A stretch of DNA of 61,993 nt, counting the filler. It is 4 parts of 4 records of this genome, joined end to end, with 100 filler letters (N's around TTAATTAATTAA, not from the genome) between each part and the next. Parts side by side here need not be neighbours in the genome. Positions count along the whole stretch, not along the records: positions 22,190 to 46,931 come from DRR378314_350; 3 more parts are not named here. The stretch is one strand, 5' to 3'. The notes beneath the pieces were generated by a model, which saw only the letters and a program-made list of their open reading frames with translations, had not been told where the DNA came from and did no database searches. Position numbers and translations under genes: made by a program. Below are positions 1-61,993 of this stretch, in pieces (within the stretch, counting starts at the first letter, position 1; each line of letters opens with the position of its first letter).

Positions 1-302
1 TCGTATTCCTGCGCACGGCGCGACCACATGGTGCGCTTGATGCGGGCGCGGCCGCCCAGCGTCTTCAGAGCGTCATCAACCAGCTTGGAGCCGGCCAGAG
101 CGCGCATGCCGGAAGCTTCGGCGCGGTTGGTTGGAACGCGAAGGATCATCTTGTCCTGGTCAAAGGAGACCACGTAGACCTCCAGATCCATGCCGGCCAC
201 AGTCTGCTTCTCGACGCTCGTGATCTTGCCCACCCCGTGTGCGGGGTAAACGACGCTTTGACCCACTTCAAACGCCAGTTCCGCAGATGCTTTTTTAGCC
301 AT
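1..302 (-). CDS. carD: CarD/CdnL family RNA polymerase-binding transcription factor (3' end outside window)
   Basis: Manual translation from ATG 302: MAKKASAELAFEVGQSVVYPAHGVGKITSVEKQTVAGMDLEVYVVSFDQDKMILRVPT...KRTMWSRRAQEY. VVYPxHGVG and WSRRAQEY are CarD hallmarks. Not in the ORF track because it runs off the edge. Confidence 0.95.
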   Translation of the reverse strand, partial: MAKKASAELAFEVGQSVVYPAHGVGKITSVEKQTVAGMDLEVYVVSFDQDKMILRVPTNRAEASGMRALAGSKLVDDALKTLGGRARIKRTMWSRRAQEY

Positions 303-416
303 GTTGGATATCGCCCTTTTTTACGCAAATAGAGCCGATAAAGTCCCTCCCAGTCCGACGCAGTTGACGGTCTGAGTTGAAGATTCCGGCTCTTGTCAGT
401 TATTACTCAAGTCTGA

Positions 417-445
417 ACACTAGCATAAATGTGCAGGTTTTTCAA
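417..445 (-). promoter_or_regulatory. sigma70-type promoter of carD with extended -10
   Basis: Minus strand TTGAAA (445-440), 17 bp spacer, TAGTGT (422-417) preceded by TGC (TGn extended -10). Confidence 0.6.
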
Positions 446-547
446 CAGACACGCCCAGATGCTAACCAAGAGTAAAGTTCTCAAGGCCTCTGATTTTGTT
501 AACCTTTATTGAGAAACCCTGCAAAATCAGGGTTCGGACGGGCTGAC

Positions 548-892
548 TCAGACGTCGCCTTCACCCGGCTTGGGGCTGAAATATTTTTCCAATTTGCCGG
601 TCTCTTGCGCAAATTGTTCGCGATCTGCAGGCGGTTCCTTCATCCGGGTGATGTTCGGCCAGACCTTCGCATATTCGCTGTTGAGTTTCAGCCATTTCCC
701 GTCCGGGTCGTCCTCGGTGTCAGGTACGATCGCCTCTGCCGGGCATTCCGGCTCGCACACGCCGCAATCAATGCACTCATCCGGATGGATGACCAGCATG
801 TTCTCGCCTTCATAGAAGCAATCAACCGGGCAAACCTCGACGCAATCCATGTATTTGCAACGGATACAGGCGTCGACGACGATATAGGTCAT
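548..892 (-). CDS. fdxA: 7Fe ferredoxin (FdxA family)
   Basis: [51 protein letters not shown]; start taken at ATG 892; usual neighbour of carD. Confidence 0.95.
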
Positions 893-977
893 GGGCGGGA
901 GGGCCTTCTGCAATTTGTGCACGGGCGAAATGGCGCGCGCAGGCGCTTATGTCAATGAGGCGAGCTGACAGGTCTCT

Positions 978-1424
978 TCAGGAAGCGTCAGTGATCCGCT
1001 GTTCCGCCGCCTGTCGGGCCTGGGCCCGTGAAATATCGTCGATATACAGCAGTGACGCCACATGGCGGATATAGGCGTCCTCGATATCGCTCTTTTCCCC
1101 ATCCGCCAGCGCCACCCGGTACAGTCCCTCAATGATGGAAACCCGCTCCGCCACCGGCAGCTTCTTCACATGCTTGGTGAATTGGTGAGAGCCGACAGCC
1201 TCTTCGGCCAGCGCCTCCCCTTCCGCCAGCACGGCATCGGCCTTGTCGGCGTCAAACCCGAACGCCTCCAGAAGGATTTCGGCGATCATGTCGCTTTCGA
1301 TGTTCACATAGACACCATCGGACAAGGCCGCCTCGACCAACAGGGCCGCTGCCGCCACTTGCGGATCCATCGACCGTTCCGCAGGTGTTTTCTGCCGGAA
1401 CAGGTTTTTCAGCGCGCTCATCAT
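978..1424 (-). CDS. TerB family protein
   Basis: AAALLVEAALSDG...LYRVALADGEKSDIEDAYIRHVASLL, the twin (A)DG acidic motifs of the TerB fold. Confidence 0.8.
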   Translation of the reverse strand: MMSALKNLFRQKTPAERSMDPQVAAAALLVEAALSDGVYVNIESDMIAEILLEAFGFDADKADAVLAEGEALAEEAVGSHQFTKHVKKLPVAERVSIIEGLYRVALADGEKSDIEDAYIRHVASLLYIDDISRAQARQAAEQRITDAS

Positions 1425-1708
1425 TCGTCCATCTCCAACGTTTGGTACAGCGCCGCTGCCTCGTCAGCGGGTCCACGCCGTGTGCCGAGGTCCAGCACTT
1501 CAACAGCCTTGATATGCCCCCCGAGGGCCATTGTGACAATATCCGCTACCGCAATGGTTGCGCCGGGCTTGTTAACGCGCCGCGTCTGGCCATTCCGGGT
1601 CAGACGGATGCCGCGCTTGCGGATATGCGCGCCAGAGAGTGCGCGCGTCTTGAAAAACCGTGCCCGCCACAACCATACATCCAGGCGCAGCGTCGGCGTT
1701 TCCGTCAT
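1421..1708 (-). CDS. RNA-binding S4 domain protein (Hsp15-like)
   Basis: LRLDVWLWRARFFKTRAL...RRGPADEAAALY; 4-bp ATGA overlaps with both neighbours. Confidence 0.92.
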   Translation of the reverse strand: MTETPTLRLDVWLWRARFFKTRALSGAHIRKRGIRLTRNGQTRRVNKPGATIAVADIVTMALGGHIKAVEVLDLGTRRGPADEAAALYQTLEMDE

Positions 1709-4416
1709 TGGAAGGGCGTATAGGTGAAGTCGCTGCCGGTTTCAGGCGCGCCGCTTTCTGCCTTGGGCTTTGGCTTGCGCTTCTTTTTCTTGGGTTTCGG
1801 CTTTTCCTCTGGCAACAGGGCCGCCAGCGCTGCGAACGGGCTGTCCGGGTCAGGCTTGCGAGACGCCGGCGCATTGCGCGAGGGGCCACGTCCGCCCCCC
1901 TGAGGCTTGCCGCCCCGCGGGCCCTTGCCGCCCTTGCCACCCGCATTCTGGTGCGGGGCACCGCCCTGATTGCGGCCACGCTCCGGGCGACCTTCCGGCC
2001 GCGCCCGCGCCGCATAGCGCCATAGCAAGACGGCGTCGGTTTCCTTGTCCTTCTCTGCCGGGGCAAGACCAAAGCCTTTCAGCACGGCAGGCCAGTCATC
2101 GGCCGGACAGGACACAACCGAAGCCAGGTCAATCTCGATGGGGAAGGCATTCTTCCCGGCTTCCTTGCGGCGCTTGGCAATTTCCCAGCCCAGGCGCTCT
2201 GCCAGGTCCGCCCGCACGGCTCTCTTGCCGAAACGCAGATAGCCATTCGCGGCCAGCGCCTCTTCCGGCCATGTGCCGTCAAGCGCGAAAGACCCCGCCC
2301 CTTCCGGCGCAAGCGGGAAAGGCTGGCCTTCAAACACTGCGCGCAGAATGGCGATCATGCGCTGGCCTGCGGGCTTTTGCGCATCCGGCACATGGGCCGC
2401 CACACGCCCGGCGCGAATGCCGATCCCCTTCAGGGCTTCGCGCTGTTCAGCGGTGAGCCGCAGGCCGGGATCATCCTGGCGCAGATCGACCGCCGCGCCG
2501 CTTTCCAGCACACGGAAGGCAATGCCACGCGCCAATCCATCCAGCGCGTCTCCCGCCTTTTCGACGGCCAGTTTCGTATGTGTGGGCAGGATGCGGGCGG
2601 TTTCCTTTGTCGCCCATTGTTCCAGCCGTTGCCGCGCGGCTTCGCGCTCTGCCGGGTCAACTTCGGCCGCGCCGATGATTTCCACGCGCGGAGACATCCA
2701 GCCAGAGCCCTTCACCAATTGGCCCACAGGCGAATTGATATGCTCCACCTGGCCTTCATCATTCAGCTTGAACGCGTCATCCGGCGCCGCCACGATCAGG
2801 CTGAGCCGCTCCACGATCAGCGGTCGAACGGCGGCCTGCGCTGCGCCGCGCACGGCCTTGCCTTCCAGTGTCCGCGCATCCAGCACAAGCTCGAATGTCA
2901 GGCCTTTGAGGCGTCCAACAACATGGCCTTCCACACGGACATCTCCTTCCGGGGTCAATTCGGTCACGAGGGCGTCTTCCTTCTTCAGGCTGGCAAGCAA
3001 AGCGGTTGTGCGCCGGTCCACAAACCGGGCTGTAAGGGCTTCGTGTAGCGCGTCTGACAGGGAGTCTTCAATCTCCCTCGTACGATCTTGCCATTTTTCG
3101 GGGTTTTCCAGCCAGTCAGGCCGGTGGGCGGCATAGGTCCATGTCCGGATATTGGCAAGCCGTTGCTGCAGCTTTGCGATGTCTCCCTGCGTTGAGGAAA
3201 GATCATCCAGCCGCCGCTCAAGCCCCGTGTCAGACAGGCGCGCATCGGGGTCTGCCAGCGTTTCGGCAAGGCCGAGCACAAGTCGCGCATGCCCTTCCGG
3301 CCCGGCTTTGCGAAAGTCCGGCAAGCGGGCCAGATCCCACAAACGCTTCACCCGGCGCGCCCCGGCCACATTCGGCCCGATGGCGCCATCCTCACTCATC
3401 CGCCGCAGCACCCATTCATCCAGCGCATGCGGATTGTGGATCAGGGCCGGATGACCGGACGGCTTTTCAAGGCTCAGGATCAGGCGACGCAGGCTGGAAA
3501 AGTCCAGCGCCGAATTGCGCCATTGCAGATGGTCCACCGGATCGAACCGGTGCGCCTCGATCGCTTTCCAGGTTTCTTCGTCAAAGTGCGGACAGGTCGC
3601 CGTCTCGCCAAACTCGCCATCGGTGCGAAAGCGCCCGGCCCGGCCCGCAATCTGCGCGCACTCGGCAGGTGTCAGCAGGCGATGGCGCCGCCCGTCGAAT
3701 TTCGAGCGTGAGGCAAACACCACCCGGTCGACATCCAGGTTGAGCCCCATGCCAATGGCGTCCGTCGCAACAATGTAATCCACCTCGCCTGACTGATACA
3801 TGGCGACCTGCGCATTGCGGGTACGCGGGCTCAGCGCGCCCATCACGATGGCCGCCCCGCCCTTCTGACGGCGGAGCAGTTCGCCAATCGCGTAGACTTC
3901 GTCGGTGCTGAAGGCGACAATGGCCGTCCGCTTCGGCAGCTTGGTGATCTTGCAATGGCCCGCATAGCGCAGCTCTGAAAAGCGCTCGCGCGGCTCGGTC
4001 TCTGCGCCCAAATCCAGCGTGCGCAACACGCCGCGCATCGTATCGCTGCCCAGCAACAGGGTCTCGTGAGATCCGCGCAAATTCAGGATGCGGTCTGTGA
4101 AGACATGGCCGCGATCCTGGTCTTCGGCCAGCTGGATCTCGTCAATCGCCACAAAGTCCACCCGCACATCGACCGGCATGGACTCCACGGTACAGACCCA
4201 ATAGCGCGCCGTGGACGGAACAATCCGCTCCTCGCCGGTGACCAGCGCCACATGCGCCGCGCCCTTGCGCTCGACCACCCGGTCATACACCTCCCGCGCG
4301 AGCAGGCGCAGCGGCAAACCGATCATGCCGGTGCCATAGCCCGTCATCCGCTCAATGGCGTAATGCGTCTTGCCAGTATTGGTGGGGCCGAGAATGGCCT
4401 TCAGCGTGGAACTCAT
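1705..4416 (-). CDS. SF2 helicase, Suv3/MgpS-like
   Basis: Start MSSTLKAILGPTNTGKT (Walker A); IDEIQ; VATDAIGMGLNL; QIAGRAGR; basic low-complexity C-tail. Confidence 0.92.
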   Translation of the reverse strand: MSSTLKAILGPTNTGKTHYAIERMTGYGTGMIGLPLRLLAREVYDRVVERKGAAHVALVTGEERIVPSTARYWVCTVESMPVDVRVDFVAIDEIQLAEDQDRGHVFTDRILNLRGSHETLLLGSDTMRGVLRTLDLGAETEPRERFSELRYAGHCKITKLPKRTAIVAFSTDEVYAIGELLRRQKGGAAIVMGALSPRTRNAQVAMYQSGEVDYIVATDAIGMGLNLDVDRVVFASRSKFDGRRHRLLTPAECAQIAGRAGRFRTDGEFGETATCPHFDEETWKAIEAHRFDPVDHLQWRNSALDFSSLRRLILSLEKPSGHPALIHNPHALDEWVLRRMSEDGAIGPNVAGARRVKRLWDLARLPDFRKAGPEGHARLVLGLAETLADPDARLSDTGLERRLDDLSSTQGDIAKLQQRLANIRTWTYAAHRPDWLENPEKWQDRTREIEDSLSDALHEALTARFVDRRTTALLASLKKEDALVTELTPEGDVRVEGHVVGRLKGLTFELVLDARTLEGKAVRGAAQAAVRPLIVERLSLIVAAPDDAFKLNDEGQVEHINSPVGQLVKGSGWMSPRVEIIGAAEVDPAEREAARQRLEQWATKETARILPTHTKLAVEKAGDALDGLARGIAFRVLESGAAVDLRQDDPGLRLTAEQREALKGIGIRAGRVAAHVPDAQKPAGQRMIAILRAVFEGQPFPLAPEGAGSFALDGTWPEEALAANGYLRFGKRAVRADLAERLGWEIAKRRKEAGKNAFPIEIDLASVVSCPADDWPAVLKGFGLAPAEKDKETDAVLLWRYAARARPEGRPERGRNQGGAPHQNAGGKGGKGPRGGKPQGGGRGPSRNAPASRKPDPDSPFAALAALLPEEKPKPKKKKRKPKPKAESGAPETGSDFTYTPFQ

Positions 4417-4617
4417 CGTCGCTGCGTGGCGGGCCGGTTCGCGGAAGTCAAGCGGGCGACGCCGGGCCCGACCGCAAAACGCCCGGAAATCATGCAGCTT
4501 CACGTCAACCTGATCGCGAGCTGTCACTTCCAAAAATTGTTTTTATTCCGGGATTTAAACCTTGCCGTTCATTTTCTGTTAACCTAAACATCCTCGCTCA
4601 GAAGTGGGGACAATATC

Positions 4618-5760
4618 GTGTCAGGAACCGCCGCAAACCCGGCTCTCTCATCCGTGCAGCGGTTTCATGCCTTGGACGGTATGCGCGGCATCGCAGCAAT
4701 CGTTGTGATGCTGTATCACTATGTTGGCGCGTCCCAGTCCCGGCTGTTCATGAACAGCTATATCGCTGTGGACCTTTTCTTCATCCTGAGCGGCTTTGTC
4801 ATTTATCACGCCTATGCCACGGCCATACTCGGCGGCATGCCGGCGGGCGTATTCGCCAACAAGCGCATATCGCGCCTCGCTCCCACCGTGGCGGGGGGCG
4901 TGGTGCTGGGTGCCATTGCCGCGCTGATCGTGATGCTGGAAACAGGACGGGATTTCAGTCCGTTGGACTTTGCCCTTACGCATATGGGCCATTTCGCTTT
5001 CGTGCCGGCCCTGTCCGACTATCAGATACCCGCCAGCGATTCCCTGATCCTGTTTCCATCCAATCCGCCGCTCTGGTCCATTTTCTACGAACTTGTCGCC
5101 AGCCTGGCCTTCATCTGGATTGCGCGCATTCCACGTTGGCGGCTGGTCGGTGCGGCCCTTGCCGCCTTCTCCCTCTACCTGTTCTGCTGTCTCGCCTTGT
5201 CCCGCATGACCGGAACCGCGTTGACGGCCAATGTCGGCTGGAATCATGCGACGTTTTTCTTCGGCTTCCCCCGGGTGTTTTCCGGCTTCCTGATGGGCAT
5301 CATCATCTATCGCCTGCTCAGGCGTCTGGATGACTGGATCGAGACGCACCTGCCGCGCCTCGCCGGACCACTGCCAACGCTTGGCCTGTTCGCGGCGACG
5401 CTCTGTGTCCTGATGTGCCCCTTTTATGCCAAGGGCGTCTATCAATTCGTGGCCATCGGAATGCTCTGCCCTCTGCTGATCCTGGTGGGAGCGCGTGTCA
5501 CGCCGGGGCGCAGCTGGCTGACTGCAGTTTGTGACGGCCTCGGCACACTGTCCTTCCCACTCTACTGCGTGCACGAACCCGTGCGACACATGACGAATAT
5601 CCTGCTGAAACGGATCGGCCTGCCGGACAGCGCATTGGGCCTGCGCGTCACCATTACAGTAATCCTCGCCTTCCTCGCCTCGGGCATGCTGCTCTGGCTA
5701 CTCGGCCAGCTACGCGCCCGCCATCGCCTCAGCTCCGGACTGAAGCCGTTTCTGGGCTGA
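4618..5760 (+). CDS. acyltransferase family 3 (OafA/YrhL-like) membrane protein
   Basis: LDGMRGIAAIVVMLYH, AVDLFFILSGFV, LWSIFYE, LGTLSFPLYCVH; multiple TM segments; GTG start. Confidence 0.9.
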   Translation: MSGTAANPALSSVQRFHALDGMRGIAAIVVMLYHYVGASQSRLFMNSYIAVDLFFILSGFVIYHAYATAILGGMPAGVFANKRISRLAPTVAGGVVLGAIAALIVMLETGRDFSPLDFALTHMGHFAFVPALSDYQIPASDSLILFPSNPPLWSIFYELVASLAFIWIARIPRWRLVGAALAAFSLYLFCCLALSRMTGTALTANVGWNHATFFFGFPRVFSGFLMGIIIYRLLRRLDDWIETHLPRLAGPLPTLGLFAATLCVLMCPFYAKGVYQFVAIGMLCPLLILVGARVTPGRSWLTAVCDGLGTLSFPLYCVHEPVRHMTNILLKRIGLPDSALGLRVTITVILAFLASGMLLWLLGQLRARHRLSSGLKPFLG

Positions 5761-5838
5761 AACACAGACTGTCGGGTTGTCGGTCTGGTGATATGGAAAT
5801 GCTCATATCCTCCCCTGCTACACAGGGAAGAAAGCCAC

Positions 5839-6654
5839 TTACGCCACCACTGCGATACGCGGCTCGTTCACGCTCGGCACGTCATCCTTCACGGCGTGCG
5901 GCTGGAAGTGCAGCAATTCCCAGCGGCCGTCATGATGCTCGACAAGGGCGGTGCAGCTTTCCACCCAGTCGCCATCATTCATGTAGGTAATGCCGTCAAT
6001 CTCGCGCATTTCGGCGACATGGATATGGCCACAGATCGCGCCATCGAATTCCTTCCGGCGGCAATAGTCCGCCACATGCCCCTCGAAATTGTGGATATGG
6101 TTCAGCGCGCGCTTGGTCCGCTTCTTCAGCGCCTGCGAGAGAGACCAGTACGGCATGCCCAGCCGGCGGCGGATCGCGTTCAGCTTCGTGTTCGCCCAGA
6201 GCAGGAAATTGTAGGCATGATCGCCCAGATGCATGATCCATTTGCGGTCGGCCCGCATCATGCCGTCAAACATGTCGCCATGTACAACGAGGTAGCGCTT
6301 GCCATCCTCGCCCTCATGCACCGCGCGGTTCTTCACCTTGATCTCGCCAAAGGCCAGACGAAACTGCAGGAAAGCCCGCAGGAACTCGTCATGATTGCCG
6401 ATGATATAGGTCACATCCGTGCCACGCTTGGCGGCCGTCAGGATACGGCGGATGACATTGGTATGCGATTGCGGCCAGTACCATTTCTTCCGCATGCGCC
6501 AGCCATCAATGATGTCGCCCACCAGATAGAGCTGCTCTGACGTATGCGTCTTCATGAAGGCGCACAGCGCATCGGCCTGACACCCGGCGCTGCCGAGGTG
6601 CACATCCGAAATGAAGATCGAGCGATAATCCGGGCGTTTGTCTGGACGGGTCAT
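5839..6654 (-). CDS. metallophosphoesterase, UDP-2,3-diacylglucosamine diphosphatase-like
   Basis: ISDVHLG, LVGDIIDGW, GNHDE, HGD, CGHIH, NDGDWVESCTALVE. Confidence 0.9.
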   Translation of the reverse strand: MTRPDKRPDYRSIFISDVHLGSAGCQADALCAFMKTHTSEQLYLVGDIIDGWRMRKKWYWPQSHTNVIRRILTAAKRGTDVTYIIGNHDEFLRAFLQFRLAFGEIKVKNRAVHEGEDGKRYLVVHGDMFDGMMRADRKWIMHLGDHAYNFLLWANTKLNAIRRRLGMPYWSLSQALKKRTKRALNHIHNFEGHVADYCRRKEFDGAICGHIHVAEMREIDGITYMNDGDWVESCTALVEHHDGRWELLHFQPHAVKDDVPSVNEPRIAVVA

Positions 6655-6789
6655 GGGAACGGCCCATAAGCCAGTTCGGTATGAGTTTTATGACAGCAAT
6701 CCCCCTAATTTCGTCACAAAACCGCAATGAAAACAGCGATCAGAGATTAGTTTGTCCTCCCCCTCCGGGAACGGAGCTATACTGCGCGC

Positions 6790-7191
6790 ATGGATCACCT
6801 GTTTGCCCCGCCCCAGAATCTGCCGCCGGAAATGGAACCCCGCCGGTTCTGGATCTGGCTGCAGCTGATCCTCCTGCGCCTCCATGTGCGCATGGTGAAG
6901 GGCGCGGACGCGAACTTTCTCTATGGATTGACCCGCACCGGACAGGTCTTCCTCGTCGAGATCGGCGACACGAAGGCCGAGCATCAGGCGGCGCTTGCCC
7001 GCAAGAAACAGCAGGACATGCTGAACTGGACGCCGTCAAAGGCTTTCACAGCAGCGCTCGACGGCGCGTCCCTCCTGTCCGCGCACCCCATCGAAGGCGG
7101 GGCCCCGGAAGCGAACGCCTTCCTTGCGCCTGTCGCGCCCGCGGCCTGCGCCCCTATTGCGGGCTGCACTCTGCCACCGCCGGACACCTGA
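6790..7191 (+). CDS. hypothetical protein
   Basis: 133 aa ORF with GC-rich third positions in its first two thirds; no family recognised. Confidence 0.6.
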   Translation: MDHLFAPPQNLPPEMEPRRFWIWLQLILLRLHVRMVKGADANFLYGLTRTGQVFLVEIGDTKAEHQAALARKKQQDMLNWTPSKAFTAALDGASLLSAHPIEGGAPEANAFLAPVAPAACAPIAGCTLPPPDT

Positions 7192-7263
7192 CCGGTCTCC
7201 TTACAGAAGAAAACTCGATTTCCAGAAACGAAGCGCCTTCACGGGCGTCGCCTGTGCAGCCGA

Positions 7264-8193
7264 TTAGCCGGTTTTCACGCCGCCACCGCGCCGGGCGAGC
7301 CAGACCCCGCCAAGGATCAATGCGAAAGCGATCAGCGCATGCCAGCTCTGGGTCTCCCGGAAAAAGATCCATCCGAGCACGGCGCTGACCACCGGAATGG
7401 CATAGCCCGTCAATGAGAGGAACGTCGCGCTGGTCCGCGCAATCAGGAACATGTAGAGCGCCTGCGCAATCGCGGTTGGGATGACGCCAAGGCCCACAAC
7501 GCCCGCCCAATGGGTCCAGTCCGCATTCACGTCGGACGGATCCACCGTGAAGACCAGAGGCCATGACACGATCGCCGCCAGCGTGACAAAGCCGGTGGCA
7601 AAGGGAATGGCCTCAATCTTCGGCGCGCCCCGCGCCATCAAACTGGCCGCCGCATAATTCATCGTTGCCAGGATCAACAGAAGCTGCGCCACCACGCTCG
7701 CATTGCCCAACCCCTTCATCGCGTCCGGCCCGAACAACACCGCCACGCCCGCAAACCCGGCCAGCACGCCCACTGCCGTACCGCGCGTCATGCGTTCATC
7801 CGCAAACAGAAAAGTTGCGCCACTGACCACAAAGATCGGCACCGCCGCGGTATAGAGCGCCGCAAGGCTGGAATTCACCGTCTCTTGCGCCGTGGTGATC
7901 AGGAAGAAGGGAAAGACAGACCCGGCCAGCCCCATGCCAATGATGGCGATCCAGCGTGGCTTGTCCCGGAAGGATGGCAGTTTCTGCCCGCGCGCCAGCA
8001 TGACGATCCACAGCAATGCCGCGCCGATGGTCAGGCGGCCCGGCAACACCCAGCCAACCGGCAGGCCTGCGTCCGGATTGCCCTTGTCGACCGCCACGCG
8101 CGTCAGGGCATAGGCCCCGGCCCAGAACAGGGTCAGCAGCGCAAACAGCGCCCAGTCGGATGCCGACCGGCCAGTGGGCAATTGCTGGCTCAT
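7264..8193 (-). CDS. DMT/EamA family transporter
   Basis: About 10 TM segments in two EamA repeats; start ATG 8193 overlaps the upstream stop (ATGA). Confidence 0.9.
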   Translation of the reverse strand: MSQQLPTGRSASDWALFALLTLFWAGAYALTRVAVDKGNPDAGLPVGWVLPGRLTIGAALLWIVMLARGQKLPSFRDKPRWIAIIGMGLAGSVFPFFLITTAQETVNSSLAALYTAAVPIFVVSGATFLFADERMTRGTAVGVLAGFAGVAVLFGPDAMKGLGNASVVAQLLLILATMNYAAASLMARGAPKIEAIPFATGFVTLAAIVSWPLVFTVDPSDVNADWTHWAGVVGLGVIPTAIAQALYMFLIARTSATFLSLTGYAIPVVSAVLGWIFFRETQSWHALIAFALILGGVWLARRGGGVKTG

Positions 8194-9092
8194 GGCATGG
8201 GTTCGCCGCGAGAAGTTTCGAGGATGGAATACCATTGCTGGCGCGTCAGCGGGATGGCCAGCGCATTGCGCGCCGCCCGCAATCGCTCCGGGCGCTGCGT
8301 GCCCAACAGGACAATCGGCCTGGCAGGATGCTTCAGCAGGAAGGCCAGCGCGACGTCGCTGCGCTGCGCATCATACAGGGCGGCCAGCCGGTCCAGCGTC
8401 TCGTGCAATTCGGCCAGGCGGCCGGGGTCATCCGCCTGCGGTGAGTATCCCTCTCCCAGCCTGCCCCCGGCCAGCGGCGACCAGACAATCGGCGTTGCCC
8501 CGGTTTCCTGGCACCAGTCCAGCGTGCCATCTTCCAGCGGCTGCAGATGCAAGGCCGAGAATTCCGGCTGGGTGCTGACAATGCGCGCGCCCAGATGCGC
8601 CTGCAGCGCGCGGGTCTGCGCCACCGTGAAATTGGACACGCCGGCATAGCCGATCTTTCCGTCCGCAATCAGAGTGTCCAGCGCTCCGGCCACTTCCTCC
8701 CACGGGGTCAGCAGGTCCGGGCGGTGGATCTGGTACAGATCAATCTGCTCAACGCCCAACCGCGTCAGCGAGGCTTCGCAGGCTTCGATCAGATAGGCCC
8801 GGCTGGAATTGTAGGGCACAGGCGGAATGATCCCGCCCTTGCTGGCCAGCACCATCCGGCCGCGCCGCGCAGGGTCTGCCGCCAGCACCTCGCCCAGCAG
8901 CGCCTCTGCCGCGCCGAACCCGGCATCGCCGAAACCGTAAATGTCCGCCGTATCAATCAGCGTCACGCCCAGATCGAGCGCGGTCTCGATCAGCGTCTCG
9001 GCATGGGACAGGTCATGTCCCAGAAAACGCCAGCACCCAAAGCCCAGACTGCCGGCTTCAAGTCCGCTCGATCCGATCTGCGTTTGCCGCAT
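8190..9092 (-). CDS. aldo/keto reductase
   Basis: LGFGCWR, IDTADIYG, IDLYQIHRPD, GVSNF, VWSPLAGG; start MRQTQIG at 9092. Confidence 0.92.
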   Translation of the reverse strand: MRQTQIGSSGLEAGSLGFGCWRFLGHDLSHAETLIETALDLGVTLIDTADIYGFGDAGFGAAEALLGEVLAADPARRGRMVLASKGGIIPPVPYNSSRAYLIEACEASLTRLGVEQIDLYQIHRPDLLTPWEEVAGALDTLIADGKIGYAGVSNFTVAQTRALQAHLGARIVSTQPEFSALHLQPLEDGTLDWCQETGATPIVWSPLAGGRLGEGYSPQADDPGRLAELHETLDRLAALYDAQRSDVALAFLLKHPARPIVLLGTQRPERLRAARNALAIPLTRQQWYSILETSRGEPMP

Positions 9093-9273
9093 GCGCTCAC
9101 TCCCTGAAGCCTTCCGCAATACGGGCCCGGCGAGGGCAAGTCCACGCCCGATAACTGTTAGCGCAATCAGGAGTGAGCGGCGCGAGGCCGCATGGCGAGC
9201 GGGTGGACGAAATTGCGTAGTCGTCGTAAAGGGCCAGCAGATTTAAAGCCTGCCGCTCCAAAGGAGATTTTTC

Positions 9274-10281
9274 ATGGCCATTCGTGTTGCAATCAATGGT
9301 TTTGGCCGCATTGGCCGTCTCGTCCTGCGTTCGATCATCGAGCATGATCGCAAGGATATCGAAGTCGTCGCGATCAACGATCTCGGCCCAGTGGCCACCA
9401 ATGCCCACCTGCTTCAGTACGATTCCATTCATGGCCGGTTGAACCAGACGGTCGAAGTGGACGGTGACACGATCATCGTTGGCGACCGCAAATTCCTCTG
9501 CACCGCCGTGCGCGACCCCGCTGACCTGCCGCACGCCGAACTGGACATCGACATCGCGATGGAATGTACCGGCATCTTCGCAGACAAGGAAAAGGCCTCC
9601 GCCCACCTGAAGGCTGGCGCCAAGCGCGTGCTGGTTTCCGCCCCGGCCACCAATGCCGACAAGACCATCGTCTACGGCGTGAACCATTCCACGCTGACCA
9701 AGGATGACCTCGTTGTCTCCAACGCGTCCTGCACCACGAACTGCCTTTCACCTGTCGCCAAGGTCCTGAACGATACGGTCGGCATCAAGCGCGGCTACAT
9801 GACCACGGTCCACTCCTACACGGGCGACCAGCCCACGCTGGACCGCATGCACAAGGATCTCTATCGCGGCCGCGCGGCTGCCATGTCCATGATCCCGACC
9901 TCGACCGGCGCTGCCAAGGCTGTCGGCCTCGTCCTGCCGGAACTGAAGGGCAAGCTCGACGGCTCCGCCGTTCGCGTTCCGACACCGAACGTCTCCATGA
10001 TCGACCTCGTCTTTGACGCCGGCAAGCCAACCACGGTTGAAGAGATCAACACCGCAATCAAGGCCGCCGCTGATGGCGAGATGAAAGGCGTGCTCGGCTA
10101 TACCGACAAGCCGCTGGTCTCTGCAGACTTCAACCACGACCCGCACTCCTCCACCTTCGCGCTCGACCAGACACAGGTCATCGAAGGCACGATGGTTCGC
10201 GTCCTGTCCTGGTATGACAATGAGTGGGGCTTTGCGACCCGGATGAGCGATACGGCGCTCGCCATGTCAAAGCTGATCTAG
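9274..10281 (+). CDS. gap: glyceraldehyde-3-phosphate dehydrogenase type I
   Basis: INGFGRIGR, SNASCTTNCL, SWYDNEWGF; RBS AAGGAG. Confidence 0.98.
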   Translation: MAIRVAINGFGRIGRLVLRSIIEHDRKDIEVVAINDLGPVATNAHLLQYDSIHGRLNQTVEVDGDTIIVGDRKFLCTAVRDPADLPHAELDIDIAMECTGIFADKEKASAHLKAGAKRVLVSAPATNADKTIVYGVNHSTLTKDDLVVSNASCTTNCLSPVAKVLNDTVGIKRGYMTTVHSYTGDQPTLDRMHKDLYRGRAAAMSMIPTSTGAAKAVGLVLPELKGKLDGSAVRVPTPNVSMIDLVFDAGKPTTVEEINTAIKAAADGEMKGVLGYTDKPLVSADFNHDPHSSTFALDQTQVIEGTMVRVLSWYDNEWGFATRMSDTALAMSKLI

Positions 10282-10293
10282 CACCCCTCTTCC

Positions 10294-10326
10294 AAGAGCG
10301 CTTCCTGGCCGGGAGGCGCTCTTTTT
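10294..10326 (+). terminator. intrinsic terminator-like hairpin after gap
   Basis: AAGAGCGCTTCCT-GGCC-GGGAGGCGCTCTT followed by T run. Confidence 0.7.
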
Positions 10327-10377
10327 CCATCCCCACCGCATTGCGCCCGCATGGCCGGGCCTATTGGAGATATCCTC

Positions 10378-11574
10378 ATGTCCAGCTTCAAACGCCTTGC
10401 CGATGCCGGTGACCTGACCGGCAAGACTGCCCTCGTCCGGGTCGACTTCAACGTGCCGATGGAAAACGGCCTCGTAACGGATGACACTCGCCTGCGCGCC
10501 GCGGTGGATACAGTCCAGACCCTGCGGACCCAAGGCGCGAAAGTGGCCCTGCTGGCGCATTTCGGACGCCCGAAGGGTGAGCGCGTGGCAGAGATGAGCC
10601 TTGCCCCCGTGGCAGGCGCGTTCGGCAAGGTGCTCGGCTCCAATGTCAGCTTCATCGCCGACTGCAAGGGCGATCATGTCAAAGCTGCCATCGAGAAGCT
10701 CGAACCGGCTGGCGTGATCCTGCTGGAAAACACCCGCTATTATGCCGGTGAGGAAAAAGGCGATCCCGAACTGGCAAAAGAGATCGCTGAGCTGGGCGAT
10801 ATCTACGTCAATGACGCCTTTTCCGCCGCTCACCGCAAGCACGTCTCGACGGCCGTTCTGGCCTCGCTCCTGCCGGCCTATGCCGGCGTGAACATGGAAG
10901 CCGAGCTGGACGCGCTGGACAAGGCCCTCGGCACGCCGGAGCGCCCGGTCCTCGCCGTGGTTGGCGGCGCAAAGGTCTCCTCCAAGATCGACTTGCTGAA
11001 GAACCTCGTCACCAAGGTGGACTCGCTCGCCATCGGCGGCGGCATGGCCAACACCTTCCTGGCCGCGCAAGGCATCAGCGTCGGCAAGTCCCTGTGCGAG
11101 CATGACCTCGCCGACACCGCACGAGAGATCATGCAGGTGGCCGAGCAAAACAAATGCGAGATCCTCCTGCCGGTCGATGTCGTCGTGGCGAAGGACTTCA
11201 AGGCCCATGCCGAGAACCGCACCTGCGCCGTCGATGACGTTGCCGAGGACGAGATGATCCTCGACGCGGGCGTGAAAACCGTCGCCAAGCTGGTCGCCGC
11301 AATGGGCGCCTCGAAGACTCTGGTCTGGAACGGCCCGCTCGGCGCGTTCGAACTGACCCCGTTCGACAAGGCCACGGTAGCCGCCGCCCAGGCTGCAGGC
11401 ATTCGCGCCAAGGACGGCAAGCTGGTTGCCGTTGCCGGGGGCGGAGACACCGTCGCCGCGCTCAACCATGCAGACGCCGCGAGCGACTTCACCTTCGTCT
11501 CCACAGCCGGTGGCGCCTTCCTCGAATGGATGGAAGGCAAGGCCCTGCCCGGCGTCGAAGCGCTCAAGGCCTGA
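10378..11574 (+). CDS. pgk: phosphoglycerate kinase
   Basis: [58 protein letters not shown]. Confidence 0.98.
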
Positions 11575-11872
11575 TCCTTTTTGAGACAGCCCTGCGGCAT
11601 ATCGCGCGGGGCCTTTCAAATGACAACGTTCCCAGAAAGTGCTGCAGGGCATCAGAAAAATTTTTATGCAGCCTGATTGCGCGGCCGAGCCCGTTAATCC
11701 TGCACGGATTTCGCCCTGATACTTCCCCAGATCGCCTGTAGTGATTACGATTCAGGCGATCTGCGGTGCGGGATTTTCCAGATAGGTAGCCCTGTTGACC
11801 CGTCTGACAGGCACGGTACTTGAATGCAAAGTTTGCAAACTTCACGCATGCAAGGGACGCCCCGTTATTCCT

Positions 11873-12766
11873 ATGACCAATCCACAAATGGCCCGGCAGA
11901 TTGCCGAGAAAAATGGCTTCATCGCAGCACTCGACCAATCCGGCGGTTCCACGCCGAAGGCGCTGCGCCTGTATGGTGTCAACGAAGACGCCTATTCCAA
12001 TGATGAAGAGATGTTCTCGCTGATCCATGACATGCGCGCCCGCATCATCAAGGCGCCTGCTTTCAATGGCGAGAAAGTCATCGGCGCGATCCTCTTCGAA
12101 CGCACGATGGATGGCGAAGTCGACGGAACGCCGACTGCTGAATATCTCTGGAACGAACATCAGGTTGTCCCCTTCCTGAAGGTCGACAAGGGCCTCGCCG
12201 AAGAGGCCAATGGCGTTCAACTGATGAAGCCGATGCCAGACCTCGACAGCCTGCTGGAGCGCGCTGTCTCAAAGGGCATCTTCGGCACCAAGATGCGCTC
12301 CGTCATCCATGCAGCCAACCCGGAAGGCATTGCCGCCATCGTTGCGCAGCAATTTGACGTGGGCCGCCAGATCCTGGGCCACGGCCTGATGCCGATCATC
12401 GAGCCGGAAGTCACGATCACCATCTCTGACAAGGCTGAGGCCGAAGACATTCTTCTCGCAGAGATCACCAAACAGCTCGACGCGCTCGGTGAAGACAAGC
12501 AGGTGATGCTGAAACTGTCCCTGCCGACCAAGGCGAACCAGTATAAATCACTGGTCGAGCATCCGCGCGTGATGCGCGTTGTTGCCCTGTCAGGTGGGTA
12601 TTCCCGCACCGACGCATGTGACAAGCTTTCCCAGAACACCGGCATGATCGCCAGCTTCTCCCGCGCCCTGACCGAAGGCCTCTCGGCCCAGCAGAGCGAC
12701 GAGGATTTCAACACGACGCTGGCCGCCACAATCGACAATATCTGCGCAGCCTCCGCAGCGGGCTGA
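11873..12766 (+). CDS. fba: class I fructose-bisphosphate aldolase (bacterial Fda type)
   Basis: GFIAALDQSGGSTPKAL, FLKVDKGL, GTKMRSVI, PIIEPEV, ALSGGYSR, IASFSRAL. Confidence 0.95.
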   Translation: MTNPQMARQIAEKNGFIAALDQSGGSTPKALRLYGVNEDAYSNDEEMFSLIHDMRARIIKAPAFNGEKVIGAILFERTMDGEVDGTPTAEYLWNEHQVVPFLKVDKGLAEEANGVQLMKPMPDLDSLLERAVSKGIFGTKMRSVIHAANPEGIAAIVAQQFDVGRQILGHGLMPIIEPEVTITISDKAEAEDILLAEITKQLDALGEDKQVMLKLSLPTKANQYKSLVEHPRVMRVVALSGGYSRTDACDKLSQNTGMIASFSRALTEGLSAQQSDEDFNTTLAATIDNICAASAAG

Positions 12767-12787
12767 TCGCTGCAGACAGCTTGATGA

Positions 12788-12815
12788 GAAGGCGGCTCTG
12801 CGGGGCCGCCTTTTT
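12788..12815 (+). terminator. intrinsic terminator after fba
   Basis: GAAGGCGGCTC-TGCG-GGGCCGCC-TTTTT. Confidence 0.75.
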
Positions 12816-12883
12816 CATTTGGCCGCCACATCACCGAGTCTGAGGACTTTCAGCAGATTGTCCGCTGCGCTATAGCGCGCGCC

Positions 12884-13564
12884 ATGAGCACACCTGAAGA
12901 CTATGTCCGCCCGCGCACGCGGCTTTACCTGATCACCCCTCCCCGCATTAAGGATGTGGATGGCTTTGCCGCCCTGCTGGAAACTGCCCTCTCGGCGGGC
13001 GATGTGGCCTGTCTTCAGCTTCGCCTGAAGACCGAGGCTGGAGAAATCGACGAAGCCGCGACCCGCGAGGTCAGCGCTGCCGTGACGGCTATGGCACAGG
13101 CCTATGGCGCTGCCGTACTGATCAATGACAGCCCTCAGCTCGCCGTGGAACTCGGCGCGGACGGCGTGCATGTCGGCCTGGACGATGTGCCGGTGAAAAC
13201 GGCGCGGGAGATCGTCGGCAAGGACATGATCGTCGGCGCCACCGCCAAGAATTCCCGCCACGCGGCCATGCAGGCCAGCGAAGCCGGCGCGGACTATGTC
13301 GCGTTTGGCGCGTTCGTCGCCACCGGCACGAAAGATGACACGGTGGAGGCGTCGCCAGACCTGCTGGAGATCTGGCAGGAAAGCATGGAAGTGCCCTGCG
13401 TCGCGATTGGCGGAATTACCGTCGAGAACGCCGAGCCGCTTGTCATGGCCGGCGCAGACTTCCTCGCCGTGTCCTCCGGCGTGTGGAACCACCCGGCCGG
13501 TGCTCCGGCCGCGGTGGCAGAGTTCAATGCATTGCTGGATCGACTGGATCCATCCGCAAACTAG
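12884..13564 (+). CDS. thiE: thiamine-phosphate synthase
   Basis: LYLITP, LQLRLK, LINDS, GADGVHVG, GADYVAFG, VAIGGIT. Confidence 0.92.
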   Translation: MSTPEDYVRPRTRLYLITPPRIKDVDGFAALLETALSAGDVACLQLRLKTEAGEIDEAATREVSAAVTAMAQAYGAAVLINDSPQLAVELGADGVHVGLDDVPVKTAREIVGKDMIVGATAKNSRHAAMQASEAGADYVAFGAFVATGTKDDTVEASPDLLEIWQESMEVPCVAIGGITVENAEPLVMAGADFLAVSSGVWNHPAGAPAAVAEFNALLDRLDPSAN

Positions 13565-13887
13565 AAGTCTGACGAAGCCGGGCTTGCCGCAGGCGGGGTC
13601 GGGCCGGACTTCATTTCCTTGAGTTCGCGGACATCGTCGCTGATGCGGAAGAACAGCATGTAGAGCTCGCACATGAAGCGCCAGAACAGCAGGCTGATCG
13701 CGCCACCGATGATCGCCGCGATGACGATGCCTATGCCGCCGAGAAAGCTCTGGCTGACCATGACACCGAGCCCCGTCAAAAGCATGATGATGGCGTAGAG
13801 CCCAATCCCCACGAGGCCGATATAGTAGAGTATCTTGATCAGCGTCGTGCCGATCAGCTTGTCAAAAGTGAGCAGGCGTTGAATCAT
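13561..13887 (-). CDS. DUF4282-like small membrane protein
   Basis: [24 protein letters not shown]...[18 protein letters not shown] pattern with two TM helices. Confidence 0.8.
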
Positions 13888-14078
13888 TTTGTGTCCCCCA
13901 TATTCCAGTGGAATTGGCATTCTGCTCACGATTGCAGCCATCTGTGAATGGAGGTCGGGGCAAGGAGGGCCGGATTTGTTGCCCAGCCCGCTTGGCAGGC
14001 GCATTAACACACCCCGGCTTGACCGTTTCCAGCCTAGGGCTTACGCCCCCGCCAAACCTTCAAAAGGACACGCCTCCC

Positions 14079-14645
14079 ATGGTCAAGATCAATGGCAACG
14101 AAATCAAGCCGGGCAACGTCATCGAGCATGACGGCAGCGTCTGGCGCGCCCTGAAGACGGCTTCAGTCAAGCCAGGCAAGGGCGGCGCATTCAATCAGGT
14201 CGAGCTGCGCAACCTGTTGAACGGCTCCAAATCCAATGTTCGCTTCCGCTCATCCGAGACCGTCGAGAAGGTCCGCCTGGAGCAGAAAGACCACCAATTC
14301 CTGTTCGCAGACGATGACTCCTTCACCTTCATGGATCAGGAGAATTTCGAGCAGATCATGATCCCGCGGGATTTCATCGGTGATCAGGGCGCTTTCCTGC
14401 AGGACGGCATGGTTGTCGAGATCGAGTTCTATGGCGAGAAACCGATTGGCGTGTCCCTGCCCGAGCAGGTCATCCTCGAAGTCGAGGAAACCGAGCCGGT
14501 CGTGAAAGGCCAGACTGCTGCAAACAGCTTCAAGCCAGCCAGCTGCACCGGCGGTGTCCGCATCATGGTTCCGCCCTTTGTCGGCACCGGCGAGAAAATC
14601 GTCGTCCAGACCGCCGATTCCACTTATCTCCGCCGCGCAGACTAA
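14079..14645 (+). CDS. efp: translation elongation factor P
   Basis: [40 protein letters not shown]. Confidence 0.97.
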
Positions 14646-14653
14646 GGTCAGAC

Positions 14654-15472
14654 ATGTCCAAGCCCTCCCCCGTCGGCACCGTAATGATCGCAGCTGCTCG
14701 CGCAGCGGGTCGCTCCCTTGCGCGTGATTTCGGCGAAGTCGAAAACCTGCAGGTCTCAAAGAAGGGCCCGGCTGATTTCGTCTCGAACGCAGATCATCGC
14801 GCCGAAGAGATCATCTACAATTCCCTCACCAAGGCGCGGCCAGGCTATGGCTTCGTCATGGAAGAACGGGGCATTGTCGAGGGCACGGACAAGTCCAACA
14901 AATTCATCGTTGACCCGCTCGACGGCACGCTGAACTTCCTGCACGGGCAACCGCACTATGCCGTTTCCATCGCGCTGGAACGTGAGGGCAAGCTGCTGAC
15001 TGGCGTCGTCTATGATGTCGCAAAGAATGAGATCTTCTGGGCCGAAACCGGTCGCGGTGCCTGGCTGGAGAACCGCAAGCTGCGCGTTGCCGCTCGGACC
15101 AAGCTGCATGAAGCGGTCGTTGCCACCGGCACGCCCTGGCATGGCAAGGCCGAAGAGAAACACACGCATTTCGCCCGCGAGATGCTGGCCATGACCCCAG
15201 CCTGCGCCGGTATTCGTCGCTATGGGTCGGCGGCGCTGGACCTGGCCTATGTTGCCGCTGGCCGGTTCGATGGTTTCTGGGAACGCGGCCTGCAGCCCTG
15301 GGACATTGCAGCCGGAATCGTGCTGGTTCGGGAAGCTGGCGGCACGATCACAGAGATTGATGGCGGTGATGTGATGCAAACCGGATCCCTGCTCGCAGCG
15401 AATGAAGACCTGCACCCGCTAATCGAAAAGCAATTGCGCCACGCCGCTGCATTTGCCCGCAAGGCAGACTAG
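14654..15472 (+). CDS. suhB: inositol monophosphatase family protein
   Basis: VDPLDGTLNFLHG, GSAALDLAYVAAGRFDG, PWDIAAG. Confidence 0.92.
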   Translation: MSKPSPVGTVMIAAARAAGRSLARDFGEVENLQVSKKGPADFVSNADHRAEEIIYNSLTKARPGYGFVMEERGIVEGTDKSNKFIVDPLDGTLNFLHGQPHYAVSIALEREGKLLTGVVYDVAKNEIFWAETGRGAWLENRKLRVAARTKLHEAVVATGTPWHGKAEEKHTHFAREMLAMTPACAGIRRYGSAALDLAYVAAGRFDGFWERGLQPWDIAAGIVLVREAGGTITEIDGGDVMQTGSLLAANEDLHPLIEKQLRHAAAFARKAD

Positions 15473-15571
15473 GCCCCTTCCGTAGGGTCGCCCCCCCGCA
15501 AGGGTCAGAAACTCCGTGACACCTGCGTCATTTTTTGGCCTTATGGGCTGAAAAACGGGCAGGAAACAGTC

Positions 15572-17065
15572 ATGACACACTCCGATACGGACGTTTTGAT
15601 CATCGGGGCCGGTCTCTCCGGCATTGGCGCAGCGGTTCATCTGGGCAAGAAATGCCCCGGCCTGGGCTATCAGATCTTCGAGCAGCGTAGCGCAATTGGC
15701 GGGACATGGGACCTGTTCCGCTATCCGGGCATCCGTTCGGACAGTGACATGCACACGCTGGGGTACAATTTCAAACCCTGGACCGAAGCCAAGGCGATCG
15801 CAGACGGCCCGTCCATCCGGAAATATGTTGAAGACACGGCCGATGAATACGGCATCACACCCCACATTCGTTTCAATACGAAGATCGTGGCCGCGAACTG
15901 GTCGAGCGAAGAGCAACTCTGGCATGTGACGCATGAGGATGACCTTGGCGCGCGGGACGTCACGACCTGCCGGTTCCTGTTCATGTGCGGCGGCTATTAT
16001 CGCTATGATGAGGGATATCGTCCGGACTTCCCCGGGGAAGCCACCTATGAAGGCCAGTTCATCCATCCCCAGCACTGGCCGGAGGATCTGGACTATTCCG
16101 GCAAGAAAGTCGTGATCATCGGCTCCGGCGCAACGGCGATGACGCTGGTGCCCGCGATGACCGACAAGGCAGCGCACGTCACCATGCTGCAGCGCTCGCC
16201 CACCTATGTCGTGTCGCGCCCGGCGGTAGACAAGTTCGCAAACTTCCTGCGCAAGATTCTGCCCGATAGCTGGGCTTATTCCTTCATCCGCTGGCGGAAT
16301 GTCCTGTTGCAACAATTCTTTTTCAGGCAGACCCGCGCAAATCCGGACAAGGCCCGGGACCGCCTGGTCGGCATGGTGAAGGAAGAACTTGGCCCCGATT
16401 ATCCGGTCGAGACGCATTTCAATCCCGCCTACAATCCGTGGGAGCAGCGGCTTTGCCTTGTGCCGGATTCAGACCTGTTCAATGCGCTGAAATCCGGCAA
16501 GGCCAGCGTCGAAACTGACCATATCGAGACGTTCACCAAGACGGGAATCAAACTGAAATCCGGCAAGGAACTGGACGCGGACATCGTGGTGACCGCGACG
16601 GGGCTTCAGCTGCAATTCCTGAACGGGGTCGAAGTCTCCATCGATGGCGAAAAGCGCGATCCCGGTCGCATGCTGAACTATAAGGGCGTCATGCTGTCCA
16701 ACATGCCGAACCTGGCGTGTACGTTCGGCTACACGAACGCTTCATGGACACTGAAAGCCGATCTGACGTCTGAATATGTCTGTCGCCTGCTGAATTACAT
16801 GGACCAGCACGGGTATGGCTCGGCGATGCCGAAGCTGGATCATTATCCGAACCAGACAGAACCGTTCGTGGATTTCTCGTCAGGCTATTTCCAGCGCGTC
16901 ATGGACCAGTTCCCTCGCCAGCATACAGAGAAGCCCTGGAAGTTGAATCAGAGCTACAGCGCTGACCTGATGAATCTGCGATTCGGGAAACTTGATGATG
17001 GCGTGCTGAGCTTTACCCCCGCAGAAGAAACGGACGTTCAGCCAGCCTTGCAGGCCGCCGAATAG
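15572..17065 (+). CDS. FAD-dependent monooxygenase, EthA-like Baeyer-Villiger type
   Basis: GAGLSG, GGTWDLFRYPGIRSDSD, IHPQHWP fingerprint, GSGATA, ATGL. Confidence 0.92.
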   Translation: MTHSDTDVLIIGAGLSGIGAAVHLGKKCPGLGYQIFEQRSAIGGTWDLFRYPGIRSDSDMHTLGYNFKPWTEAKAIADGPSIRKYVEDTADEYGITPHIRFNTKIVAANWSSEEQLWHVTHEDDLGARDVTTCRFLFMCGGYYRYDEGYRPDFPGEATYEGQFIHPQHWPEDLDYSGKKVVIIGSGATAMTLVPAMTDKAAHVTMLQRSPTYVVSRPAVDKFANFLRKILPDSWAYSFIRWRNVLLQQFFFRQTRANPDKARDRLVGMVKEELGPDYPVETHFNPAYNPWEQRLCLVPDSDLFNALKSGKASVETDHIETFTKTGIKLKSGKELDADIVVTATGLQLQFLNGVEVSIDGEKRDPGRMLNYKGVMLSNMPNLACTFGYTNASWTLKADLTSEYVCRLLNYMDQHGYGSAMPKLDHYPNQTEPFVDFSSGYFQRVMDQFPRQHTEKPWKLNQSYSADLMNLRFGKLDDGVLSFTPAEETDVQPALQAAE

Positions 17066-17075
17066 GGCTGGTCAA

Positions 17076-17735
17076 TCAGACAGGCTTGAACAGGCTCAAG
17101 GCCACGATGATGGCGATGAATACCCATATCATGACGATCAGGAAGCTTGCCTGATTTTCCAGAGCGCGGACGCGCGCATTGCGCGCGTCGGTCACGCCAT
17201 CCGTTTTCATTTCGCCCCAGACCCGGAAGAAACGGATAAGCTGTAGCCGCACCAGAACGCCAGTCGCGATCACACCGGCGAACGCCGCGAACTTGAATCG
17301 AAGCCAAAGTGGAATTGGCCAATCCCCTCCGATCACACCGATCGACATCAGCAGCAGAACGCCCATCAGCACATAGCGCGATCCACGGTCGAGTGCAGCG
17401 AGCCGGGCCCCTACTGCCGAGTGCCGCACGCGGTGAATGTATTCGACGAAGCCAAGCCAGAACACGCCAAGCACAGCGGCGGCGATCATCAATGTCTGGC
17501 CGCCGGGGACCCAGCCATACGCGGCCAGAAGAATGGTTCCGAGGGAGGCCTGAAGCACCAGCGCAAACCGGACGTGCTGATCCGTATTCATCACATGCTG
17601 CAGCATTCGGTCTCGCGCTTCGAGCGGAGAAGCAACGTCTCGGGTGGCGAACCGGAAAGAGGAATTGATGACCAATTCTGAGCCCAGCCAATATCCCACC
17701 ACGATAATGTGAGCCACGAGCAGCCAATGTATCAT
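17076..17735 (-). CDS. hypothetical membrane protein
   Basis: 219 aa with about 6 hydrophobic segments; no family recognised. Confidence 0.7.
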   Translation of the reverse strand: MIHWLLVAHIIVVGYWLGSELVINSSFRFATRDVASPLEARDRMLQHVMNTDQHVRFALVLQASLGTILLAAYGWVPGGQTLMIAAAVLGVFWLGFVEYIHRVRHSAVGARLAALDRGSRYVLMGVLLLMSIGVIGGDWPIPLWLRFKFAAFAGVIATGVLVRLQLIRFFRVWGEMKTDGVTDARNARVRALENQASFLIVMIWVFIAIIVALSLFKPV

Positions 17736-17898
17736 GCGGTTTCACCCCAAATCCGGTCCAGAGAAGCAGCAGCCAATGAGAGGCGCCCTCATTGATATAC
17801 CTTTCGAGGGTGGCGCAGATTGCTCCATCTTTCAATGGACACGTCATGGCCAGCCGATATCATCCGCCGCGTAGGGGCTTGATGAAGGAACTGGAACT

Positions 17899-18057
17899 AT
17901 GTGGCTTTGGCTATTGTGGTGGTGTGTAGACGATCATCTGGCAGATGCATTGGAAACGCCGGGCCTCGGGGAGCTGCCGATCTGGGTGCCCCTTGTCCTG
18001 TCGCTTGCCTTTGCGTTCACGATTGACGGCAAGGTCAAGAAACTCCGCAAGAAATAA
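17899..18057 (+). CDS. putative small membrane protein (52 aa)
   Basis: MWLWLLWWCVDDHLADALETPGLGELPIWVPLVLSLAFAFTIDGKVKKLRKK; purine-rich GAAGGAA upstream; below ORF-track cutoff. Confidence 0.5.
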   Translation: MWLWLLWWCVDDHLADALETPGLGELPIWVPLVLSLAFAFTIDGKVKKLRKK

Positions 18058-18062
18058 GCGGA

Positions 18063-19895
18063 TCAGCCTTCTGCAAATTGCAACTCGGCGAGGCGGGCAT
18101 AGAGCCCCCCTTTGGCGACGAGTTGGTCATGGTTGCCCTCTTCCACGATGCGGCCATGCTCCATCACGATGATCCGGTCCGCCCGGCGCACGGTCGACAG
18201 GCGGTGCGCAATGACGAGCGTCGTCCGGCCCTCAGCGGCATTGGAGATCGCGCGGCGCACCGCTGCCTCACTTTCGGAATCGAGCGCGGAGGTCGCCTCG
18301 TCCAGCAACAGGACCGGCGCGTCACGCACGAGCGCGCGCGCGAGGGCAACCCGCTGGCGCTGACCACCAGACAGGCTCCGCCCCTTCTGGCCGAGATCTG
18401 TCGCGAGGCCATCCTTCTCGGCGAGGAACTCGAACGCTTCCGCCATGCGCGCGGCATTTTCCAGCAGCGCCTCGTCGGGATTATCGGTCCCGAAGCCGAT
18501 ATTCTGCGCCGCCGTACCTGTGAACAAGGCAGACTCCTGCGGGGCATAGGCAAATTGCTGTCGCCAGTCGCGCGGATCCGCCTGCATCGCGGACACGCCG
18601 TCCAGAACAATTCGGCCTGACTGAACATCGAACAGGCGAAGCGCGAGACGGAAGACGGTTGTCTTGCCCGCACCACTGGGGCCGACCAGGGCAACAAACT
18701 CGCCGGGTTTCACAGACAGCGAGAAATGCTCCAGCGCCGATACGGTCTCATCCCCATAGCGGAAGGTGACGTCATCAAACTCCAACGCGCCAGTCACCGT
18801 CGCAGGCAGGGCCACCGGATGCTCTGGCGCAGTGATCTCGGGTTCGGCGTTCAGAACCTCTGCCGCGCGGTCCGCCGCACCCGCAGCGCGCATGACCTCG
18901 CCATAGACTTCCGCCAGCATTCCGAAGCCTGAACCGGCATAAAGCGCGTACAACACCATGGAGGCGAGATCGCCAAAGCTCATCTCCCCCGTCGCAACGG
19001 CGCGCGCACCAAGCCACAACACACCCACAAAGCCGCCAAACAACAGCACCGACACCAGCACGATCATGATGGAGCGCGCCCCGATCCGCCGCATCGCGGC
19101 CTCGAACGTTGCTTCGACCGCCTCGGTGAAAGCGCCAAGGCGGCTCTGTTCCCGGTTATAGGCCTGCACCAATTCGATGGCATCAAGCGCTTCGGCGGCC
19201 TCTGCCCCTGCATCTGCCAGCCGCGACTGTGCCCGGTTGGACATGGTTCGAATGACGCGGCCAATCGCCATCACGGGCAGCACCGCAATCGGCAGCATGG
19301 CCAGAAGGGTCAGCCCCAGTTTCCAGTTCACGACCAGCATCATGGTCAGCGCGCCGATTGTCGTCAGTAGGGTGCGTGTCGCCAGAGAGGCCGATGACCC
19401 GAGAAATGTCTCGATCAGGGTAATGTCTGCCGTCAGGCGTGAGACCGCCTCCCCCGACCGCATCTGGGAATGATAGCGCGGGGACAGCTTCAGAAGGTGG
19501 GCGTAGAGATCCTTGCGCAGGTCAGCGGCGATCCGCTCGCCGAAACGCGAGACGAAATAAAACCGGACAGCGCCAAGCACGCCAGACAGGATTGCCGCCA
19601 GCGCCACCCAGAGAAATGCGCGGTCGACCAGCGACAGCAATTCCTCGGCATTTCCCTGCGCCGCACTTCCGGCATCAGCAGCGCTGCCCAGAAGCAAGGG
19701 AATGGCAAGGCTGACAGCCGCAGCAGCGACCAGGAAGATCAGCGCAACCGTGACCGTCACCCAGTGACGCGCCACGTAGGGCAGCAGCAAGGCGAGCGGC
19801 TTCAGGGACTTCGCCTTGGGACGATGGACGGCCTCGCCACCCTCCGGCTGCGTTGCACGACGATCGTCTACAAGGGAGCTGTCAGTATCGGCCAT
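18063..19895 (-). CDS. ABC exporter, fused permease/ATPase (MsbA/ExsA-like)
   Basis: N-terminal TM domain; GPSGAGKT, LSGGQRQR, LLLDEATSALD, IAHRLST. Confidence 0.93.
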   Translation of the reverse strand: MADTDSSLVDDRRATQPEGGEAVHRPKAKSLKPLALLLPYVARHWVTVTVALIFLVAAAAVSLAIPLLLGSAADAGSAAQGNAEELLSLVDRAFLWVALAAILSGVLGAVRFYFVSRFGERIAADLRKDLYAHLLKLSPRYHSQMRSGEAVSRLTADITLIETFLGSSASLATRTLLTTIGALTMMLVVNWKLGLTLLAMLPIAVLPVMAIGRVIRTMSNRAQSRLADAGAEAAEALDAIELVQAYNREQSRLGAFTEAVEATFEAAMRRIGARSIMIVLVSVLLFGGFVGVLWLGARAVATGEMSFGDLASMVLYALYAGSGFGMLAEVYGEVMRAAGAADRAAEVLNAEPEITAPEHPVALPATVTGALEFDDVTFRYGDETVSALEHFSLSVKPGEFVALVGPSGAGKTTVFRLALRLFDVQSGRIVLDGVSAMQADPRDWRQQFAYAPQESALFTGTAAQNIGFGTDNPDEALLENAARMAEAFEFLAEKDGLATDLGQKGRSLSGGQRQRVALARALVRDAPVLLLDEATSALDSESEAAVRRAISNAAEGRTTLVIAHRLSTVRRADRIIVMEHGRIVEEGNHDQLVAKGGLYARLAELQFAEG

Positions 19896-20054
19896 TGGGT
19901 GTCTATAGTTCCTTTCAGATTCCCTGCCAGCAACCACTTGCAGAGGCGTCCTGTTTCAGTTACACGCGCCACTTCGAAAACAGGCTGAGACAAGCCCGCG
20001 CACCCGAACACGGCAGAGCGCGGTTGTCATTAGAGTTCAAGAGAGGCGAAGGCC

Positions 20055-20273
20055 ATGAAAAAAGAAGGTCATCCCGACTATCACTTCATCACCGTGGTGA
20101 TGACCGATGGCACCGAATACCAGACACGCTCCACCTATGGCAGCGAAGGCGACCGCCTTGTTCTGGATATCGACTCCAAATCGCACCCGGCATGGACCGG
20201 CGGCGACGGCAAGATGCTGGACCGCGGTGGCCGCGTGTCGCGCTTCAAAGACAAGTTCAAAGGCTTCATGTAA
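20055..20273 (+). CDS. rpmE: 50S ribosomal protein L31
   Basis: [10 protein letters not shown]...[14 protein letters not shown]...GGRVSRF. Confidence 0.97.
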
Positions 20274-20304
20274 GCGTCCTTCGCTTCGCATGATGCGTAC
20301 AGTG

Positions 20305-20335
20305 GAAAGCCCCGGCCTTTTGGCCGGGGCTTTTC
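20305..20335 (+). terminator. intrinsic terminator after rpmE
   Basis: GAAAGCCCCGGCC-TTTT-GGCCGGGGCTTTTC. Confidence 0.85.
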
Positions 20336-20378
20336 TGTTGATCCCACCATATCTGAATGTCGCGGCAGGACCGGCGGA

Positions 20379-20394
20379 TTAACCACCACTTAAC
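20379..20394 (+). promoter_or_regulatory. CtrA binding box
   Basis: TTAA-CCACCAC-TTAAC, exact TTAA-N7-TTAAC consensus, ending 45 bp upstream of the nuclease ATG. Confidence 0.7.
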
Positions 20395-20438
20395 CCGTCC
20401 AAGCGAGCGTGCCCTCCAATTCCAAGGAGGCACAAAGC

Positions 20439-20927
20439 ATGCTGCGCGGCGGTCAGGTCAAATCCCTCTTGTATTCCGTGACGATTCTCGCCGGACTGAC
20501 CGGAGCGGTTGCCCTGGCAGCACAGGCCACGATTGATCAGGACGGCCTGGTCTATTGGTCAGATGGTGATTCCGGGCGCCTTCCGGATGGCACCAAATTC
20601 CGCCTGCATGGCGTGGACGCACCAGAAACCCGAAGCCTGAAACAGATTGGCGGCGCAGAGTGCGAGTCCGAGCGTGAGCTTGGCTATATCGCCAAGGAGA
20701 AAGTGCTCGAACTGACGCGCGACGCGGATATCAAGGTGACGCGTGACTACGGGCCGGACCGGTACAAGCGGCAGGTGGTCGATCTCAGCATCAATGGCGA
20801 AGACCTCGCTGCACGCTTGGTGGCCGAAGGCACGCACCAGGTTTGGGATTATGATGGCGGTGCCCCAAAGCCGGACTGGTGTGCGCCCCGGCGTCCCGCA
20901 TCCAATACCGCCCCGTTGAGCCCGTAA
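20439..20927 (+). CDS. thermonuclease (SNase-like) family protein, signal peptide
   Basis: SDGDS, FRLHGVDAPE, DRYKR, LVAEG; hydrophobic N-terminus; RBS AAGGAGG. Confidence 0.88.
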   Translation: MLRGGQVKSLLYSVTILAGLTGAVALAAQATIDQDGLVYWSDGDSGRLPDGTKFRLHGVDAPETRSLKQIGGAECESERELGYIAKEKVLELTRDADIKVTRDYGPDRYKRQVVDLSINGEDLAARLVAEGTHQVWDYDGGAPKPDWCAPRRPASNTAPLSP

Positions 20928-20993
20928 GCCTTCGCTCAGCTTGCCCCTCGAGTGAACACTGCCTAGGCTTGCCCAGGAAGCCATGAGGAATTG

Positions 20994-21746
20994 ATGCCGA
21001 TGTTCAATTTGCGCCTGGCGATTGCGCCGCTGATCCTGTCCGGACTTGCGGCGTGCGACGCGCTGGATCCCCCGCCCCCGCAGACTCAGAAAATGCCGAG
21101 TGCAGAGACGAAGGCGCCCGTCGTCACGGATCGCCCGCTTGGTCTGGATGAAATCAGGACGCCTGCCGGCATTCGTGTGTTGCCGGCGGAAAAGCGTGTT
21201 CTCGTCTTGTCAGGTCACGTTGCAGCCGGGGCCGCGCTATATCGTGCTGGCGACCGCGAAGCTGCCACATCGCATTTCGGCCGCCTGACGACTGATGGCA
21301 CAGCGACAGAACGCGCCGGTTTTGAAGCATTTGGGTTTGAACCCGCAGCGTTTGACGATTTTCCGACAGACCCCACAGGCGGAACTGAAACAAGCGCTGA
21401 TCCGTCAGAAGCGGAAGCCCACATTCTGGACGTGATCGCTGAAACCGGCACAAGGCCGCTGGATCAGATCCTGTTCCTGCTGGAACAGTGCTCTGACTCC
21501 TACGCCACTGGCGTGTTGGACGCCGCCATTGAGCGCCCCCTCGCCTATCAGGCGTCATATGGCTACGCGGTCATCGCCCGTGACATCGCCCGCCAGATCG
21601 AAGACGGAGATGATCTCCTGCTGGAACTGGAGATATTGGTGCGGATGTGGCCTGATGAAGGCCCGGTAGACGCCGACGCCGTTGCGCCGGAGCCTGCCAT
21701 CGGCACGCAGGTCGCCCGCGCGCGCCTTGCGGCCTCAATCCTTTAG
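20994..21746 (+). CDS. hypothetical lipoprotein
   Basis: Lipobox LAAC after hydrophobic leader (LAIAPLILSGLAAC). Confidence 0.7.
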   Translation: MPMFNLRLAIAPLILSGLAACDALDPPPPQTQKMPSAETKAPVVTDRPLGLDEIRTPAGIRVLPAEKRVLVLSGHVAAGAALYRAGDREAATSHFGRLTTDGTATERAGFEAFGFEPAAFDDFPTDPTGGTETSADPSEAEAHILDVIAETGTRPLDQILFLLEQCSDSYATGVLDAAIERPLAYQASYGYAVIARDIARQIEDGDDLLLELEILVRMWPDEGPVDADAVAPEPAIGTQVARARLAASIL

Positions 21747-22089
21747 AAGGGCATCAATAAACCCGACCGCCTCTATCGAACTCCAGTCGGCATCGCCAGC
21801 CAGCCGGGCAATCTCGAGACCAGCTTCATCGTACAGGATCGTCGTCGGGAATCCCTGAGCGCCGCTATCATAGACGATTTCATACTGCTCCGGCGTCGCA
21901 ATGTGGAAGGTGATGTTGCTCGCGCCCAGTTCCCCGAGCCTCTGCGCGGCATAGTCCCGGTCCTCCTCGGAATCGACACTGATCGCCACGACTTCAAACC
22001 GGTCGCCGCCACGCGCTGTCTGCAATGCGCCCAACGAGGGCATCTCCTTTTCGCAGGGTGCGCACCAGGTGGCCCAGAAATTCACCAGC
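21735..22089 (-). CDS. TlpA-family thiol-disulfide reductase (5' truncated by contig end)
   Basis: NFWATWCAPCEKEMPSL, GFPTT, GDADW. Confidence 0.92.
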
Positions 22090-22189
22090 NNNNNNNNNNN
22101 NNNNNNNNNNNNNNNNNNNNNNNNNNNNNNNNNTTAATTAATTAANNNNNNNNNNNNNNNNNNNNNNNNNNNNNNNNNNNNNNNNNNNN
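22090..22189. other. artificial contig spacer
   Basis: N44-TTAATTAATTAA-N44, stop codons in all six frames. Confidence 0.99.
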
Positions 22190-22350
22190 CGGAAGCATGG
22201 TGTTCAGGGACGGCGCCAAGCCGGGCATTCTCGCGGGCGGTGCAAAAGGCTTTCTTGATATGCCCTCCGCTGTTGTCGCGCGCCACGTAGGCCAGGCCTT
22301 TATCGCTGCGCAACAAAGGTCCAGATCGGGGAACGCCGTGCGATAGGATC
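22190..22350 (-). pseudogene. possible tyrosine recombinase/integrase fragment
   Basis: GPLLRSDKGLAYVARDNSGGHIKKAFCTARENARLG resembles the segment preceding the HxLRH box in alphaproteobacterial phage integrases; catalytic box not visible. Confidence 0.35.
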
Positions 22351-22470
22351 AGATCCGGTGCCCGCTGATCCACCCGCAAAAAAGCGTTATTGACCACACT
22401 AAATCGGGGAGGAGAAAATGCGCTGACACACGTTTGCATCCATTAGGCAAAGCGAGGCCAATCTCACGCC

Positions 22471-22509
22471 GCTATGTCCGACATAAAAGTTGACTTTGTC
22501 AGACATAGC
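22471..22509. promoter_or_regulatory. tandem GntR/FadR-type operators around a -35 element
   Basis: TATGTC-C-GACATA (22473-22485) and TTTGTC-A-GACATA (22495-22507) flanking TTGACT (22490-22495). Confidence 0.7.
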
Positions 22510-22547
22510 CTCAAAGATGGCTTCCAACGTGAAGGAGTTCCGCCAAG

Positions 22548-23279
22548 ATGACCGAGATTTCCACATCAGCCGACGCCATGCTGTCGCATGCCCGACGGCT
22601 CGAAAGCGGGCGCGACGTGATGGACACACTGGCCGAGTTGGTCGAGGTCGCGGGGTTGAAAGTGGGCGACCGCTTGCCGCCCGAGGTGGAGCTGGCCCGT
22701 AAATTGGGGGTCAGCCGGTCCAAAGTGCGCGAGGCGCTGATGTCCTGGCAGAAGATGGGCATCGTGATGCGCAACAAGGGTGCCGGCACGGTGCTCGTGG
22801 CCGAGGTGTCACGCGGTGCGATCCACATGCCGCTGACCCTGAAGATCGAGGCTGAAAGCTTGCTCAGGACACATGCCGTGCGACGGCCGCTGGAGATCGA
22901 GGCTGCCCGCCTGGCCGCGCGCAATGCCAGCGAACAGCAGCGCCGCGAGATCTTCGCACGGATGTCCGAACTGCTCGCTGTCTTTGAAGCGCGCGAGGAT
23001 TGGCGCGGCAGCGACCACCGGTTCCACCAGGCTATCCACGAAGCCAGCGGCAACCCGCTCTTCGGTCAGTTCATCGAGCAGATCCAGCGCGCCTTCGACA
23101 GCGTGTACCCGGCGCCTCTGGGCAAACCGCAGCTTGGCGAGAGCACGATTCCGATGCACCGGCCGCTGGCCGCGGCAATTGCCGCGGGCGACGAAGGGGA
23201 GGCGGGCCGCGTGATGGCCGAGATCCTCGATATCGTCGCCGATGAGGTAGCCCGTGAGATGGAGGCTGCCCGTGGATAA
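22548..23279 (+). CDS. GntR/FadR family transcriptional regulator
   Basis: GDRLPPEVELARKLGVSRSKVREAL HTH; FCD domain DHRFHQAIHEASGN; RBS AAGGAG. Confidence 0.93.
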   Translation: MTEISTSADAMLSHARRLESGRDVMDTLAELVEVAGLKVGDRLPPEVELARKLGVSRSKVREALMSWQKMGIVMRNKGAGTVLVAEVSRGAIHMPLTLKIEAESLLRTHAVRRPLEIEAARLAARNASEQQRREIFARMSELLAVFEAREDWRGSDHRFHQAIHEASGNPLFGQFIEQIQRAFDSVYPAPLGKPQLGESTIPMHRPLAAAIAAGDEGEAGRVMAEILDIVADEVAREMEAARG

Positions 23280-24438
23280 CCGCTTGCCCCAGACCGGTCT
23301 CAACATCGCCACGCTTTTGTCAGAACCCTATCGCGCCGCTGGAGGGATCGCCTCGGCGGTGCCACCGATCGTGCAGACCTCACTCTTTACGTTTGATGAT
23401 TATGCCGCATTCGAGGCGCGCATGTCGGGGCAAGCGGACAGTCCTATTTACACGCGCGTGCAGAACCCCACGGTCAGCGCCTTTGAGGATCTGATGGCGC
23501 GGGCAGAGCTTGCCGAAGAAGGGATCGGCTTTGCCTCAGGCATGGCGGCGATCTCGGGCACGCTGTTGTCGCTGTTGTCACCGGGGGATCGTATCGCTTG
23601 CATCACCCATGTCTATTCCGACACGTTCCGCCTGATGGAAACGCATCTGAAGCCCTGCGGTATCCAAGTAAGCTACCATGACCCAGAGGCCTTTGAGTCC
23701 GATCCCGATCTGCTGAAGGGGGTGCAGCTGGCTTATCTGGAGAGCCCTGGTTCGATGATGATGCGAACGATGGATCTCGCGCGGGTTGCAGAACACGCCC
23801 GCCGTCATGGTGCGCTGACCGTTATAGACAACACCTGGGCCACGCCTGTGCTTCAGACGCCAATCGCACACGAGATAGATGTTTCGCTGCATTCAGCCTC
23901 GAAATATATTGGCGGCCATTCTGACACGGTGGCCGGTGTCGTTTGTACCAGCGCCGAGATAGCGGCCCGGATTCGCGCGCATGCCCTTACGCTCTTTGGT
24001 GGCAAGCTCGCACCGCTCGAAGCGTTTCTGCTCACGCGCGGGTTGCGCACCCTGAGCGCGCGGATCGCACAGCATCAACGCGCCGCCGACCTTTTCGTAA
24101 GCAGACTTTCCGACCGGGCAGAAGTACGGGCGGTACATGCGCCGGGACAGAGCGGCACGCTCAAAGGGCGTTCTGGCCTTATGTCCGTTGAGTTCGCCAA
24201 CACCGTAAACATTCCCCGCTTCGCGGATGCCCTGCGCCTGTTCCGGCTGGGCGTCAGCTGGGGGGGCTTTGAAAGCCTCATTCAGCCCGCACGCGTGGGG
24301 CTGGCGCAGGCTGCGGAACCCAATCCGATGCGCCATTTCGGCGTGCCGGAGCAGCTTGTCCGACTCAGCCTCGGGTTGGAGGACCCTGAGGATCTCTGGG
24401 CGGACTTCTGCACAGCACTTGACGCAGCAACAGACTGA
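23272..24438 (+). CDS. Cys/Met metabolism PLP-dependent enzyme (cystathionine lyase/gamma-synthase family)
   Basis: VPPIVQTSLF, YTRVQNPT, FASGMAAI, LESP, DNTWATP, HSASKYIGGHSD (PLP lysine), GVSWGGFESL, VRLSLGLE; GTG start with GGAGG. Confidence 0.92.
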   Translation: MDNRLPQTGLNIATLLSEPYRAAGGIASAVPPIVQTSLFTFDDYAAFEARMSGQADSPIYTRVQNPTVSAFEDLMARAELAEEGIGFASGMAAISGTLLSLLSPGDRIACITHVYSDTFRLMETHLKPCGIQVSYHDPEAFESDPDLLKGVQLAYLESPGSMMMRTMDLARVAEHARRHGALTVIDNTWATPVLQTPIAHEIDVSLHSASKYIGGHSDTVAGVVCTSAEIAARIRAHALTLFGGKLAPLEAFLLTRGLRTLSARIAQHQRAADLFVSRLSDRAEVRAVHAPGQSGTLKGRSGLMSVEFANTVNIPRFADALRLFRLGVSWGGFESLIQPARVGLAQAAEPNPMRHFGVPEQLVRLSLGLEDPEDLWADFCTALDAATD

Positions 24439-24469
24439 AAAAACGGGAAAATCAACAGGAGGAAACCCC

Positions 24470-25729
24470 ATGAAACGTATTGCATTGCCCGCAGCGATGA
24501 CCGCCGTGCTGATGGCCTCGGGCGCGTATGCCGAGACGCAGCTGAAACTTGTTGAGGTGATCACCAGCCCTGAACGCACCAAGGTGTTGCAGCAGTTGGT
24601 CGACGAATATGAAGCCGCCAACGAGGGGGTCGAGGTGGAGATCGTTTCGCTGCCTTGGGGCCAGGCGTTCGAGAAGCTGGCAACCATGGTGGCCGGTGGT
24701 GATATTCCCGACGTGGTCGAGATGCCGGAGCGCTGGCTTTCGCTCTACGCAGGGGCCGACAAGCTGGTGAACCTGGAAGAGCACATCGCAAAATGGGAAC
24801 ATGGCGAGACGCTGTCGGACAAGACCATGGACATGGCGCGCTATGCCGGGGGCGAAGCGCACATGCTGCCATACGGCTTCTACCTGCGGGCAATGTTCTA
24901 CAACAAGAAGCTTCTCAACGAAGCTGGTGTCGAACCGCCCAAGACCATGGACGAATTCAAGCAGGCCGCTGCGGCAGTGTCCGAACTGGATGGCAAGTCG
25001 GGCTATTGCCTGCGCGGTGGTCCCGGCGGGCTGAACGCTTGGGTGATGATGGCCGCGGCGATGAACGGCACAAATGAATTTTTCACTGAGGACGGTCAGA
25101 GCCGGATCAATGAGCCGGGATCGGTCGAGGGTCTGCAATTCCTGATCGACATGTACCAGGATGGCAACGCGCCCCGCGACAGCGTCAACTGGGGCTTTAA
25201 CGAGATCGTAGCCGGCTTCTATTCCGGCACCTGCGCCTTCCTCGATCAGGATCCCGACGCGCTGATCGCAGTATCAGAGCGGATGCCAGCGGAGGATTTC
25301 GCGGTGATACCAATGCCGGTCGGTCCTTCAGGCAAGGCATTCCCGACCATGGGGTTCGTCGGCTGGTCGATCTTCAACACGACCGAGCATGAAGACGAGG
25401 CCTTCGATCTGGTCGCGCATCTGTCGACGCCTGAAACCAACGCCACATGGACCAAGCGCGTGGGCGTCATCCCAATCCACGAGGGCGCGGACGAAGATCC
25501 ATACTTCAAAACAGAGCAGTTCGCCGGCTGGTTCGAGACTATGGAAAGTGCAGACTATGTGCCCACCATCATGCCCAGTTATCTGGAACAGTTCGGATAT
25601 TTTGCAGACTCCATCGCACTGGATTCCAGCCAGGAAGCACTGCTGGGCCAGCGCAGCGCGCAGGACATCGCTGATGAATGGGCGGCCTTCCTGACCGAGC
25701 AATACGCCGTATGGAAGTCGGAGCAATGA
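24470..25729 (+). CDS. carbohydrate ABC transporter substrate-binding protein (CUT1)
   Basis: Sec leader MKRIALPAAMTAVLMASGAYA; GGDIPDVVEM; MFYNKKLL..AGVEPPKTMDEF; RBS AGGAGG. Confidence 0.92.
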   Translation: MKRIALPAAMTAVLMASGAYAETQLKLVEVITSPERTKVLQQLVDEYEAANEGVEVEIVSLPWGQAFEKLATMVAGGDIPDVVEMPERWLSLYAGADKLVNLEEHIAKWEHGETLSDKTMDMARYAGGEAHMLPYGFYLRAMFYNKKLLNEAGVEPPKTMDEFKQAAAAVSELDGKSGYCLRGGPGGLNAWVMMAAAMNGTNEFFTEDGQSRINEPGSVEGLQFLIDMYQDGNAPRDSVNWGFNEIVAGFYSGTCAFLDQDPDALIAVSERMPAEDFAVIPMPVGPSGKAFPTMGFVGWSIFNTTEHEDEAFDLVAHLSTPETNATWTKRVGVIPIHEGADEDPYFKTEQFAGWFETMESADYVPTIMPSYLEQFGYFADSIALDSSQEALLGQRSAQDIADEWAAFLTEQYAVWKSEQ

Positions 25730-26658
25730 CCTCTGCCACTAAAACAGTCACGCCCGGGGGATCCCGGGCGCGACGCTCCTTCTACCTGAGCTATTTCGTA
25801 GAGCCCTACCTCTACATAGGTCCGGCATTGATGTTGATCGGGGCTGTGATTTTGGTCCCGTTGATCCTCGGTATCTCTTATTCCTTCCAGTCAATCTCGC
25901 TGCTCAAGCCGTTCGACACCGGCTGGGTGGGGATCGAGAATTACATCGACCTGTGGTCGGACCGAAAGTTTTGGAAGGCCATCGAAAACACCGCGCTTTG
26001 GACCTTTGGATCGCTGGTCTTTCAGTTCTTCCTGGGCCTCGGCCTTGCGCTGATCCTGAATACAGCCTTTCCCGGCAAGCGGCTGTTCCAGGCGCTGGTG
26101 TTCCTGCCCTGGGCGGTGCCGACCTTCCTGACAGCGCTGACTTTTGCCTGGCTTTTCAACCCGGTCATCGGCCCCTTTCCACACTGGTTGGCGGAGCTCG
26201 GCATTCTTGATGAGCCCTACAACATCCTGGGCGACCCGAGCCTTGCGATGTGGGGGCCGATCCTGGCCAATATCTGGTTTGGCGTGCCGTTCTTTGCCAT
26301 CACCTTGCTGGCGGCGCTGCAATCCATTCCCAGCGAACTCTACGAGGCCGCCGAGATGGACGGCGCCAGTGACTGGCAATGCTTCGCCAAGATTACCCTG
26401 CCCTACCTTGCGCCGATGATCACCATCACCGTCATGCTGCGCACCATCTGGATCGCGAACTTCGCCGACATGATCTACGTGATGACCGGCGGCGGCCCAG
26501 CCGGATCGACCGAAATTCTGTCATCCTACGTCTTCACCACGGCCTTCCGAAAACTCGACTTCGGCTATGCGTCTGCCATCGCGGTCGCCCTTCTGTTCAT
26601 CCTTCTGATCTACGCACTGATCTTGCTGTTCGTACGTCGAAAGCTGGTCAAGACCTGA
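25726..26658 (+). CDS. carbohydrate ABC transporter permease (MalF-like)
   Basis: EAA loop LQSIPSELYEAAEMDGAS; MTGGGP; ATGA overlap. Confidence 0.93.
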   Translation: MTSATKTVTPGGSRARRSFYLSYFVEPYLYIGPALMLIGAVILVPLILGISYSFQSISLLKPFDTGWVGIENYIDLWSDRKFWKAIENTALWTFGSLVFQFFLGLGLALILNTAFPGKRLFQALVFLPWAVPTFLTALTFAWLFNPVIGPFPHWLAELGILDEPYNILGDPSLAMWGPILANIWFGVPFFAITLLAALQSIPSELYEAAEMDGASDWQCFAKITLPYLAPMITITVMLRTIWIANFADMIYVMTGGGPAGSTEILSSYVFTTAFRKLDFGYASAIAVALLFILLIYALILLFVRRKLVKT

Positions 26659-26670
26659 GGAGGCGCCCCC

Positions 26671-27510
26671 ATGTCCACAGTCACCCAACCCTCGGCCATG
26701 AGAACCACCGGCAAATACGCCGCCATCGGGTTCTACCTGATTTTCGCGCTGTTCCCGATCTACTGGCTGGTCAAGATCGCGCTGACGCCGGATGCGTTGA
26801 TCTATTCCGAGGGCACGCGAATGCTGCCCTCGACGCTGACCTTTGAGAATTTCGCAGCGGTGCTGCAAAGCGAGTTTCTCAGCTACTTCGCCAACAGCCT
26901 GATCGTGTCGCTGGGCGCGGCGACGGGCACCACGTTGGTCGCGGCCGGAGCTGGGTATTGCTTCTCGCGGTTCCGCTTCGCCGGCAAGAAGGTGATCATC
27001 GCCCTGCTGCTCATCACGCAGATGTTCCCACTGCTGATGATCATCGCGCCGATCTACAAAATCGTGGCTTCGCTGGGCCTGCTAAATTCGCTGACCAGCC
27101 TGATCGTGGTCTACACCGCCTTCAACGTCCCCTTCGCGACGTTCCTGATGCAATCTTTCTTCGACGGCATCCCGGAGGATCTGGAAGAGGCGGCGATGAT
27201 GGATGGCTGTTCGAGGTTTCAGGCACTGCGCAAGGTGGTTTTTCCGCTGACGCTTCCGGGACTTGGCGCGACGCTAGGCTTTGTCTTCACCGCGGCCTGG
27301 TCGGAACTGCTTTTCGCGCTCATGCTTATTTCCAAGAATGACACGATGACCTTCCCGGTCGGTTTGCTGACTTTCGTGTCGAAATTCTCGGTGGACTGGG
27401 GGCAGATGATGGCGGCGGGCACGCTGGCGCTGATCCCCAGCTGTCTCTTCTTCATCTTCATACAACGCTACCTCGTGCAGGGACTGACGTCCGGCGCGGT
27501 CAAGGGATAA
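26671..27510 (+). CDS. carbohydrate ABC transporter permease (MalG-like)
   Basis: IPEDLEEAAMMDGCS; QRYLVQGLTSGAVKG. Confidence 0.93.
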   Translation: MSTVTQPSAMRTTGKYAAIGFYLIFALFPIYWLVKIALTPDALIYSEGTRMLPSTLTFENFAAVLQSEFLSYFANSLIVSLGAATGTTLVAAGAGYCFSRFRFAGKKVIIALLLITQMFPLLMIIAPIYKIVASLGLLNSLTSLIVVYTAFNVPFATFLMQSFFDGIPEDLEEAAMMDGCSRFQALRKVVFPLTLPGLGATLGFVFTAAWSELLFALMLISKNDTMTFPVGLLTFVSKFSVDWGQMMAAGTLALIPSCLFFIFIQRYLVQGLTSGAVKG

Positions 27511-27521
27511 CGGAGGCGATC

Positions 27522-28601
<1,080 letters not shown>

Positions 28602-28675
28602 GCTGCCCCCCACCTGAGAGAACCGGCGAGGCGCCCAATGCGCCCCGTTCCCTTCCACTCATCCAGAGGTTCGCC

Positions 28676-28903
28676 GTGAATAAGCCAATGTCCCCCGCTT
28701 CCCCTGACATCGATCTGACCGAAACCGAAGAATGGATCGAAGCGCTCCACAGCTTCGTCGGCACTGGCAAGCCGGAGCCTGCGGAATACGTGGTGACCCA
28801 GTTGCAGGACCGCGCCCGCAATCGCGAGAACCTGCGTCGATATTTCGGCGGTGACCGCGAGACGATCAACCAAGCGGCGCTGCAAAGCTGCAAGGATGCG
28901 TAA
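28676..28903 (+). pseudogene. internally deleted homodimeric 2-oxoacid dehydrogenase E1 (AceE/MdeB-like) relic
   Basis: DIDLTETEEWIEALHS...AEYVVTQL resembles the AceE N-terminus; it is directly fused (about 28820) to NRENLRRYFGGDRETINQAAL, resembling the AceE C-terminal RENLRxxFEVD..I..AAL motif. Confidence 0.7.
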
Positions 28904-28943
28904 CATGTCCCCATTCTCGAACCCCGACCAACTAGGAGCCCCG

Positions 28944-30212
28944 ATGACCGACCATCCCTCGCTCGGCGCCTCGGACACCGAGGCCAGCTGGCTGCAAGAC
29001 TCCGCCCATCGCGACTGGCTGGCCCGGCACGCCTTGACGCAGTTTGCCTTCTTCCGTCGCTGTCTGCGGCCCGAGCCAGGGTTTCACCTGCTGGACACCG
29101 ACGGCAGCCCGATCTCCGGCGCTCCGCAGCAGCTGCATGACACGTCCCGGCTGGTGCATTCCTTCGCCCTCGGGCAAATCGCGGGCGTTCCGGATGCGGT
29201 GGAGGTGGTCGATAAAGGCATGGACTTTCTCTGGTCGCATCATCGCGACAGGCAACATGGAGGTTACCTCTATGCCTTGGATGACGCAGCTGTGTTCGAC
29301 GGGGTCAAGCTGGCCTACGGTCATGTTTTCGTCCTGCTGGCCGGTGCCAGCGCCAAGCTCTGCGGCCATCCCGACGCAGATCGGCTGATCGCCGATGTGA
29401 CCGAGGTTCTGGACAGCCGCTTCTGGGACGAGGACCGCGGACTGTTCGCCGACGAGTTCAATCGCGACTGGGCGCCGTTCTCCAACTATCGCGGCATGAA
29501 CGCCAACATGCATGGAATCGAAGCACTGCTCACCGCCCATGAGGCCACGGGCGAGTCGACATATCTATCCCGCGCCGGCCGCATTCTCGATTTTTTCACC
29601 GCGCGCATCGCGCCCACGCATGGCTGGCGTCTGCCCGAGCACTACACCGCCGACTGGCAGGTCGACCCGGACTACGAAGGCAACCCGATGTTCCGCCCCG
29701 CTGGCACCACGCCCGGCCATTCCTTCGAACTGGCAAGGCTCCTGCTGCAACAATGGGACCTGAACGGCCGCCCAGATGACGGCGCCCCTGCGCGGGCGCG
29801 CAGCCTGTTCGAGACAGCCCTGAGCGACGCTGCGGACCCGGAGCGCGGTGGCTTTGTCTACACCGTCGGGATCGACGGTCAATGGATGCGCCGGTCGCGC
29901 TATTGGTGGCCGGTGACTGAAGCCATCGGCGCGGTGGCAACCTTCCTCAAACTTGACTGGCGTGAAACGGATGAGGCGCTGTACCGTGAGCTCTGGCGCT
30001 TCGCCGCGGACCACCTGATCGATCAGGAGTACGGTGGATGGTTCCCCGAGCTCGACGACGCCAACCGCCCGGTGCACACTCAATTCACCGGCAAGCCGGA
30101 CATCTACCACTCGATCCAGGCGTCTCTGTTTCCTTTGGTACCCAGGCTGTCGCACGTTGCCGCGAACCTAAAGGGGTGCTTTGATCATGCGACCCGAGGT
30201 GAAGGGGACTAA
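28944..30212 (+). CDS. AGE-family sugar epimerase/isomerase (YihS/mannose isomerase-like)
   Basis: RLVHSF, KLAYGHVF, YRGMNANMH, GTTPGHSFE, RYWWPVTE, GKPDIYH; RBS AGGAG. Confidence 0.92.
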   Translation: MTDHPSLGASDTEASWLQDSAHRDWLARHALTQFAFFRRCLRPEPGFHLLDTDGSPISGAPQQLHDTSRLVHSFALGQIAGVPDAVEVVDKGMDFLWSHHRDRQHGGYLYALDDAAVFDGVKLAYGHVFVLLAGASAKLCGHPDADRLIADVTEVLDSRFWDEDRGLFADEFNRDWAPFSNYRGMNANMHGIEALLTAHEATGESTYLSRAGRILDFFTARIAPTHGWRLPEHYTADWQVDPDYEGNPMFRPAGTTPGHSFELARLLLQQWDLNGRPDDGAPARARSLFETALSDAADPERGGFVYTVGIDGQWMRRSRYWWPVTEAIGAVATFLKLDWRETDEALYRELWRFAADHLIDQEYGGWFPELDDANRPVHTQFTGKPDIYHSIQASLFPLVPRLSHVAANLKGCFDHATRGEGD

Positions 30213-30472
30213 AGAGAAAACGGGTCGCACGCGCGCCGATCCGTGTAACAATCGACAGTTGGATTGACGCCCCGAGCCCGAAAGGCTGTGCGACGAAGTC
30301 GCGCAGAAAAGCCACGTAAAGAGGTCAAAATCAGCGCCTCGGAGCAGTCGCAAACCCGTTCACTGACAAGGGTCCTCAACGTTCCGACCGGGACAAGAGC
30401 CTCCTCGCAACCGCAGGATCATCGATGATTTGCTGCACCTCGCTCACCGCTTCAAGGTCAACTTGTCCAAAT

Positions 30473-30615
30473 CCGTAAATTTTGCAGTTCGTCGATGTCC
30501 AGAAATGTCCGTTATGTCGCCTTTTATCGCAGAATGGCGCAGATATACTTGCTTAAGGAGCAACGGGCTTCATACTTGCATCAGGAAGAAAATGCATGGG
30601 CCGTAAATTTTGCAG
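30473..30615 (+). repeat. perfect 15-bp direct repeat pair upstream of tupB
   Basis: CCGTAAATTTTGCAG at 30473-30487 and 30601-30615. Confidence 0.85.
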
Positions 30616-31317
30616 AACATGGGAGAAGCCATCTCGCTGGCGCTTCAGCTGGTAACCTCCGGCAACGCCGATCTCTATGAGATCGTCGGCCTGTCTCTGC
30701 GCGTTAGCCTCAGTGCCACAATGTTTGCCTGCCTCATCGGGTTGCCGGTCGGCGCGTGGATGGCAATCAGCCGGTTTCGCGGTCGTGGCGCGGTCCTGGT
30801 ACTGATGAACGCCCTGATGGGGCTGCCGCCCGTCGTGGTTGGCCTGTTGGTCTACCTGCACCTGTCACGATCTGGGCCGCTGGGGTTTCTGGGCCTACTT
30901 TACACCCCCAGTGCGATGATCATCGCGCAGACAATTCTGATCGCACCGATCGTCGCCGCCCTGTCCCGGCAGGTACTGGAGGATTTGCATACGGAGTACG
31001 CGGAACAGTTCCGCTCGCTCTGTCTGAGCCGTGTGCAAACGATCACAGCACTTCTGTGGGACGCCCGATACTCGCTGCTGACCGTTGGCTTGGCCGGGTT
31101 TGGTCGCGCCGTGGCCGAAGTGGGCGCGGTCATGATCGTGGGCGGTAATATCGACCATCTGACCCGTGTGATGACCACGGCAATCGCACTGGAAACCTCC
31201 AAAGGGGATCTGGCGCTGGCGCTGGCGCTTGGGCTGGTGCTTCTAGTGATCGCACTGGGGGTCAATGCTGCAGTGCAGAGCCTACGGATGAGCGCGCGGA
31301 GGCAGGCCTATGTCTAG
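30610..31317 (+). CDS. tupB: tungstate ABC transporter permease
   Basis: NALMGLPPVVVGL, GFGRAVAEVGAVMIVGGNI...TRVMTTAIALETSKG; start TTG 30610 or ATG 30619. Confidence 0.9.
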   Translation: MQNMGEAISLALQLVTSGNADLYEIVGLSLRVSLSATMFACLIGLPVGAWMAISRFRGRGAVLVLMNALMGLPPVVVGLLVYLHLSRSGPLGFLGLLYTPSAMIIAQTILIAPIVAALSRQVLEDLHTEYAEQFRSLCLSRVQTITALLWDARYSLLTVGLAGFGRAVAEVGAVMIVGGNIDHLTRVMTTAIALETSKGDLALALALGLVLLVIALGVNAAVQSLRMSARRQAYV

Positions 31318-32068
31318 CATCGACACCGTTGGCTTCGCACCACAGGCACGGCCGGCCCAGCGTGAGGCCAATCTGCTGCCCTTGCGCGTGCGCGGGCTCG
31401 AACTGAGCTGTGATGGCACGCCCATCCTGCGTGGTCTCGATCTGGATCTGGCGCCCCATGGCTGCACCGCGATCATGGGGCCCAACGGGGCCGGCAAGAG
31501 CCTGCTACTGAAAATCCTGCACGGGCTGATCGCGCCCACATCCGGACGGATTGAATGGGGCAATCAATCCCCGGCGCAAGTCACCAAACGGCAGGCTCTG
31601 GTGTTTCAGAAGCCGGTTCTGCTGCGCCGATCCGTCGCCGCCAATATTGACTTTGTCCTGAAAGCGCGCGGCAAGCCTCGTCGGTCGCGCGACGCATTGC
31701 TGGACCACGTCGGTCTGCTCCACAAGGCCCGCCACCCGGCTCGGCGTCTTTCCGGCGGGGAGGCCCAACGGCTTGCCTTGGCCCGTGCGCTCGCGACAGA
31801 GCCGGAGGTGCTGTTGCTGGACGAGGCGACCGCGAGCCTTGACCCTGCCTCCGCCCAGGCGATCGAGGCCATTGTGCGCGACGCCTGCACCAGTGGCATT
31901 CGCGTGATTTGTGTCACCCATGACATCGGCCAGGCCAAGCGTCTCGCCGATGATGTGGTGTTCCTGCATGGCGGCTGCGTGGCCGAGCACAGCCCGGCGT
32001 GCGACTTCTTTCCCGAACCGCAATCCTCTGCGGCACGGGATTATTTGAACGGCAGACTTGTTTTCTGA
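31310..32068 (+). CDS. tupC: tungstate ABC transporter ATPase
   Basis: GPNGAGKS, VFQKPVLLRRSV, LSGGEAQR, LDEATASLDP; between tupB and tupA. Confidence 0.88.
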   Translation: MSSIDTVGFAPQARPAQREANLLPLRVRGLELSCDGTPILRGLDLDLAPHGCTAIMGPNGAGKSLLLKILHGLIAPTSGRIEWGNQSPAQVTKRQALVFQKPVLLRRSVAANIDFVLKARGKPRRSRDALLDHVGLLHKARHPARRLSGGEAQRLALARALATEPEVLLLDEATASLDPASAQAIEAIVRDACTSGIRVICVTHDIGQAKRLADDVVFLHGGCVAEHSPACDFFPEPQSSAARDYLNGRLVF

Positions 32069-32092
32069 CCAACACCTTAAGGGAGATCCCAT

Positions 32093-32914
32093 ATGAAGCT
32101 GAACCAGTCCTTCGGTGCGTCCATTGTCGCGCTGACTCTCGCCACAAGCGCCATTGCCGCCGACCAGTCGATCATCGTGCAATCGACCACATCGACCGCG
32201 AATTCAGGCCTCTACGACTATCTGCTGCCGATGTTTCAGGACAAAACTGGCATCCAGGTGAATGTCGTTGCTGTCGGTACAGGCCAGGCGATCAAGAACG
32301 CGCAGAACTGCGATGGCGACGTGCTGCTGGTCCACGCCAAGGCGTCTGAGGAGAAATTCGTCGAGGCGGGATTTGGCACCACGCGCACCGACCTGATGTA
32401 CAATGATTTCGTCATCGTCGGCCCCGCCGCAGACCCGGCAAACGTCGGTGGCATGGATGATGTGCAGGGTGCATTGTCGAAGATCTCCGACTCCGAGGCG
32501 CTGTTTGCCTCGCGCGGGGACGATTCCGGCACCCACAAGAAAGAGGTCGCGCTCTGGGCTGATGCGGGGGTCGATCCGGCGACCGGATCGGGTGAGTGGT
32601 ACCGCGAGACCGGCTCCGGCATGGGCGCAACGCTTAACGCGGGCATCGGCATGGGCGCCTATGTGATGACCGACCGCGCCACCTGGATCAGCTTTGGCAA
32701 CAAGCAGGACTATGAGATAAAGGTCGAGGGTGACGACGATCTGTTCAACCAATATGGCGTGATCCCGGTCAATCCGGTGCAATGCCCCTCGGTCAATGTC
32801 GAGGCCGCCAAGAGCTTTGCCGATTGGCTGATCTCCGAAGATGGCCAGAGCGCCATCGCCGCTTATGAAGTCAGCGACCAGCAACTGTTCTTCCCCAACG
32901 CGCCGAAGAACTGA
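32093..32914 (+). CDS. tupA: tungstate-binding periplasmic protein
   Basis: STTSTANSGL (TTS motif), VGTGQA, LVHA, MYNDF, SRGDDSGTH, DRATW. Confidence 0.93.
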   Translation: MKLNQSFGASIVALTLATSAIAADQSIIVQSTTSTANSGLYDYLLPMFQDKTGIQVNVVAVGTGQAIKNAQNCDGDVLLVHAKASEEKFVEAGFGTTRTDLMYNDFVIVGPAADPANVGGMDDVQGALSKISDSEALFASRGDDSGTHKKEVALWADAGVDPATGSGEWYRETGSGMGATLNAGIGMGAYVMTDRATWISFGNKQDYEIKVEGDDDLFNQYGVIPVNPVQCPSVNVEAAKSFADWLISEDGQSAIAAYEVSDQQLFFPNAPKN

Positions 32915-32960
32915 TACAGTCTGTGGGGCGGCACATTCGCCGCCCCCAACAGACTGCGAC

Positions 32961-33854
32961 ATGACCGATCTCGATTTCCCAGACCACGAATACCTGACCG
33001 TCCCCGAACTGGCGGAGCTGCTGCGCCTGAAGGAACGCAAGATCTATGACCTGGCGGCCTCGGGCCAGGTGCCCTGTTCCCGCGCCACTGGCAAGCTACT
33101 GTTTCCGGCCGCCGAAATCCGCAGCTGGATCGAGCAGGCCAAGTCCGGGGGGGCCGCGCCGCAACCGCAGGTCGACCGTCCACAGATCCTGCTGGGCAGC
33201 CATGATCCCTTGCTCGACTGGGCCGTTCGGCAGTCGCGTTCCGGCCTTGCGAGTTATTTCGACGGTTCAATGGACGGGCTGGAGCGGTTCGCCAAGGGCG
33301 ATGGGATCGCAGCGGGCCTGCATCTGCGGGACAGTAAGTCCGGCGTCTGGAACATCCCTGCGGTGCAGCGTGTCGCCAAGGGCCAGACTTGCGTCCTCAT
33401 CCGCTTTGCCAGCCGTCAGCGTGGCCTTGTCCATCGCGAAGACCACCCCGCACCCGCATCTCTGTTCGATATCCAAGGCCTGCGCCTTGCCCCCCGCCAA
33501 CCGGGATCGGGCACGGATCGGCTTTTCCGTGATCTGGCTGTAGAGGCACAGCTTGATCTTGCGGAGCTGACACTGACCGAAGTGGCCCGGTCTGAGGATG
33601 AGGCGGTGGAGAGCGTGCGTCGGGGTGCGGCGGATGTGACCTTTGGCCTTGAGGCGATGGCGCAGAGCTACGGGTTGCGGTTTACCCCGCTGGTGCAAGA
33701 GGAATTTGCCCTGCTGGTGGACCGCAAGGCCTGGTTCGAGCCCCCTTTCCAGACCTTTCTGACCTTCTGCCGGACTGAAACCTTTGCCCAGCGCGCAGCC
33801 AGCATGGGCGGCTATGACGTCTCGGACCTGGGCGCGGTGCTTTGGAATGCCTGA
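32961..33854 (+). CDS. excisionase-like HTH + molybdate/tungstate PBP-like domain regulator
   Basis: YLTVPELAELLRLKERKIYDLA...RATGKLLFP HTH; GSHDPLLDW, GSMDGL, RQRGL, RQPGSG PBP-like motifs. Confidence 0.85.
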   Translation: MTDLDFPDHEYLTVPELAELLRLKERKIYDLAASGQVPCSRATGKLLFPAAEIRSWIEQAKSGGAAPQPQVDRPQILLGSHDPLLDWAVRQSRSGLASYFDGSMDGLERFAKGDGIAAGLHLRDSKSGVWNIPAVQRVAKGQTCVLIRFASRQRGLVHREDHPAPASLFDIQGLRLAPRQPGSGTDRLFRDLAVEAQLDLAELTLTEVARSEDEAVESVRRGAADVTFGLEAMAQSYGLRFTPLVQEEFALLVDRKAWFEPPFQTFLTFCRTETFAQRAASMGGYDVSDLGAVLWNA

Positions 33855-33876
33855 CACCGCGCCTGGCAACGGCCCG

Positions 33877-34686
33877 TCAGGACCGCCAGTCCAGCACCCG
33901 TCGCTCGATCATGCCGATGGCACCGGAGGTCAGCACCCCCAGCAGCGACAGGATCACCACGCCGGCAAACAGCCGTTCCAGATCATAGAGCGAGCCCGCT
34001 TCGAGGATATAGGCGCCGATGCCGTATTGCGCGCCCAGCATCTCTGCCGCGACCAGCAGGATGATGGCGATGGCGAGGCTGATCCGCAGACCGGAGAGGA
34101 TGCCGGGCATCGCCCCGGGCAGCACGATCTTGCGCACGATCGACAGCCACGACAGGCCGAAGCTCTGCCCCATGCGGATCAGGGAGCGATCCACATTGTC
34201 CACCGCGCCATAGGTTGCAACCACCGTGGGCGTGAAGGTGCCAAAGGCGATCAATGCGTATTTCGACCCTTCGTCGATGCCGAACCAGATCACGAACAGC
34301 GGCAGCAGCGCGATTTTCGGGATCGGGAAAATGGCCGCCGTCAGCGGCACCAGCCCGGCGCGCACAAAGGAGAACAGCCCGATCAGAATGCCAACGCCCA
34401 CGCCGACACTGGCGCCCAGCGCGGCCCCCACGGCAAGGCGGGTCAACGACGGCACCATATGTTTGACGAACAGGCCCGATTGCCACAGCTCCACCAGCGT
34501 GGCGAGCACATCGGAGGGTCTGGGCAGGGTCAGGGCCGAGATGAAGCCGGCCCGCGTGCCCCATTCGACAAAGCCGATGATCACGGCAAAGACGGCAAGG
34601 CCAACCCAGCGATGCGCCTTGGGGGCAAACCCGCCGCCGCGAAAACGGACCTCAAGCGGTTGGCGCGACAAAGACGTGTCAGACAT
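33877..34686 (-). CDS. NitT/TauT family ABC permease
   Basis: FPIPKIALLPLFVIWFG, LPGAMPGILSGLRISLA, LVAAEM. Confidence 0.92.
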   Translation of the reverse strand: MSDTSLSRQPLEVRFRGGGFAPKAHRWVGLAVFAVIIGFVEWGTRAGFISALTLPRPSDVLATLVELWQSGLFVKHMVPSLTRLAVGAALGASVGVGVGILIGLFSFVRAGLVPLTAAIFPIPKIALLPLFVIWFGIDEGSKYALIAFGTFTPTVVATYGAVDNVDRSLIRMGQSFGLSWLSIVRKIVLPGAMPGILSGLRISLAIAIILLVAAEMLGAQYGIGAYILEAGSLYDLERLFAGVVILSLLGVLTSGAIGMIERRVLDWRS

Positions 34687-35446
34687 TCAAGAGCTCCTCA
34701 TCCGCCGCGCGGGCCTCGTCTCGCATCAGGTTCCAGAGGTGTTTCTGCACCTGCTCCAACTCCGCATCCGCATATCCGCGCTCTGACAGCGGTTTTGCAA
34801 TCTCAACCACCTCGCGGATCTGCCCGGGCCGGCGCGACAGCACCACGATCTTGTGGCCCAGCCGCACGGCCTCGGCGAGGTTGTGGGTGACATAGACGGC
34901 GGTGAAGGGCTGGCGCTCCCAAAGGGCGATCAGATCATCCATCAGCAATTCGCGCGTCTGACTGTCGAGCGCGGAGAGCGGCTCGTCCATCAGCATCACC
35001 GCAGGCTTCACCGCCAGCGCGCGGGCAATCGCCACCCGTTGCTTCATGCCGCCGGACAATTGCTTGGGCAGTGCCTTGGCAAAATCGGTCAGCTTGGTGC
35101 GCGCGAGCACATCCGCGATGATCTCATCCGCCTTGGCGCCCCGGATACCGTGATCCTCCAGCACCAGCGAAATATTCCCACGCACGCTGCGCCAGGGCAG
35201 CAGGGCAAAGTCCTGAAACACATAGGTCAGCGGGTTGAGACAGCCCTGGGGCGGTGTGCCCAGTTGCAGCACCCGCCCGGCCGAGGGCCGTTCAAGCCCG
35301 CCCAGAAAGCGCAGCAGCGTAGACTTGCCGCAGCCCGACGGCCCCACGAGGCAGACGATCTGCCCCGACGCCACATCAAGCGATATGTCCCGCAGGACCT
35401 CGGTCTCGCCATAGGCATGGCTGATCCCGTCCAGTCGAATATCCAT
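34679..35446 (-). CDS. NitT/TauT family ABC ATPase
   Basis: Start MDIRLDG; GPSGCGKST, VFQDFALLPW, LSGGMKQR, DEPLSALD. Confidence 0.92.
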   Translation of the reverse strand: MDIRLDGISHAYGETEVLRDISLDVASGQIVCLVGPSGCGKSTLLRFLGGLERPSAGRVLQLGTPPQGCLNPLTYVFQDFALLPWRSVRGNISLVLEDHGIRGAKADEIIADVLARTKLTDFAKALPKQLSGGMKQRVAIARALAVKPAVMLMDEPLSALDSQTRELLMDDLIALWERQPFTAVYVTHNLAEAVRLGHKIVVLSRRPGQIREVVEIAKPLSERGYADAELEQVQKHLWNLMRDEARAADEELLNV

Positions 35447-35501
35447 GAGATATATGCCTTGTCTTGGGAGCGGCGCCAGAGCCGCTCCCGGAAGTTCCGG
35501 T

Positions 35502-36518
35502 TCAGGCGCCGATGGTCTCGACGTAGCTGGTATCAAGGAAGGTCTCCAGCGTGATGCCGCTGTCCACCAGACCCTGCGCCTGCATCCAGGCCAGCTGATC
35601 CGCAACCGATGTCACATTGATCGCCGCGTCCTTGTTCAGGCGCATGGAGCCGTTGATGATCGAGGGGGCGGCCTTTTCGCGCGGGCGGTCGGTGTAGACA
35701 TATTTGTGGATCAGATCGACCATCTCGTTGATGGCCTCGTCGCCGTTTTCCTTGTCGACCATAGTGGCGTTGTAGTCGGCGACACCCATGCCAAAGCCCT
35801 TGAGGAAGCTTTCGGTCAGGCCACGTTCATCGCTGGCATTCTTGGCAGAGGTGAAAACGGTGGTGACCTGATAGTTCGGCAGGTAGTCCGCCACATCCCC
35901 GATGATATGCACCGCGCCGGAGCCCGCCAGCGGTTTGGCAATATGCGGCACGATGGACCAGGCGTCGATCTGACCCGACTTCAATGCGCCGATGATCGCA
36001 CCGACCTTTTGCAATGGCACAAACTGGGGCGTGCCGCCTTCTGCGCCCGCGATCTTGGACCCCATGTAGTGGAACGAGGATCCCGCCGTGGTCATGCCAA
36101 AGCGCCGACCGTCGAGACCCGCGGGCGAGGTCAGCCCGGCCTGATACGCCGCATCAGAAACCAGGATTTTCTGCCCGTCGATACCCGGCTCTTCGGAGAG
36201 CGCGCCCCCGATCACCTTGATCGCGCCCTTGTCCGCAAGGCTCAGCAGACCGCCGGAAATCGCGGTGACGCCAAAGTCGACATCGCCGGAGGCAATCGCC
36301 ACGGACATGGGCTGTGCGGCCTGAAAGAACTTCAGCTCCACGTCGAGGCCAGCCTCCTTGAAGTAGCCGCGCTCCAGCGCAATGTAGCTGCCGGAGTGGC
36401 TGGTCAGGCTCAGCGCGCCAACGACCGGCTTCTTGCCGGATGCGATGGCGGGTGCCGCAAGCCCAGAAGCGGCAGCCGCCCCCATGAGCGCAAGTGTCTG
36501 TCGTCTGTTAAAGGTCAT
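35502..36518 (-). CDS. NitT/TauT (SsuA/NMT1-like) substrate-binding protein, Tat signal
   Basis: MTFNRRQTLALMGAAAASGLAAPAIA; YIALERGYFKEAGLDVE; GDVDFG. Confidence 0.9.
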   Translation of the reverse strand: MTFNRRQTLALMGAAAASGLAAPAIASGKKPVVGALSLTSHSGSYIALERGYFKEAGLDVELKFFQAAQPMSVAIASGDVDFGVTAISGGLLSLADKGAIKVIGGALSEEPGIDGQKILVSDAAYQAGLTSPAGLDGRRFGMTTAGSSFHYMGSKIAGAEGGTPQFVPLQKVGAIIGALKSGQIDAWSIVPHIAKPLAGSGAVHIIGDVADYLPNYQVTTVFTSAKNASDERGLTESFLKGFGMGVADYNATMVDKENGDEAINEMVDLIHKYVYTDRPREKAAPSIINGSMRLNKDAAINVTSVADQLAWMQAQGLVDSGITLETFLDTSYVETIGA

Positions 36519-36562
36519 CCTGTTGTCCTCCCATTGGAATTCAGTCTTTGGCTCTGGTCCCG

Positions 36563-37228
36563 TCAGCCGCGCAGATCTGCCCGGATGTCCTCCTCCAGAA
36601 GCGCCAGAGCCCTTTGTGTGTCGCGGTCCATGATGGCTGTCTTGAGTGTTTCGTGCCGGGTGCGACGGGCCTCGAACGCGATCCGCCCCTCGCGCAGACG
36701 TGCCAATCGGAAACGGCGCGACTGGTCATAGAACCGCCCGGCCATGTCGATCAGGCGCGGCGAATTGCAAGCCGCAATCAGAGACAACATATGTGTCCGG
36801 CAGGCCTCATCCCATTCCAGCGCGGAGACGTCGTTGGGATCCTCGCGCACCTGATCCTCTGCCCGCATCATCTGGTGATGCGAGGCCACGACGGAGGCCT
36901 CCCAATCGACACCGCCCTGAACCATGGCGCGTGTCAGGGCCAGCTTCTCAACCTCGAGCCGCATCAGCAGGATATCGGCAAGATCATCCTCCGTTGCAGA
37001 GGTCACTCTGAACCCGCGTTGATTTGTGGCTTCGACCATGCCCTCGGACACCAGCATCCGCAGAGTTTCCCGCATCGAATGATTGGAGCCGCCGTAGCGC
37101 TGACGCAGGGCTTCGATCTTGAGCTTCTCATCCGGGCGCAGCGTGCCAAAGGAAATGTCGCGCCGGATCGCAGAGGCGAGCATGGCGACAACCGTATCGT
37201 CTTCGGTCGGGCGGCGAGAGAACAGCAT
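36563..37228 (-). CDS. GntR family regulator (FCD domain)
   Basis: Start MLFSRRP; IRRDISFGTLRPDEKLKIEALRQRYGGSNHSMRETL; the longer ORF-track N-terminus overlaps the receptor gene and is rejected. Confidence 0.88.
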   Translation of the reverse strand: MLFSRRPTEDDTVVAMLASAIRRDISFGTLRPDEKLKIEALRQRYGGSNHSMRETLRMLVSEGMVEATNQRGFRVTSATEDDLADILLMRLEVEKLALTRAMVQGGVDWEASVVASHHQMMRAEDQVREDPNDVSALEWDEACRTHMLSLIAACNSPRLIDMAGRFYDQSRRFRLARLREGRIAFEARRTRHETLKTAIMDRDTQRALALLEEDIRADLRG

Positions 37229-37496
37229 TTCGTCCCTGAAATTCAAAAATGTTGGATATTTAGGACTCTGCGTCACCAAACTGTCAACCCACTCTCGACC
37301 GCCACGATCACCAGCGTTGAAGAGCTGCACATACTGTTGCTCATTGGCGATGCATCTCGTGCCTGCCGTTGGGTACAGCAGGGCGCGCCACGCAATAATA
37401 CTTGACTCTTTTATATGGGTTTTATAGCCGCAGCCGTACCAAGCTTTTCCGCCAGGTAGACATGAGACCAACACGACTACGAGCGGAAGTGGCACA

Positions 37497-39596
37497 ATGG
37501 CACGTCGGACAACAGCTGTATCTTTTCTGGCCTTGATGGCGGCTCTGCCCGCTTCGGCAGAAGTTATCGAACTCGAACCAATTCTGATAAATGCCAACCG
37601 CGCCGAGGTGTTCTTTGGCGAGAGCGTGGCGCTCGACAGCGGCACAGTCGCAAAGACCGGCGATCCAATCCTTGAGACCCCTCGGGCGATCCATGTTGTC
37701 ACCGCCCAGCAGATCGCGGAACGGGGCGCCACCAACGTGGAACAGGCGCTGCAATACGCCTCCGGCATCACGGCGGGGCAATGGGGGCTCGACAACCGTT
37801 CCGACTGGTCGCTCGTGCGCGGTTTTGCCCCCTCCACGCTGCACGATGGCCTCAACGCCCGCTACGGCTATTACAATGATACCAAACCGGAACCCTTCCT
37901 GTTGAACAGCGTCGAGGTTCTGAAGGGCCCCGCATCAGGGCTGTATGGCAGCGGATCCGTGGGCGGCGTGGTCAACACCACCTCAAAAACCGCCGCACAA
38001 GACAGCGACAACCTCTGGCAACTCTCCGTCGGGTCCAACCAGCGCGCGCAGATCGCGGCTGACGTCAACGGCGACCTCAATGCGTCCGGCACATTGCGCT
38101 ACCGCATCGTTGGAGTGCTGCGCAATGCGGACACCCCGGTCGATTTCTCCCAGGATGACTCGCTGGCGCTGGCACCGTCGATCACCTGGCGCCCGAACGA
38201 TGACACCGAGCTGACGCTGCTCGCCAATTTCCAAAAGAGCGACGGCAGCCCGCTTTTGCAGTTTGCCTCGCTTTACGGCACGCTTGAGCCGGCCACCGGC
38301 TTTGGCAATGGCACCTATTTTGACGATACATTGTTCGTCGGCGAGCCCGGCTTTGATATCTTCAACAGTGAACAGCGCGGCGTCACCGCCATGGTGAGCC
38401 ATAGGTTCAACGAGGTCTGGAGCGTTGATGCCAGCGCACGGTATCTGGAGGGCGAAGCGCTCTATCAGCATGCCTGGTGGGCCTTTGATAACACCGCCAA
38501 CGGACGCTACAATCCCGATGGCACCATCAACCGCACGTTCTACCGTGCCGAGAACGAGATGAAGTCTGCCGCACTCGACGCCTATGCCACCGCGAGTTAC
38601 GCGCTGGGTGGGGTAAAGATGCGCAGCATCATCGGTGCCAGCTATTCGCGCGGCTACTACGACAGTGACACCGCGTATGGCGCGCAAATCGCCCCGATTG
38701 ATCCCTTCAACCCGACGTACACGGGCTATCCCAGCATCACCGTGACAGACAGCCCCGGCACTTCCATTACCGAATGGGGGGCCTATCTGCAAAACCGGGC
38801 AGTCGTGGACGATCGGCTGTTCATCGATTTTGGCCTGCGCTACGGCAGCATCAAGACCGGGGCGAGCACCGGCAGTTTTGGCGCGACCTCCGTCGCCGCA
38901 GACGACAGCGCATTGACCGGGAACTTTGCCGCGCTTTACCGGTTCGACAATGGCGTTGCCCCCTACTTCAGCTACGCAGAGAGCTTCCGTCAGGACGAGG
39001 TCGGGCGTGACGTCAACGGCACGCCGTTTGAACCGACGGAGGGCACCCAATATGAAATCGGGGTGAAATATCAGCCCGCCGGATCCGATACGCTCTTTGT
39101 CGCGTCGGTATTCGACCTGACCAAATCCAACATGACCGTAAGCGACCCGGCAAACCCGGGTTTCTCAATCCAGACCGGGGAAGCCACCGCCAGAGGGCTG
39201 GAACTGGAACTGTTCCACCGGATCGGCGACGTCAGCTTTGATGCCGCCTATACCTACCTCGACACCGAAAACTCCAGCGGTGCGCAAATCGGCCAGGTGC
39301 CCGAGAATGCGGCGTCACTCTGGGTCAACTACGCGCCAACGGTCGGAACACTGCAGGGCTGGAAGCTCGGCGCCGGGGTGCGATACACCGGGGCCGCGTG
39401 GGGCGGCAGCGACACCTATGAGACGCCTGCCTACACGCTCTACGACGCGGCCGTGACCTATTCCCGTGACAATTGGCAGGTGGCGCTGAACATCCAGAAC
39501 CTCCTGGACGAGAATTACGTTGCCACCTGCCAATCCGGTGCCTGCTACATCGGCGAGGGTCGCAATGTGTCCCTGACGCTCACGTCGAAATTCTAA
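37497..39596 (+). CDS. TonB-dependent siderophore receptor
   Basis: Signal peptide; ETPRAIHVV plug; EVLKGPASGLYG..GGVVN; NLLDENY; C-terminal Phe. Confidence 0.95.
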   Translation: MARRTTAVSFLALMAALPASAEVIELEPILINANRAEVFFGESVALDSGTVAKTGDPILETPRAIHVVTAQQIAERGATNVEQALQYASGITAGQWGLDNRSDWSLVRGFAPSTLHDGLNARYGYYNDTKPEPFLLNSVEVLKGPASGLYGSGSVGGVVNTTSKTAAQDSDNLWQLSVGSNQRAQIAADVNGDLNASGTLRYRIVGVLRNADTPVDFSQDDSLALAPSITWRPNDDTELTLLANFQKSDGSPLLQFASLYGTLEPATGFGNGTYFDDTLFVGEPGFDIFNSEQRGVTAMVSHRFNEVWSVDASARYLEGEALYQHAWWAFDNTANGRYNPDGTINRTFYRAENEMKSAALDAYATASYALGGVKMRSIIGASYSRGYYDSDTAYGAQIAPIDPFNPTYTGYPSITVTDSPGTSITEWGAYLQNRAVVDDRLFIDFGLRYGSIKTGASTGSFGATSVAADDSALTGNFAALYRFDNGVAPYFSYAESFRQDEVGRDVNGTPFEPTEGTQYEIGVKYQPAGSDTLFVASVFDLTKSNMTVSDPANPGFSIQTGEATARGLELELFHRIGDVSFDAAYTYLDTENSSGAQIGQVPENAASLWVNYAPTVGTLQGWKLGAGVRYTGAAWGGSDTYETPAYTLYDAAVTYSRDNWQVALNIQNLLDENYVATCQSGACYIGEGRNVSLTLTSKF

Positions 39597-39605
39597 CCAA
39601 AACCG

Positions 39606-39637
39606 CGCCTCCGGACCTGCCATCAGGTCTGGGGGCG
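39606..39637 (+). other. intercistronic stem-loop after the receptor gene
   Basis: CGCCTCCGGACCTG-CCAT-CAGGTCTGGGGGCG, no U tract. Confidence 0.55.
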
Positions 39638-39672
39638 TTCCGACTTCAGCCCGAACCTGAAAAGGGCGCCCC

Positions 39673-40668
39673 ATGCGTCAATTGTTCATTCTGGTGATCC
39701 TTGCATTGCTGCCACACAGAAGTGCGGCCGACGCGTTTCCGGTGGAAATCGACCACATCTATGGCAGCGCACGTATCGAGGCTCAGCCCACGCGCGTAGT
39801 CTCGCTCAGCTTTATCGGGCATGATTTCCTGCTGTCGCTCGGCGTGGTGCCCTATGCGCTCCGCAAATGGTACGGCCCGTTCGAATTTGGCGTCTGGCCG
39901 TGGGGCCAAGAGGCGCTTGGCGAAGAGACACCCGTTGTGATGCAGGGCGAAATCGACATCGAAGCCATCGCCGCGATGAAGCCCGACCTGATCGTCGGAC
40001 AATGGTCCGGCATGACCAGACGGGAATATGATCTGCTGTCGCAAATTGCCCCCACAGTCGCCTCGGCCCCCGGAACCGGCGACTACGGCATGACATGGCA
40101 GGATATGCTGCTGCGACTGGGCCAGGCCACGGGGCGGTCAGACAAGGCAGAGGCAGTGGTTGACCGCATCAATCAGCGCATCGCCCGTGTACGCGTCGAT
40201 CATCCCGAATGGCAGGGCGCAACCGGCATCATGGTCTGGGCCGGCACCACAGGCGCCTATACGGAACATGACATCCGCGGCAAGTTCCTCTCCGAACTTG
40301 GCTTTGTCACACCTCAGGCGATCCGGTCCCAGAGCAATTTGCACCATGCATATGTAAAGGTGCCGGACGAGGACCTTTCCCCGATTGATGCCGATGTGCT
40401 GATCTGGCTCGACAGCGGGGCTTCGGTGGACCGTCTGAACCGCCTGCCCCTGCGCCGGTTCATGCGGGCCTACTCGGAGGGGCGGGAGATCTACTCCGAC
40501 CTGATGCTGTCTTCCGCCTTGTCGCATTCAAGCCCACTCAGTCTCGACTATGCCCTCGACACGCTGGTGCCGCTGCTGGAGCAGGCCATGGACGGTGATC
40601 CTGCGACCGAAGTCACCTCCTCACGGGCCGCGGGCATTCTTGCAGGAGGTCCCGCTGATGACAGCTGA
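39673..40668 (+). CDS. iron-siderophore ABC substrate-binding protein
   Basis: FPVEIDHIYG, PTRVVSL, IEAIAAMKPDLI, LSQIAPTV. Confidence 0.92.
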   Translation: MRQLFILVILALLPHRSAADAFPVEIDHIYGSARIEAQPTRVVSLSFIGHDFLLSLGVVPYALRKWYGPFEFGVWPWGQEALGEETPVVMQGEIDIEAIAAMKPDLIVGQWSGMTRREYDLLSQIAPTVASAPGTGDYGMTWQDMLLRLGQATGRSDKAEAVVDRINQRIARVRVDHPEWQGATGIMVWAGTTGAYTEHDIRGKFLSELGFVTPQAIRSQSNLHHAYVKVPDEDLSPIDADVLIWLDSGASVDRLNRLPLRRFMRAYSEGREIYSDLMLSSALSHSSPLSLDYALDTLVPLLEQAMDGDPATEVTSSRAAGILAGGPADDS

Positions 40669-41689
40669 GGTCACGTCCCGCGCCCTGCCCCGACACCGGA
40701 CGCCGCATCGGCTGACCTGGCTGGCAGCCGGGTTGTTCGTACTGGTTCTGAGCGTCTTGCTGGCATTGCGGATGGGCGCGCGCCCGGTCAGCTGGGGCGA
40801 TATCTGGCAGTCACTGGTGGCTTATGACCCCGATACGCCGGATCATATTGTCATCTGGCAGATCCGCCTGCCACGCGTGGTGGGCGCGCTGCTCTGCGGC
40901 GGCAGCCTGGGCGTGGCAGGCACCCTGATGCAGGCGCTCACCCGCAATCCGCTGGCCGATCCCGGCCTGTTGGGAGTGAACGCCGGTGCCGCGCTTGGCG
41001 TGGTGCTCTGCACCATTGCGCTGGGGATCACCGATCCTGCACAGTTCATCTGGGCCGCTCTTGGAGGGGCCGCACTGGCCTCGGGTCTTGTCTTCACGCT
41101 GGGTGGCAACGCCCCGTCACGTACCGGACGCCTGATCCTCGCCGGGGCGGCCGTGAGCGCCCTTTTCTACGCCTTGATCCGCGGCCTATTGCTGGTCAGC
41201 CGATCCTCGCTGGAGGTCTATCGCGTTTGGGTTCTGGGCGGTTTCGACAACGTCACGCTGGACATGGTTTCGACCCTGCTGCCGTTCCTGATCGTGGGGC
41301 TCCTGCTGGCCTTTGTCGCCGGGTTCAGCCTCAACGCGCTGCAACTGGGCGAAAGCACGGCCCAGGGCCTCGGCGTTCGGGTCGGCCTGCTGCAACTGCT
41401 CACCGGAACGGCCATCGTGATCTTGTGCGGCACAACCGTCGCGATGGCCGGTCCCATTGCGTTCATTGGCTTGATCGTGCCGCACCTTGCACGGGCAACC
41501 GCCCCGGCCGATATACGCTGGCTGTCGCTTTATGGCGCGGTCTATGGGGCACTTCTGATGGGCCTGGCCGATATTCTTGCCCGATCAGCCCTGTTCTCCG
41601 GACATATGCAGGCGGGGGTGATGTCCGCGATCCTCGGCGGGCCGGTCCTGATCTGGCTGGTCCGCAGCAAGGGAGTGCGCGCGCTATGA
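40658..41689 (+). CDS. FecCD-family iron-siderophore permease
   Basis: RLPRVV, QALTRNPLADPGLLGVNAGA, GPIAFIGL; RBS AGGAGG. Confidence 0.93.
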   Translation: MTAEVTSRALPRHRTPHRLTWLAAGLFVLVLSVLLALRMGARPVSWGDIWQSLVAYDPDTPDHIVIWQIRLPRVVGALLCGGSLGVAGTLMQALTRNPLADPGLLGVNAGAALGVVLCTIALGITDPAQFIWAALGGAALASGLVFTLGGNAPSRTGRLILAGAAVSALFYALIRGLLLVSRSSLEVYRVWVLGGFDNVTLDMVSTLLPFLIVGLLLAFVAGFSLNALQLGESTAQGLGVRVGLLQLLTGTAIVILCGTTVAMAGPIAFIGLIVPHLARATAPADIRWLSLYGAVYGALLMGLADILARSALFSGHMQAGVMSAILGGPVLIWLVRSKGVRAL

Positions 41690-42720
41690 CCTATACCCTT
41701 CGCCTCGGCACACTGTCGCTGCAACTGGCACGACGCAACCTGTTGGTCGGGCTCGGCCTGATGCTATTGGTTCTGACCGGCGGTCTTGCGGCCCTGCACA
41801 TGGGCAGCTTTCCGGTTGGCGCAGCGGACCTGTGGACCGCGCTGCGCGGCGACATGGAAGACATCACCCGGATGATCCTGCTCGATCATCGCCTGCCACG
41901 CGTGCTGGTCGCCGTTGGGGCGGGGGCAGCATTTGGCCTGTCCGGTGCGATCTTCCAGTCCATGCTGCGCAATCCGATGGCCTCGCCGGATGTGATCGGG
42001 TTCAACGCCGGCGCCAGCTGCGGCGCGGTGCTGGCGATCCTGCTGTTCGGTTCAGTCCGCTTTGTGCTGCCCTGGGCGTTGACGGGAGGGCTGCTGACGG
42101 CGGCATTGGTGCTGGTGCTGGCCTGGGACAGGCGGCGCGGCACGGGTCTCGATCCCTATCGGCTGATCCTTGTGGGGATCGGTGCCAGCCTGACCTTGGG
42201 CGCGACCAGTGACCTGTTGATGAGCATGACGGACGAACAGCGTGCCGCTGATATGGCGCAATGGCTGACCGGTACGCTCAACGCGCGCAATCTGACAGAT
42301 GCCGCGCTGATCTGGGGCGGTCTGCTTCTGTTGTTCCCCGTGCTTCTCTGGCTGCAGTTCCCCCTCAGCCGTCTGACCATGAACGACGATATCGTGCAGG
42401 GGTTCGGCCTACGTCTGGCCGGCCTTCGGTTGGTCATCACCTGTGTTGGCGTGCTCCTTGCCGCGCTTGCGGTCAGCGTCGCCGGACCACTGCCCTTTGT
42501 CGCCTTTGTTGCGGGGCCCGTGGCACGTCGCCTGCTTGACACCGGCGCACCGGTTCTCGCGGCCGCGGCACTTGTGGGCGCCTTGGTCACCCTCGGCGCG
42601 GACACCGCCGCCCGTCTCGTACCAGTGGTGCAACTGCCTGCCGGTGTCTTCACCGCCGTGATCGGTGCGCCGGTTCTCATGTGGCTTCTGGTCGCCCAAT
42701 TTCGCAAAGGAGCCCTCTAG
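41686..42720 (+). CDS. FecCD-family iron-siderophore permease
   Basis: Start MTYTLRL (ATGA overlap); RLPRVL, RNPMASPDVIG, LPAGVFTAVIGAP. Confidence 0.93.
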   Translation: MTYTLRLGTLSLQLARRNLLVGLGLMLLVLTGGLAALHMGSFPVGAADLWTALRGDMEDITRMILLDHRLPRVLVAVGAGAAFGLSGAIFQSMLRNPMASPDVIGFNAGASCGAVLAILLFGSVRFVLPWALTGGLLTAALVLVLAWDRRRGTGLDPYRLILVGIGASLTLGATSDLLMSMTDEQRAADMAQWLTGTLNARNLTDAALIWGGLLLLFPVLLWLQFPLSRLTMNDDIVQGFGLRLAGLRLVITCVGVLLAALAVSVAGPLPFVAFVAGPVARRLLDTGAPVLAAAALVGALVTLGADTAARLVPVVQLPAGVFTAVIGAPVLMWLLVAQFRKGAL

Positions 42721-42723
42721 ATC

Positions 42724-43506
42724 ATGAGCGCCCAACCTCGCCTCGCCGCCCGGGACCTGAGCGTCCGCTTTGCCCATAACACGGTTCTCGACCAGCTCTC
42801 TGTCGATCTGCCCGACGGCGCAGTGACCGCCATCGTCGGTCCAAACGCCTGCGGCAAGTCGACCCTGCTGCGCAGCCTCGCCCGCCTGCAGAAGGCGGGC
42901 ACCGGGCAAGTCATCCTCGATGGGCAGTGCATCGCCAGCCAGAACAGCAAATCCGTTGCACGGCGTCTTGCCATCCTGTCGCAGTCACCTGTCGCTCCGG
43001 AGGGGCTGACAATCCGCGATCTGGTACTGCGCGGTCGCACCCCGCATCAATCGGCCTGGCGCCAGCATTCGGTCGAAGACGCTGCCGCCGTGGCCGCTGC
43101 CCTTGCGGCGACGGGATTGGACGGCATGGAACACCGGTCGCTCGATACCCTGTCGGGTGGCCAGCGTCAGCGCGCCTGGATCGCCATGGCCCTGGCGCAG
43201 GACACACAGTTGCTGCTGCTGGACGAACCCACCACATTCCTTGACCTGCCGCATCAGATCGAACTTCTGGAACTGGTGCGCAGGCTGAACCAACAGACCG
43301 AGCGCACGGTTGCCATGGTCCTGCACGACATCAACCTTGCGGCGCGCTACTGCGATCACATCATCGCGCTGCGCGGTGGACACGTGCACAGCCAGGGCAG
43401 CCCCAAAGACGTCATCACAGAGACCATGATGCAGGAGGTCTTTGCCCTGCCCTGCACCATCATCGCCGATCCGAACCACGCCACCCCCCACGTCATTCCA
43501 ACCTGA
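42724..43506 (+). CDS. iron-siderophore ABC ATPase (FepC/FhuC-like)
   Basis: GPNACGKST, LSGGQRQRAWIA, LDEPTTFLD, VLHDINLA. Confidence 0.94.
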   Translation: MSAQPRLAARDLSVRFAHNTVLDQLSVDLPDGAVTAIVGPNACGKSTLLRSLARLQKAGTGQVILDGQCIASQNSKSVARRLAILSQSPVAPEGLTIRDLVLRGRTPHQSAWRQHSVEDAAAVAAALAATGLDGMEHRSLDTLSGGQRQRAWIAMALAQDTQLLLLDEPTTFLDLPHQIELLELVRRLNQQTERTVAMVLHDINLAARYCDHIIALRGGHVHSQGSPKDVITETMMQEVFALPCTIIADPNHATPHVIPT

Positions 43507-43518
43507 GAAGGCTCTACC

Positions 43519-44589
43519 ATGTCCATGCAAGAGAGATTTTCCTTCGAAGCGCAGACCCTGTTGCCCGGCCTGTCCTTTCCCGTCATCCGCAGCGTGATTC
43601 ATCAGCGCGCGCAAGAGTTTGACCTGCCGGTGGTGATCGACAGCGACGACGAGGTGCAGATCGAGACCACATATGGCAACTACAGCCTTCAGCGCCGCGA
43701 CGAGTATTCCCTGGCCAGGATCGGGTCCCCTCGTGCGGATTGGCTCTATGTGCTGAAGGAAAGCCTCAGCGATACGATCGAGCACCTCGCCCCGGAGATC
43801 GCCGCAGAAATCTGCTGGTCCGATGCACAGGAAAGCGCCGGCCGCCGGCCACCGAATTTCCAGTTCATCACCGTCGAACAGGTCGAGAAGATCCCCGGCT
43901 CATTTCTCCGCGTCACCGCGCAGGCAGAGGATCTGACCCATTTCACGACGGATGCAATTCACTTCCGCCTGGCCCTGCCGAACCCGGCTCTGGACACGCC
44001 GCAATGGCCCTATCTGTCGGAGACCGGTCAAACGATCTGGCCCAAGGGAGACGCCACGCTTCACCGCCCAGTTTATACGGTCCGCGCGTTGGATGTCACA
44101 ACCGGACGCTTGGTCTTCGACATCTTTGAACATGACGGCGGACGGGCCACCGAATGGGCGCGCAGCGTCAGCCCTGGTTGCCGTGTTGGCCTGACCGGCC
44201 CCGGCGGCGGCGGCATCCCGGAGGTCGAGACGATCATGATCTATGCCGATGAAACCGGATTTCCCGCCGTCGCACGTATCCTCGACGCCCTCGGCCCCAA
44301 GGCCTCCGGCCGCGTGGTGCTGGAGCTGACCACCCCCGAAAGCGCGGACTATCCAATGCCGCATCACCCCGGAATGCGCATCGAGCATTACGGTTCGAAC
44401 GCCGGGGACCTGGGGGATCTCGCGATTGCGACGCTTGCGAATACGCCGGGCCATATGGTCTGGCTGGCCGCAGAAAAGAGCGCAGCCCAGAAAGTCCGGG
44501 CGCATTTGAAATCTGCCGGCCTCAACGCCAAGGATCACTATATTGCCGCCTATTGGACCCGACAGGCGGAGTCTGATGCACAGCCTTAA
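43519..44589 (+). CDS. siderophore-interacting protein (ViuB/YqjH-like) with N-terminal extra domain
   Basis: RPVYTVR, DIFEH..GRATEWA, GPGG, ADETGFPA, AYW. Confidence 0.9.
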   Translation: MSMQERFSFEAQTLLPGLSFPVIRSVIHQRAQEFDLPVVIDSDDEVQIETTYGNYSLQRRDEYSLARIGSPRADWLYVLKESLSDTIEHLAPEIAAEICWSDAQESAGRRPPNFQFITVEQVEKIPGSFLRVTAQAEDLTHFTTDAIHFRLALPNPALDTPQWPYLSETGQTIWPKGDATLHRPVYTVRALDVTTGRLVFDIFEHDGGRATEWARSVSPGCRVGLTGPGGGGIPEVETIMIYADETGFPAVARILDALGPKASGRVVLELTTPESADYPMPHHPGMRIEHYGSNAGDLGDLAIATLANTPGHMVWLAAEKSAAQKVRAHLKSAGLNAKDHYIAAYWTRQAESDAQP

Positions 44590-44754
44590 CTTGACAAAAA
44601 TGCTATGCTAAATTAGGCGCCAATCGTGGGGCCATTGCCTCTTTCTAGCCAATCACGGATCGCATGACCGCGCGCATCGTGTAGCCAAGCCATTCTGCCA
44701 GCACCCCGCTTACTGAGCGGGATCAGTGCCAGGCCTTGCTAGACGGAGCCGACA

Positions 44755-45753
44755 ATGAAAAAGTCCCTCGTTCTTACGACATTCCTGCTGCTGCCGGTGC
44801 TCGCCACGGCACAGACTGCGGCTCCGGACGCTCCCGCGACGCAAGCTCCTGTTCCTGACGTTGCCACCGATATGATGGCCCCTGCGGCACCGACCTCCCC
44901 GGACACGCCGGATACGCCGGTCACTGCAGAGACCACCACGGTGACGACAAGCGAGAGCCCTGCCACCGATGGGACGTCCGCAACTCCCTCGACGTCGCAG
45001 GCCTCCTCGACGTCAGACGCCCTGCCGGTCGCGCGCAGCAACGCGGACGATGAGTCATCTGCGGCATCCGAGCCAACGTCTGCTCAGGATCTGCCGTCAA
45101 TGGCGCGAGGCGCTTTTGACGAGGCCAAGACATTCCTGCGTGACGGCGGTCCCTCGATCTGGGCCATTGCCGCCCTGTCGGTCATCACGCTGGCGCTGAT
45201 CTTGTGGAAAATCTGGCGCCTCGCGCTGATCGGCGCCTGGTCGAAAGGCAAGGCCCGTCAAGCGGTCGCCGCCTATGAGGCAGGCGATGCGGACCGGGCG
45301 CTGACGCTGGTCCAGGGTCGCCGTGGCGTCCGGTCCAAGGTGGTTGCCGCGGCTCTGTCCGCGTTGAAGTCGATGCCTGATGCACATGCCCGCGAGGAAA
45401 CGGCCCGCGTCGCAAAACGCGAACTCGGATCGGCCCGCAGTGGCCTTGGCGCGCTGGAACTGATCTCCACCATTGCGCCGCTGCTGGGTCTCCTTGGCAC
45501 CGTTATGGGGATGATTGCGGCCTTTCAGGCGCTGCAGGCCGCCGGATCGAAGGCCGATCCCTCAATGCTGGCCGGTGGTATCTGGGAGGCGCTGCTGACC
45601 ACCGCTGCCGGTATGGCGGTTGCCATCCCTGCCTCTGCGGCGCTGACGTGGTTCGAGTCGGTCATCGACCGCATTCGCCGCGATGTCGAAGATGGGGCAA
45701 CCCGTCTGTTTGTCACCGAGAAACCGCAAACCATCCGACTTGCGGCGGAATGA
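44755..45753 (+). CDS. exbB: MotA/TolQ/ExbB proton channel protein
   Basis: IAPLLGLLGTVMGMI..F, LAGGIWEALLTTAAG; long N-terminal extension. Confidence 0.92.
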   Translation: MKKSLVLTTFLLLPVLATAQTAAPDAPATQAPVPDVATDMMAPAAPTSPDTPDTPVTAETTTVTTSESPATDGTSATPSTSQASSTSDALPVARSNADDESSAASEPTSAQDLPSMARGAFDEAKTFLRDGGPSIWAIAALSVITLALILWKIWRLALIGAWSKGKARQAVAAYEAGDADRALTLVQGRRGVRSKVVAAALSALKSMPDAHAREETARVAKRELGSARSGLGALELISTIAPLLGLLGTVMGMIAAFQALQAAGSKADPSMLAGGIWEALLTTAAGMAVAIPASAALTWFESVIDRIRRDVEDGATRLFVTEKPQTIRLAAE

Positions 45754-45759
45754 CCCGCA

Positions 45760-46137
45760 ATGCTGTTCGACACCCCTGCCCGCCCCCGGCGCAAGCCGAG
45801 CCTCACGCCGATGATCGACGTGGTGTTCCTTTTGCTGGTGTTTTTCATGCTGGCGTCACGCTTTGGCATCGACGCGGCCTTGCCATTGCCGCTTGCGGCG
45901 GGTGGCGGTGAGTACACCGGCCCACCCCGCCTGATCGATGTGGCGCCGACCGAGGTCTATGTGAACGGCAGACCAGTGGCGGAAACCGAACTGGCGGTCG
46001 CACTGACGCCGTTGGTCGAGGACAAGGCCGACGTGCTGATCCTGCGCGGCAAGGACGGCGCGAGCCTGCAACGCATCGTGACCCTCACCGAAGTGCTGCG
46101 CGGCGAAGGGTTCACCTCCGTCGTGTTGGTGGAGTAG
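45760..46137 (+). CDS. exbD: biopolymer transporter ExbD
   Basis: LTPMIDVVFLLLVFFML. Confidence 0.92.
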   Translation: MLFDTPARPRRKPSLTPMIDVVFLLLVFFMLASRFGIDAALPLPLAAGGGEYTGPPRLIDVAPTEVYVNGRPVAETELAVALTPLVEDKADVLILRGKDGASLQRIVTLTEVLRGEGFTSVVLVE

Positions 46138-46143
46138 TCGTTG

Positions 46144-46527
46144 ATGGACCTGACAGACGCCCCCCGCCGCCCACGCGCGGAATCGATCGTTCCAATGATC
46201 AACGTGGTCTTCCTGCTGTTGATCTTCTTTCTGATGACGTCCCGCCTGGCCCAACCCGATCCCTTTGAGGTGAACCCACCCGAAGCAGATTTGGAGACAC
46301 CACTGGACGCCGACGCAACGCTCTATGTCGACAAAGCTGGCAGGTTGTCTTTTGACGGGCAGGACGGCGATGCGGCATTGGCCCGCCTAGCAGAACTCTC
46401 GTCAGCTGATGCCGTGCTGCAATTGCGGGCCGATGCAGAGCTTGAAGCGGCCACCGCCGCCGGATTGCTGAGGGATCTGTCGGCTGCCGGGTTTGCCCGC
46501 GTCGAACTGGTGGTGAGCCCGAAATGA
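46144..46527 (+). CDS. exbD: biopolymer transporter ExbD (second copy)
   Basis: IVPMINVVFLLLIFFLM; LRADA. Confidence 0.9.
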   Translation: MDLTDAPRRPRAESIVPMINVVFLLLIFFLMTSRLAQPDPFEVNPPEADLETPLDADATLYVDKAGRLSFDGQDGDAALARLAELSSADAVLQLRADAELEAATAAGLLRDLSAAGFARVELVVSPK

Positions 46528-46931
46528 AACATTGGATAGAAGGTAGCCTGTTTGCCGCGCTGGCGATCGCGGCGCATGTGGCAATTTTTGCAAACATCCC
46601 CGCCGATGGCAGCGAAGATGCTGGGGCGGGCGGTGAAGCCCTCATCTCGCTTGCCGGGGCCGCACCCACGGTCCGTGAGATGGTGCAAAAGTGGGAACGA
46701 CCGCCGGAAACACCCCCGGTTCTGGAAGAAACCCTCGACACGCCCGATATGGATATTGCGCCGCCAGAGCTGCCCCAGGTCGAAAGCGCGCCTGCGCCGC
46801 GGGCCGAAGTCCGGCTGGCCATGAGCGAACCGGAAGACACTGCGACACCGGAAATCGACACAACTCCGGCTCCTCCCCCGCCGGAACCAAAGCCTGAGCC
46901 GGAACCAGAACCAGAACCAGAACCAGAACCA
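46524..46931 (+). CDS. tonB: energy transducer TonB (3' truncated)
   Basis: N-terminal TM with His (AIAAHVA), Pro/Glu-rich spacer; follows exbBDD. Confidence 0.8.
46902..46931 (+). repeat. (GAACCA)5 tandem repeat encoding Glu-Pro, at the contig end
   Basis: Read directly; likely cause of the assembly break. Confidence 0.85.
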
Positions 46932-47031
46932 NNNNNNNNNNNNNNNNNNNNNNNNNNNNNNNNNNNNNNNNNNNNTTAATTAATTAANNNNNNNNNNNNN
47001 NNNNNNNNNNNNNNNNNNNNNNNNNNNNNNN
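46932..47031. other. artificial contig spacer
   Basis: N44-TTAATTAATTAA-N44. Confidence 0.99.
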
Positions 47032-47907
47032 CTCGTTCATCATGGTGAACATGGCGCGCATACCCTTGTGCATATCGCCCAGCAGCCAGCCTTTGGCGCC
47101 GTCGTAGTTCATCACGCAGGTGGAGTTGCCGTGGATGCCCATCTTCTCCTCGATCTTGCCGACGGAGACACCGTTTCGTTCGCCAACGGAGCCGTCGTCC
47201 TTCACCAGGAATTTCGGCACAATGAACAGCGATACGCCCTTGATGCCCTCGGGGCCGCCCGGGATCTTGGCCAACACCAGATGGATCACGTTGTCGGACA
47301 TGTCGTGATCGCCGGCGGAGATGAAGATCTTCTGGCCGGAGATCGCGTAGGAGCCATCGTCCTGCGGCTCTGCCTTGGTACGCATCAGCCCGAGGTCAGT
47401 GCCGCAATGGGGCTCCGTCAGGTTCATGGTGCCGGTCCATTCGCAGGAGACCATTTTGGGCAGATACTTGTCCTTCTGCTCATCGGTGCCATGCACCAAG
47501 ATCGCCGAGGCCGCGCCATGGGTCAGGCCCTGATACATGGTGAAGGCCTGGTTGGCCGCGGAGAAGAACTCACCCACGGCGGTGCCCATCACATAGGGCA
47601 TGTTCTGACCACCGTATTGCTCCGGCATGTCGAGACCGGGCCAGCCGCCTTCCTGTACTTGCTCGAATGCGGCCTTAAAGCCGGTCGGGGTGTAGACCAC
47701 ACCGTTTTCCAGTCGGCAGCCTTCGGTGTCGCCCACCACGTTCAGCGGGTGCAGCACGTCACGGGCGATCTTGCCTGCTTCTTCCAGCACGGCGCCGGTG
47801 AAGTCGCGTTCCAGTTCGTCGTAGCCGGGGATGCCCGACTCCTTGATGTTCAGCACGTCATGCAGGACAAATTGTGTGTCCTTGGTGGGGGCGGTATAGC
47901 TCGGCAT
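47032..47907 (-). CDS. acyl-CoA dehydrogenase (3' truncated)
   Basis: Start [51 protein letters not shown]. Confidence 0.95.
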
Positions 47908-47972
47908 CGCGGTCCTCGTTGGTTGGAGTGGTGCGGTTTGCGGATTCAATCAGGCGGGCAGGGCGGTGAGGG

Positions 47973-48374
47973 CTACTCGGCCGCCTTGGCGTTTGTTTTC
48001 ATCGAGGCGATGACTTTCTCGCCCCATTTCAGCTGATCCTTCAGGTCATCAATCGCCTCGGTCAGCTCGTCGCGCTGGCGTTCCATGTCGGCCAGACGGT
48101 CCTGGGCAATCTCATAGGTGCGGCTCAGCTGCGTCAGCTGCTGGTCACCCATGTGATAGAGATCCAGAAGCTGGCGGATTTCCTCGAGACTGAAGCCGAA
48201 GCGCTTGCCGCGCAGGATCAGTTTCAGCCGCGCCCGGTCGCGTTTGGTGAACAGCCGCTTCTGTCCGTCCCGGATCGGGAACAGCAATTCCTTGGCTTCG
48301 TAAAATCGCAACGTGCGCGGAGTCACTCCGAACTCGTCACACATATCGCGAATGGATTTGGTGTCTTCAGTCAT
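47973..48374 (-). CDS. MerR family regulator, LiuR-like
   Basis: FGVTPRTLRFYE...RDRARLKLILRGKRFGFSLEEI. Confidence 0.92.
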   Translation of the reverse strand: MTEDTKSIRDMCDEFGVTPRTLRFYEAKELLFPIRDGQKRLFTKRDRARLKLILRGKRFGFSLEEIRQLLDLYHMGDQQLTQLSRTYEIAQDRLADMERQRDELTEAIDDLKDQLKWGEKVIASMKTNAKAAE

Positions 48375-48455
48375 GGGGCGTCACTCAGATGTTGCTTTAC
48401 GTTTGCGTCGTCTGCGTAAACCTTGGCGGCTCTTGTCGAGAGTTACAACATGAAC

Positions 48456-48471
48456 TTGACGTTTACGTAAC
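48456..48471. promoter_or_regulatory. LiuR-type operator
   Basis: TTGACGTTTACGTAAC (ACGT-N2-ACGT core); weaker copy TTTACGTTTGCGTC at 48396-48409. Confidence 0.65.
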
Positions 48472-48677
48472 TCCGACGCCGCGTCATTTTGAGGGGTGAC
48501 GTGGTGGCAGGGCGAATTGACGTGACGTTTTGGGGAAAAGCCAAAAATTTTAGAGGTTAAATCAGCGTCATGTATCCGTAATGCATGCGCAAACAGGCGG
48601 ATTTAAGTTTGCCAATAGGCCCCTATGACATGCATCTGTCGATGAGATACAGCCACAGCACGAGAGGGAGCAGTAAC

Positions 48678-49217
48678 GTGATACCACAGCGCATTGTTCT
48701 TAGCGGTCCGGGCGGCGTGGGAAAAACGACGCTTGCCGAGACACTAAATCGAAAACTCGGCTACCCGCACGTGGACTTAGACGACGTTTTCTGTCGGGAC
48801 ATTCAAAACATTCGCGAATTTATCCGAGAAAAGGGTTATGCGGCATACGCCCGACGAAACGGACAACTGCTCCTCGAGATATTGTCTGGCACACCAAGAC
48901 CCGTGATCTTGTCCTTGTCTTCGGGAGTGTTCAGTCACGATATGGAGGCGTCGATGCGATCAGAATTGGTGACTGCGATTGCAACCGATGCAATTGTGCT
49001 TCTTATCGTTCCCCATGTGTCGGATGAGATTGCTGCACAGATCGTTGCGACGCGTCAGGTCGGTCGCGGATACGGTCTGTCCTACGAGCCAGAGAGATTA
49101 AAGTACCTTCGGCGCATCCGTGAATATCGACAGCTTGGTTTTTCTCAATGCGTGGTGCCTGAAATCACACCTCACTCGATAGAGGACGTGATCCAACATA
49201 TATCCGCATGTCCTTAA
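48678..49217 (+). CDS. shikimate-kinase-like P-loop kinase
   Basis: GTG start with GAGGGAG RBS; GPGGVGKTT, VDLD, IREKGYAAY, LSLSSG. Confidence 0.75.
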   Translation: MIPQRIVLSGPGGVGKTTLAETLNRKLGYPHVDLDDVFCRDIQNIREFIREKGYAAYARRNGQLLLEILSGTPRPVILSLSSGVFSHDMEASMRSELVTAIATDAIVLLIVPHVSDEIAAQIVATRQVGRGYGLSYEPERLKYLRRIREYRQLGFSQCVVPEITPHSIEDVIQHISACP

Positions 49218-49299
49218 ACGCGCCGAAGTTGCTTAGGACGCTCAGGATTAAGTATCCAGAGACGCGGGACCATCCTGGTGCTCTCGGAGTGCGAAGGAG

Positions 49300-49671
49300 C
49301 TAGTCAGGTAACAAATCCAGCGTCACCTTGCGCAGGTCGGTCAGCTCTTCCATCGCCTCGTTGATTTGCTGGCGCTGGAGCTCCAGTTCCTTCAGTTGCC
49401 GGTCGGCCATCTCGATAAAGGCGCGGTTTTGCGCTTCGTCGCCTTCCTTGTCGTAGATCAGCAACCATTGGCGGATCTCTTCGAGCTGAAAGCCGAACTT
49501 GCGCCCGCGCAGGATCAGCTTCATCCGCGCCACTTCGCGCGCGCCGTAAAACCGTGAACGCCCCTGACGTTCGGGCTGCAACAGCTCGATATATTCATAG
49601 TACCGAAGGGTGCGCGGCGTCACATCGAACTCGGCACACATCTCCTTGAATGACAGTTTTGTCTCGGTCAT
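49300..49671 (-). CDS. MerR family regulator, LiuR-like paralog
   Basis: Start MTETKLSF; FDVTPRTLRYYE...RMKLILRGRKFGFQLEEIRQWL. Confidence 0.92.
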   Translation of the reverse strand: MTETKLSFKEMCAEFDVTPRTLRYYEYIELLQPERQGRSRFYGAREVARMKLILRGRKFGFQLEEIRQWLLIYDKEGDEAQNRAFIEMADRQLKELELQRQQINEAMEELTDLRKVTLDLLPD

Positions 49672-49796
49672 CCATGTCCTCCCTTGCTCGGGCAACCTAA
49701 GCATCTGAACCGAGCGGTGCAACTGGGAGTTTTGCAAGCCTTGCGCTTTGGCAAGGAGCGTCTGATAAAAGAGCCGATAGCGGTAAGGAGCATCCG

Positions 49797-50219
49797 ATGG
49801 CAGACAAGACCCAATTGGCGCGCCAGTTCATTGAGGCGATCCCGCATTCGCGTGCGCTGGGGATGGAGCTGACAGAGATCGGCGAGGGGCGTGCGGTGAT
49901 CGTGATGCCCTACGACAAGAAGCTGATCGGCGATCCGGACACCGGTGTGATCCATGGCGGCGCGGTCTCGGCGCTGATGGACACCTGCTGTGGTGCGGCG
50001 GTGATGAGTCACCCGAGCGCGCCCTCCAGTACCGCCACCATCGACCTTCGCATCGACTATATGCGTGGCGCAACGCCGGGTCAGACCATCACCACCACCG
50101 CCACCTGTCACCACGTGACCCGCAATGTCGCCTTTGTGCGCGCGGTGGCGACGGATGAGCAGAGCGAGACACCCGTGGCCACCGCCTCCGGCGCTTTCAC
50201 AGTGGAGATGAAATCATGA
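49797..50219 (+). CDS. PaaI family thioesterase
   Basis: GVIHGGAVSALMDTCCG, ATIDLRIDY; RBS AAGGAG. Confidence 0.92.
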   Translation: MADKTQLARQFIEAIPHSRALGMELTEIGEGRAVIVMPYDKKLIGDPDTGVIHGGAVSALMDTCCGAAVMSHPSAPSSTATIDLRIDYMRGATPGQTITTTATCHHVTRNVAFVRAVATDEQSETPVATASGAFTVEMKS

Positions 50220-50734
50220 GCCGCCCGCGTCCTGAACCCGTGCAGGTGATCAAGCAACGCCGTGATGCGGCCCTTGCGGCGCTGGTGGAATCGGTGCCTT
50301 ACATCGGCTTTCTCGGCATCACCTTCGAGCGTCGCGGCGATGAGCTGACCTCGACCATGCATTTCCACGACAATCTGATTGGCAACCCGATGCTGCCGGC
50401 GATCCACGGCGGGGCCACGGCAGCGTTTCTCGAGGTGACTTCGGTGATCACCCTGCAGTGGTTCCATCTCTGGCCACAGTTCGAAAGCGGCGATCTGGAT
50501 GTGGAAACGATGGCGGCGGGGCAGATGCCGCGCCTGCCCAAGACCATTGATTTCACGGTGGATTACCTGCGCTCCGGCCTGCCGCGTGATTCCTACGCAC
50601 GCGCCACCGTGAACCGCTCTGGACGGCGCTATGCCTCGGTGCATGTGGCGGCCTGGCAGGACCATAAGGACAAGCTGTTTGCCCAGGCGACCGGGCATTT
50701 CCTGATGCCGCAGGAGCGCCCGTCCGAGGGCTGA
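50216..50734 (+). CDS. PaaI family thioesterase
   Basis: PAIHGGATAAFLE, KTIDFTVDYLR; ATGA overlap. Confidence 0.92.
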   Translation: MSRPRPEPVQVIKQRRDAALAALVESVPYIGFLGITFERRGDELTSTMHFHDNLIGNPMLPAIHGGATAAFLEVTSVITLQWFHLWPQFESGDLDVETMAAGQMPRLPKTIDFTVDYLRSGLPRDSYARATVNRSGRRYASVHVAAWQDHKDKLFAQATGHFLMPQERPSEG

Positions 50735-50752
50735 TCACGAAGGACCAATTTT

Positions 50753-52078
50753 ATGGCGGAGGCCTCCGGACCGATCACCCACAGCCGGGTGTTGAAAATC
50801 GCGCTGCCCATCGTTCTGTCCAATGCCACCGTGCCGATCCTGGGTGCGGTGGATACGGGCGTGGTGGGACAGCTGGGCGAGGCGGCCCCAATCGGCGCCG
50901 TTGGCATCGGGGCGGTGATCCTGTCGACCATCTACTGGGTGTTCGGTTTTCTGCGCATGGGTACCACCGGTCTGGCGGCACAGGCCCGCGGCGCCGGAGA
51001 TGAGGCCGAGACCGGCGCGCTGCTGATGCGAGGGCTGATCCTTGCAGGCGGCGCGGGGCTGTTCTTTATCCTGGCGCAGGTGGCGGTGTTCTGGGGCGCG
51101 TTTGCGCTAGCGCCCGCCAGTGCCGAGGTGGAGGGGCTGGCGCGGCAATATCTGCAGATCCGCATCTGGGGCGCGCCTGCGACCATCGGGCTATATGCCG
51201 TGACTGGCTGGCTGATCGCGATCGAGCGCACGCGGGGGGTCTTCCTGCTGCAGATCTGGATGAACGGGCTCAATATTGCGCTGGATCTGTGGTTCGTGCT
51301 GGGGCTTGGCTGGGGCGTCGAAGGGGTCGCCATCGCGACGCTGATTGCCGAGTGGACAGGGTTGGCCTTTGGCCTCTGGCTGTGCAGATCTGCCTTTGCA
51401 GGCGACCAGTGGTACGATTGGGCGCGGATTTTCGACCGTGCGCGGCTCAAGCGGATGATGCAGGTCAATGGCGACATCATGGTGCGGTCGGTGCTGCTGA
51501 ATCTGTCATTTACCACCTTTTTGTTTCTCGGTGCGGATCTTGGCGATGTGATGTTGGCCTCCAATCAGGTGCTGATCCAGCTTCTGCAGATGACCGCATT
51601 TGCGCTGGACGGCTTTGCCTTCAGCGCCGAGGCGTTGGTGGGTGGGGCCGTCGGGGCACGGGATCCTGCGCGCCTGCGCCGGGCTGCGGTTGCGTCGAGC
51701 TATTGGGGAGTGGGATTCTCGGTGGCGCTGGCCATGATCTTCTGGTGGGGCGGGCCTGCGCTGATTGATCTGATGGCCACGGCGCCGGAGGTGCGCGAGA
51801 CTGCGCGGCACTATCTGATCTGGCTGGCGCTGGCTCCGTTGATCAGCGTGGCGAGCTTCATGTTCGACGGTATCTACATTGGTGCCACCTGGACCCGCGA
51901 CATGCGGATTGCGATGATCCAGGCGGTGGGGATCTATGTGATCGCGCTTGTGGTCTGTGTGCCGGTGCTGGGAAATCACGGACTGTGGCTGGCGCTGATG
52001 GTGCTGAATCTCGCCCGCGCGGCGACGCTGGCGGCCCGCTACCCTCGGCTGGAGGCGTCGATTTCGTCTGTGGGATGA
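50753..52078 (+). CDS. MATE family efflux transporter (DinF-like)
   Basis: IALPIVLSNATVPILGAVDTGVVG, FLRMGTTG, NIALDLWFV, LDGFA. Confidence 0.93.
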   Translation: MAEASGPITHSRVLKIALPIVLSNATVPILGAVDTGVVGQLGEAAPIGAVGIGAVILSTIYWVFGFLRMGTTGLAAQARGAGDEAETGALLMRGLILAGGAGLFFILAQVAVFWGAFALAPASAEVEGLARQYLQIRIWGAPATIGLYAVTGWLIAIERTRGVFLLQIWMNGLNIALDLWFVLGLGWGVEGVAIATLIAEWTGLAFGLWLCRSAFAGDQWYDWARIFDRARLKRMMQVNGDIMVRSVLLNLSFTTFLFLGADLGDVMLASNQVLIQLLQMTAFALDGFAFSAEALVGGAVGARDPARLRRAAVASSYWGVGFSVALAMIFWWGGPALIDLMATAPEVRETARHYLIWLALAPLISVASFMFDGIYIGATWTRDMRIAMIQAVGIYVIALVVCVPVLGNHGLWLALMVLNLARAATLAARYPRLEASISSVG

Positions 52079-52203
52079 ATTTCTGCGCGGACGCTTCGCG
52101 AGGCGCCTGATACCAAGCGGAGATTTGCTATCGCAAATCACTGGTGAGGTTTTGCGCTTTGCTTTGCAAATCGCCGGGGGCAGGCCGCGCCTTTGGCGCG
52201 GCC

Positions 52204-52303
52204 NNNNNNNNNNNNNNNNNNNNNNNNNNNNNNNNNNNNNNNNNNNNTTAATTAATTAANNNNNNNNNNNNNNNNNNNNNNNNNNNNNNNNNNNNNNNNN
52301 NNN
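52204..52303. other. artificial contig spacer
   Basis: N44-TTAATTAATTAA-N44. Confidence 0.99.
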
Positions 52304-52466
52304 CAGTCGCAGACGCTGACCTTCACGCTGACGCTGGCGCAGATAGATACCCCTATTGCGTGAAGACGGCGAATCGTTTTTAGCGGCTGCGCCGCCGTTT
52401 TTTCCTTCCCCCCTTCCCCTGGCCCCTGTGCTTATGCGTCGCGCCTGCTGATCGCGCACGTTCCAG

Positions 52467-53040
52467 GTTTGAACGAAGACTGGTTCCCGGAATGCCCGGC
52501 GGTCTTCCTGGGATCTACATGTACTTTGACATGTCGCCCATCCAGGTAAGTATCCCGCCCTATGCGACGCTGCTGATAACAAGAGAGGGGAAACTGCTGC
52601 GTTTCTGGTAGCTGTGCCGCTGGTGTTGTCGCATACGAGTGCTGTGCGTTTGCTGCGGCCGCGTAGAAGCGGAGTCGGTAGTCGCTGCCCCTCCTGCTTC
52701 TGCGCCACCAACCAATTACTTACTTGCTGCAACAGGGCATAAAATCGGTCTTGGTTCTGTATGTATGAATCGATGAGAGGCTTGCTGGTGTATCCTCCTC
52801 GCGCCAAACTACCTTGCGAAGCCGTGTTTTCGCGCCGGGGCGAGGAGCGCGGTTGCCTGCTCACTGCCTTGCGCTCGCTTTGCTTCCTGTCGTCCGCCGT
52901 CTGTGTCGCAGATCATTCACTCGAAGCGATGGAGCAAAACGATGCTGCACTTTGTCGTCCAAATTTTTGCCATCATTGGCGGTGTGTTTGCGATGGCTCG
53001 TTTCATCGATAGTGTGGTCTACTCGATCAAGGCGCGATAA
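52467..53040 (+). CDS. eukaryotic ERGIC3/Erv46-family ER-Golgi protein, last two exons (5' missing)
   Basis: join(52467..52545,52912..53040): FERRLVPGMPGGLPGIYMYFDMSPIQ|IIHSKRWSKTMLHFVVQIFAIIGGVFAMARFIDSVVYSIKAR*; donor GTAAGT, acceptors CAG; LPG..SP and AIIGGVF..ID are family motifs. Confidence 0.82.
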
Positions 53041-54265
53041 GCGAAGGGAGCGACGCATGAAACGATGACGCGCCGCTCGGCCGCGTTTCGCTCGTCCACT
53101 ACGAGCACACTACGCCGATCGTGGTTGTGCAATGTGTGTGACACAGCGGTAGAATGAATGTGATACCGAGGCGCGTCTTCCCTCCGCGTGCCCTCTTCTT
53201 TTCCACGCCTGCTACCGCTTGAGTCACATCGACTCGGGTGCGATGTGGCACGGGAGAGTGAAGTGGGTAGTACTGTCAGCGCATACGCCTTGCGTTCATT
53301 GCAATGTATCACAGCAAACCCAGCGAAAAGCTGAAGCGCGAACAGCGGGGAAGCGCCGCGCGGGCTTCGTTGCCGCGCGCGCGGTCGCGACCGAGCGGAA
53401 ACATCCGCACTCCTCACGCTGCATAATCGCCAGTAGCTGAAGTTGGCAGCAAAGGCATAAACTCATGGACAATCTCGGTACCAGAACACGCAAACAGAAA
53501 CACATACGCACACGAACACGCACAAGCACAAGCACACAATGTCAACGTAGCCATCCCGCACAAACGCTGTCACTCGCAACCAGCACCGCCCCAGTAGGCC
53601 TGCCGACGCGAAACCGGCAAACCGCGGCGCGAGCCTCGCCCATTGCTGCACGCAGGCACGCGCGCAACAGGTAGCAGCCGCTCATTCGCCGGCCGCGAAC
53701 CCACCGCGCGTGTGCACAGGAGACCGGCCCGCCACACCTCTGCGCGTTTGCTATGCGTCATATGACGCGGCACAGCGCGCAAAGGCGGGAAGCCAGGACC
53801 TGGCAGCGTGCCCTGAGGGGAGCAGGACCAAGGACCGACGAGACGACAACCCCTTTCGAATGCATAAGCAAAGGCACAGAGAGAATACCAGACGCATCGC
53901 GCAAAGCACGTCCCAGCAGAAGCGCTTTGACTCCTTGACCACGTCCACGCGCCGCCGCGCGCGCGCTCACCGGGGAGACATCGACGCGGCACCGCGGGAC
54001 GGTAAGAAACGCCCGCCACAACGGAAAGGATATTGCGCAGATCGACATGCAACGAGACCACGCGTCATTGCATCGCCAAGCTGCGGTCCTCGGCGCGCCC
54101 GCCGCAGGATTGCAGGGGAGAGATTCGCGCCCACCAGCCAGAAACCTCTCTTGTACACACGGTGCGCCTCAGTAGCTACTCAGGTATCCCAATGATACAT
54201 CGTTCCTCGCCAGAGAGGGGCGACGGCCAGCGAGAGCGACAGCATCTGCGCAGGGACCGCTGCAC

Positions 54266-56970
<2,705 letters not shown>

Positions 56971-59347
56971 TTATTTTCCTGTGTGGATCCAGTCAACGAC
57001 AGGCGCAAGCACACGACAGCACCGTCAGCAACCGTAACCTCGCGAAGCTTGGGCAGCCCAGCAGTCTGAAGCGAGAGCAAAGCCAGCCGGCGCTGTCCGT
57101 TCTCCTGACAATAGCAATGCGGTGCGTGCCCCAGTCCAACGAAAGTGAACAGAAAGTATTCTCACAAAAGAAGAAGAGTTCAGCGACCCAGTTGTTGAGG
57201 AACAACAGACGCAAACGGCCCGCAACGAACGGGCGAGCTACTGCGTCTCTGAACACGGAAGCGTGTACGCGCGCAACAACACGGAGAGAGGTCTTTGCCA
57301 ACGCTCAGCGCCATCCAACAATGGCAGATGCTGGTCCATCGCTAACCAACACAAATACATCCAATATATTATAACTCTACATACGCAATAGAATACTGAC
57401 GGATAAGGGCCTCGTTGTACAAATGAAGTGGCAAATCCCGCCTTGAGACCAGCACATACAAAGAATGTGGCGACAGTGCACCACAAAGCCTCCGGTGTGC
57501 GCTACAGCAACGCCTAATATTGCGTACAATCTCGTCAATAAAAGGGGGATAGTTATACTATACTACTAGGGTTAGAGTAACCAGTCGAGTGGATTCATTC
57601 CCAGGGTAGCCCGGCAAAGCGGCCAGCGATACCACCAGACGTGCGCCAAGAATGCTGCTTCCTCGAGGTAGAGAGCAAGGCGCTTTTACACATGGATCGC
57701 CGCAATACGCTCGTCTTGATCGAGAAAAATAAATATTCATAATCAATACGAATGTTCAGTGGATTTTTCCCGGAAAAAACTCCCGCGGGGTGCCATAATG
57801 AAACGAGAGAACACACGGTACTGCGGCCGATGCGATGCCCGTCGCCGCGCACTGAAGAGGCGGTACACAAGGGGCGAACAAGCAGCGCGCCTGAACTGAC
57901 GTGCGCTATCCCAAGCCCGCGCCGCTCGTCCCAGTGCTTGCACCGCGCAGCAACGGACAGCTGCAGTGCGCGCAACAGAACAGCCGCTACAGCACCTAAA
58001 ATATCCCCGTGAAGTGCTACCTATACCGCATCTCTATCACATAATCGATCCTATAAATACTTTGGAAGGAATAAACCTCCAATCGTCGGCACGGGATGGG
58101 CGAGGCTGTCGCACAACCGCAGCCAAGGCCACCGGCTCGGCCAGCGGGGAAAGGAGGGGGTAGGCGGCCCATCCGCCCACAGCACAGCAGAAAGCACACG
58201 ACGCGCCGACCGGACGCACCGCACGCAACCCAAGCGCCTCACCGCTGCGTGCGCGCGCATTCGCCTGCGCAAGCAAGCGCGTACGCTGCAATTGCCGCCA
58301 AACAAGGCCAGCAAATCGCCACGCATGCACCTGCACACAGTAGAATAGGCCAGCTCGTACATTCCCGAGCGTGCGGAGTTACCGCCGCCTCGAGAAGAAA
58401 GGGAAAGCGGGGCGAAGCACATACCTTGAGCGGCGCGCGAATTCGAAAAAGCGAGTCGACAGAAAGAGAGTTTGTGTGACTGAGAAACAGGCGAGTCGCG
58501 CACAGCCAGAGGAAAGCGTAGCTTAGCAGCGCGCAGCGCGACGACAGCGCCATTCATAGCGCCGAGCAAGCTCGCACTCGCACACGGAGAGCCGGCGGGA
58601 ATCCAACGAAAAAACTGGAATGGAATGCCCAACCTCTCCAAAATATCCTTATTCACTTCCATTTACATCCAGATTCATCCAGTTTAAAGATGTAACCCTA
58701 GCGGCCAAAAATGCCACGCGACGTCCGAACTTGGCGGTGTAATGTCATACGTCTGACTTATTGTACGGCAATGTCGAATCGGCGCAGTAGGGCGCGCACA
58801 ATCTTTCCCCTTTCGCACTGCGCCGCCGCACACTGGGGCCGCGAAGCGAGCGGGAGTCGGGCGTGCTGCCGGCGGAGGCACTGCGGCGGCGCGTGAGCAT
58901 GCCTGCCGCCATCGCCGTGCCTACGTAAGCGCGCCCCACCGGCCCGCCCGCAAGGGCCCTCCGCGCCGCCGCACCCTGGCCCTGCGCCCAACCCGTTCCA
59001 CAACCAAGCAAACCGACATCGAAGAGCCGCGGGCGCGCGCACACCGCCTCGGTGGCCGGTGCGCATCCAGCTTTCCTCGCGCCGCAGCGTATTGTGAATT
59101 TACTGGCGACTCCAGCCAAGCTCTGCCCCGTCCAGCACATCGCGCGAGCCTACGGCCAGTGGTGGTTGCGAACGCAAAGGCTGCAGCCTAGTCGCAGACA
59201 GAGTCCTTGGCAGACTTGAAATTCCGGTTTGTCGGTCAGAACCTTTACGGATCTTGTTTCAAGGCATTCTGCGCGTCTTGTTTTGAGCGTACACGCAGCA
59301 ACGCACCCGAACGAGCCAGAGCGGAAATCGAGTCCTCGTCAGCAAGA

Positions 59348-61993
59348 ATGTGCAGGACGATCCTCCTAGCCACGTTCGTCGCACTGGCAAGTGTCGTCAT
59401 CGAACAAGCTGCGGCTGCCAAATTGTTCCCAACTGAGCCTCTGGTGCAGTCTACCGAGATCCATGATTGGATGAAAGCACACCAGCAATCAAAATTCATT
59501 CTTCTCGTGCGCGAACCAGCAGACGAAGACACCCTCGATGTGCGGTCTCTCGAGCTCACTGCCATCGCCTCGGTTCTGCACGGCCTCGCCGCGCAACAGG
59601 ACCTCGGGGTCGCTGTAGCAAGCGTGGAGAAATCTCCGGAAGTAGAAAATCTCTCACTTGAAATTAAGCGATTGAAGAACTCTGCAGCATTCTATCTCGT
59701 TGAGAAAACGCAGGTTCCCTCCGGCGGTGTTGCAATAGCGTACAAACGAATCGTCGTTGCGACAATGGATCCTAGGTGAGCAAGAGGTGGAAACCGTGCT
59801 GGCCCGCGCCCGTGCACACAGGCGCTGTATAGCGAAGCCCTGCGCACGCACTCACACTGCCGCCCAAAAGCATCCACACGTCGACCAGGATAGCACGCTG
59901 TTCCTACCAAGATGCCATAGCAACAAAAGCTTCAGGAGCGACCGAGTTCAAGAGGCCCCTCTTCCTACGCATCGCCACATACGCCACCCTGGTTCGAAGG
60001 GTCACATCCAAGCTCCCATCGACCCGGAAGCGCATGTCAACGCAGGGCTTGCGCATCAGAAAAGCGCGAATGCAGAACGTACACCCCCACGTTTTGCACC
60101 AATGTCCTCATCTCTATCTAGGAAGCTCTCGCTTTCAATTACTCGAATTTCAATAGGGATTCATAGTGAGAGACAAATGTTGCAGTTTTGGATAGAATGT
60201 AGAATCGATGTACGAAGTCAGGTACAGCCGCACTCGTGGCCGGTGGCGCAGAGTCCGCGATAGCGCACGGAAGACGACCCAGCTCCGAGAGATCATTCGC
60301 CCCTGCGCCACAGCCGCCCCTCCCTTCTTTCTCACCAACATCCGAACCTTGTTTTCCTTTTCCATCCTCATTTGCAAGATCGGTGCTTCTCAAAGCGGGA
60401 GTAAGAGCAGAACTCGCAAACAACGTTCCGCGCAGCAAATTTATTCGCGCAGTGTCTCCCGAAGAGCTAGAGGCGGTGCTGAAAGAGTCCGACGCACTGG
60501 TAACCTTCCGAAACTCTTGGACAGCCTTCGAAGAGCTCGAAAATGAATTGGACCGTGCTTTCGTAGCAACTATCGCTCGAAGAGTACCCTTCCTTGCGGT
60601 AAGACAAGAGAAAGGCGAGAGACCAAGATGAACAGCGTGCTACCTATCGGACCGGGCGTGTTGGTATCAGAGTTTGACAGCGAGAACAGGAAATGTGCGC
60701 GCACTGCTGCAGTGCTTCACACACCTTTTCCCTCGGCGCGCCCCATCGTGCAAATACTAGCTGCAAGGAACTCCCCCCATAACTTGTATTTACATTGTAT
60801 CTTTTCTAATGGCTTTCTTAGCCTGTTTAGAAGAAAACATTGCTCTCCACAAAGTTTCAAGAAAGCAGCATGAGATCACACCGCTTCATACGGAGAGCAG
60901 CCGAATATTCGAGGCGTAAAAGCGCGATTCTCGGTTCACTTCACCCCCTCCGTTCGAATCTCTCATCGCTAAAGTAAGCTTTGTCTTTTTTCTTTTGTTT
61001 GTTGTACTTTTCTCCAGATCGATTGTGATACACATTTCGATGTATGTGAGAAACACGAAAGGTTGACGTTGAGCGTCGAATACGTTCCCAAGAACCTCCA
61101 GATTGGAAAGGGGACCGTGATTCGCGAGGTCCGACAAAGAAGACGAAAACGCTCCTGCCCCATTGCACAGCAGTTTCGATTCTCTCTTTCTTATTCCATT
61201 TCGATCAGGCAATACTTTCCACTTCTTCTGTAAGCTTCATCGGAAGTTGACCAGACTACTGACATGTGCAGGACAAATTGACAGTTTCTCAACCTGGAAA
61301 GTTGTCAAACGCGGGGTTATTGCCACGCATTCTTCCGTGGTTTGACGAACAGGGCACATCAGCGCTGCATCTGAGCTCCCACTGAGAGTTTTAGTTGTTC
61401 ATTTTCTCGTCTTCCTGCTGGAATATCGCGCCCAGACGAACATCATTTCGGACGTAGTTTCCGCAGGAGGACACTTGGATACCTTCCCACGGAAATCCGA
61501 CGGGCAGATCGATCTGAAGACAGTCATCGTTCCGAAAGACGTCACCAAGACCGTGCAAGCGGTCTTCCTGTACGTTTGCACAGCGGAAAATACCAGCTTG
61601 GGCCTGCGTTTTGCCGAACTGACTGTACACAACCTACCCCATTGCAGCCCACACTGACGCCGTCATCCTCACAGAATGAGGGACGATGAGCTCCCCTCCA
61701 ACTCGCTTCACGGCAATCGAAATCTGAGTGCCTCTGTTTGTATCCTTGCCCACTCGGGAAACCACAGAAAAGGAATGAACGCAATTCAAGAAGCGCACGC
61801 CTTCGTCGAGCAGCGGAGAGCGAGCGCGAATTCGAAACCGGAGCGCATTATGCTGAAAGCAGTTCAAGCACATCTCAAGGAACTTGCAGAGGCTTCACAA
61901 GCTGTACGTCGCCCTTCAAGACTATAATAGTATAATACAAATGCAAGTGACACGACACAGTGATCCGTTTTCATAGAACGCAACGCAGATTTT
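59348..61993 (+). CDS. eukaryotic secreted/ER protein with thioredoxin-fold-like segment, multi-exon (3' outside window)
   Basis: Model join(59348..59775,60379..60598,61018..61128,61436..61569,61675..61903,61977..>61993), all GT-AG and phase-consistent. Signal peptide MCRTILLATFVALASVVIEQAAAA; spliced FLA|IDCDTHFDVCEKHE. Confidence 0.68.

Follow-up and report, generated by a model that had tools for sequence, protein, structure and literature searches.

The locus and its genes

We analyzed a window of 61,993 nucleotides in which contigs are chained by N44-TTAATTAATTAA-N44 linkers at 22090-22189, 46932-47031 and 52204-52303. The gene unit described here lies on the contig spanning 22190-46931, which is absent from the nearest reference genome. 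All of its genes are on the + strand and tightly packed, with operon-like spacing (overlaps or gaps of about 30 bases), and they presumably form an operon. The full gene list of the original prediction is present, comprising a GntR/FCD regulator, a pyridoxal phosphate (PLP) enzyme with its lysine motif, a complete CUT1 importer, an E1 relic and an AGE protein, and the unit indeed contains no glycosidase or kinase. The predicted start of the unit at 22471 coincides with two palindromic operator-like sites, while the context further upstream is cut by the assembly joint at 22090..22189, which bounds the unit and lies outside it. The unit begins 358 bases beyond this joint, and the upstream window sequence is not its true neighbor. 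The genes downstream encode unrelated transporters.

The first gene (22548..23279, + strand) encodes a 243-aa GntR-family regulator with an FCD effector domain (PF00392, 45.7 bits; PF07729, 82.9 bits). It overlaps the PLP gene, which begins at 23254, and an orthologue sits upstream of the PLP gene in related loci. Motif counting located two copies of an operator-like palindrome ahead of the regulator gene, TGTCCGACA at 22475..22483 and TGTCAGACA at 22497..22505, the second preceded by TTGACT as read by eye. The palindrome has six matches in the window, against 0.77 expected, and TGTCNGACA is found upstream of the regulator in 18 of the 22 loci in which the GntR protein is at least 56% identical. 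We take a palindromic operator of the GT-N-AC type to be the consensus for FadR-like GntR proteins. The regulator has the features of this group, with HTH and FCD domains both above their cutoffs and two putative operator sites upstream.

The 394-aa PLP enzyme (23254..24438, + strand) is a full-length member of the Cys/Met family (PF01053, 288.8 bits against a gathering score of 27, residues 33-389) and is closest to the unnamed subfamily NF004627/PRK05968. NF004627, which carries the product name "hypothetical protein", is by far the best model and matches over the full length at 502.1 bits, 6 bits short of its cutoff of 508. The lysine motif HSASKYIGGHSD is intact, the lysine being K217 in SASKY, and VY[PS]D and VSWGG[FH]ESL are signatures of the family. 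Residues Y66, R68, Y121, D192, K217 and R370 align with the catalytic residues of methionine gamma-lyase from Pseudomonas putida, and none of the six varies among the 24 family members compared; their catalytic roles are, we assume, those given in the literature on that enzyme. What is presumably the active-site cysteine of the P. putida lyase, Cys116 (motif YGC), is replaced, the motif reading Y-S-D in the window enzyme and Y-P-D in 22 of the 24 relatives. Models for methionine gamma-lyase scored well below their cutoffs (TIGR01328, 265.9 versus 549.7; NF005263, 254.7 versus 617; NF005695, 242.1 versus 666), as did all listed equivalogs for cystathionine beta-lyase, gamma-lyase and gamma-synthase (for example TIGR01324, 223.4 versus 365.9, and NF005871, 216.9 versus 513). 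The enzyme is thus neither an ordinary cystathionine enzyme, an identity that the original prediction had counted against itself, nor an ordinary methionine enzyme. The nearest solved structure lies elsewhere: the family profile matches the archaeal L-alanine/L-glutamate racemase 9iz5 at 337.4 bits, slightly above methionine gamma-lyase at 330.9 bits, and the W of VSWGG and the S of VYSD in the window enzyme are common to the PLP family and the racemase, the lyase having L and G at these positions. The gene is accessory rather than housekeeping, with no orthologue among 41 relatives of the nearest genome (best match, 39% identity) and an occurrence of 13/401 and 4/401 genomes in two samples.

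Four importer genes follow on the + strand. They encode a 419-aa CUT1-type periplasmic binding protein with a signal-peptide-like N-terminus (24470..25729; SBP_bac_1, PF01547, 137.7 bits), two BPD_transp_1 permeases assigned from domain and family models, one of the MalF/UgpA type (25726..26658, its start overlapping the binding-protein stop) and one of the MalG/UgpE type (26671..27510), and a UgpC/MalK-type ATPase with a TOBE domain (27522..28601; NF008653, 480.6 bits against a cutoff of 432). Encoded together, these genes have all the parts of a CUT1 importer. The structure model of the binding protein (pLDDT 90.1) suggests a fold resembling MalE-type di- and oligosaccharide binders, its nearest structures being MalE-like oligosaccharide binders at 18-23% identity, and its best NCBIfam match, a weak one, is UgpB. 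Mean column identity is 69% across soil and marine clades, and conservation this strong suggests a single ligand.

The E1 relic proposed earlier is real: both ends of a 75-codon ORF (28676..28903, + strand) match both ends of an intact E1 gene at locus L013, from a Marinovum metagenome-assembled genome. The L013 gene occupies 9212-11806 and has 864 codons, counted from an ATG at 9212 that aligns with the E1 start codon in the window, inside a 908-aa ORF. In the window, roughly the first 48 codons of the gene are fused in frame to roughly the last 27 at a junction at 28819..28820; the sequences on either side of it correspond to L013 positions 9365 and 11722 and overlap there by 2 bases (CA). 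The deletion of 2358 bases (786 codons) leaves 75 of 864 codons and removes every catalytic domain, so that the remnant, without TPP-binding, middle and C-terminal domains, is not an MdeB-type E1. The intact L013 protein passes TIGR03186 (1472.6 against 1408.3), which we take to represent the MdeB family, and matches PF17831 at 328.1 bits.

The last gene (28944..30212, + strand) encodes a 422-aa aldose-ketose isomerase of the AGE superfamily, in the YihS/mannose-isomerase branch (PF07221, 335.3 bits). Its long ORF begins at 28851, but translation probably starts from the ATG at 28944, behind AGGAG. The nearest solved relatives are isomerases and not 2-epimerases (YihS, 203.8 bits; sulfoquinovose isomerase, 198.2; the Marinomonas enzyme 5x32, 191.1; cellobiose 2-epimerase, 46). 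The D-mannose isomerase equivalog NF051846 was rejected, at 306.3 bits against a cutoff of 600.

A conserved core and its facultative helpers

The neighborhood comparison proposed as a test of the original prediction does not refute it, as the lyase and ABC genes do co-occur. Of 104 related loci, 83 carry the binding-protein gene beside the PLP gene, in the same order; another 14 do not extend far enough for a verdict, and the 7 loci that do not have it comprise one outgroup at 31% identity and six loci within the PLP family. One draw of 401 Rhodobacteraceae genomes contained the PLP gene in 13 and the binding protein in 9, in each case adjacent to the PLP gene, and thus the binding protein was never found apart from it in this draw (9/9 genomes). 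The conserved core consists of six genes, namely the regulator, the PLP enzyme and the four importer genes, and this cassette recurs in many soil and marine bacteria. Clustering of neighboring ORFs found no other gene family in more than 11 loci, and the largest of the remaining clusters is probably an antisense artefact.

The PLP gene is kept in the six family loci that have no importer, and these loci are nested inside importer-linked clades and so look like secondary losses. Four importer-less genomes yielded no binding-protein orthologue at E<=1e-30 in any part of the genome, which indicates that the PLP enzyme can act on a compound from another source. Behind the regulator and PLP genes of one importer-less locus (L033), closely spaced on the same strand, lie genes for two proteins with the metallo-beta-lactamase fold and for a PF04143 "sulphur transport" protein. 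These neighbors give a hint of a sulfur compound as substrate, in place of an O-glycoside.

The isomerase and E1, which the original prediction had included in the unit, turned out to lie outside the conserved core. An AGE gene adjoins the unit in only 5 of 104 loci (L029, L031, L035, L048 and L051), in addition to the window, with a remnant in L013. At L034, a cupin D-lyxose/D-mannose isomerase, non-homologous to the AGE protein (PF07385, 325.4 bits; NF051472, 213.1 bits, below the cutoff of 350), is encoded 18 bases after the ATPase gene. By our count, AGE genes or remnants occur at 7 loci, the cupin at one and an E1 or its relic at 6, all of them within a single 28-row clade. A second AceE-like E1, 26% identical, holds the same place in L030, L048, L051 and L052. 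Isomerase and E1 are facultative and confined to the marine clade, where two types of isomerase and two types of E1 fill these places. Both helpers are decaying in the closest genome pair, the L013 AGE gene being frameshifted and truncated and the window E1 deleted. AGE homologues are also present in 66/401 Rhodobacteraceae genomes, mostly without the cassette and with no fixed neighbors, so shared ancestry could explain part of the recurrence.

A possible route for sugar-linked amino acids

The six-gene unit probably breaks down a sugar-linked amino acid. We infer the reaction type, the products and the substrate from the family of the PLP enzyme and its neighbors, and the following model, which we favor tentatively and with somewhat less than even confidence, is of an inducible route in which a glycoside-like amino acid is imported and cleaved by the PLP enzyme, and helpers process the products. 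The FCD-type GntR protein would act as a repressor at the two TGTCNGACA operator sites ahead of its gene, and the substrate would induce the cassette. The CUT1 importer would bring in a polar compound of glycoside size, itself an L-alpha-amino acid, which the PLP enzyme, the sole enzyme of the conserved core, would cleave by beta- or gamma-elimination to a 2-oxoacid (2-oxobutyrate or pyruvate), ammonia and a manno-type sugar-like part. Some marine lineages would have added an aldose-ketose isomerase that passes manno/lyxo sugars to central metabolism, and a 2-oxoacid dehydrogenase E1 that removes 2-oxobutyrate; of the two, only the isomerase is intact in the window, the E1 having been lost by an in-frame deletion.

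The helpers supply the pointers to products. The intact L013 E1 that passes TIGR03186, the second AceE-like E1 in the same position and the preference of P. putida MdeB point to 2-oxobutyrate. The parallel with mdeA and mdeB drawn originally is borne out by a published account of MdeB as an AceE homologue that adjoins mdeA and prefers alpha-ketobutyrate (10.1101/2022.07.13.499613). Similarly, the AGE isomerase at several loci and the non-homologous cupin at L034 point to a manno-type sugar. Confinement of isomerase and E1 to a minority of loci in one 28-row clade counts against the model, as does the slightly higher profile score of the archaeal racemase. Our lead guesses at the substrate are O-glycosyl threonine, serine or homoserine, such as O-mannosyl-threonine, and after these the S-linked analogue. 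A bolder version, to which we would give a small share of our confidence, is that the PLP enzyme represents a new activity class, a "glyco-amino-acid lyase" by which O-glycosyl threonine, serine or homoserine is deglycosylated through PLP-dependent elimination instead of hydrolysis. O-mannosyl-threonine or -serine from glycoprotein breakdown would then give mannose, 2-oxobutyrate or pyruvate, and ammonia. If true, soil and marine Alphaproteobacteria would recycle glycoprotein remnants by a widespread route, with its own importer, that has gone unnoticed until now.

The alternative that survives best, though we think it unlikely, keeps the same cassette and has it act on cysteine or homocysteine that carries a polyol or sugar part through an S-linkage; S-ribosylhomocysteine and the S-glycerylcysteine of bacterial lipoproteins would be examples. 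In that case the PLP enzyme would be a C-S lyase and release a thiol, so that the sugar would not emerge as an ordinary aldose. Among the nearest solved relatives of the PLP family, C-S cleavage is the most frequent chemistry, gamma-cleavage of a homocysteine thioether would fit an MdeB-type E1, and the ATPase passes the UgpC model while the binding protein weakly matches UgpB, a binder of glycerol derivatives. The sulfur-related neighbors at L033 speak for such a substrate as well, but this context is seen in only 1 of 104 loci, the conserved core has no thiol- or sulfide-handling gene, and two unrelated manno/lyxo-type isomerases are hard to reconcile with a thiosugar or thioglycerol.

It is less likely still that the PLP enzyme catalyzes no elimination and works instead as a racemase, an epimerase or the like. 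Its substrate would then be the amino-acid portion of the imported molecule or a sugar amino acid, for instance a 2-amino-2-deoxy-aldonate, and later breakdown would be left to genes elsewhere in the genome. The archaeal racemase is the top solved relative of the family profile and has the VSWG motif and the YS pair of the window enzyme, its model NF041088 is the second-best NCBIfam match (273 bits), and sugar-acid genes are often controlled by FCD-type GntR regulators. The NF041088 score is nevertheless far below the cutoff of 629, and epimerization alone would yield nothing usable, with no follow-up enzyme conserved nearby and no keto-deoxy sugar acid kinase or aldolase seen in the annotated flanks. 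An alpha-ketobutyrate-type E1 at the locus also fits a 2-oxoacid product. Finally, it is very unlikely that the genes are neighbors without a common pathway, a plain-sugar importer and AGE isomerase next to a PLP enzyme of ordinary sulfur amino-acid metabolism, for although the binding protein resembles plain oligosaccharide binders, six family loci have the PLP gene without an importer and AGE homologues stand alone elsewhere, every binding-protein gene found had the PLP gene next to it (9/9 genomes, with 83 loci in the same order), the spacing is operon-like, the regulator and PLP genes overlap and are preceded by conserved operator-like sites, and the PLP gene is rare, accessory and below the cutoffs of all equivalog models for known Cys/Met enzymes.

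Comparison with known systems

We found no published paper in the literature on a cassette of a PLP lyase and a sugar-type importer. A close parallel to the unit is P. putida mdeAB, which likewise places a Cys/Met-family PLP gene beside an AceE-like E1, the L013 E1 passing TIGR03186. However, the window PLP enzyme is not a methionine gamma-lyase (TIGR01328, 265.9 versus 549.7; Asp at the Cys116 position), and its unit adds a CUT1 importer and a GntR/FCD regulator, with the E1 facultative and, in the window, deleted. The canavanine gamma-lyase of Pseudomonadaceae and Rhizobiales, as portrayed in a published account, is a specialized PLP-dependent gamma-lyase of the same superfamily that acts on an environmental O-substituted homoserine-type amino acid (PMC9533460). 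Compared by that description only, its substrate is no sugar conjugate, whereas the window family is tied to a carbohydrate-type importer.

Individual proteins resemble other known enzymes. The solved structures that the AGE protein matches best are YihS, sulfoquinovose isomerase and the mannose isomerases (PDB 2rgk, 2afa, 7ag4 and 5x32), with scores of 191-204 bits and alignments that span almost the full length; the AGE protein falls short of NF051846 (306.3 versus 600), and no sulfoglycolysis kinase, aldolase or reductase is encoded nearby. The archaeal racemase, though the top profile match (337.4 bits) with the same VSWG and YS motifs, is set apart by the NF041088 shortfall and by the catabolic, importer-linked setting of the window enzyme.

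In overall design, the window unit is also like the opine and Amadori-compound units of Agrobacterium (mannopine, deoxyfructosyl-glutamine), in which the genes for a catabolic enzyme and a regulator accompany those of a binding-protein-dependent ABC importer for a sugar-amino-acid conjugate. Those units rely on oxidoreductases or deglycases, and their N-linked conjugates lack a free alpha-amino group, whereas the sole core enzyme of the window unit needs a free alpha-amino acid.

Gene layout, control region and genomic setting

The unit occupies positions 22548-30212 of the + strand, and all of its genes are co-oriented. It opens with a GntR/FCD regulator and a PLP enzyme of the Cys/Met family, continues with an importer set (SBP_bac_1 binding protein, two permeases and an ATPase of the UgpC/MalK type), and closes with a short ORF and an AGE-superfamily protein. 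The reading frames of the regulator and the PLP enzyme overlap, 31 bases separate the PLP gene from the binding-protein gene, and the start of the first permease gene overlaps the stop of the binding-protein gene. Judged from the sequence, this spacing is operon-like, in line with the co-oriented and tightly packed unit described in the original prediction. Past 30212 lie unrelated transporter genes, for two ABC systems (one PBP_like_2, one NMT1-type) and for a TonB receptor accompanied by a FecCD system. Directly 3´ of the unit, 30610-33854 holds a small ABC system (permease, ATPase and PBP_like_2 binding protein) and an HTH_17/PBP_like regulator, unrelated to the unit. An exact-sequence look-up of seven window proteins returned no match.

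Upstream of the regulator gene stand two palindromes, TGTCCGACA at 65 and TGTCAGACA at 43 bases from the start codon, and their pattern has six matches in the window, with 0.77 expected. Of the 22 loci with a GntR protein at least 56% identical, 18 carry the motif ahead of the regulator gene, usually twice; it is missing in the soil clade, where the regulator is only 35-43% identical. We suggest that these palindromes are operator-like and may be bound by the GntR/FCD regulator. Four more exact TGTCNGACA sites lie at 24813-24821, within the gene of the binding protein, and at 34677-34685, 3228-3236 and 47292-47300.

The window consists of contigs strung together with N44-TTAATTAATTAA-N44 linkers (22090-22189, 46932-47031 and 52204-52303), which carry stop codons in all six frames; gene neighborhoods that span the joints are not real. 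The unit lies on the contig at 22190-46931, beginning 358 bases past the joint. The nearest reference genome, G001, matches positions 2100-22089 in the first contig at 99% identity, contains no counterpart of the contig carrying the unit, and matches the last two contigs at only 69-74% over about 500 bases. By this comparison, much of the window is accessory or foreign relative to G001, and the contig carrying the unit is either accessory DNA or another organism's DNA within the assembly. The tetranucleotide usage of this contig (r = 0.90 versus contig 1, 0.92 versus L013) does not discriminate its origin. Its closest relative is L013, a Marinovum sp. MAG, in which the six core genes (regulator to ATPase) share 88-91% DNA and 90-96% protein identity with those of the window.

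Conservation of the enzyme-importer pairing

The six core genes, from regulator to ATPase, are present in unchanged order in each of the seven orthologous loci from genome contigs (55-90% identity). Sixteen further loci came from whole-genome searches and 80 from a metagenome scan in which at least 548 stretches encode a relative. Together with the named genomes that carry it (Rubellimicrobium, Wenxinia, Rhodovulum and Marinovum), these stretches indicate that the cassette is not a one-off. The source names seen were all generic.

The original prediction had made its case depend on whether lyase and ABC genes co-occur elsewhere, and they do: a binding-protein orthologue (at least 45% identity) stands beside the PLP gene in 83 of 104 related loci, which are not independent samples and include some near-identical ones; 14 end too soon to judge, and seven are without it. 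One of these seven, L020, is an outgroup at 31% identity. In a quick tree search, three others without the importer (L032, L037 and L039) formed one clade nested among importer-linked rows, and L033, L057 and L060 were also nested. The stand-alone PLP orthologues of L037 and L039 lie just 3´ of cbb3 oxidase genes (COX1, FixO, FixP, FixG, FixH and a P-type ATPase), a placement that looks like shared synteny rather than shared function.

In one draw of 401 Rhodobacteraceae genomes, the PLP gene was present in 13 and the binding protein in nine, adjoining the PLP gene in 9/9, and the four genomes with a stand-alone PLP gene contained no binding-protein orthologue at E<=1e-30. Thus, no case of the importer lacking the enzyme was found, but some genomes have the enzyme and lack the importer. 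Clustering of neighboring ORFs, chosen by a GC3-based picker that is approximate and missed genes in lower-GC loci, gave no additional widely common gene, which leaves a conserved six-gene unit containing one enzyme. The genes flanking other loci proved to be unrelated (CorA, GGDEF/EAL, DabA, asparagine synthase, TonB receptor and cbb3 oxidase genes). An SDR gene is found near five loci; SDR genes are common. We rate the cassette as a putative catabolic operon, substrate-specific and based on an enzyme of the PLP lyase type, that is solidly conserved and widespread.

Helper genes and the E1 relic

All helper genes fall in a 28-row clade that includes the window. Next to the unit, an AGE protein with 59-62% identity to that of the window is encoded convergently in L029, directly downstream in L031 and L035, and downstream of an E1-like gene in L048 and L051. 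In L034, the slot of the unrelated AGE isomerase is taken by a cupin D-lyxose/D-mannose isomerase (14769-15440; PF07385, 325.4 bits; NF051472, 213.1 bits versus a cutoff of 350), 18 bases after the ATPase gene. The known substrates of the AGE and cupin isomerase families overlap. An 819-aa AceE-like protein follows the ATPase gene in L030 (2770-5229), L048 and L051 and is convergent in L052; it shares only 26% identity with the E1 of L013, carries Transketolase_N and TK_C domains with no PDH_E1_M match, and scores far below the cutoff of the aceE model (163.4 versus 859.9). The occurrence of two unrelated isomerase families with overlapping substrates, and of two distant E1 types in one slot, argues for a functional tie. 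This tie is loose: AGE homologues occur in 66 of the 401 Rhodobacteraceae genomes, adjacent to the cassette in only three and with no conserved neighbors elsewhere. AGE and E1 had been predicted to belong to the unit; both are indeed present in the window, E1 as a relic, but the helpers are confined to the 28-row clade and the core comprises six genes. Among solved structures, the window AGE protein is closest to YihS, to sulfoquinovose isomerase and to an enzyme of Marinomonas, at 191-204 bits, with 2-epimerases at about 46-74 bits.

The short ORF at 28676-28903, of 75 codons, bears out the prediction of a deleted E1. Its first 48 or so and last 27 or so codons align to the two ends of the intact L013 E1 gene, which is flanked by the ATPase gene and an AGE remnant and has 864 codons from the ATG at 9212, inside a 908-aa ORF. 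At 28819/28820 the DNA alignments of the two ends join, overlapping by 2 bases, which implies the in-frame loss of 2358 bases, or 786 codons. In L013, E1 is intact and the AGE gene (11722-12131) is a remnant with a one-base frameshift, its similarity ending after about 95 codons, so that, in mirror image, each of the two closest genomes has lost a different helper. The L013 E1 has a PDH_E1_M domain (328.1 bits) and passes TIGR03186 (1472.6 versus a cutoff of 1408.3), which we take to represent the AceE paralogue that neighbors methionine gamma-lyase genes. The association of mdeA with an AceE-like E1 in P. putida, cited in the original prediction, agrees with a passage of a preprint that describes MdeB as an AceE homologue preferring alpha-ketobutyrate and encoded beside mdeA (10.1101/2022.07.13.499613).

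Reaction, candidate substrates and known systems

The PLP enzyme contains the motif SASKYIGGHSD, and with it the intact SKYIGGHSD noted earlier. Its best curated model is an unnamed subfamily, NF004627, labeled 'hypothetical protein' (502.1 bits versus a cutoff of 508). Models of named Cys/Met enzymes all score less than about half of their cutoffs on it, which speaks against an ordinary cystathionine enzyme. The Lys, Asp, Tyr and Arg residues that align with P. putida methionine gamma-lyase, presumably the catalytic and cofactor-binding set, are invariant in 24/24 family sequences. The family has Y-[PS]-D where methionine gamma-lyase has Y-G-C, and VSWGG[FH]ESL in place of VSLGDAESL. Searching with the 61 residues around the VSWGG motif gave no distinction between beta- and gamma-lyases, and an ESM Atlas search gave generic names only. 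Conservation of the binding protein is very high (mean column identity of 69% across 34 sequences), and its invariant charged positions are E29, R36, D81, E84, K176, R182, D237, D261 and D263. The structure model of the protein (pLDDT 90.1) resembles MalE-like di-/oligosaccharide binders at 18-23% identity, which fits a glycoside-sized ligand and names none.

We suggest that the repressor-controlled cassette may take up a polar compound, an alpha-amino acid in its own right, and that the single PLP enzyme would split it into products needing no further dedicated genes. The E1 helpers point to 2-oxobutyrate as a product, and thus to gamma-elimination of a homoserine or homocysteine derivative or beta-elimination of a threonine derivative. 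The isomerase helpers point to a leaving part that is an aldose of manno or lyxo configuration. Both pointers would be satisfied by a homoserine glycoside or by O-mannosyl-threonine or -serine. We put this whole reading forward tentatively, as the likeliest mechanism of those considered.

An S-linked conjugate cleaved by C-S lyase chemistry is unlikely; one sulfur-flavored variant locus favors it. This locus (L033:8718-13763) is without the ABC importer and encodes on one strand the regulator and PLP enzyme, then two MBL proteins, the first AidB-like and lactonase-type (143.2 bits versus a cutoff of 360) and the second SoxH-related, and a PF04143 'sulphur transport' protein. We consider a non-lyase reaction of racemase type less probable still. 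The family's Trp (VSWGG) and the Ser in the Y-S-D of the window recur in an archaeal Ala/Glu racemase, which is also the top solved match of the family profile (337.4 bits, with methionine gamma-lyase at 330.9 bits), and for these reasons the reaction type is not settled by sequence. That the PLP enzyme and the importer are mere neighbors without a shared pathway is the least likely of the three, given their co-occurrence. A sugar-amino-acid dehydratase of the glucosaminate type was rejected: no keto-deoxy-sugar kinase or aldolase is nearby in the annotated flanks, and neither helper gene would be explained.

A PLP lyase fed by a sugar-type importer would imply that some sugar-like amino-acid conjugate is common enough in soil and sea to sustain a dedicated pathway. 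Identifying the substrate would reveal a new exometabolite flux and give a well-studied enzyme family a new reaction. The cassette is tractable: it has a single binding protein, a single enzyme and a single regulator whose putative operator is clear, and it occurs in cultured carriers such as Rubellimicrobium mesophilum DSM 19309 and Wenxinia saemankumensis DSM 100565.

Our literature searches, covering main texts and few subscription journals, returned no paper on the PLP family or the cassette, and 'PRK05968' was not found in the literature searched. The nearest described layout is mdeAB of P. putida. In contrast to that system, the PLP enzyme here does not pass as a methionine gamma-lyase, and a carbohydrate-type importer forms the center of the unit.
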